Shown here: positions 1 through 64,000 of the stretch, in pieces
How the letters are laid out: the number at the start of each line of letters is the position of its first letter
Position numbering within the stretch: position 1 is the stretch's first letter
NCBI GenBank assembly: GCA_035714925.1
Contig: DASTLN010000126.1
Location: 5,106 to 69,105 of the forward strand
Direction of reading: 5' to 3'
Source of the DNA: Dehalococcoidia bacterium
Lineage (GTDB): Bacteria > Chloroflexota > Dehalococcoidia > DSTF01 > WHTK01
Length of the DNA stretch: 64,000 nt
Position numbers and translations under genes: made by a program
The notes under the pieces: generated by a model
What the model was told of the DNA's origin: nothing
Databases searched by the model: none
The model's input: the letters and a program-made list of their open reading frames with translations, nothing else

Positions 1-1
1 C

Positions 2-382
2 GACGACTACATAAGCCTGCACGAGCAGCTCGGGCGGCACTTCGAGCGCAGCGTCAACTCGCTGCCCATCGCCGTGAACATGCCGGACGACTTCCTGGTA
101 CTGACCTACGCCGCCATCGGCCTGGCGGTCCTCTTCGTTTTCCGCATGGAGCTGTTCGAGGATCGCGCCTCGGCGACGCTGCTGCAGCTGGCGGCAATCG
201 CCTCTTTCGTCATGGTCACTACCGACGCGTTCGCGACGAAGCGCGCGCTGCTGGCGCTGGAGTATCCGTCTCAGACGCTCGCCAACGGCTTGCTGCTGCT
301 GGCGTTTGGGGTGCGCTACCTGGAGGTGACGGCGCCTGAGCGCACCTCGGCCTCCGCCAGAGTGGAGGTGGCGCCGGGATGA
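2..382 (+). CDS. 5'-truncated hypothetical membrane protein; its TGA stop overlaps the ATG of the next gene (ATGA)
   Basis: Open frame runs from the window edge in the same frame as track ORF 74..382. Hydrophobic segments are present. ATGA stop/start overlap with the PhoD-like gene suggests translational coupling. No recognisable family. Confidence 0.4.
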   Translation, partial: DDYISLHEQLGRHFERSVNSLPIAVNMPDDFLVLTYAAIGLAVLFVFRMELFEDRASATLLQLAAIASFVMVTTDAFATKRALLALEYPSQTLANGLLLLAFGVRYLEVTAPERTSASARVEVAPG

Positions 383-2082
383 GGCTGAACCGAGGCGCCA
401 CTTCTATCCTGTTGACGACGGCCCGGCTTTCGGCGTTTGCGGCGAGCCTGACCTTCGCCGCGCTTGCGGTGGCGCAGGGGCCGCCGGTTTCACCTGAGGG
501 GCCGGGGATTGAGCGCGACATCCAGTACGTTTTTGTCGGCGTCGGCATCGTATCGACGCTGCTCGCCTGGTGGCGGCCGCTGCAGGGCGGATGGCTGCTG
601 GTAGTGACCGGCGTCGCGCTGGGGATTGCGGCGGCGGGGCGTTACACGGAGCAGACGGCGCTGCTCGTCGCGCTGCTGTTCGTTGCTCCCGGGGTGCTGT
701 TCCTGCTTGCCGGGACATCAGGCCACCGCCTCGCCTTGCGGCTAACCTACGCCGCGGCCGTCTGTCTGGTCATGGCTTACGGGGGCTTCGAGGCGCAATC
801 GCGTCACGATCAGGCATTCGGGCCGGCGCACCCACAATCGGAGCTCCGGCAGGCCCCCTATGGGGATGTCGAATGGGTCTGGAGCGGCGGAGTCACCTCT
901 ACCGGCGCGACAGTCACGGCACGATTAATTGAAGGCGCGCACGAAGCCCGTCTCCTGCTTCGCCCTGACGAATCGTTGAGCGCGCCGGTGAGCTCGCCGG
1001 TCGTGGGCGCAGACGGTGACGGCATCGTCAGGTTGCGCGTCGATAGTCTGCAGGCCGACACGCTCTACCACTACGCCGTGGAGGTTGATGGTACGGTCGA
1101 TAGTCTGCGGCGCGGCACGCTGCGGACCTTCCCGGAAGGCGCCGCGACCTTCTCGATCGTTGTCGGGGCATGCGTGCGCACGGGCTCCAACGGCGCCGTG
1201 TTCGACGCGCTCCGCGCCGAGGACGCGCTCCTTTACCTGATAACCGGAGACGCGAATTACGAGAACATCACGAACGGCAACATGGATCGCTTCCAGGACG
1301 CCTATCAGACGATGCTGACCTCACCGGCACAGGCCGCGCTCTACCGCGAGACGCCGGTCGCTTACACCTGGGACGACCACGACTTCGGTGGTAGCAACTC
1401 GACGGCGAGCTCGCCGTCGCGGGAGGCGGCGCGCCTGAGCTATCGCCAGAATGTACCGCACTACCCGCTGGCGGCGGGCGATGGCAACTCGGCAATCTAC
1501 CAGGCCTTCTCGGCGGGCCGGGTCCGCTTCGTTCTCCTCGACACGCGGTCGATGCGCAACGAGGAACAGTTGGCGGATGGCAGCCGTAGCCTCCTGGGTG
1601 CCCGGCAGCGCGAATGGCTGAAGCAGGAGCTTGTGAGCGCAAGCCGAACCCATGCGCTCGTCGTGCTGGTGAGTTCGGTGCCGTGGATAGCGGCCGAGTC
1701 GGCTTCTGGGGACGACTGGGGTGGCTACGCGACGGAGCGCCGGGAAATCGCCGACTTCATTGCGGACCAGGGCATCACCAATCTCATGCTGCTCGCAGGC
1801 GACGCCCACATGCTGGGGATCGACGACGGTACGAACTCGGACTACTCCAGCGATCGTGGCGGCGCGGGCTTCCCTGTCATGCACGCAGCGGCGCTTGACC
1901 GCCCCGGCTCTGAGAAGGGCGGTCCCTACAGCGAGGGCGCCTTCCCGGGCGCCGGCCAGTACGGTCTGGTGACATTCCACGACGACGGCGAAAGGATGAC
2001 GGTGGAGCTGCGCGGACGCAACTGGCTTGGCGAAGACATCGTGACCTTCAGCTTCGCTATTGCAGCCGGCCATTTGCCCTGA
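379..2082 (+). CDS. PhoD-like phosphatase (alkaline phosphatase D / metallophosphoesterase) with N-terminal multi-TM region
   Basis: 567 aa. N-terminal ~130 aa are hydrophobic helices. C-terminal region has PhoD-like motifs (GDANYEN..., WDDHDFGGSNS, LLAGDAHM). Confidence 0.8.
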   Translation: MRLNRGATSILLTTARLSAFAASLTFAALAVAQGPPVSPEGPGIERDIQYVFVGVGIVSTLLAWWRPLQGGWLLVVTGVALGIAAAGRYTEQTALLVALLFVAPGVLFLLAGTSGHRLALRLTYAAAVCLVMAYGGFEAQSRHDQAFGPAHPQSELRQAPYGDVEWVWSGGVTSTGATVTARLIEGAHEARLLLRPDESLSAPVSSPVVGADGDGIVRLRVDSLQADTLYHYAVEVDGTVDSLRRGTLRTFPEGAATFSIVVGACVRTGSNGAVFDALRAEDALLYLITGDANYENITNGNMDRFQDAYQTMLTSPAQAALYRETPVAYTWDDHDFGGSNSTASSPSREAARLSYRQNVPHYPLAAGDGNSAIYQAFSAGRVRFVLLDTRSMRNEEQLADGSRSLLGARQREWLKQELVSASRTHALVVLVSSVPWIAAESASGDDWGGYATERREIADFIADQGITNLMLLAGDAHMLGIDDGTNSDYSSDRGGAGFPVMHAAALDRPGSEKGGPYSEGAFPGAGQYGLVTFHDDGERMTVELRGRNWLGEDIVTFSFAIAAGHLP

Positions 2083-2335
2083 GATCCGCCCTCGATCGCC
2101 CGATGTCGAGTTCCTCGCTCAGCGCCCGGTGTGCCAGCGGCGGGTTGCAGGCGCCAATGATGTCGTAGCGGCGAAAATCGACGCCCAGCTTCGGCTGCAG
2201 CGTCTCCTTGATGTCGATCTCGGTGAGGACGCCAAAGCCCTCCGCCTTGAGAGCGTCCTTCGTCGTGGTAAGCGCTTCATCGTAGGTAAAGAGGCCGCGT
2301 GTTCGCTGCTGCATGACTTCACCTCCATCGACCAT
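2057..2335 (-). CDS. DUF302 family protein, apparently C-terminally truncated (convergent 26-nt overlap with the phoD-like gene)
   Basis: 92 aa matching the DUF302 core (GFGVLTEIDIKETL...VDFRRYDIIGACNPPLAHRAL). Ends before the conserved C-terminal segment. Possibly a pseudogene or short variant. Confidence 0.45.
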   Translation of the reverse strand: MVDGGEVMQQRTRGLFTYDEALTTTKDALKAEGFGVLTEIDIKETLQPKLGVDFRRYDIIGACNPPLAHRALSEELDIGRSRADLRANGRLQ

Positions 2336-2408
2336 CTTCAGGCTGGCCTGCTGCCGCAGCGAGAACGCGGGTCAAGGGTCGCGAAATCGGGGCTGTTCGG
2401 CCCCAGAA

Positions 2409-3266
2409 TCACGTGGCAGCGGCATTGCGGCGGTAGATAAACCAGTAGACCGCGCCGACCAGAAGACCGCCGCCGACGAGGTTGCCGACCGTCACGGGCA
2501 GGAGGTTGTTGAGCAGGAAGCTGCCCCAATCCAGCTCCTCGAGCGCGCCGGAATTGAGGCCTGCGGCGACCAGGACCGCGTCCTGCGACTTTAGCAGCAG
2601 CCCCAGCGGGATGAAATACATGTTGGCGACGCTGTGCTCGTAGCCACTGGCGACGAACGCGGTGATCGGGAAGACGACGGCGATTGCCTTGTCCAGGTTG
2701 CTGCGCGCGCTGTAGGTTAACCAAATCGCGAGGCAGACCAGCCCATTGCAGAGTACGCCGAGGAAGAAGGCTTCTTCGAAGCCCAGGTTGACTTTGGCGT
2801 TGGCGATCCGCAGGGCGTTGGCGCCGACGTCGTAATCAGCGAAGCGCCACTGGCCCGACAGCGCCACGAGTATCGCCGTCGCGACCGAGCCGACGAAATT
2901 GCCGGCGTAGACCACCACCCAGACACGGAGCAGCTGCGCCGTGCTGACGCGGTTGCCGGCCCAGGCCATGACCATCAGGTTGTTGCCGGTGAACAGCTCG
3001 GCGCCGGCTGTGACGACGAGGATGAGGCCAAGGCTGAAGGCGACACCGCCTAGCAAACGCGCCGGGCCGTAACCAAGGTCCGTCGATGTCGTGACGGTGG
3101 TGAAGAAATTGGCGCCCAGCCCAATGAAAGCGCCAGCGAGGACCGCTAGCGCCGCCAAGTTGAGCAGCGGCAGACCGGCCTTGGCGGCGCCGATCGACTC
3201 GGCGCGGGCCGCCATTTCGGCGGGCAACAGTGGGTCGAGCGAGGCGTGCTCGGGCGGCCCGTTCAC
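2409..3266 (-). CDS. formate/nitrite transporter (FNT family, FocA/NirC-like)
   Basis: 285 aa, 6-TM FNT signature (FTGNNLMV..., GYEHSVANMYFIP). ATGA overlap with the upstream CoA-transferase gene. Confidence 0.85.
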   Translation of the reverse strand: MNGPPEHASLDPLLPAEMAARAESIGAAKAGLPLLNLAALAVLAGAFIGLGANFFTTVTTSTDLGYGPARLLGGVAFSLGLILVVTAGAELFTGNNLMVMAWAGNRVSTAQLLRVWVVVYAGNFVGSVATAILVALSGQWRFADYDVGANALRIANAKVNLGFEEAFFLGVLCNGLVCLAIWLTYSARSNLDKAIAVVFPITAFVASGYEHSVANMYFIPLGLLLKSQDAVLVAAGLNSGALEELDWGSFLLNNLLPVTVGNLVGGGLLVGAVYWFIYRRNAAAT

Positions 3267-4546
3267 AGCAGGTGAAGGCTCCGCGCCGAGGCGGCAAGCT
3301 CGTCACGAAACGCTGGATGCGCGATGTCGATCAGTCCCCTTGCTCTTTCCCGCAGCGTGCGCCCATGCAGACTCGCGATGCCGTACTCCGTAATGACGTA
3401 CTGCACGTCGCCACGCGTCGTCACCACTCCGGCCCCCGGCTGCAGCTCTGACACAATGCGCGAAATGCTTCCGCCGCGCGCCGTGGACGGCATTGCGATT
3501 ATCGCTCTTCCACCTCGCGAGCGAGCGGCACCGCGTACGAAATCCAGCTGACCACCAATGCCGCTGTACAACACGTGGCCCATGCTGTCGGCGCATACTT
3601 GGCCTGTCAGATCGATCTCAATCGCCGAGTTGATCGACACCATCCGATCGTTACGCGCGATCAAGAACGGGTCGTTGGTAAACGTCGTGGCGTGCATCTC
3701 TATCATCGGGTTGTCGTCGACGAAGTCGTACAGACGACGTGAGCCAATAACGAAGGACGCGACGACCTTGCCGGGGTGGTAGCTCTTGGCTGAGCCGTCG
3801 ACTGCGCCGCCCTCGATCAAGTCCAGCAGGCCGTCGGAGAACATCTCCGTGTGTACCCCCAGTCGCTTGTGCCCCGTCAGCGAAGCGAGTACGGCATTCG
3901 GGATTGTGCCGATCCCTGTCTGAATCGTTGCGCCATCCTCGATTAGCGAGACAACGTGGCGCCCGATACTGAGCGCCACTTCGTCCGGTTCAGGACAGGA
4001 TACTTCGGTCAATTCCGCCGTCGACTCGACGAGGTAATCGATCTGCGAGACGTGAAGAAAGCTATCGCCGTGCGTCCGGGGCATGCGCGGGTTGACCTGT
4101 GCGATCACGGTGCGTGCGGCCAACGAAGCCGGACGTGCGCAGTCGACCGAGATACCCAGGCTGCAGTAACCCGATTGGTCCGGCGGCGAGACCTGGATCA
4201 GTGCGACGTCGAGTGGCAGGGTGGTCTCGAATAGGTTTGGGACATCGGATAGCAGGACCGGCGTCACGTCTGCTCTTCCTTCCCGTACAGCCTCTCGCGC
4301 GTTCGCCCCGACGAAGAGCGCGTTGTGGCGAAAATGTCCTGTCATCTCCGGCCTCGTGTAGGGCGCCGGCCCTTCGGTATGCAGGTGGACGATCTCGACG
4401 TCCCGCAGCTCGTCCTTGCGGGCCATCAGCGCTTCCACCAGCGCGAACGGCACCGCGCAACCGCCCTGCACATAGACACGGTGACCTGTCTCGACCACCG
4501 CGAGCGCTTCTGCTGCAAATACGGTTCGTGACCCTGGACCTGCCAT
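3263..4546 (-). CDS. acetyl-CoA hydrolase/transferase family protein (Cat1/ScpC-like CoA-transferase)
   Basis: 427 aa with family-typical conserved blocks (GIGTIPNAVL..., EMFSDGLLDL). Co-operonic with the FNT channel. Confidence 0.85.
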   Translation of the reverse strand: MAGPGSRTVFAAEALAVVETGHRVYVQGGCAVPFALVEALMARKDELRDVEIVHLHTEGPAPYTRPEMTGHFRHNALFVGANAREAVREGRADVTPVLLSDVPNLFETTLPLDVALIQVSPPDQSGYCSLGISVDCARPASLAARTVIAQVNPRMPRTHGDSFLHVSQIDYLVESTAELTEVSCPEPDEVALSIGRHVVSLIEDGATIQTGIGTIPNAVLASLTGHKRLGVHTEMFSDGLLDLIEGGAVDGSAKSYHPGKVVASFVIGSRRLYDFVDDNPMIEMHATTFTNDPFLIARNDRMVSINSAIEIDLTGQVCADSMGHVLYSGIGGQLDFVRGAARSRGGRAIIAMPSTARGGSISRIVSELQPGAGVVTTRGDVQYVITEYGIASLHGRTLRERARGLIDIAHPAFRDELAASARSLHLL

Positions 4547-4849
4547 GCCGTAATGCTACCAGCGCGGCGGCTTGACGCGCGCAGGGGCCGTTTGGCCCAC
4601 TGCCTGACGACTTCTGGCCCCTGACCTGCCGCCACACCCGGTCCAGACTACGAGCATCCGGCATGGCCCTACGGGCCGTGCCGGAAGAACGGAGGGACGA
4701 AATGGCAATCATCCGACATCAGCAGTACAGACGGCCCGCTGGCCCGCCCCACATTCCTCACATCGAGCAGCTAGCACTGCATGCGGCCATCCTCACGCTC
4801 GTAGCGATAGTGGTCCTCCTGACGCTGCTGGGCTAGGGCGAGTTCTGCC

Positions 4850-5590
4850 GTGACCGCGTTAGCGACACCTGTTTCTATCGAGTCGGCAGCATCGGCACCA
4901 ACCGGCGCGATGGTGCGCGCCGTCGGCGTGACCAAGGTCTATGACACCGGACATGTCAAGGTCGACGCACTGCGAGGTATAGACCTCGACATCCAGTGCG
5001 GCGAGATGGTCGCCATTATGGGGCCGTCCGGCTGCGGCAAGACAACGCTGCTTAACTGCCTCTCGGGCCTTGACGCGCTCTCGGGCGGCGACGTCCTGAT
5101 CGAAGGCACATCGCTTAAATCGATGAGCGATCGTCAGCGCACGCGCTACCGCGCGCGTCGCATGGGCTTCATATTCCAGTTCTACAACCTGCTGGCCGTC
5201 CTGACAGCGGCCGAGAACGTCGAGATGCCGCTGTTGCTAACCGGCGTGCCGACGAAGGAGGCGCGGTCGCGAGCTCTGGATGTCCTCGACCTGGTCGGCC
5301 TGCGTATGCGGGCCGACCAGCGGCCGGGTGAGCTGTCCGGCGGTGAGCGCCAGCGTGTCACGATCGCCCGCGCGCTGGTCAACGATCCCGCGATTGTCTG
5401 GGCGGACGAGCCCACCGGCGACCTCGACAGCACAAACGCCGAGGAGATCATCAACTTGATGTGCCGCCTCAACCGAGAGCGCGACGTGACATTCGCGCTC
5501 GTCACGCACGATATCAGCATCGGCCGCCGGGCCCATCGCATCGTCCGCATGATGGACGGTCGAATTGTGGATGAGGTCATCCCAGCCTAG
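4850..5590 (+). CDS. ABC transporter ATP-binding protein (MacB/LolD/FtsE-like)
   Basis: Walker [10 protein letters not shown], signature LSGGERQR, Walker B. Start is GTG at 4850 or an internal ATG at 4910. Confidence 0.85.
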
Positions 5591-5598
5591 GAGGCTCC

Positions 5599-5934
5599 AT
5601 GCAAGCACGCGTCACGCTATTCGAGATCGACATACTGCGAATCAGCCTGGCCGACGCGCTGCTGCTGTTTAAGCAGCGCGTTCTGCCCCGGCTCCGGGCC
5701 CACCCGGAGTGTGAAGGAGTGATGGCGCTGGAGACGTCGGAAGGCAAAGGGATGCTGATCAGCTTCTGGACCACGGCCGAAGCCGCGGACGAGGCGCTTA
5801 AGAGCGGCTTCTACGACGAGCAGGTTGCCGAGTTCACCATGTTCCTGCGCCAGGCGCCCGGCCGCGAAAATTACGAGGTTGCGTTGCATGAAATGAACTC
5901 GGCGTGCAAGGCGGAAGGAGCTGCCAGCCCATGA
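5599..5934 (+). CDS. small hypothetical protein (ABM/Dabb-like fold?) translationally coupled between the ABC ATPase and the FtsX permease
   Basis: 111 aa ORF 8 nt after the ATPase stop. Its TGA overlaps the ATG of the permease (ATGA). Confidence 0.5.
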   Translation: MQARVTLFEIDILRISLADALLLFKQRVLPRLRAHPECEGVMALETSEGKGMLISFWTTAEAADEALKSGFYDEQVAEFTMFLRQAPGRENYEVALHEMNSACKAEGAASP

Positions 5935-8927
5935 ATGAGCTGTTCGGCATCCCGATGAGCATCCTCATGTGGGTGTTCAGCGGTGGCCTCCTGGCAGTCG
6001 TCCTCTGGTCGGTGTTCCTGGCGCTGCGCCAGCCCGTCCTGTTCCGCCTCTCGGCGCGCAACATCCCGCGGCGCTGGGGCCGTTCGTTGCTCATCATTGC
6101 CGGCCTGACGCTTGCGACGACGATTATCACGTCCGCGCTCGGCACGGGCGACACAATCGCTCTCTCAGCGCGCGGGACGGTGCTCAGAGCCCTCGGCAAC
6201 ATCGATGAGGTCGTCTCCTCGACCGAGGAGAGCGACATCGAGATCACCGGGGAAGCCGTCACCCTGCAGTACTTTGATGAAGCCCACTTGGATGAGATCC
6301 GCAAAGCTGCGCTGCAGTCGCCTGAAGTCGACGGCGTGGCACCGGCCATTTTGGAAGAAGTCGGCGCCCAAAACCTGACCCGTCGCCAGACGGAGCCAAG
6401 GCTCAGCGTCATAGGCGTGGATGCGCGCTACATGGACGGATTCGGCACCATTCGCAACCTGCAAGGCGAGGCGATTGACCTTGCTTCCCTAGCGCCGGGC
6501 GATGTCCTGCTCAACAAAGAAGCGTCAAATGAGCTGCAAGCACAGCCGGGCGATCAGATCGTTCTCTACTCGCCCACCGGTCAATTGCCGGCGCACGTCC
6601 GCGACGTGATCGACTACGACGGGATCGGCACGCCGGACGCCGGGCTCCTGATGCCACTCGCCGATGTACAAGCCTTGTTCGACAAAGCCGGACTCATCAA
6701 GCACGTTGTGATCTCCAATCGCGGCGATTCAAAGAGCGGTGTGAACCACACCGATTCGGTCATCGCCAGCATAAAGCCAACGCTGGACCGCCTCGGGTTG
6801 GCCGTTGAACCGACGAAGCGGGAGGACCTCAAGAGCGCCGATGAAGCTGGAGCTCTGTTTAGCACCTTCTTCATCACATTCGGCAGCTTCTCCATCGCAG
6901 CGGGCATCCTGCTGATCTTCCTGCTCTTTGTCATGCTGGCGGGCGAGCGCAAGCCGGAGATGGGAATCGCGCGGGCGATAGGGACCGAGCGTGTGCACCT
7001 TGTCGAGCTGTTCATGTTCGAGGGCCTACTCTATGACGTGGTGGCTGCCGCGGTCGGGGCGCTGGCTGGCGTCGGCGTGGCTTACGTCATGGTCTGGATG
7101 CTCAGCGCGGCGATTTCAGATCTCGGCAACGTCGAGATTCGCTTCGCGATCAGCGCCCGGAGCCTGATCACCGCCTACTCGATGGGTGTTGTGCTGACCT
7201 TCCTCGTCGTGACGATATCCGCCTGGCGAGTCAGCCTGTTGAACATCGTTACCGCCATCCGCAACCTTCCGGAGCCTGTGGGTAGTGGTGGCGGGCGCGC
7301 CTCGTTGGTCTGGGGCGGGATCGCTATTGCTGCCGGCGCCTTGCTGATCTGGACGGGATTGTCCAGCGAGCAGGCAACGCCGTTCTATCTCGGCATCTCG
7401 CTGCTCTTGCTCTCAACAATCCCGCTGCTGCGCCGGGCCGGCTCGCCGGATCGACTTGCGTTCACGCTCGCGGGAGCGTCGATCGTCATCCTCTGGCTGC
7501 TTCCCTGGCGTGTCGCGGAGTCGATCGCCGGAGAGCTGTCGATGGACTTCAACATCTGGATCGCGGGCGGGCTGATAACCGTGACGGGGGTGACCTGGGT
7601 CGTCATGTATAACTCAGACCTGGTCGTGGCCGGCGCACTCGCCACGTTGGGCCGCCTTAGGGGGTTCGCGCCGATCCTGAGGACGGCGCTGACTTACCCG
7701 CTGACCAACCGCTTCCGCACCGGCGTCACGATGGCTATGTTCACGTTGGTCGTGTTCACGCTCGTCATTGGCGGCACCGTGACCACGGCCTTTACCGAGG
7801 CGTTCAACGACGTAGGCCTGTTTGGCGGCGGCTTCGATATCCGCGCCAGTACCGTCCAAGTCAACCCGATACCAAACCTCCAGGCCGCCATCGACCGGAA
7901 CCCGGAACTGCATAAGGCCGACTTCGGCGTGATCGCCTCGCAGAGTCTTGTGCCGATTCAAGCGCGCCAGATGGACACGGACGACACGCCCGGGGCCTAC
8001 CCTCTCAGGGGCCTCAGTGACTCCTTCTTCGACCACACGACCTACGGCATGGCGGCTATTGCCGAGGGCTACGACTCGCCGCTGGCCGTCTGGCAGGCAC
8101 TCAAGAACGACCCGAGCCTGGCGGTGGTCGACGGACTCGTGGTGCCACGACGAGACAACTTCGGCCTCGGCCCGGCCATCCCTGACTTCCACATCAAAGG
8201 CTTCTTCGTGGAGGACGGTACCTTCAAGCCCGTGCTCATAGAGGTGCGCGACCCGCAAACGGGCGCCGCCTATCAACTGACTGTCATCGGTGTGCTGCCT
8301 GACGTGATCCCCGACTACATGATTGGCATTACGACCTCGCAGCGCTTTGTGGATGAGGCTTTCCCGCAGCAGGCGGTCCCGACAGCTCACCTTATCCAGA
8401 TCACGAATTCGGCGGACGTCGGCAGAGTCACTGATGAGCTCGAATCTGCCTTCCTCGCCAACGGCATGGAGGCCACGCAGCTCAGCGAGGACCTTGAGGA
8501 CCTCGTTGCCGTTAACCGCACCTTCAACTACCTGATCCAGGGCTTCATTGGCCTCGGGCTGGTGGTGGGGGTCGCGGCCCTCGGCGTCGTAAGCGCTCGC
8601 AACGTAGTCGAACGACGACAAGAGATCGGCGTCATGCGAGCCATCGGCTTCGAACAGGACCGTGTGCAAATTGGCTTCCTGCTCGAATCGTCCATGGTGG
8701 CGATTGCAGGTATCGTCGTGGGGACCATCCTGGGTCTGATCCTCGCCTACAACATCATCGACGACAGCCGCCAGCAGGCGAGCTGGGCCAACATCGAGTT
8801 CGCCGTGCCATGGCTGAACCTCGCTGTCATCTACGCCGTGGTCCTGGGCGCGGCGCTGCTGACGGCGTACTGGCCGGCTCGCCAAGCCTCGCGCGTCTAC
8901 CCAGCGCAAGCCCTTCGCTACGAATAG
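5931..8927 (+). CDS. ABC transporter permease, FtsX family (duplicated FtsX domains, large extracytoplasmic domains)
   Basis: About 999 aa from ATG at 5931 (track ORF starts at 5904). Two FtsX-type 4-TM modules separated by large soluble domains. Confidence 0.8.
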   Translation: MNELFGIPMSILMWVFSGGLLAVVLWSVFLALRQPVLFRLSARNIPRRWGRSLLIIAGLTLATTIITSALGTGDTIALSARGTVLRALGNIDEVVSSTEESDIEITGEAVTLQYFDEAHLDEIRKAALQSPEVDGVAPAILEEVGAQNLTRRQTEPRLSVIGVDARYMDGFGTIRNLQGEAIDLASLAPGDVLLNKEASNELQAQPGDQIVLYSPTGQLPAHVRDVIDYDGIGTPDAGLLMPLADVQALFDKAGLIKHVVISNRGDSKSGVNHTDSVIASIKPTLDRLGLAVEPTKREDLKSADEAGALFSTFFITFGSFSIAAGILLIFLLFVMLAGERKPEMGIARAIGTERVHLVELFMFEGLLYDVVAAAVGALAGVGVAYVMVWMLSAAISDLGNVEIRFAISARSLITAYSMGVVLTFLVVTISAWRVSLLNIVTAIRNLPEPVGSGGGRASLVWGGIAIAAGALLIWTGLSSEQATPFYLGISLLLLSTIPLLRRAGSPDRLAFTLAGASIVILWLLPWRVAESIAGELSMDFNIWIAGGLITVTGVTWVVMYNSDLVVAGALATLGRLRGFAPILRTALTYPLTNRFRTGVTMAMFTLVVFTLVIGGTVTTAFTEAFNDVGLFGGGFDIRASTVQVNPIPNLQAAIDRNPELHKADFGVIASQSLVPIQARQMDTDDTPGAYPLRGLSDSFFDHTTYGMAAIAEGYDSPLAVWQALKNDPSLAVVDGLVVPRRDNFGLGPAIPDFHIKGFFVEDGTFKPVLIEVRDPQTGAAYQLTVIGVLPDVIPDYMIGITTSQRFVDEAFPQQAVPTAHLIQITNSADVGRVTDELESAFLANGMEATQLSEDLEDLVAVNRTFNYLIQGFIGLGLVVGVAALGVVSARNVVERRQEIGVMRAIGFEQDRVQIGFLLESSMVAIAGIVVGTILGLILAYNIIDDSRQQASWANIEFAVPWLNLAVIYAVVLGAALLTAYWPARQASRVYPAQALRYE

Positions 8928-8985
8928 GCCGAAAGACTGAGCCTCGCCGGGCCTTTCGGCCCTCACCCTGCTTCTTCATTCACAG
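8928..8985 (+). terminator. putative intrinsic terminator after the exporter operon
   Basis: GGCCGAAAG-N17-CTTTCGGCC perfect 9-bp stem directly after the stop, followed by a pyrimidine/T-rich tail. Confidence 0.45.
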
Positions 8986-9060
8986 GAGAATTCGTGCATC
9001 GGATCCCCGTATATCCCGGTCAAGGCGAAAGCCTCCGCCGGCTGGCAGGACAGGCGTCAT

Positions 9061-9300
9061 GTGACGACAACACTGGTTCGACCGACCTTGAAAGTTCCAC
9101 GAAACGTCTACAAGGGGTGTCAGCGGTGCGGGGGCGACCTCGTACTCGATCGTGAAGCCGAGGTGGACCTGCGCGGCAGCGTCGATTACGTTTGCCTGCA
9201 ATGCGGTCGGCACGTGTCGATTCGCGGCGTCCTGCAGCTCTTGGGGGCCGTTCCTCAGCCGCAGCTAACCAGCGCTGTAAATCGCCCAGAGGCCGCCTAG
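9061..9300 (+). CDS. small zinc-ribbon protein (CxxC...CxxC)
   Basis: 79 aa with two CxxC pairs (CQRCGG...CLQCGR). 3' end overlaps the antiporter gene on the opposite strand. Weak RBS. Confidence 0.35.
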   Translation: MTTTLVRPTLKVPRNVYKGCQRCGGDLVLDREAEVDLRGSVDYVCLQCGRHVSIRGVLQLLGAVPQPQLTSAVNRPEAA

Positions 9301-10248
9301 ATACACGGCGAGCATCAGCACTGCCGACATGTCCAGCGGCAGACGGTTACGCTCCGCCCGTAGCACGATCGCCATCGTGCCGATCGCCATCAGCAGGATC
9401 GCCGTCGACGCTGCGGTCAGCAGGCCCGGGTCCAGGTGGTCCAGGATGGACCCGCTGCCATAAGCGATGTCCAGCGGCAGGAGCAGCGCCATGTTGGTTG
9501 CGTTGCTGCCCAGGAGGTTGGCGATAGCCAGGTTCTGGGCGCCGATGCGCAGCGCCACGATTGAGACGGATAGCTCGGGCAAGGACGTCACGAGAGCCAG
9601 AGAGAACGAGCCGAAGAAGGTCTCGCCGACGCCGGTGCTTTCTGCTAGGTTATCGGCGCTCGCAGCGAGTTGCGGTCCAGCGGCGAGGATGGCCGCGGCC
9701 GCGACAACGAATCCGACCTGGGCGACTTTGAGAGAGATTTCGGCGGCGACGCCCCTTCCCTCCTCGTCAGGCGCGGCGCTCTGCTGACGCTCCTTGATAG
9801 CGTAGGTGCCGGCGAAGAAGACGGCGGTTACGAGTAACGGACCGAGACTGACGTAGCCGATCGAAGGCAGCGATCCGGACGATGCCAGCAGGACTACGAG
9901 CGCGGTCAGGCCGACCGCAAGCATCGCGGTGAGGACGTTTTCGAGGGCAGCGCGCTGCAGAAGCCTTCGGGTGGTGAAGGCAATCGTAACGGCGCCGAGG
10001 ATCGCCATGTTTGCCATCGAGCTGCCGAAGAGATCGCCAAGGGCGAGGGCGGGGGCTCCCCGCCTTACCGCCGAGACGTCGGTGACGAGTTCCGGTAGCG
10101 AGGTTACGAGGGCTACCGCCACCGCGCCGAACCAGAGCGCATTCAGATCGGTCCGCCTGACAATGACCTCGGCGCAGATCGCGAGCGCTGAGCCCGCGAC
10201 GATGATCACGGCAGCGGAGAGCGCGAACAGGAGCCAGTCCAGGGTCAT
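9265..10248 (-). CDS. Ca2+/cation antiporter (CaCA family, YrbG-like Na+/Ca2+ exchanger)
   Basis: Real start is the internal ATG at 10248 (MTLDWLLFAL...). The upstream 149 codons of the track ORF are Arg-rich junk overlapping ald. Two alpha-repeat regions (GDLFGSSMANM, ANLLGSNATN). ATG shares one nucleotide with the ald stop (TAATG). Confidence 0.8.
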   Translation of the reverse strand: MTLDWLLFALSAAVIIVAGSALAICAEVIVRRTDLNALWFGAVAVALVTSLPELVTDVSAVRRGAPALALGDLFGSSMANMAILGAVTIAFTTRRLLQRAALENVLTAMLAVGLTALVVLLASSGSLPSIGYVSLGPLLVTAVFFAGTYAIKERQQSAAPDEEGRGVAAEISLKVAQVGFVVAAAAILAAGPQLAASADNLAESTGVGETFFGSFSLALVTSLPELSVSIVALRIGAQNLAIANLLGSNATNMALLLPLDIAYGSGSILDHLDPGLLTAASTAILLMAIGTMAIVLRAERNRLPLDMSAVLMLAVYLGGLWAIYSAG

Positions 10249-11321
10249 TACCCGGAAATGGCGTCTGTCATGAGTGCGCCGTTTTGAGTCATGAGTCCTC
10301 GGGCCAGTGCCTGGTCGCGGGCAAGAGCGGTTTCGACGCCGAGGTTGGCGATCTGTAAAAGGTAGGGCAGGGTAGCGGCCGTCAGCGCCGCGGTAGCGGT
10401 CCGCGGGACAGCGCCCGGCATGTTGGCGACGCAATAGTGGATGACGCCCTCTTCGACGTAGACCGGTTCGGCGTGCGTGGTGGGACGCGAGGTGTCGAGT
10501 ATGCCGCCCTGGTCGATCGAAACGTCGACGACGACTGCACCGGGACCGAGCAGCCGCAGGTCGTCGCGTTGGAGCAGGCGTGGCGCCGCGGCACCGCCGT
10601 GGATCAAGATCCCGCTGATAAGAACATCGGCGCCCTCGATGGCGCGACGCAGACTTTCCGGCGTCATGACTTCGGTGCGGATCCGGCCAGGCCACCTCTC
10701 CTCTATGCGCCGCAACTGATCGAGGGTACGGCAGACCACCGTGACGTCGGCGCCCATGCCGACCGCGACAGCGCAGGCGTTGGTCGAAACGTTGCCCGCG
10801 CCGAGGATGACGACGCGGGCGGCCGGTGATCCCGGCAGACCGGACAGCAGCTTGCCGCGTCCACCGCTGGGTTTCTCGAGGAAGTGCGCACCGACCTGGG
10901 TTGCCATTCGGCCGGCAATCTGGCTCATCGGCACCAGCAAGGGCAACGTGCCGTTGGCCAGCTCCACGGTCTCGTAGGCGATGCCGGTGGTCCCGGCGGA
11001 CAGCAATGCCTGCGTCACGGATGGCGCGGCGGCGAGGTGGAGGTAGGTGAACAAGGTCTGGTCAGGGTGAAGATGGCGAAACTCCGGTTCCTGCGGCTCC
11101 TTGACCTTTATGACGAGGCCGGCCTCCTGCCAGACGCGCTCCATCGTCGCCAGCTCCGCGCCGGCGGTGGTGTAGGCGTCATCTGTGAAGCCGCTGCCGA
11201 GCCCGGCTCCGGCCTCGACAATGACGCGGTGGCCGGCGGCCGTGAGCTCCCGGGCGCCCTCGGGCGTCAACCCGACGCGGTACTCTTCCGTCTTCACCTC
11301 TCGGACCGTTCCAACGATCAT
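10248..11321 (-). CDS. ald: alanine dehydrogenase
   Basis: 357 aa. Strong AlaDH/PNT family similarity. NAD-binding motif VVILGAGNVS. Confidence 0.9.
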   Translation of the reverse strand: MIVGTVREVKTEEYRVGLTPEGARELTAAGHRVIVEAGAGLGSGFTDDAYTTAGAELATMERVWQEAGLVIKVKEPQEPEFRHLHPDQTLFTYLHLAAAPSVTQALLSAGTTGIAYETVELANGTLPLLVPMSQIAGRMATQVGAHFLEKPSGGRGKLLSGLPGSPAARVVILGAGNVSTNACAVAVGMGADVTVVCRTLDQLRRIEERWPGRIRTEVMTPESLRRAIEGADVLISGILIHGGAAAPRLLQRDDLRLLGPGAVVVDVSIDQGGILDTSRPTTHAEPVYVEEGVIHYCVANMPGAVPRTATAALTAATLPYLLQIANLGVETALARDQALARGLMTQNGALMTDAISG

Positions 11322-11427
11322 GTCTTGCCTCTCTCGTTATTCGACCGGAGCAAGCGATATGCGGTGCAAGGGAGCGGTTTCGATGAGGCCCGGTGTCGAC
11401 CGCCATCGCGTCCATGACATTCCCAGC

Positions 11428-12753
11428 TTACGGCGAATTGCCGCCGGCTTCGCGGTCCGAATGCCGACTCTCCGGCCGCCAGAGCGAGAGCACTTCCATA
11501 GCGACGACACCGGAGGCGAAGAGTCCGGCGCCCAACGCCAGGACGTCGCGGCTCAGGTTTCCCATCTGCAGCGCGACCAGTAGCAGTCCAATCACCGGCA
11601 GGAGCGGCAGACGCTTCCAGGTCAAGGGCAGGCGGAAGGGGCGCGGCAGATCGGGCTGCCGATAGCGCAGGACGATCAGGGATAGGCAGACCGCCTCGAA
11701 CGCGACGAAGATGGCGAAGTTGCTGGCACCAGCCGCGAACGCGAGCTCCCCGGTGAGCGCGAATGCTGTCGCGAGGCCGAGGCAAAGCACGATGGCTCGC
11801 ACCGGCGTACGCCGCCCGGGGTGGACCCACGCGAGGAACCGCGGCAGCGCGTCCGTGCTGGCCATACCGTAAATCATTCGGCTCGCCGCCACGAGGAGCA
11901 GCAGCATCGTGTTGGCGGTGGAGAAGAGGGCGATCAACGCGACCGCCTGGGACGCCCGGCTACCCAGCACCTCCTTGGCCACGTCGGCCAGTGGCGCGTC
12001 GGAAGTGGTGAGGGCTGCCGCCCCCAGGACGCTGACGGCGGCGACCGCGACCATGATGTAGAGGATTGTGGTGATCAGAATGGCCAGAACCATGGCGCGT
12101 GGGACGGTGCGCGTTGGGTCTTCCGTTTCTTCGGCTAGCGTGGCGACCTCTGAGAAGCCGAGGTAGGCGAACATGACCAGCGAGGCGCCACCCAGGACGC
12201 CCCAGACGCCGGCATCGAACTGTGCGAGGTCGACGTCGCCGAGGTGGGGGATGCCGATGGCAATAATCAAGATCAGCCCGGCGACTTCAACCAGCGTGCC
12301 AACGACCATAACCTTGATGGTTTCATCGACCCCCATAAAGGCGACGCCTGTGGCGACCGCGAGCGCCGCGATTGCTGCCACCGTGGCGTCGACTTCGAAG
12401 AAGGTGTTGAGGTAGCCGCCGAAGCCTAGCGCGACGGCGGCGGCGGCGATGATGTTGCCGATAACCATCAGCCAACCGACGACGAAGGCCGGCCGCTCGC
12501 CCATGGCGCGCAAGGTGTACTCGTAATCGGCGCTGCTCTTGGGGAACATCGAGGCGAGCTCCGCATAGCAGAGCCCGACAATCGATGCGACGACGGCCGC
12601 GAAGACGAAAGAGAGCCAGAGGCCGTTGCCGGCTTCGTCCGCGACGGCGCCAACCAGGGCGTAGACACCGGCGCCCAGGATGATGCCGATCCCGGCCAGC
12701 GTGGTTTCAGTAAGGGAGAGGCTGCGCCGAAGCGTATCCGTCTGGCCAGCCAT
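11428..12753 (-). CDS. APC-family amino acid permease
   Basis: 441 aa, 12 predicted TMs, APC superfamily N-terminal signature. Confidence 0.85.
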   Translation of the reverse strand: MAGQTDTLRRSLSLTETTLAGIGIILGAGVYALVGAVADEAGNGLWLSFVFAAVVASIVGLCYAELASMFPKSSADYEYTLRAMGERPAFVVGWLMVIGNIIAAAAVALGFGGYLNTFFEVDATVAAIAALAVATGVAFMGVDETIKVMVVGTLVEVAGLILIIAIGIPHLGDVDLAQFDAGVWGVLGGASLVMFAYLGFSEVATLAEETEDPTRTVPRAMVLAILITTILYIMVAVAAVSVLGAAALTTSDAPLADVAKEVLGSRASQAVALIALFSTANTMLLLLVAASRMIYGMASTDALPRFLAWVHPGRRTPVRAIVLCLGLATAFALTGELAFAAGASNFAIFVAFEAVCLSLIVLRYRQPDLPRPFRLPLTWKRLPLLPVIGLLLVALQMGNLSRDVLALGAGLFASGVVAMEVLSLWRPESRHSDREAGGNSP

Positions 12754-12757
12754 GCGG

Positions 12758-13741
12758 TCAGCTTATCAGGGCCACGGCCAAGCTGAAGTAGATCAGTATC
12801 GAGAGCAGGTCCTGCAAGACTGTGGCCAACGGACCGCTGCCGAATGCCGGGTCGATACCGATGCGGTCCATCAACCACGGCAGACTCATCGCGAGCAGCG
12901 TCGCGCACGTCGCTGACGCCAGCAAGGACAAGGCAATCGCCAGCGAGAGGCTGGTGTCTTCCGTGATCAGGAGGGCCAGCGGAAAGAGTGCCAGCGACAA
13001 CAGCCCGCCGACAACGGCCCCTGTGACGGCCTCCAACCTGAGGATCCGACGAATCGGCACACCGACCGACAGGCCGCGAATTACCAGGGTCTCCGTCTGC
13101 GTGCCAACGGCGTCCGCCATGTAGACGATGCCTGGGAGGAAGAACGCAATCGCCACGGTTTCCTCCAGCTCTGCTTCGAAGGCCCGAACCATCTGCGCGG
13201 CGACGACGGCGCCGATTAAGCCTACGAGGAGCCAGGGAGCCCTGTGCAGGACGCGACGATGCACCGCTTCTTCGCTGGCCGTTCGAGCGACGCGGGCGCC
13301 GCGCAGGAAGCCTCCAAGCCGCGCCATGTCTTCCTCGTGCTCATGGGCCAGAAGGGGAAGGAAGCGGGACAGGGGAGCAATGCCCAGGAAGCGTCCCGAC
13401 TCGTCCTCAGCCACTACGACCTCGGCATCGGCCATCGTGGCGAGCCATGCGGCGCTCTCGGCGGTCGTGGTTGCGGGCACTCTAACGATGCCGGCCCGAG
13501 ATACGTTCTCGATTGCCGTGGAGGGGTCCGCACTGAGGAGAAAGGCGCTTGCGGTCAGTCCGGAAAGGACGTCACCATCGCACACGGCGATCCAGAGGGG
13601 CGGCGTCGCGGGGTTGCGCCTGATACGGTCCAAGACCGCCTCGACCGTCGTGCCGGGACTTGTCCTGAAGGTGTCGGCAGCGAGCACGCTGATGGGCGGT
13701 GATTCGCTCGCCAGCGCTCGTGCCTGACTCATGTCGAGCAT
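12758..13741 (-). CDS. mgtE: magnesium transporter MgtE
   Basis: CBS pair plus MgtE integral-membrane domain. Probable start is the internal ATG at about 13741, preceded by AAAGGAGG (track ORF extends to 13804). Confidence 0.8.
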   Translation of the reverse strand: MLDMSQARALASESPPISVLAADTFRTSPGTTVEAVLDRIRRNPATPPLWIAVCDGDVLSGLTASAFLLSADPSTAIENVSRAGIVRVPATTTAESAAWLATMADAEVVVAEDESGRFLGIAPLSRFLPLLAHEHEEDMARLGGFLRGARVARTASEEAVHRRVLHRAPWLLVGLIGAVVAAQMVRAFEAELEETVAIAFFLPGIVYMADAVGTQTETLVIRGLSVGVPIRRILRLEAVTGAVVGGLLSLALFPLALLITEDTSLSLAIALSLLASATCATLLAMSLPWLMDRIGIDPAFGSGPLATVLQDLLSILIYFSLAVALIS

Positions 13742-13861
13742 TCGGACCTCCTTTTGAAGCAGACGTGTCTTACCGAGCACGATTATGCTGCCGCAGGTCC
13801 GCAACGGGCACCATTGCTCAACCGCGGGTTTCGGCTGAGAATTCGCCCACCGGAGGCTGCT

Positions 13862-16273
13862 GTGCCAGAAGTACCGATCGATCAGCTACGTCCAACCTGC
13901 GATCCGTCCAGCTTCGCATTCGAAACGACGAATGAGGTTGCGCCGCACATCGGCCTCATCGGCCAGCAGCGCGCCATAGACGCAATTCGTTTCGGGCTCG
14001 CGATGGACAGCCCGGGGTTCAACATCGTGGTGACCGGGGAACCGGGGACGGGTCGTGCGACGGCGCTTCGTGAGTATCTACAGGAGATTGCATTGACCAA
14101 GGCGCCGCCGGACGAGTGGTGCTACGTCAACAACTTCGCGGATCCTTATCAGCCCCGCGCGATGCAGTTCCGGCCGGGCCAAGGCAGTGCGTTCGCGCAC
14201 GCGATGTCGTCCATGATTGCGGAGGCGCGGGAGTTGATCCCTCGCACATTCTCGTCGGAAGACTTCACAAAGCGGCGCGACCAGATTGTCAGTTCAGTAC
14301 AGAGGCAGCAGGCGGAACGCTTTGCTTCGCTGGCTGCTCGTGCCCGGGAGTCTGGGTTTCTGTTGCAGGGCAACCCTTCAGGCTTTTTCCTGGTGCCGCT
14401 TAAGGATGGCGAACCGGTGGATGATCAGGGCTTCGCGGCACTGAGTCCGGAGGAACGGAGCGACCTGATGCGGCGCCGCGACGAGCTGATGGCCGAGTTG
14501 CGCCCCGTGGCGAAGCAAGGTGAGGGCGCAGAGGTGGAGGCACAGCAGCGGCTGCAGGACCTAGAGCGTACCGTGGCAACCAGCCTCGTGGATACGTTGG
14601 TTGATCGTCACTTCGAGGCCTTCGCCACGCATGCTGAAGCGACGCAGTATCTCTCCGAGGTCCGCCAAGACATGATTGCGAGTGTTGGCCTATTCATCAT
14701 GGTGGCGCAGCCTTCGCCTGGCCCCGGACCGATGCCCGGCCGGCCTGACTTCGAGGCTCAGTTCCGTAAGTACGAAGTAAATCTTCTCATCGACTGCTCG
14801 ATGGAGGAGTGCGCGCGCGTCGTGTTCGAATCGAACCCCACGCCGCAGCACCTCTTTGGCAGCATCGAGAAGGAGGCTTACTTCGGCGCCCTGACGACGG
14901 ACTTCTCGATGATCCGCGGCGGCTCTCTGCATCGTGCCAACGGTGGCTACCTGGTGCTCGACTTCGACGACCTCCTCATGTACCCGATTTCATGGAACGA
15001 GTTGAAGCGCACGCTGCGCACGCGGGAAATCACCATCGAAGAGCTCGGTAACCGGCTAGGACTAATCGAAACGCGGACGGTGCGGCCGGAGCCGATCCCC
15101 TGGACGGGTAAGGTCGTAGGAATCCTGCGTGAGAGCGTCTATCGCCTGCTGTACACCCTTGACCCGGACTTCCGCGAGCTGTTCAAGGTGAAGGCGAACT
15201 TCGATATGCGGATCGACCGAACGCCACAGCATGAGCTGGAATACGCGGGCCTGATTGCGGCCGTCACGAAGCGTGAGGGGCTCCCGCCACTCGATCGCGG
15301 CGGCGTCGCGCGTGTGGTGGAGCAGGGGATGCGCCTTGCGGAAGATCACAACAAGCTCTCAATCCTGTTCGGTGAGATCTCGGACGTGGTGCGGGAGGCG
15401 GCGCACTGGGCGGGTTCAGAGGGCGCCTCGGTGGTGACGGCGGAGCACGTGGAACGCAGCATCCGTGAGCGCACGCTGCGCGTGAACCTTGTCGAGGAGA
15501 AGATTCGCGAGGCGATCGACAAGGAGATCATCCACGTCAGCACGCAAGGCGAGGTTGTGGGTCAAGTCAATGGACTCTCAGTTGTCGATCTCGGCGATAC
15601 ATCCTTCGGCCAGCCGTCGCGAATCACCGCAACCGTCGGCGTTGGCCGGGAGGGTGTACTCGATCTCCAGCGTGAGGCGCAGATGAGCGGCCCGATCCAC
15701 TCGAAAGCGGTCCTGACGCTGCAGGGCTTCCTCGTCGACCGCTACGCCGATGAAACCCCCGTTACCCTGGCAGCACGCCTCTCCTTTGAGCAGAGCTACG
15801 GCATGATCGAGGGAGACAGCGCAACATGCGCCGAAGTGTGTGCGCTTCTCTCCCGTCTAGCAGAAGCGCCCATCAGGCAGTCTCTGGCGATTACAGGGTC
15901 GATGGATCAGCATGGCGAGGTGCAGGCGATTGGCGGCGTTAATCAGAAAATCGAGGGGTTCTTCGACGTATGCCAGGCACGCGGCTTGACGGGCGAACAG
16001 GGTGTCATTGTCCCCGCGAGTAACGTGCAGCACCTCATGCTACGCGACGATGTCGTGGAGGCGGTAAAGGCAGGGCGCTTCAAGGTCTACGCCGTTTCGG
16101 CTCTCGACGAGGCGCTGGAGTTACTCACGGGCATCGCGGCGGGGAGGAAGGACGCCTCCGGATCCTACCCTGCCGAGTCGCTGAACGGACGGGCGCAGGC
16201 GCGGCTGACGGAGTTCGCGCGGCGCCTACGAGCCTTCAGCGGGCCGAGTTCGATGGACGACCGGCGACCATGA
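13862..16273 (+). CDS. Lon-like protease (LonB/LonC type; degenerate AAA+ Walker A)
   Basis: C-terminal Lon S16 domain (GSMDQHGEVQAIGGVNQKIEGF). AAA-like domain with GEPGTGRAT (K to R, T to A). Likely start is GTG at 13862 after GGAGG (track ORF starts 13754 and overlaps mgtE). Confidence 0.8.
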   Translation: MPEVPIDQLRPTCDPSSFAFETTNEVAPHIGLIGQQRAIDAIRFGLAMDSPGFNIVVTGEPGTGRATALREYLQEIALTKAPPDEWCYVNNFADPYQPRAMQFRPGQGSAFAHAMSSMIAEARELIPRTFSSEDFTKRRDQIVSSVQRQQAERFASLAARARESGFLLQGNPSGFFLVPLKDGEPVDDQGFAALSPEERSDLMRRRDELMAELRPVAKQGEGAEVEAQQRLQDLERTVATSLVDTLVDRHFEAFATHAEATQYLSEVRQDMIASVGLFIMVAQPSPGPGPMPGRPDFEAQFRKYEVNLLIDCSMEECARVVFESNPTPQHLFGSIEKEAYFGALTTDFSMIRGGSLHRANGGYLVLDFDDLLMYPISWNELKRTLRTREITIEELGNRLGLIETRTVRPEPIPWTGKVVGILRESVYRLLYTLDPDFRELFKVKANFDMRIDRTPQHELEYAGLIAAVTKREGLPPLDRGGVARVVEQGMRLAEDHNKLSILFGEISDVVREAAHWAGSEGASVVTAEHVERSIRERTLRVNLVEEKIREAIDKEIIHVSTQGEVVGQVNGLSVVDLGDTSFGQPSRITATVGVGREGVLDLQREAQMSGPIHSKAVLTLQGFLVDRYADETPVTLAARLSFEQSYGMIEGDSATCAEVCALLSRLAEAPIRQSLAITGSMDQHGEVQAIGGVNQKIEGFFDVCQARGLTGEQGVIVPASNVQHLMLRDDVVEAVKAGRFKVYAVSALDEALELLTGIAAGRKDASGSYPAESLNGRAQARLTEFARRLRAFSGPSSMDDRRP

Positions 16274-16393
16274 CGCAAATTGTGTTAGCTGCCAGGGTAC
16301 GGCTCGCTTCAGACTCATGACCGGCGGCCGGTAGCAACGACCGTGTCCAAGGCTGGCCAATCTTGAAGAGGCGCCCTTGCTGAGGTGCTCCGG

Positions 16394-17617
16394 CTAAACG
16401 GCGTCAACGACAACGGCCGCTATTGCGCTGAACGCCACCACCAGCCAAGGCGGCGATTTCCAGAACGCGAGCAGTCCGAAGGCAGCGATCGCGATGCTGA
16501 AGTCCTCGGCCGATCCTACGGCGCTGGTGAACACGGGGTTGTAGAGCGCAGCCAGCAGCAGGCCAACGACCGCGGCGTTGACGCCGCGCAGCGAGGCCAG
16601 GAAGGAGGGGTTGCGCCGGATCAGCGACCATGCCGGAAGGCCGCCGACGACGAGCAGAAAGGAAGGCAGGAAGATCGCGGTCAGGGCGATCGTGCCGCCC
16701 AGGACGCCGTTAGGCCGCGGATCGCTGATGGCGCCGAGGTATGCAGAGAGCGTGAACAACGGGCCAGGAACGGCCTGTGCGGCGCCATAACCGGCCAGGA
16801 AATCGTCCTGCGTGACCCAGCCGGGCGCCACGACCTCGCGTTGGATCAGAGGCAGCACGACGTGGCCGCCTCCGAAAACCAGCGAACCGGTACGGTAGAA
16901 GCTGTCAAAGATGTTGAGCGCCTGGCTCTCGGCGGCTGCAGCGGCCAGGGGCAGTCCGAAAAGTAGGCAGAAAAAAACGACCCAGGCACCGATGGCGACG
17001 TTCCGGCCAACGGACACAGGCAGGTGGGTGTCGGGACCGCCGCCCGCGGAGAAGAAGAGCTTCCAGCCGATGAGGCCGGCCAGAACGATGATCCCTACCT
17101 GAGCCAGCGCGGTCTCAAGGCTCAGCGCGAGGATCGTGGCGATGATCGCGATCGTCGCCCGCTCCTTGTCCGGCGCGAGGTTGCGCGCCATACCCCAGAC
17201 GGCGAAGGCGACGATGGCGACAGCGGCGAGCTTCAGGCCGTGCAGCCAGGCCGCATCGCTGATATCGCCGATTTCCTTGACTCCGAAAGCAAACGCGACG
17301 AGTACGGCGGCCGATGGCAGCGTGAAGCCTATCCAGGCCATGATGGCGCCGACCAGACCGGCTCGCATGAGGCCGATTGCGATGCCCACCTGGCTGCTGG
17401 CGGGTCCGGGCAGGGCCTGGGACAGCGCCACGATTTCCGCGTAGGCGTCCTCAGACAGCCACTTGCGCCGCTCGACGTACTCATTGTGGAAGTAGCCGAG
17501 GTGGGCGATCGGCCCGCCGAAGGATGTCAGTCCGAGCTTCGACGCGACGAGAAAGACTTCCAGCGCGCTGCCGTGCCGGAGGGCATCGGCGGGATCAGGC
17601 GGTGACGCGGCCTGCAA
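16394..17617 (-). CDS. chrA: chromate transporter ChrA
   Basis: 407 aa, duplicated CHR domains, typical ChrA N-terminus (LEVFLVASKLGLTSFGGP). Confidence 0.85.
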   Translation of the reverse strand: MQAASPPDPADALRHGSALEVFLVASKLGLTSFGGPIAHLGYFHNEYVERRKWLSEDAYAEIVALSQALPGPASSQVGIAIGLMRAGLVGAIMAWIGFTLPSAAVLVAFAFGVKEIGDISDAAWLHGLKLAAVAIVAFAVWGMARNLAPDKERATIAIIATILALSLETALAQVGIIVLAGLIGWKLFFSAGGGPDTHLPVSVGRNVAIGAWVVFFCLLFGLPLAAAAAESQALNIFDSFYRTGSLVFGGGHVVLPLIQREVVAPGWVTQDDFLAGYGAAQAVPGPLFTLSAYLGAISDPRPNGVLGGTIALTAIFLPSFLLVVGGLPAWSLIRRNPSFLASLRGVNAAVVGLLLAALYNPVFTSAVGSAEDFSIAIAAFGLLAFWKSPPWLVVAFSAIAAVVVDAV

Positions 17618-17632
17618 AGGACTCCTGTCCCT

Positions 17633-18007
17633 CTAGCTCTTCGAGGACCTTCTGGTGTGCCGGCGCGCGATGGCCGGAGATGGAGCTTCCTCCAGCACCT
17701 CGTCGACCAGTTCGCGGATTCGGTCCCGCGCCTCGGACAGCGCGGCCTGACCCGCTTCCGTGATGGAGTAGTACTTTCGCACTTTGCCCTCGACGTTGCG
17801 GTCCTCGCGGGCCAGGTAGCCGGCCTTCTCCAGGCTGTGCAGGACCGGATACAGGGTACCGGGACTAACCGCGTAGCCGTGCCGCTGCAGCTCTTCGATC
17901 ATCGCCAGGCCGTACACGGGCTCCTCGGCCGCGTGGTGCAGCACGTGGACCTTGATGAAGCCCAGGAAGAAATCGCGCGTCAACCTCTCGGAGCCGGGCA
18001 TGAACAT
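17633..18007 (-). CDS. PadR family transcriptional regulator
   Basis: 124 aa, PadR wHTH (GYAVSPGTLYPVLHSLEKAGYL). 15 nt upstream of chrA. Confidence 0.8.
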   Translation of the reverse strand: MFMPGSERLTRDFFLGFIKVHVLHHAAEEPVYGLAMIEELQRHGYAVSPGTLYPVLHSLEKAGYLAREDRNVEGKVRKYYSITEAGQAALSEARDRIRELVDEVLEEAPSPAIARRHTRRSSKS

Positions 18008-18076
18008 ATCCTAGCCGCACCGGGCCCAGCCGGCACACCCGCCTATGAGTTGCCATGGAGAAGGACGCACCGTGTC

Positions 18077-18598
18077 TCACGGGGAGCCCGGTTCCAGGGC
18101 ACGCAACCAGGCGACCTGTTCGTCGTTGGGGATAATCTCTGGCCGCGCTTGCCGCACCTGCTGCAGAGCATCCTCGAATGACGAGCCTTCGAGGACGAGC
18201 AGGCCGATGGTCATCGTCGCCGCCCTGGCGAAGCCGCCACCGCAGTGGACGTAGAGGCTGCTCTTCTCCGGCTGCGACTGGAACCACTCTGCGACCTCTC
18301 TCAGCTGCTCACGGGACGGAGCGCTGCCGTTGGGCACCGGTATCTGGCGCCGCGCGATGCCCAGTTCCCGGAGGCGTTCAGCGGGAGGAGAGCTGTTCGC
18401 GTTGTCCAGCTCGTGCGGCTCGCGCATGTCGATCACGTGGCTGATCCCGGCATCGAGACAGCGCTCGTACTCGCCGGCAGGAATGAAGCCGCCGACTTGT
18501 AGCCAGTCGTTGACGCGGTCGATCCGCCTTGCAACCGCGCGCATCGCGGCGCGTCGCGCTTCGTCGCCCTGCTCGCCGTGTCCGGACTCAGTGGTCAT
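18077..18598 (-). CDS. protein-tyrosine/dual-specificity phosphatase family protein
   Basis: CX5R active site HCGGGFARA. Start choice is uncertain (track ORF runs to 18646). Confidence 0.65.
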   Translation of the reverse strand: MTTESGHGEQGDEARRAAMRAVARRIDRVNDWLQVGGFIPAGEYERCLDAGISHVIDMREPHELDNANSSPPAERLRELGIARRQIPVPNGSAPSREQLREVAEWFQSQPEKSSLYVHCGGGFARAATMTIGLLVLEGSSFEDALQQVRQARPEIIPNDEQVAWLRALEPGSP

Positions 18599-18662
18599 GT
18601 TCCGCCTCTTGAAATCACTAGTCGTAATCGTATCCCGATAATGCATTCCTGCCGTGCTCGCG

Positions 18663-20006
18663 TCAAGGCGTAGCCGGGCCGACCAGTTCCTCCCGCGGAG
18701 GGGAAGGCTGGCGCACGAATAAGAGCAGGATCAGCGCCGTCGTGAGGTAGGACACGGAGAGCGCCATGAACAGCAGGCGGTAGCCACCGGTGATGTCGAA
18801 GACGAGTGCGCCGATGAACGGTCCCGCGCCGAGCCCGAAACTGGCAAACGTCTGGAAGAAGCCGCTAATCGAGCCGAAGTTGCCGCGACCGAAGTAGCTC
18901 GCGAGCAGCAGGTTGAACAGCGTGCCGCCGCCGCGCGTCGTCAGACCGTAAACGGCGCTGACGCCAAGCGCCATCGCTCCGCTGTTGACTCCGAGCATCG
19001 CAAGGACGGCGAGGGAGCCGGCGAACGTCAGGCCGGCTGCCAGCAGCCGCTCGGAGATGCGCTCCGACAGCAGGCCCCAGAGGCCGCTGGAGAACGCGCC
19101 CGCCAGCGTGAACGTGCTGATCGTTGCAGCTGCGACCGTGGGCGAGAGGCCGAGGTCCTGGTAATAGGCCACCTGGTGAAACGAGACGGCGCCGCCGCCG
19201 AGGATGGAGAGGAAGCTGGCGACGACGATGAACCAGAAGACCCGCGTATGCAGGGCTTGCTTCAGAGTGAAGTCGTATTCGCCTGCCATGACCTCCCGTC
19301 GCGCAGGCCCGCCGCCCGGCGCCCGGGCAACGGGCGGGCCAGATGCTCCATCCGGGAACAACCCGAGCTCCTCCGGACGCTTGCGCAGCAGCAAGTAGCC
19401 GGGTGCGATGATCAGGACCGCCGCGAGCGCGCCGAGAAGGAAGAACACCTCGCGCCAGCCGGCCTGGTCCGTGATCCATTGCGCTAGCGGCGCCTGCACG
19501 GAATTGGCGAGCGGAAGCGTCATGACTATCAAGCCCATGGCCCGGCCGCGCTTCGTGGCGAACCAGTTCACTATCGTCGTCTGGGCGCCGACGTTGGTGA
19601 GGCACGGCGAGGCGATACTACGAGCGAGGATGTATGCGAGGTAGAACTGCCACAGCGCATTGACGCCCGCCAGCGCGAAGAAGGCTATAGAGAGCAGGAC
19701 GCCTCCCACCGGTACCAGGATGCGCGGACCGTAGCGGTCGGCGAGGCGTCCCACGAATGGGCTGACGAAGCCGATGCCGATGGTACCGAGGCTGATCGCG
19801 GTGGTCGCTTCCGTGCGGCTCCAGCCAAACTCCTCGGTCATCGGCCGCAGCATCACGGCCATGAACGGCTGCGTGCTGCCGGCTGCGATGGAGCCGGCCA
19901 GCATCATCATGCCGAGGACAACCCAGCCGTAATAGAAGGGAAGGCTGAGGAGCGCCCTCATGATTGCGGTATGTCTTCTCGACGAAGCCTCCATAGCTCG
20001 CCGCAT
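18663..20006 (-). CDS. MFS transporter
   Basis: 447 aa, 12 TMs, MFS motifs (GRLADRYGPR). Confidence 0.8.
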   Translation of the reverse strand: MRRAMEASSRRHTAIMRALLSLPFYYGWVVLGMMMLAGSIAAGSTQPFMAVMLRPMTEEFGWSRTEATTAISLGTIGIGFVSPFVGRLADRYGPRILVPVGGVLLSIAFFALAGVNALWQFYLAYILARSIASPCLTNVGAQTTIVNWFATKRGRAMGLIVMTLPLANSVQAPLAQWITDQAGWREVFFLLGALAAVLIIAPGYLLLRKRPEELGLFPDGASGPPVARAPGGGPARREVMAGEYDFTLKQALHTRVFWFIVVASFLSILGGGAVSFHQVAYYQDLGLSPTVAAATISTFTLAGAFSSGLWGLLSERISERLLAAGLTFAGSLAVLAMLGVNSGAMALGVSAVYGLTTRGGGTLFNLLLASYFGRGNFGSISGFFQTFASFGLGAGPFIGALVFDITGGYRLLFMALSVSYLTTALILLLFVRQPSPPREELVGPATP

Positions 20007-20108
20007 GATATCGTAAGTCGATATTGCTGCAAGAGCCTTGACATGACGGGTTCATATGACACAATCGCCATGCGTTATCGGCTTTCGAGAACAGACGGAG
20101 GCAGACCA

Positions 20109-20519
20109 ATGACCTCAGGCGGGCTCTTCTACTCGCGCGACGACACCGACGCTGTCGCCGAAGCGCAGCTGACATACTCGAACCCGCACGGCCAGCGCGT
20201 GGGTCCGCGCTGGGTGCGCGGCGAGGTCGTCTTCGCAATGCCCCTCGGCATCGTCAACGTCGACCCGGCGACGACGCGCTGGGCCAAGGAGTACGTAGTC
20301 GTGTACAGCACCGATGGCGGGCCGGAGGGCAGACCGGAGCGTGTGCCGGGCCAGTTCGGCATCTACGACTCCAAGCCCGGCGACGACAACTACAGCCCGA
20401 TCTGGCGTTACAACTACGTCATCGTGCCGCGCGACTACGAACCGAACGCGCTGAAGTCCGAGGACGATTGCCTCAATTCCGACTATCCTGTCATCGAGTC
20501 CGACGTTTACACCAATTGA
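20109..20519 (+). CDS. hypothetical protein
   Basis: ATG at 20109 preceded by GGAGG at -8 (track ORF 19971 overlaps the MFS gene). No family recognised. Confidence 0.5.
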   Translation: MTSGGLFYSRDDTDAVAEAQLTYSNPHGQRVGPRWVRGEVVFAMPLGIVNVDPATTRWAKEYVVVYSTDGGPEGRPERVPGQFGIYDSKPGDDNYSPIWRYNYVIVPRDYEPNALKSEDDCLNSDYPVIESDVYTN

Positions 20520-20582
20520 CCCGTCCTCTAGCGCCGGCGTGACCGGCCGCCACATCGCACCTTTCATCAGGAGGCTTCAGCC

Positions 20583-20924
20583 ATGGCAGGGACCAGCGGG
20601 TTCGACCATATCGCCATCGCCGTGCCGGACCTGGACGCGCAGGTTGAGCGCCTGACGGCCGCGTTCGGAATGGTGGTCCAGAGCCGCTCCGAGCGCTACG
20701 CACTCTTCGCCGACCCGGCGTCCGGCTTCAAGATCGAGATGAACCTATCGGAGGACGGCGAGGCCCGCTTTCGCCATCTGGGCTTTCGCTCGGCCGACGT
20801 GGACGGCGAGCATCAGACGCTGCTCGACGCCTCGAGTCTGAAACCCGACACCGGATCCGCCACTTTTTCGTGGCTAGCAGCAGAACGGTTTGCACACCAG
20901 TGCATCGGCGCGATGCGATTGTAA
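20583..20924 (+). CDS. VOC/glyoxalase family protein; its last ~65 nt are duplicated at 24701-24770
   Basis: 113 aa, glyoxalase-like N-terminus (FDHIAIAVPDL). AGGAGG RBS. Confidence 0.7.
   Translation: MAGTSGFDHIAIAVPDLDAQVERLTAAFGMVVQSRSERYALFADPASGFKIEMNLSEDGEARFRHLGFRSADVDGEHQTLLDASSLKPDTGSATFSWLAAERFAHQCIGAMRL
20853..20924 (+). repeat. direct repeat copy A (3' end of VOC gene), ~92% identical to 24701-24770
   Basis: Sequence ccgccacttttt-cgtggctagcagcagaacggtttgcacaccagtgcatcggcgcgatgcgattgtaa versus the copy at 24701-24770, which differs at about 6 positions. Confidence 0.8.
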
Positions 20925-21130
20925 CCCGATCCTCTCACGCGGGAGTCAGTTTAGCCATGAGGCTCTTGTGGTCGTCGCCGATCGTGATCGAGCGGAGCGA
21001 CCGTCGAGTACCTGAAGGTCGGTAAATCTCTGGCGATATCGCCTAGTCTTCTCGACCTGAGATGTCTTTTGGTAGATTCATAACCCGAGCTTGGTAGCTA
21101 TGTCCCACTCAGAATGCGCAGGCAGGCGTT

Positions 21131-21586
21131 CTATCCATCCGTGGCCGGCAGCTTGGATTCGCCGCCCGCCCCAGGCCCGTCGAGCAACTTGACGTCTCGG
21201 CGCTCCAGCGGTTCGCCGCACTCCGAGCAAGTCACGACGGTCGTGGCGACGCGGCCACAGCGACGATGCAGGAGCTGCAAGGGAGGGCCATTCGGCGACT
21301 CCCAGCGGTCACCCCACTCACGCAGGGCCGTGAGCACCCGCCACAGGTCCGCGCCCTTCTCGGTCAGGCGATAGTCGAACCTCACCGGGCGCTCCTGATA
21401 GGGCACCTTCTCCGCCACGCCGGCTTCGACCAGCCGGTTGAGGCGCTCGGTCAGGACGTTGCGGGCGATACCCAGACGCTCCTGGAAGTCGTCGAAGCGG
21501 GAGACGCCCAGAAACAGGTCTCGGAGGAGAAGCGGCGTCCACCACTCGCCGATCACCTCGAGTGACCGGGCGACGCTGCAGTTCAT
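21131..21586 (-). CDS. HxlR-family (MarR-like wHTH) transcriptional regulator with C-terminal CxxC zinc-ribbon tail
   Basis: HxlR signature (TPLLLRDLFLGVSRFDDFQERLGIARNVLTERL). Divergent from the MFS gene. Confidence 0.75.
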   Translation of the reverse strand: MNCSVARSLEVIGEWWTPLLLRDLFLGVSRFDDFQERLGIARNVLTERLNRLVEAGVAEKVPYQERPVRFDYRLTEKGADLWRVLTALREWGDRWESPNGPPLQLLHRRCGRVATTVVTCSECGEPLERRDVKLLDGPGAGGESKLPATDG

Positions 21587-21663
21587 TCCTTCAAAGCTCG
21601 TACGGCGCATACCAGCATCCTAATGGGTTGCGTTATAAAACTCAATGGCCTACAGTGCGTTGC

Positions 21664-23118
21664 ATGACGAAACTCACTGCCGCCCTCGATCCTCCAGGGC
21701 CCGTGGCGCGACCCGGGTGGCGGACGCTCGCGATCGCCAGTCTCGCCGTGCTCGCGACCTTCCTGGACGCCACGGCGCTGTACGTTGCCTTTCCCGACAT
21801 CGGGCGCAGCTTCGGGTCCGTTTCGGCGGCATCGCTATCCTGGGTGCTCAACGGTTACACGATCACCTTCGCCGCCCTCCTGGTACCGGCGGGGAAGGTC
21901 GCCGACCGAGTCGGTCACAAGCAGGCGTTCCTTGCTGGGTCGACGCTGTTCACGCTGGCGTCCCTGCTGTGCGCGCTTGCGCCCAACATCGAGCTCCTGG
22001 TGGCTTTCAGGCTCGCCCAGGCGGCTGGCGCCGCGGCGTTGCTGCCATCCTCGCTGGCGCTGGTCCTGCGCGCTTTCCCCCGAGAGCAGCTGCCGTTGGC
22101 CGTGGCGGTCTGGGGCGCCGCGGGAGCCGCCGCCGGCGCACTTGGCCCCACGCTTGGAGCGGCGGTGGTAGAGGCTGGCGGCTGGCGTTGGGTCTTCCTG
22201 ATAAACCTTCCCGTCGGCCTCGTCACGCTTGGAGCCGGCCTTCGCCTGCTCGCGGAATACAAGGACCCGGGTGTGCGCCTCCCGGCTTTCGCCGGCATCG
22301 GGCTCGTCGCGGCGGGAGCTGCCCTGGTTTCTTTGGGCGTAGTGCAGAGCGACGCCTGGGGATGGACGGACGGCCGCGCGCTGACGGCAATCGGGGGCGG
22401 CGTGGCGATTCTTGCGCTTTTCGTCGTCAGCCAGCGGCAAAGTGACGCTCCGGTGCTCGACCTCGATCTGTTCGCATCGGCCAACTTCCGTTGGGCGAAC
22501 CTGGCGACCCTGGCCTTCGGTGCTGCGTTCACCGCGATGTTCTTCGGCTCTGTCCTCTTTCTCACTCAGGTATGGCAATGGTCCGTCCTGGAGGCCGGAC
22601 TCGGCATCGCCCCGGGTCCCTTGCTGGTAGCCCTCCTGTCACCCGTCTTTGGCCGGGTAGCAAGGGGGAAGGGACAGCGGCCGCTGCTGATTCTGGGCGG
22701 CATCTCGTTTGCCCTCGGCGGCCTCTGGCGGCTGGTGGCACTGGATGAAACGCCCAATTACCTCGTCGATTACCTGCCGTCCATGCTCTTTACGGGCACA
22801 GGTGTGGCGCTTTGCCTGCCGCAGCTGTCGAGCGTGGTGGCCCAGTCCCTCGCCCCGGGCCGGCTGGGCGTTGGCAGCGCCCTGCACCAGTCAGCGCGCC
22901 AGTTCGCCGGCACGCTTGGGGTGGCGCTCACCATCGCGCTCGTCGGGCAAACGTCGCCGCCGGAGGACGGCCTGCCGGGCTTCGACCTGATCTGGTGGCT
23001 GATAGTCGCCGGCGGCCTAGCGACCGCGCTCCTAGTCCTTCCTTTACGCACGCATCCGCAGGTGGCAGAAGAGCGGATCACTGGCTCGCTAGCGCAGCCG
23101 GGACAGCGGGCAACGTAG
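21664..23118 (+). CDS. MFS transporter, DHA2 (EmrB/QacA-like, 14-TM) drug-efflux family
   Basis: About 485 aa from ATG at 21664. 14 hydrophobic segments. MFS motif GKVADRVGHK. Confidence 0.8.
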   Translation: MTKLTAALDPPGPVARPGWRTLAIASLAVLATFLDATALYVAFPDIGRSFGSVSAASLSWVLNGYTITFAALLVPAGKVADRVGHKQAFLAGSTLFTLASLLCALAPNIELLVAFRLAQAAGAAALLPSSLALVLRAFPREQLPLAVAVWGAAGAAAGALGPTLGAAVVEAGGWRWVFLINLPVGLVTLGAGLRLLAEYKDPGVRLPAFAGIGLVAAGAALVSLGVVQSDAWGWTDGRALTAIGGGVAILALFVVSQRQSDAPVLDLDLFASANFRWANLATLAFGAAFTAMFFGSVLFLTQVWQWSVLEAGLGIAPGPLLVALLSPVFGRVARGKGQRPLLILGGISFALGGLWRLVALDETPNYLVDYLPSMLFTGTGVALCLPQLSSVVAQSLAPGRLGVGSALHQSARQFAGTLGVALTIALVGQTSPPEDGLPGFDLIWWLIVAGGLATALLVLPLRTHPQVAEERITGSLAQPGQRAT

Positions 23119-23137
23119 ATGTCCTGAGAGGGCAGAA

Positions 23138-24022
23138 ATGCAACCCCATGAGTTTCCAGGTACGACGTACGTGACCACGTGGAGCAACGGCCGAGGCGAG
23201 GTTCGTTTCTTCACACGGTCCGATGGTTCACGGCTACGCTACTTCACCACAGGCGATGGTCCGCCCCTCGTTCTAATGCACACCGTTCGGACGCAGCTAG
23301 ACTACTTTCAGCGCGTGATTACGCGGGTGTGGGACCACTACACGGTCTACGCGCTGGATCTCCCCGGGATGGGATGGTCCGACATCGTCCCTGGCGCATG
23401 CTACGAGGAGCCGGATCTGCGCGCCGCGGTGGTCGAATTCGTGACTGGACTGGGCCTTCACGGCGTCACACTGGCGGGTGAATCGCTCGGAGCTGCCCTC
23501 GCATTGTCCGCATCGATCGATCTCGGCGACAGAGTCAGCCGGGTCGTGGCGTTCAACGCCTACGACTACCCCAGTGGATTGGAGCGCGGCAACTGGCTCG
23601 CCCGTTTCATCATCACCTGTGTACGGCTGCCCTTGCTAGGGCCGGTTTTCGCGCGCCAAGAGCCCCGGCCCATCCTGCGCGCGGTACTACAAGGCGGCTT
23701 CATCGATAAGACCAAGTTGCCTGAGGACTTCGTGGAAGAGCTCTTGAGGAGCGGACGCCGCGAGAATTACTCAACGGTGGCCCGGGCAGTCTACCGCAGC
23801 CTCAAGGGATTCAATCGCGCGCGGCGACGTTACCCGGAAGTATCGGCTCCGGTCACCCTCGTCTACAGCGACCGTGACTGGTCTCGGCCTGCCGAGCGAG
23901 ATCAGGTAGCAAGCTCGTTGGCGAATGTTCAACGGATCGCGCTGCACCACACCGGCCACTTCTCCTCGTTGGAGCGCCCTGACGACGTCGCGCGGATTCT
24001 ACTTGGCGCTGTCGGGAGCTGA
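23138..24022 (+). CDS. alpha/beta hydrolase
   Basis: 294 aa. HGG-type oxyanion region and nucleophile elbow GESLGAAL. Confidence 0.8.
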   Translation: MQPHEFPGTTYVTTWSNGRGEVRFFTRSDGSRLRYFTTGDGPPLVLMHTVRTQLDYFQRVITRVWDHYTVYALDLPGMGWSDIVPGACYEEPDLRAAVVEFVTGLGLHGVTLAGESLGAALALSASIDLGDRVSRVVAFNAYDYPSGLERGNWLARFIITCVRLPLLGPVFARQEPRPILRAVLQGGFIDKTKLPEDFVEELLRSGRRENYSTVARAVYRSLKGFNRARRRYPEVSAPVTLVYSDRDWSRPAERDQVASSLANVQRIALHHTGHFSSLERPDDVARILLGAVGS

Positions 24023-24597
24023 GCGCGGATCCAGAGAACAAACACCGTGCCCGGCAGATACTTCGCGCCTCGGACCAGCTTCGCCCGCGGCCATCGCTGC
24101 GCCCGCTCACCAGCATGCCCAGCCCGTTGCAGAACTACGACGGCAGCCGCCTCTAGCGCTGCGTCCGCGACGCGTGGACCTTGAGTCAACGATTCATTGC
24201 CGCTCCGTCCAGTGTGGAGATGGCAGGCCAGTTCGTCCTCACCGGCGAAATGGCCCCGCCACGTTAGACCGGGCTGTCGGCGTCCCTGCCTCGAGTGCAA
24301 CTTTTCCAACCAGCGAAGCTCTTGACCGTCAGCCAGTGGTTCCCCGCCGCTATTGGGCCATTCAACCTGATGACGGCGTCACGACGATCAGGGAGTGCCT
24401 CAGGCAGTTCGCCCACGCTAACTACCTAAGATGCGTGAACCCACGCGACCGTCGCGTGCGGTTAGCGTGACCGAAAGCAGCAGAACGGTTGAGAAGGCGG
24501 CGTAACGGTTTAAGGGACCCCGCAACCGTCAGGCGGTCATGCGTAAACGACAAGCGTGCCGATTCGAGTCTGAGACCGATACGCTGCTAGGCGGAAG

Positions 24598-24650
24598 TGG
24601 CGTCCCTGGAGGGATTCGAACCCCCGACCCGCCGCTTAGAAGGCTCAGTA
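24598..24650 (-). other. tRNA 3'-end-like fragment (variable loop, T-arm, acceptor 3' strand, CCA) with no matching 5' half
   Basis: Minus strand reads GGGTCGGGGGTTCGAATCCCTCCAGGGACGCCA, with canonical GTTCGAATC T-loop and CCA. No complementary acceptor 5' strand or anticodon arm could be folded upstream. Confidence 0.5.
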
Positions 24651-24700
24651 GCGGGAACTACTTGGCGGCGTAACGGTTTTGAATCTGAGAACCGGCCCCA

Positions 24701-24770
24701 GATCCGCCACTTTTCGTGGCTGGCAGCAGAACGGCTTGCACGCCAGTGCATCAGCGCGATGCGATCGTAA
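24701..24770 (+). repeat. direct repeat copy B (pseudo 3' end of VOC gene), partner of 20853-20924
   Basis: Same frame would encode FSWLAAERLARQCISAMRS*, against ...FSWLAAERFAHQCIGAMRL* in the intact gene. Confidence 0.8.
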
Positions 24771-25042
24771 TGCTGGTTGGTGGCACTCTCTACCCGGTAG
24801 GAAGGATCAACGGATTAGGTAGCTAGATAGAGCGCCTTAGTCCGCCGGTCCAACCTGAATCTGAAGCAGCCGCGCCACCGTGCGACTTCGACGTGAGTCC
24901 GTTGGTCTAATTCGACCGCCGCTCGTGAGTTTGCCAGCGTTGGCCGGCGTTTGCACCGGCTTGCCCCGTTTGTCTTCAAAGGTTGGCAGTTCCGGACGAC
25001 GGCGTCCGCAATGCGCTCAGGTGTATTGTGGTGGCGTGCGGT

Positions 25043-26047
25043 CTAGTGGGCGGCTTGGGGCCAAACAGGTGTAAGACGGGGGAACAGGGCGCCGAGGTCC
25101 CTGCCGACGCCTTTCTCCTGAGCGATCTGGTAAAGACGGAAGGCCGGCAGTGTATCCTGGGCGGCCGTGCCGACCGTCTTCAGTAGCGTAACCTCGTCGG
25201 GGCCCTGTCGGCCCGGCCGGACGCCTCCCACGACGTCTTCTAGCGCGTCGATCTCATCCCAGGTCGTGATCCCCTTCTCTACCTGGCGGGTGATGTCCCA
25301 GGACTCCTCGGGGAACGTCTTCTTCGCATCGACCACCACTCGGTCGGCGCGCCGCACGACCTCATCGTCCAACTCGGCCCGCCCAGCGATCGAGCTGACA
25401 TGCATGCCCGGACTGAGCCACTCGCCCAGCAGTACAGGCGGGCGGTTCGGGCCGGTGACGCCACTCCCGCCGATAACGATGTCAGCCCCGTCCACGGCCT
25501 TCTGCGCGGAATCTACGCCGACGATGTCTATGCCTTCGCCTTTAAACCGCCGCACGAACGCGTCCCGGTGCTCCTCGGTCGGGCTGAAGACCTTGCACTC
25601 GCTGATTTCGAAGAGTGTCGAGTGCGCCGCCAGGCTGGCCGACGCCTGGTTGCCCGAGCCAATGACGCCGAATTTGTGCGAGTCGGATCGGGCGAGGTAC
25701 TTCGATGCGATGGCGGCGACTGCCCCGGTACGACGGTCCCTGAGCGTCTGGGCATCGATCATCATCAACTCCGACTGCTCGTCCCAGAGAATGAGCATGG
25801 GGCTCGGCGACAGGGTGCGCAGGGTGGTGATGCCGTAGGGGCGAAGGTAGGCGATCATGAACGCAGGGCTGCCTGGTGGAAGCCCCGGCATGATGGTGCC
25901 CTCTGGGAGCGGCTCGCGCAGAAACTTGAAGCGAGGCATCTCCTCCGCCTGACCCTGCGCCTGCAGCTTGAGCACCTCCTCGCACGCCTCAATGCACAGC
26001 TCGAAGCTGAGCAGCTTACCCACGTCATCCCGGTTCAGGTAGAGCAT
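25043..26047 (-). CDS. ornithine cyclodeaminase / mu-crystallin family protein
   Basis: 334 aa. OCD/mu-crystallin Rossmann region (KFGVIGSGNQA) and overall family similarity. Confidence 0.85.
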   Translation of the reverse strand: MLYLNRDDVGKLLSFELCIEACEEVLKLQAQGQAEEMPRFKFLREPLPEGTIMPGLPPGSPAFMIAYLRPYGITTLRTLSPSPMLILWDEQSELMMIDAQTLRDRRTGAVAAIASKYLARSDSHKFGVIGSGNQASASLAAHSTLFEISECKVFSPTEEHRDAFVRRFKGEGIDIVGVDSAQKAVDGADIVIGGSGVTGPNRPPVLLGEWLSPGMHVSSIAGRAELDDEVVRRADRVVVDAKKTFPEESWDITRQVEKGITTWDEIDALEDVVGGVRPGRQGPDEVTLLKTVGTAAQDTLPAFRLYQIAQEKGVGRDLGALFPRLTPVWPQAAH

Positions 26048-26139
26048 GATGTCCCCTCACAATGCGCGGCGGAACACCGATGGTGCTCCGCCGCGGCAAT
26101 CACAGATGTCGCTCGGACCTTTAAGCTCGGGCGGCCCGG

Positions 26140-26679
26140 CTACTCGCCCTCGCAGACGACCGTCGTGTCGAAGGCGCCACCCAGGGGTTGGGGTCCCTCG
26201 ACCGAGAGGTACTTGAGCCGCGTGGTGCCGGTGTTCCCCATGCCGTGCCACTGGCCCGGCAGGGCGTGGCAGACGTCGCCGGCCTTGACGGGATGCACCT
26301 CGTCGAGGTCCGGGCCGCCGTAGAACTCGCCCTCTCCTTCGAGGATGACCCAGATCGTCTCGGCGTGGACGTGGTGGTGCAGGTACTTGCGGTTGCCCGG
26401 CTCGATGTAGGCGCACTGGATCAGGTGGACGCTGGGCACCTCTCGCCTATCGACCAGGTTGTTGCCCATGATCTGGCCGATGCCGGGCGTACGGAAGGCC
26501 ACCGGGGGTTTTGTGCCGCCCTTGAGCGCCACCGGCCGGAACTTGTCTTCCTTCTTGTACTCCTCCTCGATGTTGAAGGTGCGTACGGTCTTCTTGTCGC
26601 GCCACTCATCTGCCCGCTTGTGTTCGTCGGGCTCGAACTCCGTGGGCGTGAACGGTGGACGGGACTGCTGCTGGACCAT
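26140..26679 (-). CDS. cupin domain protein
   Basis: 179 aa. Cupin His motifs (HHHVHAETIWVILEGEGEF..., HALPGQWHGMGN). Confidence 0.7.
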   Translation of the reverse strand: MVQQQSRPPFTPTEFEPDEHKRADEWRDKKTVRTFNIEEEYKKEDKFRPVALKGGTKPPVAFRTPGIGQIMGNNLVDRREVPSVHLIQCAYIEPGNRKYLHHHVHAETIWVILEGEGEFYGGPDLDEVHPVKAGDVCHALPGQWHGMGNTGTTRLKYLSVEGPQPLGGAFDTTVVCEGE

Positions 26680-26735
26680 GTCTATCCTCCTCTATGCGCG
26701 TGTACTGCTTCCAAGCCGGACCCGCTGATAACGCC

Positions 26736-27437
26736 TCAGATTGAATCCAGACCTTGAGACTCCATGTGGGCGACGATGTCTGCCTTGAGCGATGAGACAT
26801 GACGGCGCACGATCTCCTCGGCCCGTCCGTCTCTCTGCCGCAACGCCTCGACCAGTTCAGCGTGCTCGTCCTGAGCCTTCTCGGGACGGCCCGGCAGGTT
26901 GAACTGGTGCTCCACCGTGGCAAACCGCACCCGCTGCACCCAGATCCGTATCTCACCCAGCAATCGCAGCAGCCGTTGGTTGTTTGCGGCCTGGGCGACG
27001 CAGTCATGCAAAGCCACGTCGGCGGCGTTGAACGTCGGGTAGTCGTTCCGGTCGATCCCTCGTTTCCCCTGCTGAAGATGATCTTCCAGGTGCGCGAAGT
27101 CTTCGGGTGTCATGCGCGCCTGGGCCAGCCGCGTGACCTCCGCCTCCAGCGCCTCACGCACTTCGAAGATCTCCTCGACATCCCGAATGGTCAGGCGGAC
27201 GACGCGCGCGCCGCGGCGCGGCAGCAGCTCGACGAAACCCTCTGATGCCAACCGCACCATGGCGTCGTGTACCGGCGTCGTGCTGACACCGAGTTGCCGC
27301 GCCAGGTCCGACTCCGTGAGCAGGCTTCCGCCGCCAAACTGCGCGTTGCGAAGCGCCGTCCTCAGCTGCTCGTACGCCAGCTGAGATTGGGAGGGAGGCC
27401 GCTCGATGGCAGCCAGAGTGACCAGAGGTGCGCTCAT
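26736..27437 (-). CDS. GntR family transcriptional regulator (FadR/FCD C-terminal domain)
   Basis: N-terminal GntR wHTH (LLTESDLARQLGVSTTPVHDAMVRLASEG) plus FCD domain. Confidence 0.85.
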   Translation of the reverse strand: MSAPLVTLAAIERPPSQSQLAYEQLRTALRNAQFGGGSLLTESDLARQLGVSTTPVHDAMVRLASEGFVELLPRRGARVVRLTIRDVEEIFEVREALEAEVTRLAQARMTPEDFAHLEDHLQQGKRGIDRNDYPTFNAADVALHDCVAQAANNQRLLRLLGEIRIWVQRVRFATVEHQFNLPGRPEKAQDEHAELVEALRQRDGRAEEIVRRHVSSLKADIVAHMESQGLDSI

Positions 27438-27599
27438 AGACGCTCCAATCTTAAGTCTTAGATCTCAGACGATACGCTATCAGGAGAAGCTCCTGCCAGG
27501 CAATGGAATCAAGCATTCTTTCCTTCGATGCTTAGGATTCTTCGTGGCAATGTCAGGACCGGTGGCGCAGACGCTGGCGGGTCGGCTCCCGGCGAGGAG

Positions 27600-28580
27600 T
27601 CAGCGCAGGAGCCGGTCCGCCGTGCCGTGATAGATGGCGTCCTTCTCCGCGCCGGTCAGGTCTTGACGTTCGATTGACTCGATCATGGGCTCATACCCAC
27701 GCGCGAATGGATAATCCGTGCCGAACACGATCTGCGAAGCGCCGACCGTCTGTAGCGCCGCGCTCCAGAGGTTCTGCGCCGGCGTGACCGTGTCGTAGTA
27801 CAGCCTCGTCAGGTAGTCGTGGATCGGCTTCGGCGTCTCGCGCCGCTTGCCGGCTGAGCCCATCGGGCCGGCCCCGCCACCGCCAATTCGGTCCCACGCG
27901 GCCAGCACGAACGCGCCCATGTGCGGCACGATCAGGTTGATGTCCGGGTTCTCCTCGAACACGCCGCTGTTCGCCAGCTTCAGCGTTGCCACGGCGCCGT
28001 CGTATATGAAGCCCGCGCCGGTGGCAATGTCCCAGTCCACGGTCTCTTCGTAAGCGGGGGGCGTTACCGGGTGGAGAAGCACGGTGACTTTCAGCCGGTT
28101 CATCTCGCGATACAACGGCCGAAACCGCTCGTCGTCCAGGCCGACGCCGCGTACGTTCGCGCCCAGCATGACTCCGTGCATTCCCAGGTCATTGATCGTG
28201 CGGTCGAGCTCCTTCAAGGCCGCGTCGACGTGCGGTAGCGGCAGACAGGGCATGCCCTTGAAGCGCTCGGGGTACCTGGCGCAGAGCTCGGCGATGTGGT
28301 CGTTTGTGATGCGGGCCGCTTCGACGGCATCGCTTTCCTTTTCGAAGTAGGCCTGGGGGATCGGGAGAGACAAAGCCTGCACCTGGACGCCAGCGCGGTC
28401 CATGACTTCGAGATGCGCGGCAACGTCCCACATGGCGGGGTTCGTCGAGATCCGGTTATCCAGAAGGAAGGCTGCATGCCGTCCCCAAGGGGTGGAGTCG
28501 TTGTGGACGATGTCGCGAATGAACTCGAGGTAACGCTCGGGATAAATATGGGCGTGCACATCCACGATTCCTGAGGGCAT
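27600..28580 (-). CDS. amidohydrolase-2 family protein (ACMSD/LigW-like metal-dependent hydrolase or decarboxylase)
   Basis: 326 aa. N-terminal VDVHAHIYP and family-typical HxH...D pattern. Confidence 0.8.
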   Translation of the reverse strand: MPSGIVDVHAHIYPERYLEFIRDIVHNDSTPWGRHAAFLLDNRISTNPAMWDVAAHLEVMDRAGVQVQALSLPIPQAYFEKESDAVEAARITNDHIAELCARYPERFKGMPCLPLPHVDAALKELDRTINDLGMHGVMLGANVRGVGLDDERFRPLYREMNRLKVTVLLHPVTPPAYEETVDWDIATGAGFIYDGAVATLKLANSGVFEENPDINLIVPHMGAFVLAAWDRIGGGGAGPMGSAGKRRETPKPIHDYLTRLYYDTVTPAQNLWSAALQTVGASQIVFGTDYPFARGYEPMIESIERQDLTGAEKDAIYHGTADRLLR

Positions 28581-28657
28581 AGTTACTCGCTCCCCGCATT
28601 AATCACAAAGAGATCGCCGCTAAGGATCGAAGGCCGACGTTTCCTGGCAGCGGCTCA

Positions 28658-29569
28658 TTAATCTGCTCTGGGACGGGAGTTTGCCGAGAGCGGCGGCCCC
28701 AGACCAGGCGCGTGCTCTAAACGCCCCCCGGGTGCGAAGTCCTCGATGCTGAGGTGCTCGGCCCCCGCCTCCAGGCGCATGCCGTGTGCGATCGTGTTGA
28801 ACGACAGGGAATGCATCGTCATCGCCGTCGCCTCGACGATCCCCCGGTCATCGAGACCGCAGGAATGTCGCAGTATCTGCGTCTGATAGGCGATCCAGTA
28901 CGGGCTCTGCCTGAAGAGCGCGACGGCGAAGGCCGCGCAGTTCTTCACCAGCTCATCGAGGACTCCGGGTCCGAAGATGAGCCGGTTCTTCCGCCATGCA
29001 GCCTCCAGGAAACGAGGGTGGTGCGCGAAGGCACGCCATATGTTCGGCGCTCTGTCCACGTTCAGCGCCGAGCCCGCCCACTCGCGGATCTCCGCCAGAG
29101 TAGCCGCCGCGTCCGGCGCGGAGGCTTCATCGAGGAGCTCCACCGAGGCGATGGCGGGCGCAACCTCATTGGGGATGTCAGGCTCCAGCCGGAACGCCGC
29201 GGCTGCTGCCGTCAAGCTCGCCATGTGCTCGGCGATCGCCGCCAGCTCGACTACGGCGCGGTCACTGTTGGTAAGCCGCATCACGGCGGCTGAGTGGGCA
29301 GTAAGTCAATAATTGCAGTGGTTCGTCATCGATACGGCTGTGTGTATTGCCTCCTTGGCGAGCCGCGGCAGTTTACCCTGCAGCATGTAAGCCATGCCTG
29401 TCTCCGCGTGGTTGGCTTCCAGCCAGGCAGGCCAGTGGGTCTGCACACCGAAGATCGAGGGGTTCAGAAGCTGCTCGGGAGATTGCCCCGTGCGTTTCGC
29501 CATACGTTCCAGGATGGCGCGGTCATCTTCGGAGAAGTCGGACAGTTTGGGAGTTCGGAGAGTAGTCAT
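28658..29569 (-). CDS. AhpD/carboxymuconolactone-decarboxylase (CMD) family protein with in-frame TGA at 29306-29308 at the second catalytic Cys: putative selenoprotein
   Basis: Track ORFs 29306..29569 and 28658..29284 are in the same frame, separated by one TGA plus 7 sense codons. Read-through gives ...EAIHTAVSMTNHCNY-U-LTAH..., matching the AhpD core E-x11-C-x-x-C-x-x-x-H. A hairpin begins about 15 nt after the TGA. Confidence 0.6.
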
Positions 29570-29766
29570 GGACGATCCTCTTGTCTAGTTCTAACTCTTG
29601 CACCTGGCACCACTCTGGCCGCGTTGGGCTTTCTCTGCCCTCTCCTCCCTTTTGTGGGCGAAAGGGAGTCACAGCCAGTATAGCCAGCGCTTTTAAGGAA
29701 CGGCACTTCTGCCAATCGCTTGGACGCAATCCGGGGCCTTCGATCCGCACCTCAATCTCGACCGTT

Positions 29767-30573
29767 TCAATCTGGGGGTGGCGTGTTCCCCCTCCCGCCC
29801 TTGTTCACGACGAAGAACTCGCCGCGCTGTATGAAGTCCGTGACCAGCGCTACCCATTTCGTGGTCGCGGCAATCGGCAGTTCGTGCGCGGCGCCGTAGA
29901 CAAAGATGCGCAGCGCATGCGGGATGTGCTCCTGGTAGAGTTTCGAGTTCTCCGGCGGCACCATCCGGTCCTCGGTGCCCCAGATGACCAGCACCGGCGC
30001 CTTGATTTCTCCGAGCCTCTCCCGAAGCTTATCGTTCGAGCCGGCGAAGTGCTGCGTGTTGAACGCGGCGTTGCGCCGGATGCGGGCCTGCTCCTGGTCG
30101 TCAGGCGGCGAGGACCAGGAAGGCCGATCGCCGTACAAGATGCGGTCCAGTTCCTCCGGCCCGCGGGCGGGAGGCCCCGCGGACGCGGGCCTGTGGGCGA
30201 AGGCTGCCGGAGCGGAGAGGACGAGGCTCGCCACGAGGTCGGGATAGAGGACGGCGAGCCAGAGGCCCACGGCGCCGCCTGCCGATTGCGCGACGACGTG
30301 GGCGGACCTGCCGGCCATCTTATTAACGAAGGCAGCGACCGCCTCCGCGGCGTCCCTCGGCGTTTCGTAGCGTCCGGCAGGCGATTCGTCAAAGCCCGGC
30401 CGCGACGGCAAGAGCACGCGGAAGCTCCGTCCTAATTCGGCGACGAAGGTCGCGCCGGCGGGAGGGCGGCCGCCGGCGCCGTGGAGGTATACCAGGGGCT
30501 CGCCCGTCCCTGTCTCGAGGTAGGCGATGCTTCCTCCATCGATATCTACTGTGGCGATGGGCAGGACAGCCAT
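29767..30573 (-). CDS. alpha/beta hydrolase
   Basis: 268 aa. HGAGG oxyanion motif, nucleophile elbow AQSAGG. Confidence 0.8.
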   Translation of the reverse strand: MAVLPIATVDIDGGSIAYLETGTGEPLVYLHGAGGRPPAGATFVAELGRSFRVLLPSRPGFDESPAGRYETPRDAAEAVAAFVNKMAGRSAHVVAQSAGGAVGLWLAVLYPDLVASLVLSAPAAFAHRPASAGPPARGPEELDRILYGDRPSWSSPPDDQEQARIRRNAAFNTQHFAGSNDKLRERLGEIKAPVLVIWGTEDRMVPPENSKLYQEHIPHALRIFVYGAAHELPIAATTKWVALVTDFIQRGEFFVVNKGGRGNTPPPD

Positions 30574-30574
30574 C

Positions 30575-31699
30575 CTAGAGGTTCCTCAGGGCCGGCATGA
30601 CTTCGCGCGCGAACAGCGTCATCGCCTGCTGCTTCGCTTCAGCTGACCCCATGGGAGCGGCGAACGACACCTCGATCACGCCGCAGCCGATCTCCTCGCG
30701 CAGCCTGGCGACCTGCTCGATGACGCTTGTGGGACCGCCGCAGAGCAGGGTGCCCAGCCGCACGGCGTCCTCCAGTCCGTGAGGCGCCCCTTCTCCCAGG
30801 TTCTGGAATCGCTGTGTCAGGTTGGCGTCTCGCTGACCGAAGAAGCCGGAGGCGGCCACCAACCGGTTCGCGTTCATGATGCCGGCGCCGACCCCGGCGG
30901 CGCCCCTGCCCGCGGACTGCTGGCTCATGTCCGTGAATGCCTTTTCGTCGCTCTCGGCCACGTATGCGTTGAGCCGGTAAAGCACGTCCTCCGGTTGCGG
31001 CGTCCAGCCGAACTGCTCCGCCTTCGCACGATAGAAGCGCGCGGCCTCGGTAGCCAGTGGGAGGTTGGTGAAGGCAAGCCCCAGGGCGGTCCGCTTGCGG
31101 GCGGCGAACTCGCCGGAGTCCTTGCTGGAGCCCGAGGCAATGATCGGCGGCGCAGGCTGCTGGACCGGCCGCGGCCAAATCGAGACGTTGCGGAAGCTGT
31201 AGTGCTCCCCCTCCCAGCCGAACGGCTGGGTGTCCGTCCAGGCGCGGTAGATGAGGTCCCATGCCTCCTCAAAGCGCGAACGCGACTGCGCCGGGTCGAC
31301 GTTGTAGACGAGGTACTCGTAGGGCGCGCCGCGCAGGAGGGCGACGATGACACGACCGTCCGTGAGGTTGTCCAGCATCGCGATCTCTTCCGCGACACGT
31401 ACAGGGTTGGAAAGCGGCAGCAAGGGCCCGAGGATGGCAAGCTTCGCTCTCTGCACGCGTTGGCTCAACGCGGCGGCAAGGACATTGATGCTGGGAGCGA
31501 GGGAGTTGGGCGAGTAGTGATGCTCCGCCAGCGATACCCAGTCGAAGCCGAGCTCGTCCGCCAACTCGTAGTCGGAGAAGCAGGCGTCGCGGGCGCGCAG
31601 CGCCTGCTCCGGGTCAAACTGCTCGTTTGGGACCGGCCAGGTGGCTACAGGGTTGCGAAGTGCGCCGTAAGACATGGAGCCGAAAAAGCAAAACTTCAC
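30575..31699 (-). CDS. LLM-class (luciferase-like) flavin-dependent oxidoreductase
   Basis: Likely GTG start (MKFCFFG...) preceded by AGGAGG. Luciferase-like monooxygenase conserved blocks. The track ORF (to 31960) has an Arg-rich false N-extension. Confidence 0.8.
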   Translation of the reverse strand: MKFCFFGSMSYGALRNPVATWPVPNEQFDPEQALRARDACFSDYELADELGFDWVSLAEHHYSPNSLAPSINVLAAALSQRVQRAKLAILGPLLPLSNPVRVAEEIAMLDNLTDGRVIVALLRGAPYEYLVYNVDPAQSRSRFEEAWDLIYRAWTDTQPFGWEGEHYSFRNVSIWPRPVQQPAPPIIASGSSKDSGEFAARKRTALGLAFTNLPLATEAARFYRAKAEQFGWTPQPEDVLYRLNAYVAESDEKAFTDMSQQSAGRGAAGVGAGIMNANRLVAASGFFGQRDANLTQRFQNLGEGAPHGLEDAVRLGTLLCGGPTSVIEQVARLREEIGCGVIEVSFAAPMGSAEAKQQAMTLFAREVMPALRNL

Positions 31700-31740
31700 C
31701 GCGCCTCTCCTCCTTGGGCGACCGCAGCCGCCACGTCCGA

Positions 31741-32877
31741 TCAGCCGAACGCCGACTCGGGCTCGAGGCCAAACGCCCAGCGTGCATACGCGAGGCCCCT
31801 CGGGTCCCAGTTGCAGGCGTGAGTGGAGATGGCGTGGATGTCGCGCCCCGCCCGGTGGATCGGGTTGTTGACATCGATGGCATGCGCGCCGACCGCGGGT
31901 AGCAGGCGATCGACTGCTTGCACGCATAGCTTCGTGGCGTAACCCAGGTCGCGCTCCCATCTGGCCAGCTGCTCTGGGGTCATCTCGCCTTCGGAGTGGC
32001 CGATTGTCACCATCTCATTCATGTCGGCGCGCATCAAAGACAGGGCCGCGTCGACCTCAGCCGATGACTCGGCCAGGCGCATCTGACGACCCACTGTAGG
32101 CGGTCCCGGTCTTGCGTTCATCTGGCTGACATATTCCTCGACGGCGCCCCGGGCCACACCCAGCGCGGGGCTCGAGGTGTTGATAAAGAAGAAGGGTATG
32201 AACGGGATTCGGTAGATGTAGGACTCGTGTAGTGAGGCACCCGGTCTGGCCCCCCACCCCGAGGTCCAAGCCTCCGGCACGAACGCGTCCTTGACGTCGA
32301 CGTCCTTGCTGCCCGTCCCTGCCAGGCCCATCGGGTGCCAGGAGTCGTGATCGATCTCGAAGTCGCGCTTGTGTACCAGGCACCAGGGCGCCCGCCTCTG
32401 TTCACCCTCCAGCGGCCCGCTGAGGAGGATCCACTCCGCGAAGTCGCAGCCGCTGGAGAACTGCCATCGGCCGTTGAGCAGGTAACCGCCCTCAACGCGC
32501 CTGATCTTCCCGGTCGAAGGCGACACCGCGGTGGTCATGAGCGTGTCGGGGCCCGTGCTCCAGACTGCTTCCTGGGCGGGCTCCGGCATCATGCCGAGCA
32601 GCCAGGCGTGGCAGGTGACGACCGAGAACACCCATGCGCTGGAACCGCAGGCGCGACCGATCTGGTTGCATAGCTCGACCTGCGTGAGCCCGTAGTCCAG
32701 CTCGAGGCCGCCGTAGCGCCTGGGCACAAAGACGCGAAGGAAGCCTGCTTCCTTGAATTCGTCGATCGTCTCCTGGGGCAGGCGGCCCTCGGCTTCGGCG
32801 CGGGCGGCCCGTTGCTTCAACGCCGGAAGCATGTCTTCGGCTCGATCGGCGAGTTCGGCGATGGTTGGTGTTTTCAT
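31741..32877 (-). CDS. acyl-CoA dehydrogenase-type flavin-dependent monooxygenase, oxygenase component
   Basis: Start is the internal ATG at 32877 (MKTPTIAEL...) with a GAGGAA RBS. ACAD N, middle and C domains. Paralog of 44932..46092. Confidence 0.8.
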   Translation of the reverse strand: MKTPTIAELADRAEDMLPALKQRAARAEAEGRLPQETIDEFKEAGFLRVFVPRRYGGLELDYGLTQVELCNQIGRACGSSAWVFSVVTCHAWLLGMMPEPAQEAVWSTGPDTLMTTAVSPSTGKIRRVEGGYLLNGRWQFSSGCDFAEWILLSGPLEGEQRRAPWCLVHKRDFEIDHDSWHPMGLAGTGSKDVDVKDAFVPEAWTSGWGARPGASLHESYIYRIPFIPFFFINTSSPALGVARGAVEEYVSQMNARPGPPTVGRQMRLAESSAEVDAALSLMRADMNEMVTIGHSEGEMTPEQLARWERDLGYATKLCVQAVDRLLPAVGAHAIDVNNPIHRAGRDIHAISTHACNWDPRGLAYARWAFGLEPESAFG

Positions 32878-32935
32878 CTGGTTCCTCACGTATGCCGGGC
32901 TCGCCAGAGTTAGGTGAGCAGCGACGAAGCGACGC

Positions 32936-34138
32936 TCATGGCCACAGCTGCCGCGTAGCCAGGCGGGCTCCTTCCGCCAGCGCGCCAAACTTGGCCCAGA
33001 CGACGGTCGGGTGGATGTCGGGCTGGCCGCCGCCGCCCGCTGCGAAGCCGCAGTCCGCGCCTGCGATGACGTTCTCACGCCCGGCGATCCTGGCGTATCG
33101 GCAGATGCGTTCGGTGACAAGCTCCGGATGCTCCACAAGGTTGGTGGTGTGTGAGATAACGCCGGGGATCAGCACCTGCCCATCGCGGAGCTTGACGTCC
33201 TCCCAGAGGTGATACTCGTGCTCGTGCCGCGGGTTCGATGCCTCGAATGAGTAGGCGCCGGCATTTATCGTCACCAGGATGTCAATCATGTGCTTCAGCT
33301 CGATGTCGTAAACGCGCGGGCCGATGTCGATGCCGTAGCAGGTATGAAAGCGCACGCGGTCGAGGGGGATGTCGCGCAAAGAATAGTTGGTGATTTCGGC
33401 CGAGCGCTGCGCCCAGGCTCGTGCCTCCTCGATGCTCTTGTCTGGGTGCATCGTCCAGTACATGATCATGCGCGGCTCGTCGACTTGTAGCGTCAGGCCG
33501 GCGTCGATGATGGCGCAGTACTCCTCGTACATCGCGTCGGCTAGCGCCTGGTGGTACTCCTCGTCACTCTTGTAGAACTCGTTGGGGCGGGTCGCGGCGA
33601 TGTAGGCGGCGCCGAGCGATGGCATGAACAACTCTTCGTGGGGGAGCCCTTCTGCCGCTGCCTTGAGTCGTCCGATGTCCCTGGTGACGGCCGAGTGGCC
33701 TTTGTACTTCACTGGCCCTACACAGGTCACGATGCCACCGAAGCCGCCGCCGGTGGTCCCGCCGCCGGCAGGGGCGCCCTGCGGCGCGTTGCGGGCGTAG
33801 AACTCGGGGAAGGCGGCCGCTTCGCGCGTCCCCGCCCAGGGGCCGCGGCCCGCCAGGGTTGAAGGCCGCAGCTCGAAACCCTCCAGTCGCGAGTTGACGT
33901 AGCCGTTGAAGCTGAGCTTGCCCTGCTCGCCATCGTCGATGATGTCGATTCCGGCTTCTGCCTGCTTCTTGACTACCTCGCGCACAGCCTCGTCAATTTC
34001 GCGCTCCAGTTCGGCCGCGTCGTGCTCTTGCCCGCTTTCGCGCGCCCGGATCATCGCCGAGAGGTCGGGACTGCGGGCCAGGCTACCGACATGAGTCGTG
34101 AGGATGCGTTCCGTACTTCTGTTCACGCCTTTTCCCAA
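32936..34138 (-). CDS. MetE-like (cobalamin-independent methionine synthase C-terminal domain family) Zn-dependent methyltransferase
   Basis: 400 aa, Meth_synt_2-like. Zn ligands conserved (FHTCYG, E, ADCGF). Paralog at 39583..40824. Confidence 0.8.
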   Translation of the reverse strand: MGKGVNRSTERILTTHVGSLARSPDLSAMIRARESGQEHDAAELEREIDEAVREVVKKQAEAGIDIIDDGEQGKLSFNGYVNSRLEGFELRPSTLAGRGPWAGTREAAAFPEFYARNAPQGAPAGGGTTGGGFGGIVTCVGPVKYKGHSAVTRDIGRLKAAAEGLPHEELFMPSLGAAYIAATRPNEFYKSDEEYHQALADAMYEEYCAIIDAGLTLQVDEPRMIMYWTMHPDKSIEEARAWAQRSAEITNYSLRDIPLDRVRFHTCYGIDIGPRVYDIELKHMIDILVTINAGAYSFEASNPRHEHEYHLWEDVKLRDGQVLIPGVISHTTNLVEHPELVTERICRYARIAGRENVIAGADCGFAAGGGGQPDIHPTVVWAKFGALAEGARLATRQLWP

Positions 34139-34183
34139 CTAGGCCCACCGCAAAGCGGGCTGTCCACAAGAGGGGGAAGCCCG

Positions 34184-36001
34184 CTAGGCGATCGGCGGCT
34201 TGCTGGGGTCGAGGAACCACCGCGCGTAGTTCTGGTACGCCTGAGCGTAGACGTTGATGTTCCGCATCGCCGGCCAGTATGCGGTGAATGTAGTGGCTGC
34301 CCCCATGCGCGGGAAGACCTGCTTCTCGGCCTCGTAGCGCTGGAACTCCCAGGTCAGCTCCTTGCGCTTCTCAATGTCGAACTCGGCGATCGACTTTTCG
34401 ATCAGGTCCGTCATCTTGTCGTCCGTGAGCCCTACTTGACCTCCCGATGGGTGATAGTAGGTGAAGAGGTACTGCGTGGGGTCCATCGGCTGGTTGGCGT
34501 AGTAGTGAGCGAGGCCGTCGAACTCTGCTTTGCCGCCCTGATATTTCGGGATGAATTCCACCACGCGGTCGTGAGGCGCGAACTCCCCCTTGAAGAGGCC
34601 GCTGTTGTTTACCTGCCCGGCGACCACCTCGTTCATGCGTTGCCACAGGGCGTTGATGCCTGGTTGTGGGTGGTGAATCTTGAAGGAGACTCCCTCAGGG
34701 AAGCCGGCTGCCTCCACCAGGCGTTTTGCCTCCGCGAGATCGAACTGGAAGTATTTGGCGTTTGGACCAATCTCGGACTCATCCCTGGCGTTCAAGAACC
34801 AGCTTTGCCAGTGGTTGGCCTGGATGCCACTCTCGTAGGCGGTGCCAACCGGGAAGCCCTCAGCTTCGAAGGCAGAGATGTTGTAGAAAGCGTCGAGGAT
34901 AGCCTCGCGGTCCCAGGTCATCACGTAGGCCTGGCGCAGGCGCTCGTCCACGAACGGACCCTGCCTCCCAGGTATCACGTGCCAAAGGATGCTCGTCATG
35001 ACCGGCGTCGGGGTGATCTGGATGTCGGGGATGTCGCGCTTGGTTGGCAGGAGGTCCTCCGCGTTGACGTCGTACTGGTAGATGGCTCCGGTCCGGAATT
35101 GGGCCAGGCCGGCGGCGTACTCGCCGAGGATCGGCGCCTCCATCGTATCCATGTAGGGGAGGCCTTCGTGGGGATATCCCGGGTTCGCCTTCCAGACGGA
35201 TCTCACAGAGGGCTCGTATTCGTCCATGTACCACGGCCCGGTGCCCAGCACACTCCGCGACGGGTCATGGACCGCGGGATCGGTGGATTCCTTGGGAACG
35301 ATCCAAAGGCCGCCCAGGAAGTTCAGGCCAAACATACTGAGCGTGGGCGCAAAGGGAAACGCCAGGTCGACCCGGACCGTCTTGGAATCGATTGCGGTGG
35401 CGGAGGTTATCGGTGCCGCGGGGCTAAACGAGTTAAAGAATTCGAACCGACGGTTGCTGACCTCGGAATGGCGCTGGAGCGTGACCACGATGTCCTCAGC
35501 GTCGACCGTGCGGCCGTTAACGGGCGCGAGGGGCGGCCAGCCCGCGTTTTCCTTGATCTTGAAGGTCACCGAGAGCCTGTCGGGCGCCATCTCCCAGGAC
35601 TCGGCGACATCCCCCTCGACCTCACCTTGCGGCGGCCCGAGCACACCCTCGACCTCCTTGAGGAGGCCGGAGTAGGCGCGGAAGGTTGTCGCGGCGTTGC
35701 CGCCGATGCTTTGCGGCTCAAAGGTGAAGAAGTCGGCGTCCTCAAAGTGCTTGAACACGCCGCCTTTGAGAGCCTGCGCCGACTCATCCTTCCCGGGCGT
35801 AAGAAGGCTGCTGACCTGGGGTTCCTGGGTCGCCGCCTGGCCGTTGCTCTCGGCGGTTGATCCGGGCGAGGTGGCGGGCGGTTTCTCGTCCTCGCCGCCA
35901 CAGGCGGCGAGCAGGACGGCTCCCAGTCCGAGGGAGCCCATGCTTGCCAGGGAGCGGCGGCGGGTTAGGCGGCGGTTGGCGACGCGATGCCAGTAGTTCA
36001 T
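34184..36001 (-). CDS. ABC transporter substrate-binding protein, family 5 (DppA/OppA-like), Tat/lipoprotein signal
   Basis: 605 aa. N-terminal RRRSLASMGSLGLGAVLLAACGG lipobox. No cognate permease or ATPase genes are nearby. Confidence 0.85.
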   Translation of the reverse strand: MNYWHRVANRRLTRRRSLASMGSLGLGAVLLAACGGEDEKPPATSPGSTAESNGQAATQEPQVSSLLTPGKDESAQALKGGVFKHFEDADFFTFEPQSIGGNAATTFRAYSGLLKEVEGVLGPPQGEVEGDVAESWEMAPDRLSVTFKIKENAGWPPLAPVNGRTVDAEDIVVTLQRHSEVSNRRFEFFNSFSPAAPITSATAIDSKTVRVDLAFPFAPTLSMFGLNFLGGLWIVPKESTDPAVHDPSRSVLGTGPWYMDEYEPSVRSVWKANPGYPHEGLPYMDTMEAPILGEYAAGLAQFRTGAIYQYDVNAEDLLPTKRDIPDIQITPTPVMTSILWHVIPGRQGPFVDERLRQAYVMTWDREAILDAFYNISAFEAEGFPVGTAYESGIQANHWQSWFLNARDESEIGPNAKYFQFDLAEAKRLVEAAGFPEGVSFKIHHPQPGINALWQRMNEVVAGQVNNSGLFKGEFAPHDRVVEFIPKYQGGKAEFDGLAHYYANQPMDPTQYLFTYYHPSGGQVGLTDDKMTDLIEKSIAEFDIEKRKELTWEFQRYEAEKQVFPRMGAATTFTAYWPAMRNINVYAQAYQNYARWFLDPSKPPIA

Positions 36002-36044
36002 CGGTGACCTCCAACTTATACTTATACGAACTAGTGTCTGAAAG

Positions 36045-36069
36045 TTAAATGATGTAGCATTAAATGATG
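36045..36069 (+). promoter_or_regulatory. AT-rich divergent promoter/operator with tandem TTAAATGATG direct repeats (probable MarR operator)
   Basis: The 143-bp intergenic region is far more AT-rich than its surroundings. TTAAATGATG occurs twice at a 15-bp period. A CTTATA tandem lies just upstream. Confidence 0.4.
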
Positions 36070-36143
36070 AACCTCAGTATTAGGCTGACGTTCTCCAATT
36101 ACCAATTCTTTTTATGTATGTCTCGCATCTATCGAGCGCATGA

Positions 36144-36743
36144 TTGGCACCGCGGTTGAAGCACGAGAGGGGAAGTCTCGACGTGGACGAGATGAATCAG
36201 GTCCGCGAGCCCCTCGGGACGCCGGATGACATCGCGCTGAAGTATCAGGCGGTCTGTCAGTGGGCCGACCTTCCTGCCCTGCAAGTAAACCTCTGGATCG
36301 TCGAGGCGTACCGGAGTCTGGTTGCGGGACTGCATCGAGTCCTCGATTCAGTCGAACCGGGGATGTCTGCTCCTCGCTTTCTGGCGCTCCGAGACCTCTA
36401 TCTGACACCCGGTCACCGTCTTACTCAGGGCGACATTCAGCGCCGGGGTAAGACCACATCCGGCAGCGTTACGCGACTCGTGGATTCCCTCGAGCAGGAG
36501 GGACTCATCGTGCGCCGGCCGAACCTCACGGACCGCAGGACGAACTACGTTGAGCTGACACCGAGGGGCGTAGAGCTCTGCCACCGGCTGATCCCCGCCG
36601 TGGCGCGCTATTCAGTGGACGTTTGCACAGAGATGGACGAAGCCGACCGACAGCGCTTCGTGAACTTGCTCAAAGCCCTGAGCAGCGGCGCTGAGCAATC
36701 CGCAGCTCAATCTGCGGCCTCGCAGGATTATGATTGGGACTGA
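36144..36743 (+). CDS. MarR family transcriptional regulator
   Basis: MarR wHTH (LTQGDIQRRGKTTSGSVTRLVDSLEQEGLIVRRPNLTDRRTNYVELT). Start position is uncertain. Confidence 0.8.
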   Translation: MAPRLKHERGSLDVDEMNQVREPLGTPDDIALKYQAVCQWADLPALQVNLWIVEAYRSLVAGLHRVLDSVEPGMSAPRFLALRDLYLTPGHRLTQGDIQRRGKTTSGSVTRLVDSLEQEGLIVRRPNLTDRRTNYVELTPRGVELCHRLIPAVARYSVDVCTEMDEADRQRFVNLLKALSSGAEQSAAQSAASQDYDWD

Positions 36744-36772
36744 CCTCACCCGCTGCCGGGCGATGCAGCGGC

Positions 36773-37717
36773 CTACTGGTCATCTGCGAAGCCAAGTACT
36801 CCCGCGGCGTTCCTGTGCAGTATTCGCTCGATGTCGACCGATGAGAGGCCGGAACCGTTGATGTAGTCGAAGGTCTGCTTGTAAGACTCGAAGCTCAGCA
36901 GCACCGGATAGTCACTCCCCGTCACCAGATGCTCCGCACCGAAGGCTTCAACGGCGCAGTGCAGCGCGGCTAAAGAACCGTGGCCCACCGTGTCGTAGTA
37001 GAAGCGCCGCGCCGTCACGCTCGGCTTTTCCGTTAGGTCGGGGTGCTGCTGTGGCGCCTGGTTGTCGAGCCGTGCAAGGAGCATCGGGATGATACCGCCG
37101 AGATGAGGCACGATCATCTTGATGTTGGGGTAGCGCGAGAGCGTCTTACGAGCAATGTGGTGGAGGACAATCGCACTGTCCTCGAGCGAAGCACCCACGG
37201 AGACAGTGAAGCCGTAGTCGGTAATCATCGGTGAGCAAATGCCGTTCTGTACCGGGTGGTAGAAGACCGTCGTGCCCCGACGGTTCATCTCCTCGTACAA
37301 CGGCTCGAACTCCTCTTCGGCGGTTGACCGGTCAAACACGGAGCAGTTCATGGCCACGCCCGCCATACCCAGTTCGTCAAGGCCCCGAGCCATCTCCTTG
37401 AGAGAGGGGTCGACGTGCGGCAGGGGCAGCGAAACGAAGCCTGCGAAGCGGTGAGGATGCTTCGTAACCAGCTCGGCGTAGCAGTCGTTTAGAACCTTGG
37501 CAGCCTCCGCGCCCTTAGAGGCATCCTCCAGGTATGGCCCCTGCATCGGTGAAAGGACCTGGCGGATGACATCCGCTGCATCCATCATCTCCAGCCGCTT
37601 CACAGTCTCCTGCAGTTGGCCTGCACCTGGCGGTATTCGTGGCGGACGCTCGCTAAGCGCGGCGAGCCTTTTCACGTACTCTGGAGGCAGGTAGTGGGCG
37701 TGGACGTCCGTGATCAT
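36773..37717 (-). CDS. amidohydrolase-2 family protein (ACMSD/LigW-like)
   Basis: 314 aa, MITDVHAHYLP N-terminus. Start overlaps the FAH stop (ATGA). Confidence 0.8.
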   Translation of the reverse strand: MITDVHAHYLPPEYVKRLAALSERPPRIPPGAGQLQETVKRLEMMDAADVIRQVLSPMQGPYLEDASKGAEAAKVLNDCYAELVTKHPHRFAGFVSLPLPHVDPSLKEMARGLDELGMAGVAMNCSVFDRSTAEEEFEPLYEEMNRRGTTVFYHPVQNGICSPMITDYGFTVSVGASLEDSAIVLHHIARKTLSRYPNIKMIVPHLGGIIPMLLARLDNQAPQQHPDLTEKPSVTARRFYYDTVGHGSLAALHCAVEAFGAEHLVTGSDYPVLLSFESYKQTFDYINGSGLSSVDIERILHRNAAGVLGFADDQ

Positions 37718-38700
37718 GGGCCGGTCCGAGCCGCCTGGGGCACCGGCATCTGGAATACGCCTTCTTTCGCCTTGAAGCGATAGTCCGCATCCTCAAAGAC
37801 CTTCGGGCCGATCGTGTTTCTCAGCACGCCGACGCCCTCGATCTCCATCTCGACCACGTCGCCCGGCTGAAGGTATCGTGCCGGCTTGCCGAGGTCCCGG
37901 ATCGCCTCGCCTATCGAGCCGCCCGTGACCGTGCCGCTACCGAGGACATCGCCGGGGACGATGCGGCTGTCGCGGCTGGCGCGCTCGATCATGGCTCCCC
38001 AGCTGTGATAGGCGATGCCGGTGTCGTTCGCCATCCACTCGACGCCGTTGACCCTGACGCTGCAGCGGGTGTGCAGACGGCCGTCATGGACCGTCAGCTC
38101 GTCCGGCGTCACCAGCATTGGGCCGAGCGACGTGGCCGCGTCCTTGCCCTTGGCCGGACCGAGGCCAACGGCCTGCTCGTCGCGCTGCAAGTCACGACAG
38201 CTCCAGTCATTGAAGATGGTGAAGCCGGCCACGTAGTCCAGCCAGTCGGCGTCGCGTACGTTGCTGCCTTCCTTGCCGATGACCAGCCCGACCTCCAGCT
38301 CGTAATCGAGCACAGCGGCGGCGGACGGGTAGGGGACGGAGTCTCCGGGGCCGAAAATGCGTAGCGGGTTGGAGAAATAGAAGATGGGCAGGCGGTACCA
38401 GGCTTCGGCCTGCTGCCGCGTACCGCCTCCGGTTGCGTGGCCCTCGTAGACCATGAAGTCGCGCACGGTGGGCGGCTGCAGGATTGGAGCGCGGAGCCGG
38501 ACCTGATTCAGAGGCGTGCCCTTCCCGGCCGGCGAGGCCGCACGAAGGCGGTCAAGGGGGTTGTCCGGCAGCTCGAGGAGTGCGCGTAAGTCGCGTAGGC
38601 CGGCGCTCACGCCCAGCAGGTCTGCGGCGTCGTGGACGCTATCGCCGACGACCAAGCCGGCCGCGGGTCCGTTGCCTGTGTCGTATGTCACGAGTCTCAT
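37714..38700 (-). CDS. fumarylacetoacetate hydrolase (FAH) family protein
   Basis: 328 aa. FAH-fold blocks (YELEVGLVIGKEG..., FTIFNDWSCRD). Confidence 0.85.
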   Translation of the reverse strand: MRLVTYDTGNGPAAGLVVGDSVHDAADLLGVSAGLRDLRALLELPDNPLDRLRAASPAGKGTPLNQVRLRAPILQPPTVRDFMVYEGHATGGGTRQQAEAWYRLPIFYFSNPLRIFGPGDSVPYPSAAAVLDYELEVGLVIGKEGSNVRDADWLDYVAGFTIFNDWSCRDLQRDEQAVGLGPAKGKDAATSLGPMLVTPDELTVHDGRLHTRCSVRVNGVEWMANDTGIAYHSWGAMIERASRDSRIVPGDVLGSGTVTGGSIGEAIRDLGKPARYLQPGDVVEMEIEGVGVLRNTIGPKVFEDADYRFKAKEGVFQMPVPQAARTGP

Positions 38701-38723
38701 CCGGGGTCCTCCTGGCCGACGCG

Positions 38724-39572
38724 CTAGCGCTGCACTATGTGCTTGTAGATATTGCTGACGTTCATGCCGTTCAGCCGATCGCTTATCGCAAACAGCCGTT
38801 GGCCGATGGGATACGGGTCCAGGCTCGGCACGTCCAGCGGCTGGGCCAGCGCCTCTTCTTCCGTCATGCCGCGCCGCACGAAGTCCTCCACCGTACCGAG
38901 CCAGTTCTGGATGATCTGTGTCTGCTCAGACAGATAGCGTTTGTCGCAGGTCTCGCCGTGGCCGGGAGCGATGACGTCCACGTCCATCGCCTCCATCGCC
39001 TTGAGCGCATCCAGCCACTCCCAGGGGTCGGCCTCCTGGATGAAGGTTTTACACTTGTAGAAGATGTTGTCGCCGGTGAAGACCACGCCCTCCTCCGGCA
39101 CCAGGATCGCGGTTTGCGGCTTGGTGTGGCCCGGGAGATGCGTGATCTCAAAGGTGTGATTGCCGACCTTGAGCGTGAGCTCCTTGTCGAAGGTCCGCGT
39201 GGGCGGGTTGGGCGGGTAGTCCGGGTGGTTGACCAGCCAGACGCTGTCGGGATCGGTCTCCTTCAGCCGTTCGAGGCGTTCGCCGGAGGTCATCTGCGGA
39301 ATCGCATCCTCGTAGCGCTTCTTGAGTCCTTCCTGACCGACGACCTCGACGCCGGGAAAGTAGGCATTGCCGCTAATGTGGTCGCCGTGCGGTTCAGTGT
39401 TGATCAAGTACCGGATCGGACCGTGCTCGAGGATCGTCTCGCGCCAGCGCAGCGCATCGATTGGTTCCTGAGGGGTATCGATCATGACCACGCCGTCGTT
39501 GGTGACGACGAAGCTGGGGTTACAGCCCCAGAAGTAGACCTCGGTGTAGGCGTTCTTGCCGACGCGTCGCAT
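38724..39572 (-). CDS. MBL-fold metallo-hydrolase
   Basis: 282 aa. HxHxDH-type motif (EPHGDHISG). Confidence 0.8.
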   Translation of the reverse strand: MRRVGKNAYTEVYFWGCNPSFVVTNDGVVMIDTPQEPIDALRWRETILEHGPIRYLINTEPHGDHISGNAYFPGVEVVGQEGLKKRYEDAIPQMTSGERLERLKETDPDSVWLVNHPDYPPNPPTRTFDKELTLKVGNHTFEITHLPGHTKPQTAILVPEEGVVFTGDNIFYKCKTFIQEADPWEWLDALKAMEAMDVDVIAPGHGETCDKRYLSEQTQIIQNWLGTVEDFVRRGMTEEEALAQPLDVPSLDPYPIGQRLFAISDRLNGMNVSNIYKHIVQR

Positions 39573-39582
39573 GTGATCCCTC

Positions 39583-40824
39583 CTACTTCGCCCAGAGTCG
39601 CTTCGAGGCGAGCTGCGCCCCTTGGACCATCGCCCTTAACTTCTCCCACATCGGCTCAGAGTGGACACGGGGCAGAAAGCCGGCGAAGGTACCGAAGCCG
39701 CAGTCTGGCGCCGCGATGACGTTTTCGCGGCCCACGATGTTGGCGTAGCGGATGATGCGCTGGGCGACCAGCTCCGGGGGCTCTATGAACAGGCTGACCG
39801 AGTCGATGACGCCAGGGATGAGGATCTTCCCGTCCGGGAGCTTGACGTCCTCCCAGACCTCATACTCGTGCTCATGGCGCGGATTGGCTGCCTCAATCGT
39901 GTAGGCCTGCGCTTTGACCTGGAGAACGATGTCGACGATGTCCTTGAGGGGCACGTCCCGATGGTGCGTCCCGTAAGTGTTGCCCCAGCAGATGTGAAAG
40001 CGGATGCGATCCTCAGGGATGTTTTGAAGAGCGTGGTTAAGCGCCTCGACACGAAGGGCCAGGTGCTTCCTGTAGTCCTCGAAAGGAATCTGCCACAGCT
40101 GGCGGTTGCGCATCATCGGCACGTCCGGGGCGTCCAGCTGGAGCAGGAAGCCGGCGTTGACGATGGCCTCGTACTCCAGCTTCATCGCGTCGGCCAGCGC
40201 ATAGAGATACTCGCTATCGGACTTGTAGTGGGCGCTGCGGATCATGAAGATGACCTGCCCCACGGCCACGGATGGCATGAACGCCTCTTCGTACTGCAGT
40301 CCCGTCAGCGCCTCCTTGAGGTTGGCGAGGTCCGTCTCCAGTTCCCCGCGCTCGTCTTTCCAGCCGATGGGGCCGATGTTGCGCGGCAGCGTGCCGATCT
40401 GCGCCGCGACCGGTGAGCGGCCGGGGGGCGGCGCAGCAGTCGCGGCGGTGGCTGAGCCGCTGCCCAGGCCGACGCCGCCGATGGGTCCGGCGCGCCCATA
40501 GCGACGCGAGATTTCGGCAAACTCGGGAAAGTCGTCAGGCGGACCGGGCCAGGGTTCCGATTCGACCGCCTCGAATCCGGAGAGGCGGTCCTTCATGTAG
40601 TTCGTGAAGCTGCCCTTGCTAATCTCGCCGTCCGCGACGATGTCGATGCCGACCTCGACCTGCTTCTTGACGACGGCCGCGACCTCTTCTTTCACACGCC
40701 GCGCCAGCAGGTCTTTATCGTACGGCTCGCCGGCGTCCTTGGCCAGGAGCATCTCGCGAATGTCGGGCGGCCGTGGCAGGCTGCCCACGTGAGTGGTAAG
40801 GATTCGATCGGTGCTCCGCTTCAT
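39583..40824 (-). CDS. MetE-like Zn-dependent methyltransferase family protein (paralog of 32936..34138)
   Basis: 413 aa. Conserved N-terminus (RILTTHVGSLPRPPD), Zn ligands H-x-C (FHICWG), E, C (PDCGF). Confidence 0.8.
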   Translation of the reverse strand: MKRSTDRILTTHVGSLPRPPDIREMLLAKDAGEPYDKDLLARRVKEEVAAVVKKQVEVGIDIVADGEISKGSFTNYMKDRLSGFEAVESEPWPGPPDDFPEFAEISRRYGRAGPIGGVGLGSGSATAATAAPPPGRSPVAAQIGTLPRNIGPIGWKDERGELETDLANLKEALTGLQYEEAFMPSVAVGQVIFMIRSAHYKSDSEYLYALADAMKLEYEAIVNAGFLLQLDAPDVPMMRNRQLWQIPFEDYRKHLALRVEALNHALQNIPEDRIRFHICWGNTYGTHHRDVPLKDIVDIVLQVKAQAYTIEAANPRHEHEYEVWEDVKLPDGKILIPGVIDSVSLFIEPPELVAQRIIRYANIVGRENVIAAPDCGFGTFAGFLPRVHSEPMWEKLRAMVQGAQLASKRLWAK

Positions 40825-40830
40825 TTCGAG

Positions 40831-42390
40831 TTACGCCTCTTTGCTTGTTTCAAGGTCCGCCGGTGCGCCCGTTCCCGGGCTGGAGCCCTGCCGGCCGTTC
40901 GCCGCTGGCGGTTGACCCGGCCCGGGCGGCGCCATGTTCCGCAAATACTCCACGTCGACGGCCGGCATCTCGACGTCGAGCGTGGCGAGCACTCGGCGGG
41001 TCAGTTCGTTACCTCGATCGAACCAGCGCTGCATCCTGCTGCGCCAGAGGGCGAGGCCGCCGCTGGCGTGCATCTCAAAGGCGGACTCGCGGCCGTCGAG
41101 GCCGGACGAGACGTGGTCCCAGACGAGGTTGAGCAGCGCGGCCCGCTGCTGCGCCGTGTAGCCCCCGCCGCCAAAGGACTTCTCCAGGTACGCGGCCATC
41201 TCCGTGTCCTCGAAGTCAGCGTCTGTCGGCGTGATGACGAGAGAGGACCCCGGCAGGTCGCGCAAGATCTCAGCCATACGCTGACGGACGCTCAGTGTGT
41301 AGACGGTGGACGAGACCAGGTGTAGCGGGTTGGGATAGAGATAACCCGCCGTAGACGTCTGTGGTTCCAGGGTCGCGGCCGTGAGGCAGCTTCGCATCGT
41401 CTGGGCGTGGATCATCAGGTCGACCAGCCGCGCCACGATTGCCGGGCTCTCCCGCTGCCCCATGGCGTCAGCCACGGCCAGTGCAAGGCCCAGCGTGAAG
41501 TCGGCGCGAGCCAGGTAAGAGTGCTGGTGGTGCCACACCAGCCAGCAGAAGATGCGGTCACGCTGCTGCGTCTCTTCAGGCGGTGGCGGCTCGAAGCGGT
41601 AGGCGAAGACCTTCTCCCAGGGCACGAGTACGTCTTCCAGCCAGAGGTGCGCGTCGAGCTCGTCGTAGCGGCTGGACAGCGGCGACATGAACGGCGTTTG
41701 GTAGCGCGCGGCGGGGCGGCGCGCTACAACGCGGGCTCCGGGGCTGTTGACTGCCACGGCGATCATCGCCCGCTGATTCACGTCGGGCCGCTGCAGCCCG
41801 ATGTAAACGTCGTGCGCGAAGGGCGTGCTGGTGTGCATCCCGGTCCGGCCCGAGACGACGAGTCCGGCATCGGTCTCTTTGACGATGCGCAGCGCCGAGT
41901 GCTCGCTCGGGTCGCGAAAGCGGTCGCCCAGGACCGCGGCCCCGCCCGTGAGAGTGAGAAAGAAGCCGTCGCGCTCCAGCGAATCGCGGTAGGCCTTGGC
42001 AACCGCGGGACGTCCTCCGCCCGCATCGCCGATGATCTCTGCGGCGTCCAGGATTCCCAGCGCAATCAGCGCGCCGTATGCGGGCGTGTGTGTCGCGTTG
42101 CCGGCGCTGACGATGGCCTGCGCGTAGATCGAGCGGCTCAGGCGGACCAGGTCCTCGGCTGTGCGCGGGATCCGTAGGCCGAGCGGCCGCCGGACGCCGT
42201 CCTCGTCGGGGTCGCAAAGGAGGTCATCGGCCCATTCGGGATCGGAGTGACGGTCGTACCAGAGGGCGTACTCGTCCACCAGCCCCTTGGTGGCCGGGTG
42301 CGCGGTGAGGTCCGGGACGTCTCCTTCGCCGAGGACCCAGACCTTGCGCCCGTCCCGCAGGCTGCTCTTGTACTCCGTCCCGGTCAGCAC
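40831..42390 (-). CDS. 4-hydroxyphenylacetate 3-monooxygenase (HpaB) family oxygenase component
   Basis: 519 aa. HpaB-type N-terminus (LTGTEYKSSLRDGRKVWVLGE) and family length. Confidence 0.8.
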   Translation of the reverse strand: MLTGTEYKSSLRDGRKVWVLGEGDVPDLTAHPATKGLVDEYALWYDRHSDPEWADDLLCDPDEDGVRRPLGLRIPRTAEDLVRLSRSIYAQAIVSAGNATHTPAYGALIALGILDAAEIIGDAGGGRPAVAKAYRDSLERDGFFLTLTGGAAVLGDRFRDPSEHSALRIVKETDAGLVVSGRTGMHTSTPFAHDVYIGLQRPDVNQRAMIAVAVNSPGARVVARRPAARYQTPFMSPLSSRYDELDAHLWLEDVLVPWEKVFAYRFEPPPPEETQQRDRIFCWLVWHHQHSYLARADFTLGLALAVADAMGQRESPAIVARLVDLMIHAQTMRSCLTAATLEPQTSTAGYLYPNPLHLVSSTVYTLSVRQRMAEILRDLPGSSLVITPTDADFEDTEMAAYLEKSFGGGGYTAQQRAALLNLVWDHVSSGLDGRESAFEMHASGGLALWRSRMQRWFDRGNELTRRVLATLDVEMPAVDVEYLRNMAPPGPGQPPAANGRQGSSPGTGAPADLETSKEA

Positions 42391-42403
42391 GATGCGCTCC
42401 TCA

Positions 42404-42853
42404 CTAACTCTTGCTCACTTCCGCCTGGGATGACTCAATCATCGACCTCACGAGCGGCCCGGCAGTGCCCTCGTTCAGCATCCAACTGCACAGCGTGTGG
42501 GTGCGCCAACCGGCCGCCTCGAAGGGCTCGCTGGCCGCTATGGCCTCGGCAGCCTCGCGAGACGGCGCCACGATGAAGTACATGCCGCTGGCATCGATCA
42601 GCCTCTCGCCGGCCGGGGTGCTGTCGCGGTACTTCACCAGCGTCGAGGCGCGGCCGAAGTCGTCGAGCGGGCCGGCGGCCAGGAGGATGCCCTTGTCCTC
42701 CATCTCGAGCTGGAACTGCAGATGGCGGCGCATGATCTCGCGGCCTTCCTCGGACTCGGTGTCGTACTTCTCGGTCGGCCGCATAAAGATGGCATAGAGC
42801 TGCAACCGCGCCATGCGGGACATGATCTCGTCCATCGACATCTCGCGTGTCAT
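42404..42853 (-). CDS. YciI-like (Dabb) domain protein
   Basis: 149 aa. YCII-related fold signature. Confidence 0.55.
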   Translation of the reverse strand: MTREMSMDEIMSRMARLQLYAIFMRPTEKYDTESEEGREIMRRHLQFQLEMEDKGILLAAGPLDDFGRASTLVKYRDSTPAGERLIDASGMYFIVAPSREAAEAIAASEPFEAAGWRTHTLCSWMLNEGTAGPLVRSMIESSQAEVSKS

Positions 42854-42871
42854 CGCCTTTTCCTCCCGGCC

Positions 42872-43858
42872 TTAGGCCTGCATTTTCAGTAGCCGGCGGG
42901 CGTTGCCGTTGAGCATCTTTCCCTTGTCTTCTTCCGACAGCGGCACTGTCTCCATCCATCGCATGCCGGGCAGGTTCTCCACGAAGGGCCAGTCGACGGA
43001 GAACAGGACCCGGTCGATTCCCATCTGGAGGATGGTGCAGAGCAGCGCGGGTGTGGAGAAGAAGCCGCTGGTCGTGACGTAGAAGTGGTCGCAGAACGTC
43101 TTCTTGAACTCCATGGGCTTGCTGCCCTCGCGTTTGAACGCCTCGTCCATGCGGTCGAGCATGAAAGGCAGACCTTCGCCGAGGTGGCCGAGGATGATCT
43201 TCAGGTCAGGGAAGCGGTTGAATAGCCCGCTGAGCACCATGCGCATTGCCTGGTTCGCCGTGTCGATCGTGTAGCCCCAGGCTGCCGAGGTGAGCCACGG
43301 GAAGTCGGGGATGAAGTCTCCGTAGTATGCCTCCACGACGGCGGGATGGGGCGGGCCGGGATGGAGGTAAATCGGCACGTCCAGCGCCTGAGCGCGCTCG
43401 AAGATGGGATAGAACCGCTCATCGTCGTGGAACGCGCCCTGGCTGCGTCCGTGGATCATGGCGCCTTTGAAGCCGAGCTTCCTGACGCAGCGTTCCAGCT
43501 CTTCGGCAGCGGCCCCGGGGTGCGGCGTCGGCAGCGCCGCGAAGCCCGCGAAGCGCTCGGGATGCCTGGCGACGGCCTCGGCCAGCCGGTCGTTGGCGCC
43601 GATGGCCATCTCCACGGCCTTGTCCGGCTCCAGCTGTTGCACCGGTGACGGCGTATGCGACAGCACCTGCACGTCTATGCCCGCCGCATCCATGTCACGC
43701 AGCCGTACCTCGCCGAGATCCGGCAGGCGTTGGAAGATACCCGACGTAGGCGATCTGGCCTGGCCGCCGCCGTCTGGCCGTGGCGCACCGGCCTGCAGGA
43801 GCGGGTCGGCATAATGCTCTTCCAGGGCGATAACGAAGGGCTTGGTCGATTGAGTCAC
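42872..43858 (-). CDS. amidohydrolase-2 family protein (third paralog)
   Basis: 328 aa. ALEEHYADP N-terminus, amidohydrolase-2 blocks. Confidence 0.8.
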   Translation of the reverse strand: MTQSTKPFVIALEEHYADPLLQAGAPRPDGGGQARSPTSGIFQRLPDLGEVRLRDMDAAGIDVQVLSHTPSPVQQLEPDKAVEMAIGANDRLAEAVARHPERFAGFAALPTPHPGAAAEELERCVRKLGFKGAMIHGRSQGAFHDDERFYPIFERAQALDVPIYLHPGPPHPAVVEAYYGDFIPDFPWLTSAAWGYTIDTANQAMRMVLSGLFNRFPDLKIILGHLGEGLPFMLDRMDEAFKREGSKPMEFKKTFCDHFYVTTSGFFSTPALLCTILQMGIDRVLFSVDWPFVENLPGMRWMETVPLSEEDKGKMLNGNARRLLKMQA

Positions 43859-43954
43859 GCTGGACCTCGAGAGCTAAGTGCGACCGCGCAGTCGACTCAG
43901 GATGCTTCGCTTCATGACTCAACCCTTCATGATTCGGGGCGGGCGTAGCTATGG

Positions 43955-44908
43955 TTAGACCGGCGGCGCCACCCAAAGGCCCGTGTCGGGCTGACGCATC
44001 CGGGTCGAGGGCAGGTCTCCGGCCTGTGCCTGCCTGGCGGGTGGGTCCATCTGCGTGCCCGCAGGCCGGCCGGGCATCTGGGCCGTGCCCCACATGTCGG
44101 TCGGTGGATGCTCGCGCGGCGTCCAGGCGCTTTCGTCCGTGATCTGCTCAACTTCCGAGGTGTACTCGGAGACGTTGCCCTGGGGATCGAAGAAGTAATA
44201 GAAGGTGTTGTCGCCGGCCGAGTGCCTGCCGGGGCCCATCAGGATGCGCGCGCGCCCATCCTTCATCACACGCCCGGACCCGCGCATCATGTCGTCAATG
44301 CTGCCCACTTCGAACGCGACGTGGTTCAGCGTCGCGACTTCTCCGTCGGCGATTGCAAGGCTGTGGTGATTGGCGTTGCAGCGGTAGAAGCCCATGAAAG
44401 GGATCCAGTCCGAGAGCTTGAAACCCAGGCGTTCCGCGTAGAACGCCTCGACCTCCTTGCGGTTGGGTGAGTTCAGCACGACGTGGTTGAGGGTAACCGG
44501 TATTCCCTCGCGGGGTTCGACCTCTCGGAAAGACCTTTGCTCCACCCCAGCCGACACTTCTACGACGCGGCCGTCGGGGTCGAAGAAACGGAAGCCATAG
44601 CCGCCGCCCGGCGTTTGCAGCTGGCCGGGCTCGGACACGAAGCGAACTCCGGCTGCCGCGAGGTCGGCGGCGAGCTGGTCAATGTCTTCGGGGGAGTCGG
44701 CGCCCAACGCGATCAGGTCGAGGCGCTTCTCGTCCGCCTTCCGGATTCGGTAGACGTATTGCTCGGGAGAACCTTCCGCGGCGAGGAAAGCGATGTCCTT
44801 CTCGCCGTCCGTCCGCTTCAACCCCCAGACACCGCCATAGAAGTCAACCTGCTGTTCGAAGTCTGGTACGGCCACGTCTACGTGCCTGAGACTGCTTACT
44901 TTCGCCAT
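43955..44908 (-). CDS. extradiol ring-cleavage dioxygenase (two-domain VOC, catechol 2,3-dioxygenase-like)
   Basis: 317 aa with tandem VOC domains (HVDVAVPDF..., LNHVVLNSPN..., LNHVAFEV). Confidence 0.8.
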   Translation of the reverse strand: MAKVSSLRHVDVAVPDFEQQVDFYGGVWGLKRTDGEKDIAFLAAEGSPEQYVYRIRKADEKRLDLIALGADSPEDIDQLAADLAAAGVRFVSEPGQLQTPGGGYGFRFFDPDGRVVEVSAGVEQRSFREVEPREGIPVTLNHVVLNSPNRKEVEAFYAERLGFKLSDWIPFMGFYRCNANHHSLAIADGEVATLNHVAFEVGSIDDMMRGSGRVMKDGRARILMGPGRHSAGDNTFYYFFDPQGNVSEYTSEVEQITDESAWTPREHPPTDMWGTAQMPGRPAGTQMDPPARQAQAGDLPSTRMRQPDTGLWVAPPV

Positions 44909-44931
44909 GAGTATCCTCCGTCTAATGAGTG

Positions 44932-46092
44932 CTAATGAAACGGGTCGAGGGGCGGCAGGCCCAGGGCCGCTCGTCCGTACCCCTCCGCGATGGAATCCCA
45001 GTAGAGTGCCATCTGATGCGAGCCGGCGTGGATGTCACGGTGGAACCGCTGCAAGGCCTGCGACTCGTAGAGAGCATGGCCGCCGCTGGCCTCGAATAGC
45101 CGGTTCGCGGCCTGCAGGCAGAGCTTTGCCACATAGCCATAGTCGCGGCGAATCCTTGCCTGCTCGAGTTCGTTCGGCAGTTCACCACGCGAAGCCTGTT
45201 CCAGCACCTCTCGCGGCGTGGTCTTGACAATGCGCCTGGCGGCGTCGATTTCGGCCGAAGACTCAGCGATTCGCAATTGGATCGCAATTGAGTCGGCCGT
45301 GCGACCCGGACCGGTCTTGCCCTGAAGCTTCTCGATGAAAGCATCGAGCATGCCCTGGGCCATGCCTACCAGCGGGGAGCACAGCGTGAAGGGCAGCAGG
45401 CTCATCGTCGGCAACCGGTAGCTCGGCCGACCGTGGAGCTCGAACCCTGGGCTGTCGTAACCGGGGAGCATGAGTGCTGCGACGCGGTGAGCCGGGACAA
45501 ACGCGTCCTTGATTTCGATGTCCTTGCTCCCCGTCCCGCGCAGGCCGGAGACGAACCACGTGTCCAGGATCTCGTAGTCTGAGCGCGGCACGAGGGCCAT
45601 GCACGGGCCAGCCGGCCCCATCGCCCCGAGCATGGCCCAGCTGGCGCCATCGCTACCGCTGGAGAAATCCCAGTGCCCGTTAAGGCGGAAGCCGCCCTCC
45701 ACGGGTTCGATTCTTCCCTGAATCGCAAAGGCGCTGGAGCCGAGCACGTCCGGCCCGGCCGCGAAGTACTCTTCCTGGGCCTCCAGCGGCCAGTGGCCGA
45801 TCATCCAGTCGTGACTGGACCACACGGAGAAGCACCAGGCCGTGGAGCCGCAAGCGCGGCCGATCTCCATGTCGAGCTCGAAGTAGAGGTCCATGTCGGC
45901 GCCGTCATAGCCCCCGAAACGGCGCGGGTTGCCGACTCGAAGCAATCCGGCGGACCTGAGGTCGTCGATGGTCGCCTGCGGTATCTGGCGCAGCTTCTCA
46001 GCCTCTGACGCGCGTTCCTTGAGGACAGGCAGGAGGTCGGCGGCTCGATTCAGCAGGTCCTCCCTGCTGACGGTCTCGGCTTCGATGGCCAT
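44932..46092 (-). CDS. acyl-CoA dehydrogenase-type flavin-dependent monooxygenase oxygenase component (HsaA/C2-like; paralog of 31741..32877)
   Basis: 386 aa, ACAD domains. Divergent from the LysR gene. Confidence 0.8.
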   Translation of the reverse strand: MAIEAETVSREDLLNRAADLLPVLKERASEAEKLRQIPQATIDDLRSAGLLRVGNPRRFGGYDGADMDLYFELDMEIGRACGSTAWCFSVWSSHDWMIGHWPLEAQEEYFAAGPDVLGSSAFAIQGRIEPVEGGFRLNGHWDFSSGSDGASWAMLGAMGPAGPCMALVPRSDYEILDTWFVSGLRGTGSKDIEIKDAFVPAHRVAALMLPGYDSPGFELHGRPSYRLPTMSLLPFTLCSPLVGMAQGMLDAFIEKLQGKTGPGRTADSIAIQLRIAESSAEIDAARRIVKTTPREVLEQASRGELPNELEQARIRRDYGYVAKLCLQAANRLFEASGGHALYESQALQRFHRDIHAGSHQMALYWDSIAEGYGRAALGLPPLDPFH

Positions 46093-46164
46093 GGGGGCCC
46101 TCCAAATTCAACTTGCTCCCTGCGGCTAGGGTTGGAGTATATTGGCGCAATGAGCATCTACAAA

Positions 46165-46179
46165 ATCGATATTTGCGAT
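46165..46179 (+). promoter_or_regulatory. LysR-type T-N11-A box (ATCGATATTTGCGAT) in the divergent promoter
   Basis: ATC-N9-GAT interrupted dyad about 35-50 bp upstream of the LysR start, between divergent operons. Confidence 0.4.
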
Positions 46180-46211
46180 GCTTACCATGCACCTGCTTCA
46201 TGGAGGCCTGG

Positions 46212-47126
46212 ATGAACCTCGCTTCGGTCGATCTGAATCTACTGGTGGCTCTGGACGCGATTCTGGATGAGCGTCATGTGACGCGGGCGGGAGAACGGCT
46301 TGGTCTCACTCAGCCGACGATGAGCCATACCTTGGGGCGTCTGCGCCGGCTCTTTGACGATCAGCTCCTTATCAGGATCGGCCGAGGGTACGAGTTGACG
46401 CCACTAGCCAGGGATTTGAGACAGCCGGTACGTGACATCCTCAAGCAAATTGAACAGACCATAGAGTATCGTCCGAGCTTCGACCCGGCTGTCGACGAGC
46501 ACGTCTTCACCATCACGGCTTCGGATTACGCCACCTACGTGGTATTTCAGCCCGCTCTGCGGCGAATGCAGGAGGTAGCTCCGGGCGTGCGGCTGGAGAT
46601 TCACCCGTTGTGGACGGGGTGGATTCCGGCAGTCGAAGCTGGTGACGTCGACCTTGCCATTGTGCCGTCTGCGATCGGGCCAGACCTGCCCTCAGAGGAG
46701 CTCTTCGCGGACAAGTGGGTCGCCGTTGCCTGGTCTGGCAATGAGGAACTGGACGGGACGCTTTCTATGGAGCAGTATCTTAGCTTCCCGCACCTCGCTT
46801 ACGGCTCCAGCCTCCAAGGTCTGGAAGGTGTCGGAATCCTGGACCGCGCGATCCTTGCGACGCATCCCGAAGCCCGAGTAGCGGTGCTCATGCAGAGTTT
46901 CTTCATGCTGCCTTTCATGTTGCCCGGGACTCGCTACATCGCAGTCGTGCACGAAAGGATGGCCCTGCAGGTCGCGCGCCAGGGCGACTTCAAGATCCTC
47001 CAGCTGGAATTCCCCACAGCCCGGATTACGGAGGCAATGTTCTGGCACCCCCGACTGACTTCGGATACTGCTCATCGCTGGCTTCGGACGTTCCTGCGGG
47101 AATCTACGGGAACCATAGACTGTTGA
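46212..47126 (+). CDS. LysR family transcriptional regulator
   Basis: ATG at 46212 after GGAGG. LysR HTH (LNLLVALDAILDERHVTRAGERLGLTQPTMSHTLGRLR). Confidence 0.85.
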   Translation: MNLASVDLNLLVALDAILDERHVTRAGERLGLTQPTMSHTLGRLRRLFDDQLLIRIGRGYELTPLARDLRQPVRDILKQIEQTIEYRPSFDPAVDEHVFTITASDYATYVVFQPALRRMQEVAPGVRLEIHPLWTGWIPAVEAGDVDLAIVPSAIGPDLPSEELFADKWVAVAWSGNEELDGTLSMEQYLSFPHLAYGSSLQGLEGVGILDRAILATHPEARVAVLMQSFFMLPFMLPGTRYIAVVHERMALQVARQGDFKILQLEFPTARITEAMFWHPRLTSDTAHRWLRTFLRESTGTIDC

Positions 47127-47224
47127 TCATGCACGCAATCGATGTTAGGCATCCTTATAATCGATTTTTCAAATCATAGGAAGCTCCATATACTGCCGCT
47201 CATCGCGAGTTAATCGCAGGAGGA

Positions 47225-49114
47225 GTGGCAATGGACAGCTACTGGAACAAGGTCCTAATGAGGCGCATCTCCCGCCGGAGGGCGATGGTTGCCGGCGGCG
47301 GCTTCACCGCAGCCGCAGCGTTTCTCGCTGCTTGTGGCGGGGACGATGACGAACAAAGTGGTGGAACTAGCGGCTCGTCCTCATCGGGAGGAGGAGCAAC
47401 AGGCGGCAGCACTCCGGCGGCGAGCGGAGGAGGCAGTTCGGGTTCCGCCAGCAGCGGTCTGCTAACGGAGCCGATCAACGAGACCAGCAGCGCAAAGAAG
47501 GGCGGAGTTCTAAAGTCTCGAAACAGCTTCGAGCCTTCCACTCTTGACCCGCAGCAGTTTCCCAACAACTTCCATTCCAACGCCACCTATAGCAATCTCT
47601 TCCGCATTGAGGACGGAGTCCTTTCGTATAGCACCGGAAACGTCATCGGTGACCTGGTCGAGTCCTGGGAGCTGTCTGGGGACAAACTGACAATCACAGC
47701 GAAGCTGAACCCAGATGCCCACTTCGCGCCAACCGCGCCTGTCAACGGAAGGGCCGTCGATGCCAACGACGTCGTAGCCAGCTGGCAACGGCACTCCGAG
47801 TCGAGCAATCAGCGATTCGATTTCGCGAATTCTGCAAACCCGGCGGCTCCCATCAAGTCGATCGAGGCCTCGGACGAACGCACCATCATCATTTCTCTCG
47901 CGGCGCCGAACGCAGTGGTGACCGCGCGCCTCGCTCGCGCCACCCCGGGCTCGATGTACGTCGTGCCGAAGGAAGCCTTAGACCCAGCAGTGCTGGACCT
48001 GAACCGAACATCCATCGGCAGCGGTCCGTACTACATGTCGGAATACGAGCCCTCGACTCGCATCGTCTTGACACGCAATCCGGGCTTCCACGACGAGGAC
48101 TTTCCCTTAATCGAGACAATTGAGTACCCGACCGTCCCCGAATACGCGGCCTTCCTGGCTCAGTACAAAGCAGGCAATATTTACGAGGGCGGAGGCCTTC
48201 TTGCGGAAGACTTACTGCCGGCGAAGAAGGACAACTCCGAGATGGAGTTGATGGCGACTTATTTCTCCACTCTCGTCCCGAGGATCGGCTTTGGCATGGC
48301 GGAGGGATCGCCTTTCGTCGACGATCGCCTGCGCCAGGCCTGGGTTCTCGGTATGGACCGTGAGCTCTTCCTCACAACCGTCTTCAACAAGGACCGGTTC
48401 GCCGATGCAGGGCTCGACGTGGTCCTGGCTTACGAGAGTGGCCTCCAGGCCAACACCTTTGCGGGCTGGTTGATTGATCCGCTCAGCGCAGAGTTTGGTG
48501 AGAACTCCAAGTTCTTCACGCAGGACGTGGCTGAAGCGAAAAAGCTAATCGTGGCTGCCGGCCATGAAGATGGTGTGCTCAAGGACTTTGACCTCACATA
48601 TGCTTCGGCTGGTGCCGGTGTGCCGGGCACTTACTCGGTGTACATCGACACGATCATTGCGCTCATGCAAGAGAGTGGCCTGTTCGAATGGAATCTGAAC
48701 ATCATCCAGAACTTCTTTGCCGAGTTCATCCCGGTTTATCACAATCAGGCACGCGGGACGTTCAGCGGCGTGAGTATTTCGCTCTCAAGCCTGGCGGAAG
48801 ATCCGGCGAACTATCTGTTCACCTATTACAATTCTTTCGGCACGCTCCGCATGGGCACTGACGAGACGCTGAGCGAGATGACCGCGAACGCCATCCAGGA
48901 GTTCGATGCCGAAGCCCGCAAGGAGATTTGTCACGAAATCCAGCGCTATGAAGGTGGCAAGAACTTCTACCCACGCCTCGGTGGTGGATCCGGCTTCAGT
49001 ATCGCCTGGCCTGCCGTGAGAAATCGGGAGGTGTATCAGGGCGGCTCAGGTCGCTCTGGCACACTCAATTCGTCCACGCTGTGGATCGATCCAGCGAAGG
49101 CACCGCTGGCTTAG
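47225..49114 (+). CDS. ABC transporter substrate-binding protein, family 5, Tat/lipoprotein signal (paralog of 34184..36001)
   Basis: 629 aa. RRRAMVAGGGFTAAAAFLAACGG lipobox. Conserved blocks shared with the other SBP. No permease or ATPase nearby. Confidence 0.85.
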   Translation: MAMDSYWNKVLMRRISRRRAMVAGGGFTAAAAFLAACGGDDDEQSGGTSGSSSSGGGATGGSTPAASGGGSSGSASSGLLTEPINETSSAKKGGVLKSRNSFEPSTLDPQQFPNNFHSNATYSNLFRIEDGVLSYSTGNVIGDLVESWELSGDKLTITAKLNPDAHFAPTAPVNGRAVDANDVVASWQRHSESSNQRFDFANSANPAAPIKSIEASDERTIIISLAAPNAVVTARLARATPGSMYVVPKEALDPAVLDLNRTSIGSGPYYMSEYEPSTRIVLTRNPGFHDEDFPLIETIEYPTVPEYAAFLAQYKAGNIYEGGGLLAEDLLPAKKDNSEMELMATYFSTLVPRIGFGMAEGSPFVDDRLRQAWVLGMDRELFLTTVFNKDRFADAGLDVVLAYESGLQANTFAGWLIDPLSAEFGENSKFFTQDVAEAKKLIVAAGHEDGVLKDFDLTYASAGAGVPGTYSVYIDTIIALMQESGLFEWNLNIIQNFFAEFIPVYHNQARGTFSGVSISLSSLAEDPANYLFTYYNSFGTLRMGTDETLSEMTANAIQEFDAEARKEICHEIQRYEGGKNFYPRLGGGSGFSIAWPAVRNREVYQGGSGRSGTLNSSTLWIDPAKAPLA

Positions 49115-49130
49115 GAGTAGCAAGAAGGCC

Positions 49131-49165
49131 TTGATAAGTGGGGTCGGCCCAGACCGGGCTGACCC
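49131..49165 (+). promoter_or_regulatory. intercistronic stem-loop after the SBP gene
   Basis: GTGGGGTC...GACCCCAC 8-bp stem with no U-tract, between the SBP stop and the FAH RBS. Analogous hairpin CGGGCT-N16-AGCCCG follows the other SBP gene at about 34140-34180. Confidence 0.35.
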
Positions 49166-49194
49166 CACTTCCTAACGAAGGGGAAGGATTGGAC

Positions 49195-50295
49195 ATGAGA
49201 CTCGTGTCGTTCGAGGTCAGCACCGCGTTGGGACCTGTACGCCGCATCGGGGCTGTAATGGACGCGCAACTGGACGAGGTGGCGCGCATAATCGACCTCA
49301 GCGCGGGGTACTCGCAGCTCCTGCGCGAGGGCGGCGACCCGCGTGGCGGGGAGATCGCCGCCGCCGCGCTGCCGCCGGACATGCTCGCGTTCCTCGAAGG
49401 CGGCGCCCCGGCCATGGACCGCGCTCGCCAGGTCCTCGACTTCGCCGGCCAGCGCAAAGATGGGCAGAGCGATGGCGCTCAACTGATCTTTGCCCGCGGC
49501 GACGTCAAGCTACTGGCGCCGCTGCCGCGGCCGCGTACAATGCGCGACTTCTCCGAGTATGAGGAGCACATGTCGACTCGGACCGGAGCACAGCACAAGC
49601 AGCCCGGCTTCTATCACTTCGCATGCTGCTACAAGGGCAACCCGGACATGGTCTTTGGACCCGACGACCCGATTATCTGGCCCGACTACACGGAGAAGCT
49701 CGACCCGGAGCTCGAGCTGGCCTGCGTCGTCGGCAAGCGCGGAAAGAACCTGACGCCTGAAGAAGCCGGCGACTACATCGCCGGCTACCTTATTTTCTGT
49801 GACGGGTCGGCGCGCGACGTGATGGCCAAGGAGTATTTGGGCCCCTACAAAGCAAAGGACTTCGGGACCAACCTGGGGCCGTGTCTCGTGACCCCGGACG
49901 AGGTCGGCGACGAGCTGAACCTGCGCTGCTCGCTTAAGGTCAACGGCGAAACGTGGTACGAGGGCAACACCGGCTGGAGGCGCAACTATTCAATGCCCCA
50001 ACTCCTGGCCTACGCCTCGGACTCCGAAGAGATACAGCCGGGCGACGTCATATCCGCCGGCACGATCGGCCTCAGCTGCAGCGTCGACTCGGGCAAGTGG
50101 CCGCAACCGGGAGACGTGGTCGAGCAGTGGATCGAGAACATCGGGACGATGACGATGCGCTGCGAGCGGCAACCACGCGAGGTGTCCTATGTGCGCGACG
50201 GCCTGCCTGGCCTGCTGCCCTTGCCGCCCGGTGCGGAGGACTACCCGCAGAAGCTCAAGGACGGCAGCGTGGACCCGCTCGCTTCGCGGCGCTAG
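49195..50295 (+). CDS. FAH family protein
   Basis: ATG at 49195 after GGAAGGA. FAH blocks (ELELACVVGKRG..., FCDGSARD). Confidence 0.85.
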   Translation: MRLVSFEVSTALGPVRRIGAVMDAQLDEVARIIDLSAGYSQLLREGGDPRGGEIAAAALPPDMLAFLEGGAPAMDRARQVLDFAGQRKDGQSDGAQLIFARGDVKLLAPLPRPRTMRDFSEYEEHMSTRTGAQHKQPGFYHFACCYKGNPDMVFGPDDPIIWPDYTEKLDPELELACVVGKRGKNLTPEEAGDYIAGYLIFCDGSARDVMAKEYLGPYKAKDFGTNLGPCLVTPDEVGDELNLRCSLKVNGETWYEGNTGWRRNYSMPQLLAYASDSEEIQPGDVISAGTIGLSCSVDSGKWPQPGDVVEQWIENIGTMTMRCERQPREVSYVRDGLPGLLPLPPGAEDYPQKLKDGSVDPLASRR

Positions 50296-50314
50296 AGACT
50301 GGAGGAGAAGAACG

Positions 50315-50896
50315 ATGGGTGAGGAGCATTACAAGCTGCCGCCGCCGATGCCCAAAGACCCGGACTACGTGTATCCAGCACGCGCGGATCGCGTGTCCAA
50401 CGACGCGCCGCTAGAGTCGGCGCGCCCCGGTCGTGTCACGCCCCATGTGGTCGCCGAGGTCATCCTGCACGAGGGCCAGCTCAAGGAGGGGCGCGTCCAG
50501 GGGTTCACCATCCGCTGCGACGAGGGGCTGTATATTCCGGGCGCCACCGATACGGCGCCGTCACCGCTCGGCTACTTCACGACTGCGATCGGGTTTTGAA
50601 TGGGCACGCATATTGCGGGCGTCGCCCGCAGACAGAACCTGGACTTGAAGGTGAAGATAACCGTCGACGGCGAGTACTTCTCTGAGGGCTCAATCTTGCG
50701 CGGCGACCGTAAGGCCGGTGCCGAGTCGGTTCAAGTCAACGTGGCAGTCGAGGGGGAGCACCCACCAGACCTCATCGCCCGCATCGTCCGGGAGGCAGAG
50801 GCTGGATGCTTCACGATAAACGCTCTGCGCAATCCCTCACCAGTGACCGTCAGCGCGACACTGAACGGCTCGTCCGTTCAGGAGTCGGCGGTCTAG
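50315..50896 (+). CDS. OsmC/Ohr family peroxiredoxin with in-frame TGA at 50597-50599 at the peroxidatic Cys: putative selenoprotein
   Basis: Track ORFs 50189..50599 and 50600..50896 are contiguous and in-frame. ATG at 50315 after GGAGGAG. Read-through gives ...TAIGF-U-MGTHIAGVA... and a downstream AEAGCFTINAL (resolving Cys, OsmC CxxxNAL motif). GC hairpin about 15 nt after the TGA. Confidence 0.6.
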
Positions 50897-50915
50897 CTAC
50901 AGAAGACGAGGACTC

Positions 50916-51815
50916 ATGCCTGTAAGACCTGCGCCGAAGTGGCAGACCGGCCTGCAGGAGGTCGCGCCCAACACCTACGCCTACCTGCAGCACGACGGCA
51001 GCTGGGGGATCAGCAACGCCGGCTTTCTGGCCGGCGACGACGGCCTTCTCGTCATCGACGCCACGATGGTGGCCTCCATGGCGGAGGCGTTCATCAAGGA
51101 GATCCGGCGCGTCTCGGACAAGCCGTTTCGGCACTTGATCAACACGCATAGCCATCCCGACCACATCGGCGGTAACCGCCTTTTCACGGGAGCCGAAATC
51201 ATCAGCCATCGCATCTGCCGCGAGGAAATGGCGGGGACGTGGACCAGACCGCTCGCGGGCGAGCTGCCGCGAGGGCCGATGAGCCTCATGCCCCGGACGC
51301 CCGCGCTTGAGCGGATGTTCGAGATGGTGGCGAACGACCCCGACCGCTCCATCCCCTTACCGGACGTCACCTACGACGACAGTCTCACGCTGCATTACGG
51401 TGAGACGGAGGTTCAGCTTCTCTACTACGGTCCGGCTCACACCTTCGGCGACACGCTGGTCTACTTCCCGCAGTCGAAGGTCCTGTTCGCGGGGGACGTG
51501 GCGTTCTTCTATGCCATGCCCCTCGTGGCGGGCGAGGTCGGTGGCTGGCTCCATGTCATCGACCGCGTCAAGGAGCTGGACATCGAGCTTATCGTCCCCG
51601 GCCACGGGCCGGTTGGCGGAAAGCGGGAGCTGGAGGATGAGCGCGAGTACTTCGAATTCGTGATGGAGCAGTCGCGTAGGTGCTTCGAGCGTGGCCTGAC
51701 GCCTGAGGAGGCGGTCAAAGAAATAAACCTGGGGCCCTACGCCGAGTGGCCGGAGGCCGAGCGCTTCATCGCCAACGTCGCCGTGGCCTACCGAGAGTTG
51801 CGCGGCGAACTTTGA
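50916..51815 (+). CDS. MBL-fold metallo-hydrolase
   Basis: 299 aa. NTHSHPDHIGG motif. Confidence 0.8.
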   Translation: MPVRPAPKWQTGLQEVAPNTYAYLQHDGSWGISNAGFLAGDDGLLVIDATMVASMAEAFIKEIRRVSDKPFRHLINTHSHPDHIGGNRLFTGAEIISHRICREEMAGTWTRPLAGELPRGPMSLMPRTPALERMFEMVANDPDRSIPLPDVTYDDSLTLHYGETEVQLLYYGPAHTFGDTLVYFPQSKVLFAGDVAFFYAMPLVAGEVGGWLHVIDRVKELDIELIVPGHGPVGGKRELEDEREYFEFVMEQSRRCFERGLTPEEAVKEINLGPYAEWPEAERFIANVAVAYRELRGEL

Positions 51816-51853
51816 TCGGGGCCGATGTCACAACGAAGGTGGGACACTGAGCG

Positions 51854-52315
51854 ATGCCTGGTCCCTCGGTAAGACGCGTGATCACCGGACATAACGCAGG
51901 AGGGCTCGCGGTTGTTCAGACGGACGAGGTCGCCCGCGGGGCGCGGTTTACCCTGATCTGGACAACGGAGGGCTTTCCGGTGGATAACACGGATCCTCGC
52001 GATGGGGGCGAGCGAGAGGTTGGTATTACCATACCTGGAGGCACGGTGTTTCGCGTAGGCGAGATCGGGCCCGGCGCCAGGTCTCCAATGCACCGCACCA
52101 ACTCCGTCGACTACGGCATCGTCCTCGAAGGCGAGCTGGACATGGAGCTGGACGGCGGCGACCGTGTTCATCTCAAAGCGGGTGACGTGGTGGTCCAGCG
52201 TGGTACGAATCACGCCTGGATAAACGACAGCCACCAGCCTGCCAGGATGGCCTGGATCCTCCTCGACGCCGAGCCGGTCCGCATCGGCGACCGCGTCCTG
52301 GAACCGACGATGTGA
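51854..52315 (+). CDS. cupin domain protein
   Basis: 153 aa. Cupin motifs (RSPMHRTNSVDYGIVLEGEL..., GDVVVQRGTNHAW). Confidence 0.7.
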   Translation: MPGPSVRRVITGHNAGGLAVVQTDEVARGARFTLIWTTEGFPVDNTDPRDGGEREVGITIPGGTVFRVGEIGPGARSPMHRTNSVDYGIVLEGELDMELDGGDRVHLKAGDVVVQRGTNHAWINDSHQPARMAWILLDAEPVRIGDRVLEPTM

Positions 52316-52325
52316 GCCGCGTGAT

Positions 52326-53015
52326 ATGGACAAGGTATTCGACAGCCCGGCTGCAGCCATCCACGACGTCTTCGACGGCGCGACGATCATGTTCGGCGGC
52401 TTCGTGTCGGCCGGCAGCCCGACCAACCTCATCCTCGCCCTGTACGAGAAGGAGACGAAGGACCTCACCGGCATCGCCAACAATATCGGCCTCGGCGACA
52501 AGCTGGACGTCCTCTGCGAGAAGAAGCAGCTGCGCAAGATGATCGCATCATTCGCCATCCGCGCCTCGGCCAAGCGGCAGAGCCTGTTCGAGCAGCTCTA
52601 CGCCAAGGGCGAGGTCGAGTTGGAGCTGGTGCCGCAGGGTACGCTGGCCGAGCGCATCCGCGCGGGCGGCGCCGGCATACCGGCCTTCTACACGCCGACC
52701 GGGGTCGGCACTGTCGTCGCGGAAGGCAAGCGCGTCGAATGCTTCGACGGCCGCGAGTACATCCTGGAGCGCGCGCTGACCGCCGATTTCGCCTTCATCC
52801 GCGCCCACAAAGCCGACCACCACGGCAATCTTATATATAGAAGGGCATCACGAAATTTCAACGAGATCATGGCCACCGCCGCCCGCGTCACCATCGCCGA
52901 GGTCGAGGAGATCGTCGAGCCCGGCGAGCTCGATCCCGAGGCTATCGTCACACCCGCCGTTTACGTCGACCGCATCGTAAAGGCGCCTGCTTATGACGTC
53001 CGCTGGTTTAACTAG
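52326..53015 (+). CDS. 3-oxoacid CoA-transferase subunit A (PcaI/ScoA/AtoD family)
   Basis: 229 aa. Canonical subunit A N-terminus and blocks (GFVSAGSP, ELELVPQGTLAERIRAG). Confidence 0.9.
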   Translation: MDKVFDSPAAAIHDVFDGATIMFGGFVSAGSPTNLILALYEKETKDLTGIANNIGLGDKLDVLCEKKQLRKMIASFAIRASAKRQSLFEQLYAKGEVELELVPQGTLAERIRAGGAGIPAFYTPTGVGTVVAEGKRVECFDGREYILERALTADFAFIRAHKADHHGNLIYRRASRNFNEIMATAARVTIAEVEEIVEPGELDPEAIVTPAVYVDRIVKAPAYDVRWFN

Positions 53016-53658
53016 AGAGCTGATCGCGCTGCGCGTGGCGCGCGAGCTGCGCGACGGCATGGTCGTCAACCTCGGCATCGGCCTGCCCACTCTCGTTGCG
53101 AACTTCCTGCCGGAGGACGCAACCATTGTCCTGCACGCCGAAAACGGCATTCTCGGCTACGGCGGCATCGTCACGGACGAGGCCGAGTTCGATCAGGACC
53201 TGATCAACGCCGGCGGCCAGCCGGTGACGCTCGCCCCGGGCGCGTCGTTCTTCGACAGCGCGACGTCCTTCGCCATGATCCGCGGCGGTCACGTCGACGT
53301 CACCGTGCTGGGTGGGCTGCAGGTCTCGGCGCAGGGTGACCTGGCCAACTGGGCCGTGGCGGGCCGGGGCGGCGGCGCCATCGGCGGCGCTATGGACCTG
53401 GCGGCGGGCGCCAAGCGCGTCATCGTCGCCATGGAGCACACCACGCGTGACGGCGAGCCGCGCATCCTGGAGCAGTGCACCTATCCGCTGACCGCGCAGC
53501 GCTGCGTTGACCTCATTGTCACGAACCTTGCAGTCATCGAGGTAACCGGCCAGGGGCTGGCGCTTCGCGAGGTCGCGCCGGGCGTTAGCGCCGATGAAGT
53601 GCGGGCGGCGCCGGCAGCGCGGCTCATAATTGAAGACGTGAAGGTCGTGGACCTCTAA
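52993..53658 (+). CDS. 3-oxoacid CoA-transferase subunit B (PcaJ/ScoB/AtoA family)
   Basis: 221 aa. Subunit B blocks ([10 protein letters not shown], catalytic-Glu region AMEHTTRDG). 23-nt overlap with subunit A. Confidence 0.9.
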
Positions 53659-53695
53659 CCGTGCAGGGCGCCTGAGCGGTGCAGGCGCCGGGAGA

Positions 53696-54877
53696 ATGGC
53701 AATGGATGAAGTAGTCGTAGTTAGCGGCGCCAGGACGGCCATCGGCCGTTTCCAGGGAGGCTTCGCCGAGACGCCGGCGTCGGATCTCGCCGCGGCCGTA
53801 ATCAAAGCTGCCGTCGAGCGAAGCGGTCTGCAGCCCGAGCAGGTCGACCAGGTTGTGCTGGGCTGCGTCGGCCAGGTGATGGAGGACGCTTACATCGCCC
53901 GTCACGCCGCCGTGAAGGCGGGTCTGCCGATCGAGGTGCCGGCCTACACGGTCAACCGTATCTGCGGTTCCGGCCTGGAGGCGATCAACACGGCCGCACG
54001 CTGGATCGAGTGCGGCGACGCCGAGGTTGTCGTCGCAGGCGGCGCCGAGAACATGACGCGGCTGCCGCACTACCTGCGCGCCGCCCGCTCTGGCTATCGC
54101 CTTGGCGACGGTAAGCTGGAGGACGGCATCCTGCACGTGCTGAGCGACCCCTTCAACCGCTACCACATGGGCGTCACGGCGGAGAACCTGGCGGCCGAGT
54201 TCGAGATATCGCGCGAGGTGCAGGACGAATATGCGCTGCGCAGCCAGCGACGCGCCTCCGCCGCCCTAGCCGCCGGCCGCTTCCAGGACGAAATCGTGCC
54301 GCTAGAGGTACACAACGGCCGCGAGACATTGGTCGTCGACCGCGACGAGCACCCCCGCGAGACCTCGACGGAGGCGCTGGCGAAGCTCTCGCCGGCGTTC
54401 AAAGAAGGCGGCAGCGTAACGGCCGGCAACGCCAGCGGCATCAACGACGGCGCCGCGGCGGTCATGCTCATGTCCGCTGCGAAGGCGGGCGAACTTGGCG
54501 TGGCGCCGAAGCTGCGCCTGGTCGCCAGGGCGGAGGCCGGGGTGCGGCCGGAGATCATGGGCTCAGGGCCGATCCCGGCCGTCGAGAAGGCGCTGGCCAA
54601 AGCCGGATTGACCGTCGACGATCTCGACGTTGTAGAGCTAAACGAGGCCTTCGGCGCGGTCGCTGCCGCCTGCAGCCTCGCGCTGGGACTCGATCCCGAA
54701 AAGGTGAACCCTAACGGTGGCGCGATTGCGCTGGGCCATCCCGTCGGCGCTTCCGGCGCAATCCTGGTCGTCAAGCTGATGTACGAGCTAGAGCGCCGCC
54801 AGGGCCGCCACGGCATGGTCACTCTTTGCATCGGCGGCGGGCAGGGCATCGCCACCATCTTCGAGCGCGTTAGTTGA
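53696..54877 (+). CDS. acetyl-CoA C-acyltransferase (thiolase; PcaF/FadA-like)
   Basis: 393 aa. Thiolase active-site regions ([38 protein letters not shown]). Confidence 0.9.
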
Positions 54878-54887
54878 GGAGAGAGCG

Positions 54888-55916
54888 GTGAGAGTAGTCG
54901 TTTACGGGCCGGAGCGCAGGGTTGGCATTCTGGAAGGCGATAGCGTGGTCGACGCCGAGCGCGCCTACGCCAAGCTGGCGCACGAAGTCCAGGACCACCC
55001 CGCGCCGTACAGGGCGGCCACCGCGACCGCGCCGGCGGACCTCGAGGCCTTCATCCAGCTCGGCGACAGGGCGATTGATGCCGCACACGAGGCCGTCGAG
55101 TATCTAGGGAAGCGCCGCGCGGATCAGTCTGGGCCTAGAGGCGAGCCGGTCGTCTTCCCACTTTCGGAAGCGAGGCTGCGCGCGCCGCTGGCCCACCGCG
55201 GCGTCAAGCTATGTATGGCCGGGGCGAACTACGCCGACCACCTCTTCGACATGATGCGGGCGCAGGACCCCAGCGTGACCATGGCGCAGGTCAAGGAAAG
55301 GTCGCGCGAGCGCGGCATCGGCGGGTTCTGGAAGCACCCGTCGTTCGTTGCGGACCCCGAGGCCGACATCGTCTATCCCGCAAAGACCCGCTACCTCGAC
55401 TACGAGGGCGAGGTAGCCATCGTAGTCGGGAAAGCGGCAAAGGACGCGAGTGCAGGCGACCTGCTGGACTACATCTGGGGCTACACGCTGCAGAACGACT
55501 GGAGTGCCCGCGATCAACGCGACAACGCCGTGGGCACGCTTTCCTTTGCCGGCATGAAGAACTGGGACGGCTCATCGTCGATTGGGCCGTGCATCGTCGT
55601 TGGCGAGATCAAGGACCCGCAGGACATCGACTTTCAGACCACCGTCAACGGCGAGCTGCGCCAGAACGGCAACACCAGCGGGATGACCTTCAGCTTCGCG
55701 GAGTACCTGGAGTACGCGACCCGGGATGTCACATTCACCGCCGGAGACATGATCGCCGCCGGCACCTGCAAGGGCACGGCGATGGACTCGACGCCTCGTA
55801 TCGAAGGCGGCGGTTTCGAGAACGACAAGCTGTTCTTGAACGCGGGCGACGTGGTCGAGGTGTCGTCGCCGCAGATCGGCGCGCTGCGCAACCGGGTGGT
55901 GGCGAAGAAGGCTTAG
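54888..55916 (+). CDS. FAH family protein (third paralog)
   Basis: GTG start after GAGGAGAGAG. FAH blocks (YEGEVAIVVGKAAKD, YTLQNDWSARD). Confidence 0.85.
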   Translation: MRVVVYGPERRVGILEGDSVVDAERAYAKLAHEVQDHPAPYRAATATAPADLEAFIQLGDRAIDAAHEAVEYLGKRRADQSGPRGEPVVFPLSEARLRAPLAHRGVKLCMAGANYADHLFDMMRAQDPSVTMAQVKERSRERGIGGFWKHPSFVADPEADIVYPAKTRYLDYEGEVAIVVGKAAKDASAGDLLDYIWGYTLQNDWSARDQRDNAVGTLSFAGMKNWDGSSSIGPCIVVGEIKDPQDIDFQTTVNGELRQNGNTSGMTFSFAEYLEYATRDVTFTAGDMIAAGTCKGTAMDSTPRIEGGGFENDKLFLNAGDVVEVSSPQIGALRNRVVAKKA

Positions 55917-56627
55917 CTCAGCTTCGAATCGAAGGAAACGGGCAACTTCCCTGGCCGCAAACACGACCATGCGCGACCGCACACTGTTCCTAGACCCAAC
56001 GAAGGCGCCGCTGAACGGGGAGGCCTGGTGCGGGGCCGCGTAAGACCGCCGGACTCTGGATCGCTACTCCCTTCAATTTGTATAAGAAATGTGTAAGAGC
56101 TGGAGGACCCTGGGGACTTAGCGTCTTCCAATAGGGAGGCGGTTACGCCGGCGCAGCGCCTTTGTGTGCGGGAGACAAGAGACTCACCTGTGGCTAAGAA
56201 ACAAAAGGCGATGCTTCGCGCACAATGATGCGCACGCGCGCACGTCCTAGGCGATCTTAGATTAGTCACCGGAGGAGACGCGAGTAAGCCTCAGGTCGCG
56301 TGAGCCAGTACGCGTCGACGACATCGCCCGATCTCTGGGCGATGGAGGACACCGACTGGCCGCGGGGGCGATTATTGAAGGTGGCCTCAAAGAGGTTGTT
56401 TCTGCGGTTCTGGGGCGTGTTAGCACTTACCTCCGAGGGCGCGAGCAAGCAGTCCGACCGATGGATGAGTCAAACCGATAGATGAGTCAACCAGTACCAC
56501 CGCTCGAAAGGCGGCGTAACTGTCTCGCCGCTGACCTTCGCAACGATTTACTCAGACCCAATCGAAACAGTCGAACCGGACTTCAGGAGCAGCTCGCTTA
56601 TATCTGCCGGCAGGAGCCATTCAGGGT

Positions 56628-56940
56628 GCGTGAACAGCACGTGACGTCTGCGTGCGGTCAGCGCGATGGAAAGCAGCAGAACGGTTGGGGAAAGCAGCAG
56701 AACGGTTTGGGGGCGCTCTCCGCTCTGTCAGGCGATCCTGCGTAAACGAAAGCGTGCCGATTTCGAATCTCGGGCGCCCCTCAACCCGGCCGGGATGACC
56801 GACGGATTAAAAGGTAGCTAGATACGTCGCCTTAGTCCGTCGGTCCATTTTGAACCTTAATCGACCGGGCCACCCGCCGGGACCTTTCGACATGAGTCCG
56901 GTGGTCTATTTCAGCCGCCGTTCATGAGTTTACCTATGTT
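56628..56940 (+). repeat. non-coding interspersed repeat copy R-c (direct orientation relative to R-b)
   Basis: Aligns to the flanks of 24430-24960. Begins with tandem GAAAGCAGCAGAACGGTT x2. Contains a 10-bp perfect inverted repeat GACCGACGGA...TCCGTCGGTC. Confidence 0.7.
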
Positions 56941-57252
56941 GGCGAGCGTTCGCACACTCTCGATCAAACCGGATATCCCTTGTGCCCTTGAAACCTTTTG
57001 AGGCACGCGATCTCGCCGCAATGAAGGTTAAGGTTCATGATTTTGGTGGCGAGGACCCAGCCAATGTTTTCGTGCCAAAACCCATCTGCGACAGGTCCAC
57101 CGCAGTCGCCGCGGCGTCACTCACGAGGCCAAGGTTCAATTGCGTCCGATCGCCTGGCTGCGTTAGCCGCGTGAGCCTTGGTGACGCTGATCACATAGCC
57201 CCGCAGACCGAGGCTCGATACTGTTCAATGATCTTGCAAACTCCGGAGCGCG

Positions 57253-57732
57253 ATGGGCTTGAACATCTGGATCATTCCGCTGCAATTGAAAACCGCCGAG
57301 GTCTACCTCCACGCCGGCCGGGATGAAGTCTTCGCGCGGCTGACCGGGTTCAGAGAGAACAGGCTCCCCAACGCCTGGCCGCGCGTGCTCGAAGCGGACG
57401 AGTCTGGTTCGTCGCTGCTAGTTGAGTTCCGCACGCCCGTTACCGGGCTGCTCGGCCGCCGCAAGTTGCATCGCACGGTGGAGCGCGTGACGATCGACGA
57501 GGCGGCAGAGGTCCGCTTCGAGGGAGTCGAAGGGCCGCTCGACCTCCTGCACGACCGTTTCTCTACCGAGCCATTCGAGGGCGGCACGCTCGTACGCTAC
57601 GAGAGCACGATCGGCCTGCGGGGCTCCGTCTTCGGCTGGCTGCTGTGTCTGCTCTACGTCCGGCCGGTGATGCAGCGATTCATGGTGCAGCACCTGACGC
57701 AACTAAAGCAGGCCGTGGAGGCAGCGGCGTGA
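57253..57732 (+). CDS. SRPBCC (polyketide cyclase/START-like) domain protein
   Basis: 159 aa. SRPBCC-like pattern. Weak assignment. Confidence 0.55.
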   Translation: MGLNIWIIPLQLKTAEVYLHAGRDEVFARLTGFRENRLPNAWPRVLEADESGSSLLVEFRTPVTGLLGRRKLHRTVERVTIDEAAEVRFEGVEGPLDLLHDRFSTEPFEGGTLVRYESTIGLRGSVFGWLLCLLYVRPVMQRFMVQHLTQLKQAVEAAA

Positions 57733-58127
57733 ACCTGCCGTCGCGACCGAAGCCCCGCCGATCTCCAGAGCCGAGGCTGGTGCCACGGCGAAGGGTCGTG
57801 ATTCCGGAGGTGTCGCCCGACGGCGCAGCCCCGGCGCGAAACGATAGAGCGAGAGAGCGGGCCGCGTCGTTGGTGGCCGGTAGGCTTCGCTGTGTCGCCC
57901 CGGAGCAGTTCCTGATGTGGGTCGATTCCGTTTCGCCCAAGGCCACGACAGCGGAGAGCCTTCTGGCTTCGTTCTGCAAGGACTGCCTGCTTGCTTTCAA
58001 ACGGCAGATGAGGAGCGAGGAACGCTGCATCCAGCATCTGAGCTGGCGAGAGGAGGGCCGGGTAGCCCTGCCGAGTCCGAGGCGCAGCTATCGCAAGCGG
58101 TAAAGGTCACTGGGTGGCGGCGTGCGA

Positions 58128-59084
58128 TCAGACGGCCTCTGCCCGGTCGGCCGCCTGCCTGGCGCGCCGCGTGTTGTACATGTCGGCGTCGGCGAGCCTG
58201 ATCAGCTCGGTGGCCGTGTCCGAATCGTCGGGATAGCTCGCGAAACCGAAGGTAGCCGCCACGGACAAGTGCTTGCCGCCGGCATCGAAGGTGGCCAGCG
58301 CTTCCCCGACCCGCCTAGCGAAGAAGCGCCCCTGTTCGGCTGAGCCTTGAACGAGCGCCAAAAACTCGTCACCTCCGAAGCGTCCGACTGTCGCGCCCGG
58401 TCGGGACAATTCCTGCGCAACGTCTCTGAGCACCTGGTCGCCGGTTAGATGGCCGTATGTGTCGTTGACGGCTTTGAAGCCGTTGAGGTCGACCATACAT
58501 ACGGTCAGTGGTTCCGGCGACGATTCGATTCGCGCTTCAAGCTCCTCGACAACAGCGGCGTGGTTGAGCGCTCCGGTCAACGGATCAAGTCGTACGCGGG
58601 CGCGCAGCTCTTCCTCCAGCGCACGGCGCCGGCTCACGTCCACGACCGCGGATCTGCTGGCAATCACCCGTCCCGATTCGTCGCTGATCGGTTCGACGGT
58701 TAGGCTGACCCAGGCGGACTCGCCAGAGAACCTCCGCATCTCGAGTTCCTCACTATCGATAGCGAGACCAGCTTTGAATCGCTGGAAGAGCATCTGCGCT
58801 TTATCCCTGCCGGAAGGCGTATCCGCGTACAGTTCCATGACTTTCTTACCAACCAAGGTATCATCCTGCGACGCAAGCAGGTCTCTGGCGCGGCGGTTAG
58901 CGCCCTGCACAACTCCGGCGCGATCGACTGTGAAGTAGGCGAGCGGCGCGTTTTCATAGAGATCCCGAAACCTCGCTTCGGATGCCTTCAAGCGTTCGTA
59001 GTCCCGGCGCCATTCGATGAAACCGGCGATGGAAGCAGGGAGGTTCGCGAGGCGATGGAGCAGCGTTCGTGGATATCGGCGCAT
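58128..59084 (-). CDS. PAS-GGDEF diguanylate cyclase
   Basis: 318 aa. PAS region plus GGDEF active site (RFGGDEFLAL). Confidence 0.85.
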   Translation of the reverse strand: MRRYPRTLLHRLANLPASIAGFIEWRRDYERLKASEARFRDLYENAPLAYFTVDRAGVVQGANRRARDLLASQDDTLVGKKVMELYADTPSGRDKAQMLFQRFKAGLAIDSEELEMRRFSGESAWVSLTVEPISDESGRVIASRSAVVDVSRRRALEEELRARVRLDPLTGALNHAAVVEELEARIESSPEPLTVCMVDLNGFKAVNDTYGHLTGDQVLRDVAQELSRPGATVGRFGGDEFLALVQGSAEQGRFFARRVGEALATFDAGGKHLSVAATFGFASYPDDSDTATELIRLADADMYNTRRARQAADRAEAV

Positions 59085-59094
59085 CGTACCTGGC

Positions 59095-60597
59095 TCAGTG
59101 GGTGGCGCAGTAGCAGAACAGCACGCCGCTCTGCCGGCCGTCCCGGACGTGCTCGATGAAGCGCTTCGTCATCACCGGGTCTAGCTGATCGCCCGCCACG
59201 CTCTCCAGGTGAAGCAGCGCCTCCTCCTCGGTCAACGCGGCGCGGTAGGGGCGGTCCGTGGTCATTGCATCGAAGACATCGATGATCGCGAGCAGCCGCG
59301 CTTCCGGCATGATCTCTTCGCCCTTGAGGCCGCGCGGATAGCCGCCGCCGGCCCAGCGTTCGTGGTCTTCGCCGGCGATGCGGGCGATGCTCTCCAGGCC
59401 GGGGATGCGCGAGACGATCGACTCGCCGATGGGAGCGTGGCGCTTCATCTGTTCGAACTCGCCGGCGTCCAGTTTGCCGGGTTTGAAGAGGACGGCGTCC
59501 GGGACGCCGATCTTGCCCACGTCGTGCATCAGGGCCGCCCTCCTCAGGCGGTCGACGTGGCCGCGCGACCAGCCCAGGAACGTGGCGAAATGCGCCGCGT
59601 AGTCCGCAACCCGCAGGGAGTGTCCGGCGGTATACGGATCGCGCGCGTCGATAGCCTCGCCCAGGGCAGCGATCGCGGCTTCTGAGACCCAGCTCGCGCG
59701 CTCGTACATGCGATAGGCAGCCTGCGCCAGCAGCAGCCCGCCCAGACTGAGGGCGAGGATGGCGTCGCCTTCGACAGCAGCCCAGTGCGCCAGGAGGGAG
59801 CCGGAGATGATCAGGCCGTTGTAACGGAAGAAGAGCAACGGCAGGTGTTCGCCCCAGAATGCGGTCCCTATCTGGCCCGCCTGCAGCCTTGCCCTGGCGC
59901 TTGCCGTTACGAAGTCGACCAGCATGAAGGCGCCCGCGAAGCGCATACCCTCCATGGCGGCATTCCTCCACAGGTCCACTTCAGCGTGCAGGAGGGACTC
60001 CCACCGGCCGGCCGTCATGCCGCCGATGATGACAGCGATTGCCGCCAGGCCCGGCGAAAGCGACAGAAGCTTATGTCCGGCTTCGTGACGCGCGGCGAGC
60101 CAGAGACCGAAGATGATGAGCCAGACAATGGGGACGCTGCTTTGCCCGACAGAAGGCGGTTCAGCGCCCGAAATCGCGCCGGCGGCGAAAGCCCCGGCCG
60201 TGACCATGAGCCCAAAGAGGGCAAGATTCCAGAGGACCAGCGACGCCCGCCGGCGCCTGATCGCGCCATCTCCTATGAGTACGGAGGTGGCGACTACCGC
60301 GAGTCCGGCGCCGAAGCCGAGGTAGAGCACGGCGAGGGCCGCCAGCAGACCCGCGAGTGTTACGGCCTTGCCGTGGTGCGAGGTTGCGAGGAACTCGGCT
60401 GCGAGCGCGGCCAGCATGAGGAGGGCGATTCGCCAATCGCCCTCGAGTGCCAGCGTGACCAGGACAACGGCCGCCCAGAGGCAGGCGTAGGTGCTGCTCG
60501 CGCCGACTCTGCGGAGGAACCCTGGGACTTTCGGGACGGCAGAATCCCACGTTAGCCGTCGTTCTATTCCAGTAGCCGTAACCGGCCTCCTTCTCAA
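59095..60597 (-). CDS. membrane-anchored HD-GYP c-di-GMP phosphodiesterase
   Basis: About 280 aa of N-terminal TM helices, then HD-GYP (HSLRVADYA..., LMHDVGKIGVPD..., HHERWAGGGYPRG). 10-nt gap to the GGDEF gene. Confidence 0.8.
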   Translation of the reverse strand: MRRRPVTATGIERRLTWDSAVPKVPGFLRRVGASSTYACLWAAVVLVTLALEGDWRIALLMLAALAAEFLATSHHGKAVTLAGLLAALAVLYLGFGAGLAVVATSVLIGDGAIRRRRASLVLWNLALFGLMVTAGAFAAGAISGAEPPSVGQSSVPIVWLIIFGLWLAARHEAGHKLLSLSPGLAAIAVIIGGMTAGRWESLLHAEVDLWRNAAMEGMRFAGAFMLVDFVTASARARLQAGQIGTAFWGEHLPLLFFRYNGLIISGSLLAHWAAVEGDAILALSLGGLLLAQAAYRMYERASWVSEAAIAALGEAIDARDPYTAGHSLRVADYAAHFATFLGWSRGHVDRLRRAALMHDVGKIGVPDAVLFKPGKLDAGEFEQMKRHAPIGESIVSRIPGLESIARIAGEDHERWAGGGYPRGLKGEEIMPEARLLAIIDVFDAMTTDRPYRAALTEEEALLHLESVAGDQLDPVMTKRFIEHVRDGRQSGVLFCYCATH

Positions 60598-60659
60598 CCA
60601 GACTGGCTCAACCCAGACCGGCGTCAGAGGATGTATCGGCTCTTTCTGTGTCCGGCTGC

Positions 60660-60673
60660 GTGACGCACGTCAC
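60660..60673 (+). promoter_or_regulatory. perfect palindrome GTGACGCACGTCAC (CRE/TGACG-like) upstream of the glutaredoxin-like gene
   Basis: 6-bp arms with a 2-bp spacer, about 55-120 bp upstream of the candidate starts. Confidence 0.3.
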
Positions 60674-60789
60674 AGTCAGCGACTCGTCGGGGTGGGATGG
60701 TGGTCAGGCAGACTAAGGAGCAGAACATCGTGAGCCTGATTTCCAGATTCTTCCGCCGTGACGGCGAGGCGCAGCAAGGGGGACCTCAC

Positions 60790-61062
60790 GTGGTTGAGCG
60801 CCCCCTGGCCGACCCTCCGGCAGTCACGGTCTATACGACGGGGTGGTGCGCCAGTTGCTTTATGGCCAAGCGCTATCTGCAGCAGAAGGGCGTTGCCTTC
60901 CGCGAAATCGACATCGAACGCGTACCGGGCGCCGCCAGAGAGGTCATGAACCTGGCGCGTGGGTACAAGACGGTCCCCACCTTCATCATCGGGGAATCCG
61001 TGGTGGTGGACTGGGACCAGCGTGCGGTAGCGTCTGCGCTCACCAGAGAGGGATTGCTCTGA
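60790..61062 (+). CDS. glutaredoxin/NrdH-like thioredoxin-fold protein (CASC motif)
   Basis: VTVYTTGWCASCF...TVPTFIIGE. GTG at 60790 after GGGGGA gives a 90-aa Grx-sized product. Track ORF starts at 60697 and another GTG lies at 60730. Confidence 0.6.
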   Translation: MVERPLADPPAVTVYTTGWCASCFMAKRYLQQKGVAFREIDIERVPGAAREVMNLARGYKTVPTFIIGESVVVDWDQRAVASALTREGLL

Positions 61063-61161
61063 CGTTCGGGAGATCGGAGGTGATGCCGAGCCCAGAATCA
61101 AACAGGTGTGAGTCTGTCAACATCCGAGAGGGATCTCTCGCGACTCGAAAGGGGAGCATCG

Positions 61162-61443
61162 TTGAAAGAACTGAAGGCACGCCTGGCACTCGCCATCGCG
61201 ATACTCGGGCTGGCTGCGTCTGCGCTCGGTCCGGGAGTCGCACTGGCGGCATCACCCGACAACCCAGATTGTTTGGGCGTCGTAACGAGTCAGAGAGCGA
61301 GCGCGTTGCATGACGTCGGCGAGCACGCTTCGTCGCAGGAGGTACCGCGATCGGGCCTGGGAAACAACCCGTTTGGCCACGTTAGCGAACTCGGAAGCTT
61401 CCTCGCCGTAATCGACGGCATAGATGAAACGAACTGCCCTTAG
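61162..61443 (+). CDS. small hypothetical secreted protein (signal-peptide-like N-terminus)
   Basis: Possible TTG start after GGGGAG. LKELKARLALAIAILGLAASALGPGVALAA resembles a signal peptide. Weak. Confidence 0.3.
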   Translation: MKELKARLALAIAILGLAASALGPGVALAASPDNPDCLGVVTSQRASALHDVGEHASSQEVPRSGLGNNPFGHVSELGSFLAVIDGIDETNCP

Positions 61444-61880
61444 CTGGAAGGCCTAGCGATTTGAAGAGGCCCGGCGAAGCGCTGGGCCTCTCCTCAAGAG
61501 GCGGAAGAAGGGACGGTGGACTGATGAACGTCAACCTCACGCAGCGAGCGGCGAAAGAGCTAGCAAGGCGCGGCGGAATCGCCACTATAGACTACGTCCC
61601 AGCCATCGCTTGAGGCGGATACCCTGAGGTGTCGGTCGGCACCCATCTCAAAGGCAGGAACCTTAGCCGCTACCGCAGCATCCTTCAAGACGAGTTCAAG
61701 CTGCTGATTGCGCCTGCCCTTTACTCACAGGCCAGCAGCATCACCGTGGACGTGGCCGACTTCCTCTTCTGGCGGTCGCTGACAGCCGCGGCGGAGCCTC
61801 TAAGCGACCACTTCCACAGCCCTGCCTGTCGCCATTAGGAGCGCGACGCTTTCCGGAAAGACCCACCGACGAAGCCCCCC

Positions 61881-63692
61881 CTAGTCGCGCAGCGCCTTAT
61901 CGAGATTAAAGGCGGCGCTGATCAGGCCCATGTGTGTAAAGGCCTGGGGGAAGTTGCCAAGCGCCTCGCCGGTGAGCCCCGTCTGCTCCGAATACAGGCC
62001 GACATGGTTGGCATACGTGAGCATCTTCTCGAAGATCAGGCGAGCTTCGTGGATCCGGCCCGCGCGCGTCAGCGCCTCCACCAGCCAGAAGGTGCACATG
62101 TTGAAGGTGCCCTCGCGGCCCGCCAAGCCGTCGAAGTCCCCGTTGCCGGTCTCATAGCGGTAGATCAAGCCGTCCGAGACCAATCGTTCCTGCATCGCGT
62201 CTAGGGTTGAGAGCATGCGAGGGTCTGTCGGCGAGATGAAAAAGGTCAGTGGCATGAGCAGGTTGCTGGCGTCGAGGGCATCCGTCTCATAGTGCTGCAC
62301 GAACGCCTTGCGTGAGTCGTTCCAGCCGCGCGACATGATTTCCTCGTAGATCTTGTCGCGGACCTCGATCCACTTTGCCCGCGGCGCCGGGAAGGATCGC
62401 TTGTCCGCGAGCCTGATGCCTCGGTCGAGGGCAACCCAGCACATGAGCTTGGAGTAGACCATGTCGTGGCGGCCGCCACGGATCTCCCAGATCCCCTCGT
62501 CCTTTTTGTTCCAGTTATGCACGACGTAGTCCAGCAGTTGACGCAAGTGGCCCCACAGCTCATACGTCGTCGGCTTGCCGTACTTGTTTGCCAGATAGGC
62601 GGCGTCCAGCAACTCGCCGTAGATGTCGAGCTGGAGCTGTCCGGCCGCCGCGTTACCGACGCGCACGGGCGCCGAACGCTGGTAGCCTTCGAGGTGTGGT
62701 AAGTCGATCTCAGGCAGGTTGTGCTCGCCCCTGATGCCATACATGATCTGAAGCGAGCCGTCGGGGGCGGTCTCGTGCGCGCGGTCGTCGATCCAGTCCA
62801 TGAACCGCTCCGCCTCGCGCGTGAGGCCGAGACGGACGAAGGCGTAGATCGTGAAGGCCGCGTCGCGGATCCAGGTGTAGCGGTAGTCCCAGTTGCGGAC
62901 GCCGCCGATCTCCTCCGGGAGGCTGGTTGTGGGCGCCGCGACCAGGGCGCCGGTCGGCTCGAACGTCAGCAGCTTGAGCGTCAGCGCCGAACGCATCACC
63001 ATCTCCTGCCAGCGGCCGCTGTACTTGATGCCGCCTGCCCAGCGGCGCCAGTATTCGATCGTGGACTCGAACTCCGGCTGGCCATCGTAAGACTGCTCGA
63101 CTGGCTCGCTGCTGCTGTTGGCGCGTGACCAGCGCAGCATAAATGTGACAGACTCTCCTTCCTGCAGTGCGAAGTCCGCTTCTACAGCACCGCGAACCGC
63201 GGAGAGGGGTACAGGTGAAGAAAGCCCCAGCTTGACGCTACCCGAGGTGAAGACGGCGCCCCCGGGAATCAGCTCGATCTCGTGGTCGCCCCGCGCGTAG
63301 TCGAATGCTGGCCGACACACGAGCTTGAAGCGGACCGAGCCGCGCACGACCTTCACCTGTCGCACGATATCCGTAGGGGTGTCGTCCCAGTCTGGGCCTG
63401 CCTGGACCGGCATGAAGTCTGTCAGTTCGCCGACGCCCTCCGGGCAGAGGAAGCGTGTCAAGAGCACATTCGTCTCGGGCAGATACATCTGTTTCGAAGT
63501 GCCGACGTCCGCCGGCATGATCCGGAAGAGGCCACCCTTGGCGGCGTCGAGCAAGCCGCCAAAGACACTGGGCGAGTCGAAGTCCGGCAGGCAGCACCAG
63601 TCGATGGAGCCGTCCAGTCCCACGAGCGCCACGGTGCGGAGATTGCCGATGACCCCGTAGTCGCTGATCGGTTTGTAAGGTCCCTCGTACAC
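61881..63692 (-). CDS. glycoside hydrolase family 15 (glucoamylase/trehalase-like)
   Basis: 603 aa. GH15 N-terminal beta-sandwich and (alpha/alpha)6 blocks (YGVIGNLRT..., WIRDAAFT). GTG start with AGGGAG RBS. Confidence 0.85.
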
Positions 63693-63704
63693 GGCTGCTC
63701 CCTT

Positions 63705-64000
63705 TCAAACTCGCACTCGGACCAGAGGCCCAGACGAGAACACGCCCGGCGGCGCCGGGATTCCCGCTTCCCGGTAGACCGCGTCCGGGATACCTATGTC
63801 CGCGAGCAGGACCTGGCCAACGTGGCCGCGGGCCGATTCTGCCAGCAGGCCGGCCTTGGGAAGCGCCAGCGTGACGGTCGCCGTGGCGCGGACGGCGAGC
63901 CCCTGCGCGGCACCCGTGTCGGCGTCAACGCCGCTCGGAAGGTCGAGCGCGATGACCCCGGCCCCGGACGCGTTCAGCGCTTCGACGGCATCGGCGGCGG
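63705..64000 (-). CDS. NAD(P)H-hydrate epimerase / YjeF N-terminal domain protein, 5'-partial (runs off window end)
   Basis: Manual translation gives ...AADAVEALNASGAGVIALDLPSGVDADTGAAQGLAVRATATVTLALPKAGLL...VLLADIGIP...*, matching YjeF_N conserved blocks. Absent from the ORF track because it is truncated by the window edge. Confidence 0.55.
   Translation of the reverse strand, partial: AADAVEALNASGAGVIALDLPSGVDADTGAAQGLAVRATATVTLALPKAGLLAESARGHVGQVLLADIGIPDAVYREAGIPAPPGVFSSGPLVRVRV

What the first reader, a model, noticed from the sequence alone, without database searches (positions are those of the whole stretch)
28658..29569. AhpD/CMD-family gene with an in-frame TGA exactly at the second catalytic cysteine (CxxU...H): probable selenoprotein split by gene callers
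Two minus-strand ORFs (29306..29569, 87 aa; 28658..29284, 208 aa) share a frame and are separated only by one TGA (29306-29308) plus 7 sense codons. The upstream part ends ...LAKEAIHTAVSMTNHCNY. Reading through gives HCNY-U-LTAH, which reproduces the AhpD/CMD catalytic signature S-x-x-N-x-C-x-Y-C-x-x-x-H. The Glu sits 12 residues before the first Cys, as in M. tuberculosis AhpD (E118/C130/C133/H137), with Sec in place of the second Cys. The mRNA has a 6-bp GC-rich hairpin (AGCCGC-CGUGAU-GCGGCU, GU in the loop) starting about 15 nt after the UGA, consistent with a bacterial SECIS. AhpD-like proteins are an established bacterial selenoprotein family, so the TGA landing on this exact residue is unlikely to be chance.
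Basis: partly seen in the sequence, partly recalled or inferred. Interest (0 to 1): 0.8.

Follow-up and report, generated by a model that had tools for sequence, protein, structure and literature searches.

The report
Selenocysteine AhpD-like gene split by annotators
What public annotation lists as two adjacent hypothetical proteins is almost certainly one 303-residue AhpD-like redox enzyme with selenocysteine, encoded by an in-frame UGA, at its active site; it is a sound but unsurprising addition to a known class of bacterial selenoproteins.

Summary

- **The gene.** Window 29569..28658 (minus strand) is one reading frame with a single TGA at codon 88. The context is E73-x11-C85-N-Y-U88-L-T-A-H92. 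The Pfam CMD and TIGR00778 AhpD-core matches run across the TGA.
- **Conservation.** All 27 related loci, 44-77% identical and from several phyla, have TGA at this codon. Their real terminators are mixed (13 TGA, 9 TAG, 2 TAA). dN/dS is 0.04-0.18 on both sides of the TGA.
- **Cys form.** A full-length homologue (P0140, 40% identity) has TGC at this codon and lacks the hairpin.
- **Hairpin.** GCCGC-CGUGNU-GCGGC lies 20 nt from the UGA to its loop. It meets all four published bacterial SECIS rules. It has the strongest synonymous-site conservation in the gene and two pairs with compensatory changes.
- **Same genome.** At least two more TGA-at-active-site genes are present: an OsmC-like UxxT gene at window 50597 and a deiodinase-like gene 7.5 kb beyond the window.
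- **Annotation.** NCBI lists the gene as two hypothetical proteins.
- **Not shown.** selA, selB, selC and selD are not in the roughly 92 kb I could read. Nothing has been tested experimentally.

AhpD-like CxxU selenoproteins have been catalogued since 2005, so this is a new member, perhaps a new subfamily, of a known kind.

The parts
28658..29569 (-). Complete read-through coding sequence: 303 codons (Met1...Asp303, Sec at 88) plus TAA stop. NCBI annotates it as two hypothetical proteins, VFS30_06995 (87 aa) and VFS30_06990 (208 aa).
   Evidence: single frame, one TGA. (CMD and AhpD-core HMMs span the TGA). (NCBI names). (dN/dS 0.04-0.18 on both sides).
29576..29580 (-). Shine-Dalgarno-like GAGGA, 6 nt upstream of the ATG at 29569-29567.
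   Evidence: Read directly. Function inferred.
29306..29308 (-). UGA codon 88, read as selenocysteine. It takes the place of the second Cys of the AhpD CxxC motif, the counterpart of M. tuberculosis AhpD Cys133.
   Evidence: TGA in 27 of 27 loci. Cys (TGC) in homologue P0140. Aligned with the second Cys in PDB AhpD-like chains.
29294..29353 (-). Catalytic signature E73-x11-C85-x2-U88-x3-H92. Codons: Glu 29353-29351, Cys 29317-29315, Sec 29308-29306, His 29296-29294.
   Evidence: Among 24 orthologues: Glu 22 (Gln in 2), Cys 24, TGA 24, His 24.
29274..29291 (-). Putative bacterial SECIS hairpin AGCCGC-CGUGAU-GCGGCU. In most orthologues the stem is 7-8 bp.
   Evidence: RNAalifold predicts the same stem. 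97.3% of cells are paired and 2 pairs show compensatory changes. Synonymous codon identity is 0.80 at codons 94-99, against a gene mean of 0.47 and the highest 6-codon stretch in the gene. MFE is -8.8 to -14.2 kcal/mol. All four consensus rules quoted in PMC13188914 are met. The hairpin is absent from the Cys form.
28760..29152 (-). Second, degenerate AhpD-core-like repeat (about residues 140-270). It has no CxxC; FRQSPYWIAYQ occupies the place of the motif.
   Evidence: Residues 140-209 align to residues 2-71 of the 2ouw AhpD core. Homologue P0140 hits TIGR04169 at 196-247. The AF2 model is helical here but of low confidence.

Best explanation
Window 29569..28658 (minus strand) is a single gene for a roughly 33 kDa, two-repeat AhpD/CMD-family redox protein. 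Its active site is Cys85-x-x-Sec88, flanked by Glu73 and His92.

**Translation (inferred from anatomy and comparison).** The ribosome reaches UGA88. The hairpin 15 nt downstream (GCCGC stem, CGUGAU loop) recruits SelB-GTP-Sec-tRNA(Sec). Selenocysteine is inserted instead of termination, and the full 303-residue chain is made.

**Chemistry (inferred from family knowledge of M. tuberculosis AhpD).** Sec88 sits where the nucleophilic Cys133 sits in AhpD. As a selenolate it attacks an oxidised partner, either a hydroperoxide or the sulfenate or disulfide of a peroxiredoxin-type protein. Cys85 then resolves the adduct into a selenenyl-sulfide, which a thiol donor reduces again. Glu73 and His92 act as the proton relay. 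The C-terminal repeat has lost the motif and is probably structural.

**Shown here:** the frame, the conserved TGA, the Cys counterpart, the conserved and covarying hairpin, and other selenoprotein-type genes in the same genome.

**Not shown:** the Sec machinery, selenium incorporation, and the substrate.
For: 1. One frame and one TGA, with the CMD and AhpD-core HMMs spanning it.
2. TGA at the same codon in 27 of 27 loci. These come from Dehalococcoidia and other Chloroflexota, Beta- and Gammaproteobacteria, Rokuibacteriota, Acidobacteriota and Dormibacterota at 44-77% identity. True terminators are mixed. dN/dS is 0.04-0.18 upstream and downstream of the TGA.
3. The database picture is what universal mis-splitting would produce. 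All 120 listed hits of 246 are post-TGA fragments of roughly 185-217 aa, apart from one 308-aa call that also begins just after the TGA. An exhaustive phmmer search with the N-terminal 87 aa against 1.84 billion representatives gave 28 hits, and those that reach the query's C-terminal end nearly all stop exactly at the TGA.
4. Sec/Cys pair: P0140, 267 aa, 40% identical over 261 residues, has GCRHCIDVH with TGC at this codon.
5. In solved AhpD-like structures the second Cys of CxxC aligns with the TGA.
6. The hairpin is supported by the RNAalifold consensus, by compensatory changes in L023, L024 and L025, by the peak of synonymous-site conservation, by all four bSECIS consensus rules, and by its absence from the Cys form.
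7. TGA is an ordinary stop for 17 of 40 Pfam-supported genes in the window, so the genome is not recoded.
8. The same genome has an OsmC-like gene with TGA at UxxT (window 50597; OsmC HMM spans it). It also has a deiodinase-like gene with EFGAIT-TGA-PPF and a GGUC-loop hairpin (L027, 100% identical to the window over the 12,120-nt overlap).
9. Flanks of related loci carry further CxxU and UxxC genes interrupted by TGA. One locus has selD next door, fused to an oxidoreductase domain, together with SenA and SenB.
Against: - No selA, selB, selD or tRNA-Sec was found in the window or in the rest of the contig that I could reach, about 92 kb in all. That is a small part of the genome, so the test remains open.
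- The hairpin is short, and folded alone it is no more stable than shuffled sequence.
- Part of the A-A-V-x-R-L amino-acid conservation under the hairpin also occurs in Cys-containing AhpD-like proteins (3c1l ...HGAAVRQL). The protein therefore contributes to the nucleotide conservation. The synonymous-site and compensatory evidence is what is specific to the RNA.
- The invariant GTG in the loop could in principle serve as a restart codon.
- The predicted structure is only partly confident, and Foldseek matches to AhpD folds are weak (E >= 0.011).
- There is no experimental evidence.
Confidence: 0.9

Rival explanations
1. The TGA is a real terminator. The locus makes two polypeptides, an 87-aa N-terminal piece and a roughly 208-aa piece restarted at the GTG or ATG 7-8 codons downstream. 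They might assemble into a split AhpD-like protein, with the hairpin and the invariant GTG serving termination-reinitiation.
For: Every gene caller, including NCBI's, produces exactly this model. GTG (Val96) is invariant and lies in the hairpin loop, where it would be accessible.
Against: - The break would fall inside the CxxC motif and inside one HMM domain.
- The Cys-form homologue is a single chain.
- The stop is TGA in 27 of 27 loci, although real terminators of the same genes use TAG and TAA in 11 of 24.
- There is no purine-rich ribosome-binding site before the GTG.
- The starts picked by an ORF finder vary among loci, at offsets +3, +9, +15 and +24 from the TGA.
- The hairpin fits the SECIS rules.
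Confidence: 0.04
2. The UGA is read through without selenocysteine. Either a near-cognate or suppressor tRNA inserts Trp, Cys or Gly, or the organism uses a code in which TGA is a sense codon.
For: Nothing here proves which amino acid is inserted. No Sec machinery was seen in the sequence available.
Against: - TGA ends 17 of 40 well-supported genes in the window, and the same holds for 13 of 24 orthologue terminators. There is therefore no genome-wide recoding.
- The codon sits exactly at a redox Cys, which is where Sec/Cys exchange is the rule.
- A SECIS-type hairpin co-occurs with TGA and is missing from the TGC form.
- The other TGA-interrupted genes in the same genome are also at known Sec positions: deiodinase TUPPF and OsmC UxxT.
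Confidence: 0.03
3. The gene is a pseudogene, or the TGA is a sequencing or assembly error in a Cys codon (TGC or TGT changed to TGA).
For: It is a single-base difference from a Cys codon. One relative (L001) has an extra TGG-to-TGA change at codon 49, so nonsense changes or errors do occur in these assemblies.
Against: The same TGA appears in 25 distinct sequences from independent assemblies and several phyla, with strong purifying selection on both sides. The window sequence agrees 100% with an independent ENA contig where the two overlap.
Confidence: 0.01
4. This is a rival on function only. The protein is a genuine selenoprotein, but it is not a peroxide or peroxiredoxin reductant. It would instead be a redox accessory of metalloid or organometallic metabolism (Se, As or Hg type), or of the aromatic-catabolic cluster in which it sits in this window.
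For: - In the most divergent members (L021, L022, L025) the gene lies beside a TrsS/Tes-like radical SAM enzyme, a DVU_1556-like methyltransferase and a MerA-like flavoprotein. In L009 it lies beside an ArsM-like methyltransferase, SenA, SenB and an oxidoreductase-SelD fusion.
- The same radical SAM plus methyltransferase pair is on this genome's contig (L027 3063-5251).
- In the window the gene is co-oriented with an LLM oxidoreductase, an alpha/beta hydrolase and an Amidohydro_2 gene, inside a HpaB, dioxygenase and FAA-hydrolase region.
Against: - No neighbour is conserved across most of the 25 loci.
- The radical SAM and methyltransferase hits are below NCBIfam cut-offs (344-356 bits against 490, and 118-141 against 155).
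- The Cys form sits next to an AhpC-TSA_2 protein, and several Sec forms sit near Prx-like UxxC genes. That fits the classical peroxiredoxin link.
- In this window the radical SAM and methyltransferase pair is about 40 kb away.
Confidence: 0.15

Closest known systems
AhpD-like / CMD-like CxxU selenoproteins: 'AhpD-like 1' (COG2128) and 'AhpD-like 2' (pfam02627) of Zhang & Gladyshev (PMC1088965, PMC2398784). The 2026 review PMC13188914 lists them as 'AhpD-like protein TIGR01926 CxxU' and 'CMD-like protein PF02627 CxxU'.
   Same: Same superfamily (PF02627 hit above the gathering score). Same CxxU motif, with Sec replacing the second Cys. A bSECIS hairpin lies just downstream. Prx-like selenoprotein genes occur nearby in some loci, as reported for AhpD-like 2.
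   Different: - It is about 300 aa, with a second CxxC-less AhpD-core repeat. The usual proteins are single units of roughly 110-190 aa.
- It scores below the TIGR01926 cut-off (44.2 against 81.8).
- Within reach of the searches it is nearly always the Sec form, with one full-length Cys relative found. The catalogued families have more Cys than Sec homologues (902 against 299 and 207 against 70 in GOS).
Mycobacterium tuberculosis AhpD (PDB 1knc, 1gu9)
   Same: Identical spacing of the catalytic residues, E-x11-C-x2-C/U-x3-H. The phmmer alignment has an offset of +45, giving E118/C130/C133/H137. The fold class is all-helical.
   Different: Sequence similarity is very low (E = 0.36). M. tuberculosis AhpD has Cys, not Sec. 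There is no evidence here for an AhpC plus lipoamide partner system.
NF041238 'AhpD_rel_CFYUT' alkylhydroperoxidase-related (seleno)protein, and NF041537 ArsM/AhpD-domain selenoprotein
   Same: Both are AhpD-type domains with CxxU that NCBI models explicitly as selenoproteins.
   Different: The NF041238 score is 19.4 against a cut-off of 175. NF041537 gave no match at E <= 1. The motif here is C-N-Y-U-L, not CFYUT. There is no methyltransferase fusion.
Escherichia coli fdhF-type bacterial SECIS and the bSECISearch consensus model
   Same: A stem-loop directly downstream of the UGA within the coding sequence. G then U at loop positions 2-3. 20 nt from the UGA to the loop (allowed range 16-37). 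6-8 bp stem. MFE <= -7.5 kcal/mol.
   Different: The loop is a hexaloop, CGUGNU, rather than GGUC with a bulged U. There is no extended lower stem. Binding to SelB is untested.

Membership tests
Bacterial selenoprotein gene (UGA decoded as Sec) | In-frame UGA conserved at the same codon among orthologues, with coding constraint on both sides | tested here: met
   TGA in 27 of 27 loci. dN/dS 0.04-0.18 upstream and downstream. Terminal stops are mixed.
Bacterial selenoprotein gene (UGA decoded as Sec) | A homologue with Cys aligned to the UGA | tested here: met
   P0140, 40% identity over 261 residues, has TGC at the position. The second Cys of CxxC in PDB AhpD-like chains aligns with it.
Bacterial selenoprotein gene (UGA decoded as Sec) | [quoted passage not shown] | tested here: met
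   Rules taken from PMC13188914. Loop CGUGNU, stem 6-8 bp, 20 nt spacing, MFE -8.8 to -14.2. Covariation and synonymous-site conservation.
Bacterial selenoprotein gene (UGA decoded as Sec) | selA, selB, selC (tRNA-Sec) and selD present in the same genome | not testable with these tools
   None found in the 64-kb window or in about 28 kb more of the same contig. The rest of the genome is out of reach. Indirect support comes from two more TGA-at-active-site genes in the same genome.
Bacterial selenoprotein gene (UGA decoded as Sec) | Selenium demonstrably incorporated (75Se labelling or mass spectrometry) | not testable with these tools
   This needs an experiment.
AhpD/CMD superfamily (PF02627; TIGR00778 AhpD core domain) | HMM match above the curated cut-off | tested here: met
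   PF02627 38.2 bits against 23. TIGR00778 33.3 bits against 27.8. Both span the TGA.
AhpD/CMD superfamily (PF02627; TIGR00778 AhpD core domain) | Catalytic signature Glu...Cys-x-x-Cys...His with AhpD spacing | tested here: met
   E73/C85/U88/H92. Conserved in 22, 24, 24 and 24 of 24 orthologues respectively. Aligned to 1gu9 residues 118/130/133/137.
AhpD/CMD superfamily (PF02627; TIGR00778 AhpD core domain) | All-helical AhpD fold | tested here: inconclusive
   In the AF2 model of the Cys homologue the N-terminal domain is helical with pLDDT 80-95, but the C-terminal half is poor. The top 40 Foldseek PDB hits are all AhpD/CMD-family or related all-helical proteins, but E >= 0.011 and TM <= 0.27 when normalised by query length.
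AhpD/CMD superfamily (PF02627; TIGR00778 AhpD core domain) | Hydroperoxidase or peroxiredoxin-reducing activity | not testable with these tools
   This needs enzymology. Context hints only: AhpC-TSA_2 next to the Cys form.
TIGR01926 'peroxidase-related enzyme' subfamily | Score at or above the curated cut-off (81.8 bits) | tested here: not met
   44.2 bits, matching only residues 4-121.
NF041238 AhpD_rel_CFYUT (seleno)protein | Score at or above the curated cut-off (175 bits), with the CFYUT motif | tested here: not met
   19.4 bits. The motif here is CNYUL.
Gamma-carboxymuconolactone decarboxylase (PcaC) proper | Match to a PcaC equivalog model, with no redox CxxC | tested here: not met
   No PcaC model appears among the NCBIfam hits at E <= 1. 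The protein carries the redox CxxU-H signature instead.

The most novel reading that the evidence does not exclude
This would be a distinct, essentially Sec-obligate two-repeat AhpD-like subfamily, spread across soil and groundwater phyla together with a nearly invariant SECIS. Its real role would be as the redox partner of a metalloid or organometallic pathway, not general peroxide defence. The candidate pathway components are the TrsS/Tes-like radical SAM enzyme, the DVU_1556-like methyltransferase and the MerA-like reductase, plus the SenA/SenB/SelD selenoneine genes in one case.
Probability: 0.12. Interest if true: 0.55.

Novelty: new member of a known kind. Interest (0 to 1): 0.33.

Why it matters
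- **Annotation.** The gene and its roughly 250 database relatives are filed as truncated hypothetical proteins. The N-terminal third, which holds half the active site, is either a separate 87-aa ORF or missing. NCBI's own record of this MAG shows the split (VFS30_06995 and VFS30_06990). No NCBIfam model specific to this family scored above its cut-off, so a model that allows Sec would repair many records.
- **Biology.** The result adds a soil Dehalococcoidia MAG, and relatives in Rokuibacteriota, Acidobacteriota, Dormibacterota and Proteobacteria, to the organisms that invest selenium in AhpD-type redox chemistry. The hairpin is conserved almost base for base across phyla, which makes it a convenient probe for SelB-SECIS recognition outside the model organisms.
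- **Limits.** It does not change what is known about selenoproteins in general.

Tried and rejected
- **Single-sequence fold around the UGA.** Not more stable than shuffles. Stability alone is no evidence.
- **Rfam and ARAGORN.** Rfam at gathering thresholds found nothing in the window. ARAGORN found no tRNA-Sec in the window or in 30 loci.
- **Sec machinery.** Pfam scans of 40 window ORFs found no sel genes. tblastn with E. coli SelA, SelB and SelD, recalled from memory and used only as a lead, hit only L009, which NCBIfam then confirmed as a SelD fusion.
- **Walking the contig.** I walked ENA contig k141_4310402 outward by exact-protein look-ups. There were no sel genes, only an integrase and relaxase island. 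Extension at the left end of the window failed: the first gene is not on record and the next contig ends there.
- I used the 87-aa N-terminal piece and the Cys homologue P0140 instead.
- **Structure.** AF2 on P0140 alone gave pLDDT 47.7 and was unusable. With alignment A3 only the N-terminal domain is reliable. Foldseek then gave the right family but weak scores.
- **Literature.** The BSepDB supplements are not held, and Haft & Tolstoy 2025 (PMC12013261) is not held. I could not check whether this exact subfamily is already listed there.
- **Conserved neighbourhood.** Rejected as a general feature. No neighbour recurs in more than 6 of 25 loci.
Full report
**1. The observation.**

On the minus strand an ATG at 29569 opens a frame that runs to TAA at 28660-28658.
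- GAGGA lies 6 nt upstream of the ATG.
- The frame has one internal stop, TGA at 29308-29306 (codon 88).
- ORF finders list 29306..29569 (87 aa) and 28658..29284 (208 aa, GTG start) in the same frame, seven sense codons apart.
- The context is KEAIHTAVSMTNHCNY-TGA-LTAHSAAVMRL, that is E73-x11-C85-x2-[TGA]88-x3-H92.
- The hairpin AGCCGC/CGUGAU/GCGGCU occupies 29291..29274.

**2. The TGA lies inside one domain, on the second catalytic Cys.**

With Cys substituted for the stop, Pfam CMD (PF02627, 38.2 bits against a cut-off of 23) matches residues 58-127. The AhpD core domain TIGR00778 (33.3 bits against 27.8) matches residues 65-114. Both span codon 88.

Against PDB sequences the local alignments put the TGA on the second Cys of CxxC.
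- 3c1l: AVSSINHCYYCLTAHGAAV.
- 2ouw: AVSTANSCSYCAHSHTAA.
- M. tuberculosis AhpD (1gu9/1knc): query 67-122 aligns with chain 112-166. The offset of 45 maps E73/C85/U88/H92 onto E118/C130/C133/H137.

Residues 140-209 align with the N-terminal half of the 2ouw AhpD core. The C-terminal half of the protein is therefore a second AhpD-core-like repeat that has lost the CxxC.

**3. Comparative evidence.**

*Database hits are fragments.*
- A word-indexed search of 5.8 billion proteins returned 246 hits. All 120 listed cover only 59-69% of the query. Most are 184-217 aa, and the sequences I retrieved all begin just after the TGA.
- An exhaustive phmmer search of 1.84 billion representatives with the 87-aa N-terminal piece returned only 28 hits. 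Those that reach the query's C-terminal end are nearly all 109 aa or shorter and end exactly at query residue 87.
- This is what results if gene callers split the gene everywhere.

*The DNA confirms it.*
- I collected 26 related loci: two by exact-protein look-up and 24 from the species-representative genome collection.
- All of them, like the window, have an in-frame stop at the homologous codon with the N-terminal part conserved in frame. In all 27 the stop is TGA.
- By record title the loci come from MAGs labelled as follows:
  - Chloroflexota of several classes: Dehalococcoidia, Chloroflexia and Limnocylindria;
  - Betaproteobacteria (including Burkholderiales and Hydrogenophaga) and Gammaproteobacteria;
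  - Rokuibacteriota;
  - Acidobacteria (including Vicinamibacterales);
  - Dormibacterota.
- They are 44-77% identical to the window protein.
- As an internal control, the true terminators of 24 orthologues are 13 TGA, 9 TAG and 2 TAA.
- Pairwise dN/dS is 0.04-0.18 for codons 2-87 and 0.06-0.17 for codons 89-290, with pS 0.26-0.67. Both halves are coding, and synonymous sites have turned over while the TGA has not.
- C85, TGA88 and H92 are invariant. E73 is Glu in 22 of 24 orthologues and Gln in 2.

**4. A Cys counterpart.**

P0140 (267 aa, NCBI assembly GCA_000763215.1) is 40% identical over 261 residues. It reads ...VSMASGCRHCIDVH..., with Cys aligned to the TGA. Its codon is TGC, and the homologous stretch downstream has no equivalent hairpin. 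It reads UCGAGCAUCCUGCUCCGGCAUG, and the best local fold is -5.2 kcal/mol. Its neighbour is an AhpC-TSA_2 protein.

**5. The RNA element.**

*Structure and covariation.* In an ungapped 75-nt alignment of 25 distinct sequences, RNAalifold predicts one helix (columns 29-35 with 42-48) closing a hexaloop CGUGNU.
- For the 6-pair core, 97.3% of cells are standard pairs. Versions slid by one to three columns give 23-64%.
- Two pairs carry compensatory changes: C-G to G-C in L023 and L024, C-G to U-A in L025, and G-C to A-U in L024.
- No shuffle out of 500 reached the observed covariation score. The tool warns that this shuffle control is not a probability for related sequences.

*Synonymous sites.* Codon identity among residue-identical pairs averages 0.47 over the gene. 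It is 0.80 over codons 94-99, the highest 6-codon stretch in the gene, and Ala94 and Val96 are at 1.00.

*Consensus rules.* The published bSECIS rules, quoted from PMC13188914, are all met.

| Rule | Requirement | Found here |
|---|---|---|
| Apical loop | 3-9 nt | 6 nt |
| Upper stem | 4-16 bp | 6-8 bp |
| G in loop | within the first two positions | G at position 2, followed by U |
| UGA to loop | 16-37 nt | 20 nt |
| MFE | <= -7.5 kcal/mol | -8.8 to -14.2 kcal/mol |

*Caveats.* Folded alone, the 81-nt region is no more stable than shuffles (z = -0.22). Part of the AAVxRL peptide is also found in Cys-type AhpD-like proteins.

**6. Does this genome use Sec?**

*Machinery.* The window has no tRNA gene and no Rfam match. 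There is no SelA, SelB or SelD among 40 Pfam-scanned ORFs or by tblastn.

*Source organism.* The window overlaps ENA contig k141_4310402 (sample ERZ27256989) at 100% identity over 12,120 nt. NCBI holds the same MAG as 'TPA: Dehalococcoidia bacterium'. There this gene is two hypothetical proteins, VFS30_06995 (87 aa) and VFS30_06990 (208 aa). I walked the contig about 28 kb beyond the window. I found no sel genes, one tRNA-Arg, and an integrase and relaxase island. The machinery test is therefore open.

*Indirect evidence is good.*
- TGA terminates 17 of 40 supported genes in the window, so the code is standard.
- A second gene in the window has TGA at a known Sec position. It lies on the plus strand at 50315-50896, with SPLGYFTTAIGF-TGA(50597)-MGTH, a UxxT motif.
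  - The OsmC HMM (47 bits against 27.5) spans the stop.
  - A hairpin UGCGGGC-GUC-GCCCGCA starts 14 nt after the UGA.
  - OsmC-like UxxT is a listed selenoprotein family.
- About 7.5 kb beyond the window, the same contig has a deiodinase-like gene with EFGAIT-TGA-PPF.
  - The hairpin is GGCGA-GGUC-UCGCC, 12 nt after the UGA.
  - It hits T4_deiodinase at 57 bits and AhpC-TSA at 61.9 bits.
- The flanks of related loci hold further TGA-interrupted redox genes with hairpins in L013, L015, L020, L022 and L023: AhpD-like CxxU, Prx-like W-U-P-Y-C and DUF3179 T-W-U-P-L-C.
- In L009 the gene lies next to SenA, SenB and an oxidoreductase-SelD fusion.

**7. Mechanism.**

- **Shown:** one frame, a conserved UGA at the CxxC position, a Cys counterpart, a conserved and covarying SECIS-type hairpin, and other Sec-type genes in the genome.
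- **Inferred for translation:** SelB bound to the hairpin delivers Sec-tRNA(Sec) to UGA88, giving a 303-residue protein.
- **Inferred for chemistry,** from what is known of M. tuberculosis AhpD (family knowledge, not tested here):
  - The residue equivalent to Cys133 is the attacking nucleophile, so Sec88 would be the selenolate that attacks a peroxide or an oxidised peroxiredoxin-type partner.
  - Cys85 would resolve the adduct to a selenenyl-sulfide.
  - Glu73 and His92 would relay protons.

The substrate is unknown. The peroxiredoxin link is supported by AhpC-TSA_2 next to the Cys form and by Prx-like selenoprotein genes near some Sec forms.

A metalloid link is hinted at by neighbours of the most divergent members: a TrsS/Tes-like radical SAM enzyme, a DVU_1556-like methyltransferase and a MerA-like flavoprotein in L021, L022 and L025, and ArsM-like and SenAB genes in L009. 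All of the radical SAM and methyltransferase hits are below cut-off. No neighbour is conserved across the family.

In this window the gene sits co-oriented between an alpha/beta hydrolase and an Amidohydro_2 gene, in an aromatic-catabolism region.

**8. Structure.**

- AF2 on the Cys homologue alone failed (pLDDT 47.7).
- With a 50-row alignment of fragments, the N-terminal domain is helical and confident (pLDDT 80-95). The C-terminal half is not.
- Foldseek against the PDB lists AhpD/CMD-family structures first (2ouw, 2q0t, 3c1l, 2prr, RclX 7y4r, 1knc), but with E >= 0.011 and low TM.
- This is consistent with the assignment but inconclusive.

**9. Comparison with what is known, and novelty.**

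AhpD-like CxxU selenoproteins were described from the Sargasso Sea and GOS data. AhpD-like 1 had 299 Sec and 902 Cys sequences, and AhpD-like 2 (pfam02627) had 70 Sec and 207 Cys. Current catalogues list them, together with NF041047, NF041238 and an ArsM/AhpD fusion. Clustering of Prx-like and AhpD-like selenoprotein genes is also on record.

The present protein belongs to the superfamily but fails the specific models: TIGR01926 at 44.2 bits against 81.8, and NF041238 at 19.4 against 175.

Its particular features are as follows.
- The two-repeat architecture of about 300 aa.
- The near-absence of Cys forms among detectable relatives.
- A SECIS conserved almost base for base across phyla.
- Universal mis-annotation.

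I could not check BSepDB or Haft & Tolstoy 2025 for this exact subfamily. I rate it a new member, possibly a new subfamily, of a known kind.

**10. Verdict.**

- Confidence that the UGA encodes Sec is about 0.9.
- Confidence in the peroxide or peroxiredoxin-type function is moderate.
- Interest is modest at 0.33. The finding is a clean, useful annotation correction and a tidy SECIS example, but not a surprise to a specialist.

Noticed in passing
window 50315-50896 (+), TGA at 50597-50599: A second split selenoprotein candidate in the window. It is an OsmC-like protein of 193 aa with SPLGYFTTAIGF-TGA-MGTH (UxxT). The OsmC HMM spans the stop (47 bits against 27.5). A hairpin UGCGGGC-GUC-GCCCGCA starts 14 nt after the UGA. 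ORF finders list it as 50189-50599 and 50600-50896.
   Followed up: partly
L027 1641-2354 (-), TGA at 2153; same contig as the window, about 7.5 kb beyond window position 64000: A deiodinase-like / Prx-fold gene with EFGAIT-TGA-PPF. Its hairpin is GGCGA-GGUC-UCGCC, 12 nt after the UGA. The gene caller split it into 67-aa and 141-aa pieces. The surrounding 10 kb is rich in redoxin, thioredoxin and glutaredoxin genes.
   Followed up: partly
L027 3063-5251 (+); also L021 1596-4018, L022 7934-10250, L025 7629-9329: A radical SAM protein with an N-terminal zinc ribbon is paired with a DVU_1556-like methyltransferase. The radical SAM protein's best NCBIfam hits are TrsS and tetraether lipid synthase Tes, at 344-356 bits and below cut-off. 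In L021, L022 and L025 the radical SAM gene lies within about 1-2 kb of the AhpD-like selenoprotein gene. In L021 and L022 the methyltransferase and a MerA-like flavoprotein are there as well. The function of this module is unknown.
   Followed up: partly
L009 2028-11867: In a Gammaproteobacteria MAG the AhpD-like selenoprotein gene lies next to selenoneine genes SenA (6968-8401) and SenB (8352-9302) and an 835-aa pyridine-nucleotide-disulfide oxidoreductase-SelD fusion (9360-11867). An ArsM-like methyltransferase ORF ends in ...SSSCC-TGA at 3075, with an open frame continuing beyond it. That may be another selenoprotein.
   Followed up: partly
L013 3224, 4405, 5796, 7975; L020 4802, 5522; L022 7497; L023 1158; L015 5545: Clusters of further TGA-interrupted redox genes lie around the orthologues: AhpD/CMD-like CxxU paralogues, Prx-like W-U-P-Y-C and DUF3179 T-W-U-P-L-C. 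Each has a stem-loop 10-16 nt after the UGA. The Rokuibacteriota locus L013 carries five selenoprotein-type genes in 8.5 kb.
   Followed up: partly
L001 9875-9877 compared with L004 6145-6147: The Dehalococcoidia strain behind L001 has an extra TGG-to-TGA change at codon 49 of the same gene. The 98.5% identical L004 keeps Trp. This is either an assembly error or a recent inactivation.
   Followed up: no
L017 and L018: Within the orthologous gene and the short flanks I compared, the two loci are identical. One record is labelled 'uncultured Bifidobacteriaceae bacterium' and the other 'Vicinamibacterales bacterium'. One of the bins is probably mislabelled or contaminated.
   Followed up: no
L008 and L010 (both on contig CBDCMQ010000009.1): One Dehalococcoidia MAG carries two paralogous copies of the gene about 235 kb apart, 65% and 60% identical to the window protein. 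Both have the TGA and the hairpin.
   Followed up: no
L033 1809-3107 and 14632-17102 (same contig, beyond the window): A tRNA-Arg(TCT) is followed by a phage-type integrase, with Replic_Relax and TraG-like genes about 12 kb further on. This is probably an integrated mobile element between the redox island and the rest of the contig.
   Followed up: no
window 36773-46092 and 49138-55916: A dense aromatic-catabolism region. It contains an HpaB-type hydroxylase, an extradiol dioxygenase (Glyoxalase fold), three FAA-hydrolase-family genes, three Amidohydro_2 genes across the window, CoA-transferase subunits, a thiolase and a LysR regulator.
   Followed up: no

What the first reader, a model, noticed from the sequence alone, without database searches (positions are those of the whole stretch)
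50315..50896. OsmC/Ohr-family peroxiredoxin with in-frame TGA at the peroxidatic cysteine position: second putative selenoprotein
ORFs 50189..50599 and 50600..50896 are perfectly contiguous and in-frame (GGG TTT TGA ATG GGC). With the RBS-supported ATG at 50315 the read-through protein is ...SPLGYFTTAIGF-U-MGTHIAGVA.... The downstream half carries the OsmC resolving-Cys motif AEAGCFTINAL (OsmC consensus A-E-x-x-C-P-V-S-N-A-L). The TGA therefore sits where OsmC proteins carry the peroxidatic Cys. A GC hairpin (UGCGGG-CGUCGC-CCGCA, GUC in the loop) starts about 15 nt after the UGA, the same spacing as at the AhpD-like gene. OsmC-like proteins are also a known selenoprotein family.
Basis: partly seen in the sequence, partly recalled or inferred. 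Interest (0 to 1): 0.8.

Follow-up and report, generated by a model that had tools for sequence, protein, structure and literature searches.

The report
OsmC-like selenoprotein gene, known family
The in-frame TGA is almost certainly a selenocysteine codon in a single 193-residue OsmC-like redox protein, but this selenoprotein family was described in 2005 and NCBI already has a curated model for it, so this is a correct but ordinary find.

Summary
ORFs 50189..50599 and 50600..50896 are contiguous in one frame and are separated only by TGA 50597-50599. ATG 50315 follows a GGAGGAG ribosome-binding site.

Read through, the 193-aa product matches Pfam OsmC end to end. It scores 119 bits (cut-off 95) on NCBIfam NF041052, "OsmC-related (seleno)protein". 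The site carries the U-x-x-T motif published for OsmC-like selenoproteins.

All ~50 related metagenomic loci that span the site have TGA at this codon. The next codon is usually Leu, so the second half cannot be a separate gene. Full-length Cys homologues have Cys in that column. A family profile aligns the column with Ohr Cys60, which is the peroxidatic Cys by textbook knowledge, and aligns Cys165 with Ohr Cys124.

An 8-bp hairpin with a GUC loop (50613-50631) starts 13 nt after the UGA. Hairpins of different sequence sit at the same place in every clade, with compensatory changes.

The same contig holds two more in-frame-TGA redox genes: an AhpD-like CxxU gene and a Prx/deiodinase-like TUPPF gene.

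The Sec machinery could not be examined, because the source is a metagenome contig. Peroxidase activity is inferred; the Ohr catalytic Glu is replaced by Leu.

Verdict: a new member of a known kind, of low interest.

The parts
50301..50307 (+). Shine-Dalgarno-like GGAGGAG, upstream of the start codon
   Evidence: Read from the sequence. GGAGG ends 9 nt before ATG 50315.
50315..50896 (+). Single coding sequence of a 193-residue OsmC-related selenoprotein: Met1, Sec95, Cys165, TAG stop at 50894-50896.
   Evidence: Pfam OsmC 47 bits over profile positions 2-99 of 100; NCBIfam NF041052 119.3 bits against a cut-off of 95. The start matches the gene call of the source assembly and the N-termini of homologues.
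50597..50599 (+). In-frame TGA read as selenocysteine (Sec95). It is the first residue of a U-M-G-T (UxxT) motif.
   Evidence: TGA sits at the same codon in all ~50 related loci spanning the site. Full-length homologues have Cys here. The column aligns with Ohr Cys60.
50613..50631 (+). SECIS-like hairpin inside the coding sequence: UUGCGGGC / GUC / GCCCGCAG. The loop is at 50621-50623, and its GU is the first two bases of the Val103 codon.
   Evidence: 8 bp, 13 nt after the UGA, base rate for such hairpins <0.63%. A hairpin occupies the same place in 38 of 40 distinct family sequences. Covariation: 93.8% of cells paired against 38-60% when the partner is slid, and 2 pairs with changes on both sides.
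50807..50809 (+). TGC codon of Cys165, the second invariant Cys (AEAGCFTINAL) and the putative resolving residue.
   Evidence: Invariant in alignments A2 and A3. Aligns with Ohr Cys124 and with the second Cys of 3cje and 9wo1.

Best explanation
Window 50315..50896 is one gene for a 193-residue protein of the OsmC/Ohr/YhfA fold. It belongs to the already curated 'OsmC-related (seleno)protein' family.

The UGA at 50597-50599 is most likely decoded as selenocysteine. In that model, SelB carrying Sec-tRNA(Sec) is recruited by the hairpin at 50613-50631, which lies 13 nt downstream inside the reading frame.

Sec95 replaces the N-terminal, nucleophilic (peroxidatic) Cys of Ohr/OsmC, and Cys165 is the partner residue. 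The inferred chemistry has three steps. The selenolate attacks a hydroperoxide or another oxidant. The resulting selenenic acid is captured by Cys165 as a selenenylsulfide. A dithiol reductant (a lipoyl protein, an AhpD-like protein or a thioredoxin-like protein) then regenerates the enzyme.

Shown here: gene unity, family membership, conservation of the TGA, Cys/Sec column equivalence, and a conserved hairpin that shows compensatory changes.

Inferred: actual Sec insertion, the catalytic cycle, the substrate and the reductant.

The gene sits 19 nt from each neighbour, between an FAA-hydrolase gene and a metallo-beta-lactamase-fold gene, inside an aromatic-catabolism-like cluster. It is therefore probably co-transcribed with them.
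For: The two ORFs are contiguous in one frame, and only the fusion matches Pfam OsmC end to end. NCBIfam NF041052 OsmC_like_Se scores 119.3 bits against a cut-off of 95, over model positions 4-144 of 144. The UxxT motif is the one published for OsmC-like selenoproteins (PMC1088965; PMC13188914).

TGA occupies the identical codon in all ~50 metagenomic or MAG loci that span the site, including the 3 homologues from the 5.8-billion-protein database, each of which ends at ...GF. In most loci the next codon is CTN (Leu).

Full-length homologues P0013 and P0062, which share the LPxPMxIDPxYV N-terminus, and about 15 others have Cys in that column. C95 and C165 are invariant in A3. Profile alignments to 3cje, 9wo1 and 1vla and to Ohr 1n2f (Cys60 and Cys124) place the same residues in register.

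The hairpin has a base rate below 0.63% and is present in 38 of 40 distinct sequences, in several different sequence forms. Covariation includes GC->UA and GC->UG changes. Stem codons are almost invariant at synonymous sites while the loop varies.

TGA is otherwise an ordinary stop in this window, which rules out a reassigned genetic code.

Other in-frame-TGA redox genes with similar hairpins lie on the same contig: AhpD-like C-N-Y-U at 29308-29306(-) and Prx/deiodinase-like GAIT-U-PPF.
Against: No tRNA-Sec, SelA, SelB or SelD is present in the window or in the readable part of the contig. The source is a metagenome contig, so the rest of the genome is unseen.

No Rfam family matches the hairpin. 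Rfam models are not expected to capture short, variable bacterial SECIS elements, so this is uninformative. The folding energy of the 64 nt after the UGA is not exceptional (z = -1.25). Synonymous-site suppression over the hairpin is modest, and other parts of the gene are equally conserved.

In this particular sequence, and in L066, the codon after the TGA is ATG, which taken alone would allow a stop-restart reading.

Peroxidase function is not established for this subfamily. The position of Ohr's catalytic Glu50 is an almost invariant Leu (compare the YhfA-type proteins described in PMC8945050).
Confidence: 0.9

Rival explanations
1. There are two separate small genes, a 94-aa N half and a 98-aa C half that starts at ATG 50600. 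They would be translationally coupled through the overlapping UGA-AUG and would assemble into a split OsmC fold.
For: In the window, the codon after the TGA is ATG. Automatic gene callers annotated two genes.
Against: In about 50 homologues the codon after the TGA is CTN or TTT, not a start codon. There, callers had to begin the second ORF 5 or more codons later, inside a conserved helix. No Shine-Dalgarno motif precedes 50600. Cys-containing homologues are single polypeptides with Cys exactly at the junction. The break falls on the invariant catalytic residue in the middle of the Pfam domain.
Confidence: 0.03
2. The gene is a pseudogene or carries a sequencing or assembly error, so the TGA is a nonsense mutation or a miscalled TGC/TGT.
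For: A single base change converts TGC or TGT into TGA. This is metagenome-assembled sequence.
Against: TGA sits at the same codon in ~50 independently assembled contigs from many samples, spanning 45-60% protein identity. Both halves are under purifying selection, and a conserved hairpin follows the TGA.
Confidence: 0.01
3. The UGA is read through by something other than Sec, for example near-cognate Trp or Cys insertion or a local recoding signal. Alternatively, it mostly terminates, giving a truncated regulatory product, and the hairpin merely slows the ribosome.
For: Sec machinery was not observed. Sec insertion itself cannot be shown from sequence.
Against: The site is the redox-active Cys column of a family already curated as a selenoprotein family with the same UxxT motif. 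The hairpin has the position, size and loop G/U typical of bacterial SECIS elements. Two further redox genes on the contig have TGA exactly at classical Sec positions, CxxU and TUPPF. TGA is a normal stop elsewhere in the window.
Confidence: 0.05

Closest known systems
OsmC-related (seleno)protein family: NCBIfam NF041052 'OsmC_like_Se', the OsmC-like selenoprotein of Zhang et al. 2005 (Genome Biol 6:R37; COG1765, motif UxxT)
   Same: The score is above the curated cut-off (119.3 versus 95) over the whole model. U sits at the first conserved Cys within a UxxT motif (U-M-G-T). The second Cys is conserved. A hairpin with G in its apical loop lies directly downstream of the UGA.
   Different: The window protein and its soil-metagenome relatives carry a ~45-residue N-terminal extension with a conserved LPPPMPKDPxYV motif. 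This extension lies outside the NCBIfam domain model, whose match starts at residue 45. The original family members were marine sequences. I could not compare directly with the published sequences.
Ohr / OsmC thiol peroxidases (P. aeruginosa Ohr 1N2F; E. coli OsmC 1QWI/1NYE)
   Same: The Pfam domain (PF02566) is the same. The two conserved redox residues align: U95 with Ohr Cys60 and C165 with Ohr Cys124. By homology, the expected chemistry is the same: a nucleophilic chalcogen plus a resolving Cys.
   Different: Sequence identity is only ~20%. Sec replaces the first Cys. The position of Ohr's catalytic Glu50 is Leu85 here. An invariant D69-E70 pair, absent from OsmC, lies upstream. The motif around the second Cys is C-F-T, not the VCPY of Ohr. 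Peroxidase activity is untested.
Structural-genomics OsmC-like proteins 3CJE, 2OPL and 1VLA, and the YhfA/COG1765 branch (1ML8)
   Same: These are the best solved relatives of the family profile: 3cje E = 8.7e-23, 2opl 3.4e-14, 1vla 9.6e-09. They share the AP-x-PL...G-x-C first motif and, in 3cje, the G-C-F second motif. According to the review PMC8945050, the YhfA branch also lacks the Arg/Glu pair of Ohr/OsmC.
   Different: Those proteins have Cys, not Sec. Their functions are unknown, so they add no mechanistic information.
Bacterial SECIS elements (E. coli fdhF type)
   Same: The element is a stem-loop inside the ORF, 11-14 nt after the UGA, with a small apical loop containing G-U. The main-clade element, GUGCA-GGU-UGCAC, resembles my recollection of the fdhF upper stem-loop; that resemblance rests on memory and was not tested here.
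   Different: SelB binding was not tested. No bulged U is evident. The hairpin register differs by 1 nt between clades of the family.

Membership tests
NCBIfam NF041052 OsmC-related (seleno)protein | Whole-protein score at or above the curated cut-off of the model | tested here: met
   119.3 bits against a cut-off of 95; E = 1.2e-34; residues 45-185 match model positions 4-144 of 144 (with U entered as C).
NCBIfam NF041052 / OsmC-like selenoprotein (Zhang 2005) | Sec or Cys at the first conserved redox position, within a UxxT motif | tested here: met
   The window has U95-M-G-T98. The main clade has U-L-A-T. Cys homologues have C-L-x-T/S. The motif is listed as UxxT in PMC1088965 and PMC13188914.
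Bacterial selenoprotein gene (general) | In-frame UGA aligned with Cys in homologues and conserved as UGA in orthologues | tested here: met
   About 50 of ~50 loci spanning the site have TGA. Nineteen full-length homologues have an invariant Cys in that column.
Bacterial selenoprotein gene (general) | SECIS-like stem-loop immediately downstream of the UGA with a G in a small apical loop. By my recollection of the Zhang & Gladyshev bSECIS model, the UGA-to-loop distance should be about 16-37 nt. | tested here: met
   8-bp stem at 50613-50631 with loop GUC. Twenty-one nt lie between the UGA and the loop. The hairpin is conserved in 38 of 40 sequences, and covariation is shown. No curated covariance model was available; Rfam gave no hit.
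Bacterial selenoprotein gene (general) | The genome encodes tRNA-Sec, SelA, SelB and SelD | not testable with these tools
   None are present in the 64-kb window or in the readable flank. The source is a 74.7-kb metagenome contig. Indirect support comes from two further in-frame-TGA redox genes on the contig.
Bacterial selenoprotein gene (general) | Selenium is actually incorporated at the UGA | not testable with these tools
   Requires 75Se labelling or mass spectrometry.
Pfam PF02566 OsmC | Domain match above the gathering score | tested here: met
   47 bits against 27.5, over profile positions 2-99 of 100, spanning the TGA.
Ohr/OsmC thiol peroxidases (characterised enzymes) | Two conserved Cys, peroxidatic and resolving | tested here: met
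   U95 aligns with Ohr Cys60 and C165 with Ohr Cys124. The reference sequences were verified against the PDB.
Ohr/OsmC thiol peroxidases (characterised enzymes) | Catalytic Glu (Ohr Glu50) and Arg (Ohr Arg18) next to the peroxidatic Cys | tested here: not met
   In the profile alignment, Ohr P49-E50 aligns with P84-L85, and Leu is nearly invariant in the family. The Arg position lies outside the aligned region and is inconclusive. D69-E70 are invariant elsewhere in the protein.
Ohr/OsmC thiol peroxidases (characterised enzymes) | Hydroperoxide reductase activity with a dithiol or lipoyl reductant | not testable with these tools
   A biochemical assay is needed.

The most novel reading that the evidence does not exclude
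The window protein belongs to a soil-borne branch of OsmC-like proteins in which every member recovered here carries Sec. This branch has a conserved proline-rich N-terminal extension (LPPPMPKDPxYV). In its main clade the gene is regularly paired with a Prx-like U-x-x-C selenoprotein gene (FYRGHW-U-PYC). The two could form a dedicated two-selenoprotein peroxide-detoxifying module. In the window organism, the OsmC-like gene has instead been recruited into an oxygenase-rich aromatic-catabolism operon, where it might remove pathway-derived peroxides or quinones. Because gene callers split these genes, the branch is nearly invisible in protein databases: it gave only 3 hits among 5.8 billion proteins.
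Probability: 0.3. Interest if true: 0.4.

Novelty: new member of a known kind. Interest (0 to 1): 0.22.

Why it matters
The practical value is in annotation. The two 'hypothetical' half-genes at 50315-50599 and 50600-50896 should be merged into one selenoprotein. The same applies to the AhpD-like gene at 28658-29569(-) and to dozens of split genes in soil metagenomes.

The finding also marks the source organism as a Sec user. It has at least three selenoprotein genes within ~75 kb, in a 64% GC, oxygenase-rich, apparently aerobic catabolic context. This adds to the evidence that redox selenoproteins are common in soil bacteria.

It does not open a new mechanistic question. The family, its UxxT motif and its SECIS-type hairpin were described in 2005, and the family has a curated NCBIfam model.

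Tried and rejected
- Rfam found nothing, either at gathering thresholds on the whole window or at E <= 10 on 50500-50750. This is uninformative for bacterial SECIS elements.
- ARAGORN found no tRNA, and so no tRNA-Sec, in the window or in L064.
I used the C half instead.
- MAFFT placed E. coli OsmC Cys59 two columns away from the U column at 19% identity. hhalign against the single OsmC sequence aligned the wrong Cys motif, with probability 3.7%. I discarded both in favour of the HMM profile alignments to Ohr, 3cje, 1vla and 9wo1.
- The AlphaFold model of Cys homologue P0062 from a single sequence was unusable (pLDDT 40). I ran no fold search.
- I considered that the glutaredoxin ORF 60697..61062, which ends in TGA and weakly hits the 'UXX-star' selenoprotein models, might be a third selenoprotein. 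I rejected this: it has an ordinary CASC site, and 6 codons rather than 2 follow the TGA.
- The window gene's neighbours (SBP_bac_5, FAA hydrolase, MBL fold, cupin, CoA transferase) are not conserved next to the homologues.
- Extending the contig to look for sel genes did not work. Only proteins encoded in the window can be looked up, two look-ups found nothing, and the 10 kb gained beyond the 3' end holds no sel genes.
- Pfam scans of 30 further window ORFs found no SelA, SelB or SelD.
- The synonymous-site conservation test over the hairpin was only suggestive.
- Four long 'hits' of the representative search (P0008, P0012, P0014, P0015) are unrelated repeat proteins.
- The organism could not be identified. 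The only genome hit is an unclassified 'MAG: bacterium'.

Full report
**The observation**

Searches show that ORF 50189..50599 ends in TGA (50597-50599). ORF 50600..50896 begins at the very next codon in the same frame (GGG TTT TGA ATG GGC). The mechanical ORF start at 50189 overlaps the upstream FAA-hydrolase gene (49138..50295).

The plausible start is ATG 50315. It lies 9 nt after GGAGG (GGAGGAG at 50301-50307) and 19 nt after the upstream TAG. The gene caller of the source assembly chose the same start, and the N-termini of homologues align with it (MGEEHYKLPPPMPKDP versus MTQKTHELPPPMPKDP). Reading through gives a 193-residue protein with the special residue at position 95 and a Cys at position 165 (codon 50807-50809).

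**One gene, and which family**

With Cys entered for the TGA, the protein matches Pfam OsmC (PF02566) across profile positions 2-99 of 100, at 47 bits against a cut-off of 27.5. The N half alone matches nothing, and the C half alone falls just below the cut-off at 26.7 bits.

The protein also scores 119.3 bits, against a curated cut-off of 95, on NCBIfam NF041052 'OsmC_like_Se: OsmC-related (seleno)protein'. That match covers model positions 4-144 of 144.

The literature held here confirms that 'OsmC-like protein' (COG1765, motif UxxT) has been a recognised prokaryotic selenoprotein family since the Sargasso Sea analysis (PMC1088965). It is still listed in a 2026 review (PMC13188914). The window sequence reads U-M-G-T, which is UxxT.

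**Comparative evidence for the TGA**

A word-indexed search of 5.8 billion proteins returned only three relatives, and all three end at ...PLGYFTVAVGF, the residue just before the TGA. Their contigs show TGA at that codon and a conserved in-frame continuation: LATQLVQVARALH...AEATCFTLTALRNPSPV.

Scanning metagenome contigs with an alignment of the read-through proteins gave 58 loci, and the genome collection gave one MAG locus. Every locus that spans the site, about 50 in all, has TGA at the same codon. In nearly all of them the next codon is CTN (Leu), which cannot start an independent gene. Two more relatives, retrieved through their C-terminal halves, also have TGA.

An exhaustive phmmer search with the C half found 107 cluster representatives. 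Of these, 71 are 115 aa or shorter. All 26 that I inspected begin shortly after the U column, so they are presumably second halves of other split genes. About 20 hits are full-length proteins of 165-211 aa.

The full-length proteins include P0013 and P0062, which share the LPxPMxIDPxYV N-terminus. All of them have Cys exactly in the U column (GF-C-L-x-T). C95 and C165 are invariant in a 19-sequence alignment.

TGA is an ordinary stop for many well-delimited genes in the window, for example 50916..51815. The genetic code is therefore not reassigned.

**Is it the peroxidatic position?**

phmmer and profile searches against PDB sequences align the U column with the first Cys of 3cje, 1vla and 9wo1. 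They align C165 with the second Cys of 3cje and 9wo1.

I recalled the sequences of E. coli OsmC and P. aeruginosa Ohr from memory and verified them against 1qwi/1nye and 1n2f. A local hmmsearch with the family profile then aligned the U column with Ohr Cys60 and C165 with Ohr Cys124. By established knowledge (Lesniak et al. 2002/2003; reviewed in PMC8945050), the N-terminal Cys of Ohr/OsmC is the peroxidatic residue and the C-terminal Cys is the resolving one.

The same alignment puts Leu85 at the position of Ohr's catalytic Glu50, and 'PL' is almost invariant in the family. In this respect the branch resembles the YhfA/COG1765-type proteins, which lack the Arg/Glu pair and have no demonstrated activity. 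'Peroxidatic' is therefore a statement of positional homology. The peroxidase cycle is an inference.

A MAFFT alignment with E. coli OsmC was off by two columns, and an hhalign run against the single OsmC sequence was spurious. I discarded both.

**The hairpin**

From the U of the UGA (= 0), positions 16-23 (UUGCGGGC) pair with positions 27-34 (GCCCGCAG) around the loop GUC. This corresponds to window 50613-50631 and lies 13 nt after the UGA.

Only 0.63% of all positions in the window are followed, at 8-20 nt, by a stem of >=7 bp with a 3-7 nt loop containing GU. The total folding energy of the 64 nt after the UGA is unremarkable (z = -1.25).

Of 40 distinct family sequences, 38 have a hairpin at the same place. 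One exception (L055) diverges from the family sequence about 7 codons after the TGA, so it is probably a frameshifted or chimeric contig. The other (L015) has one mismatch.

The hairpin sequences differ between clades:
- Main clade: GCUCGUGC-AGGUG-GCACGAGC, or GUGCA-GGU-UGCAC, 11 nt after the UGA.
- L005: UUGCGGU-CGUGU-GCCGCAA.
- L006 and L048: GUGGGC-GU[U/G]-GCCCGC.
- L067: CUUGUGUUC-GUU-GGACGCAGG.

In every clade the loop G-U is the start of a conserved Val codon, eight codons after the UGA.

Among the six sequences that share the window's register, 93.8% of cells pair, against 38-60% when the 3' partner is slid by 1-3 columns. Two pairs show changes on both sides (G-C to U-A, and G-C to U-G), brought about by amino-acid replacements on both arms. 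Six of 500 shuffles reach the observed score. The sample is small.

In the main clade the stem codons GUG, CAG, GCA and CGA are almost invariant at synonymous sites, while the loop codon varies between GUG and GUU. Mean synonymous diversity is 0.145 over the hairpin codons, 0.21 upstream and 0.28 downstream. Other stretches of the gene are equally conserved, so this test is only suggestive.

The position, size and loop G fit what I know of the bacterial SECIS consensus. Rfam gave no match, which is not informative for such short elements.

**The Sec-decoding trait**

The window comes from a metagenome. ENA assembly ERZ27256989, contig k141_4310402 (74.7 kb), covers window positions from about 21.9 kb to 64 kb and continues beyond the 3' end. 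No tRNA-Sec, SelA, SelB or SelD is present in the window or in the 10 kb of flank that could be read.

There is indirect support:
- The AhpD/CMD-like gene at 28658..29569(-) has an in-frame TGA at 29308-29306 in a C-N-Y-U...H motif (PF02627; TIGR00778 above its cut-off). A 6-bp hairpin with a GU-containing loop follows 14 nt downstream.
- About 7.5 kb beyond the window end, the same contig has a Prx/deiodinase-like gene reading EFGAIT-U-PPF. Its TGA is followed after 12 nt by GGCGA-GGUC-UCGCC.
- In more than 20 main-clade loci the OsmC-like gene lies next to a Prx-like gene with FYRGHW-U-PYC.

**Context**

The gene lies 19 nt from each neighbour in a co-directional run: FAA hydrolase, the OsmC-like gene, an MBL-fold protein, a cupin, CoA-transferase A and B, a thiolase, and another FAA hydrolase. 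HpaB, an extradiol-dioxygenase-like protein, an amidohydrolase, an acyl-CoA dehydrogenase and a LysR regulator lie upstream. This looks like an aromatic-catabolism cluster. The context is not shared by the homologues, so it says little about the family's core role.

**Rivals**

- Split gene with restart at ATG 50600. This is excluded in practice by the Leu codons in homologues, the absence of a ribosome-binding site, and the single-chain Cys homologues.
- Pseudogene or sequencing error. This is excluded by conservation across about 50 independent contigs.
- Non-Sec read-through or termination. This cannot be excluded formally without machinery or protein data. It is unlikely given the family, the motif, the hairpin and the companion genes.

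**Verdict**

The gene is a genuine, previously unannotated member of a known selenoprotein family. It is not a new kind of system. My confidence is about 0.9 that it is a Sec-encoding single gene, and about 0.6 that it acts as a hydroperoxide or other oxidant reductase through a Sec95-Cys165 selenenylsulfide. Interest is low. The main value is corrected annotation, plus the side observations on a soil branch with only Sec forms found and its pairing with a Prx-like selenoprotein.

Noticed in passing
window 28658-29569 (- strand); TGA at 29308-29306: An AhpD/CMD-like gene is split by an in-frame TGA in a C-N-Y-U...H (CxxU) motif. Read through, it gives a 303-aa protein (PF02627, TIGR00778). A 6-bp hairpin, AGCCGC-CGUGAU-GCGGCU, follows 14 nt after the UGA. 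Its C-terminal ~180 residues (the ORF 28658-29284) have no confident domain match.
   Followed up: partly
L064 (same ENA contig, about 7.5 kb beyond the window 3' end), - strand; TGA first base at L064 2153: A Prx/deiodinase-like (AhpC-TSA) gene is split by an in-frame TGA in ...VVLEFGAIT-U-PPFVGE..., the TUPPF motif I recall from iodothyronine deiodinases. The hairpin GGCGA-GGUC-UCGCC follows 12 nt later. It sits in a redox island with three more redoxin or thioredoxin genes, a Crp-type regulator, a radical-SAM gene and a methyltransferase gene.
   Followed up: partly
L011, L013, L016, L018, L019, L022, L024, L027, L030, L031, L033, L035-L037, L041, L042, L045, L047, L058, L063 (e.g. L063 5772-6269, - strand): In the main clade, the OsmC-like selenoprotein gene lies next to a ~165-aa Prx-like gene on the opposite strand. 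That gene has an in-frame TGA in FYRGHW-U-PYC (UxxC) and its own downstream hairpin, GCGGC-AGUUA-GCCGC. This is a conserved pair of selenoprotein genes.
   Followed up: partly
window 50315-50450 and homologues (residues 8-21): A conserved proline-rich N-terminal motif, LPPPMPKDPxYV, precedes the OsmC domain in the Sec clade and in the closest Cys homologues (P0013, P0062). It lies outside the Pfam and NCBIfam domain models. Its function is unknown.
   Followed up: no
window 60697-61062 (+): A glutaredoxin ORF ending in TGA weakly matches the 'UXX-star' selenoprotein models (53.6 bits, cut-off 66). It has a normal CASC active site, and 6 codons rather than 2 follow the TGA before the next stop. 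It is an ordinary glutaredoxin, not a selenoprotein.
   Followed up: yes
window 36773-46092 and 49138-55916: There are two clusters of aromatic or ring-cleavage-type catabolic genes: HpaB-like monooxygenase, extradiol dioxygenase/glyoxalase, Amidohydro_2, three FAA-hydrolase-family genes, two MBL-fold genes, CoA-transferase A/B, thiolase, and MarR and LysR regulators, each with an SBP_bac_5 solute-binding protein gene. The OsmC-like selenoprotein gene is embedded in the second cluster.
   Followed up: partly
one search hits P0008, P0012, P0014, P0015: Four very long proteins (1076-2662 aa) scored as 'homologues' of the C half through 11-31 weak repeated matches. The two I inspected (P0012, P0014) are unrelated tandem-repeat proteins, so these hits are false positives of score summation.
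   Followed up: yes
window 1-21871 versus 21872-64000: The ENA contig that carries the finding covers only window positions from about 21.9 kb onward. Part of the 5' portion (11428-12753) is found on a different JGI metagenome contig (L065), and two other window proteins are not on record. The window therefore derives from another assembly of a near-identical genome.
   Followed up: no
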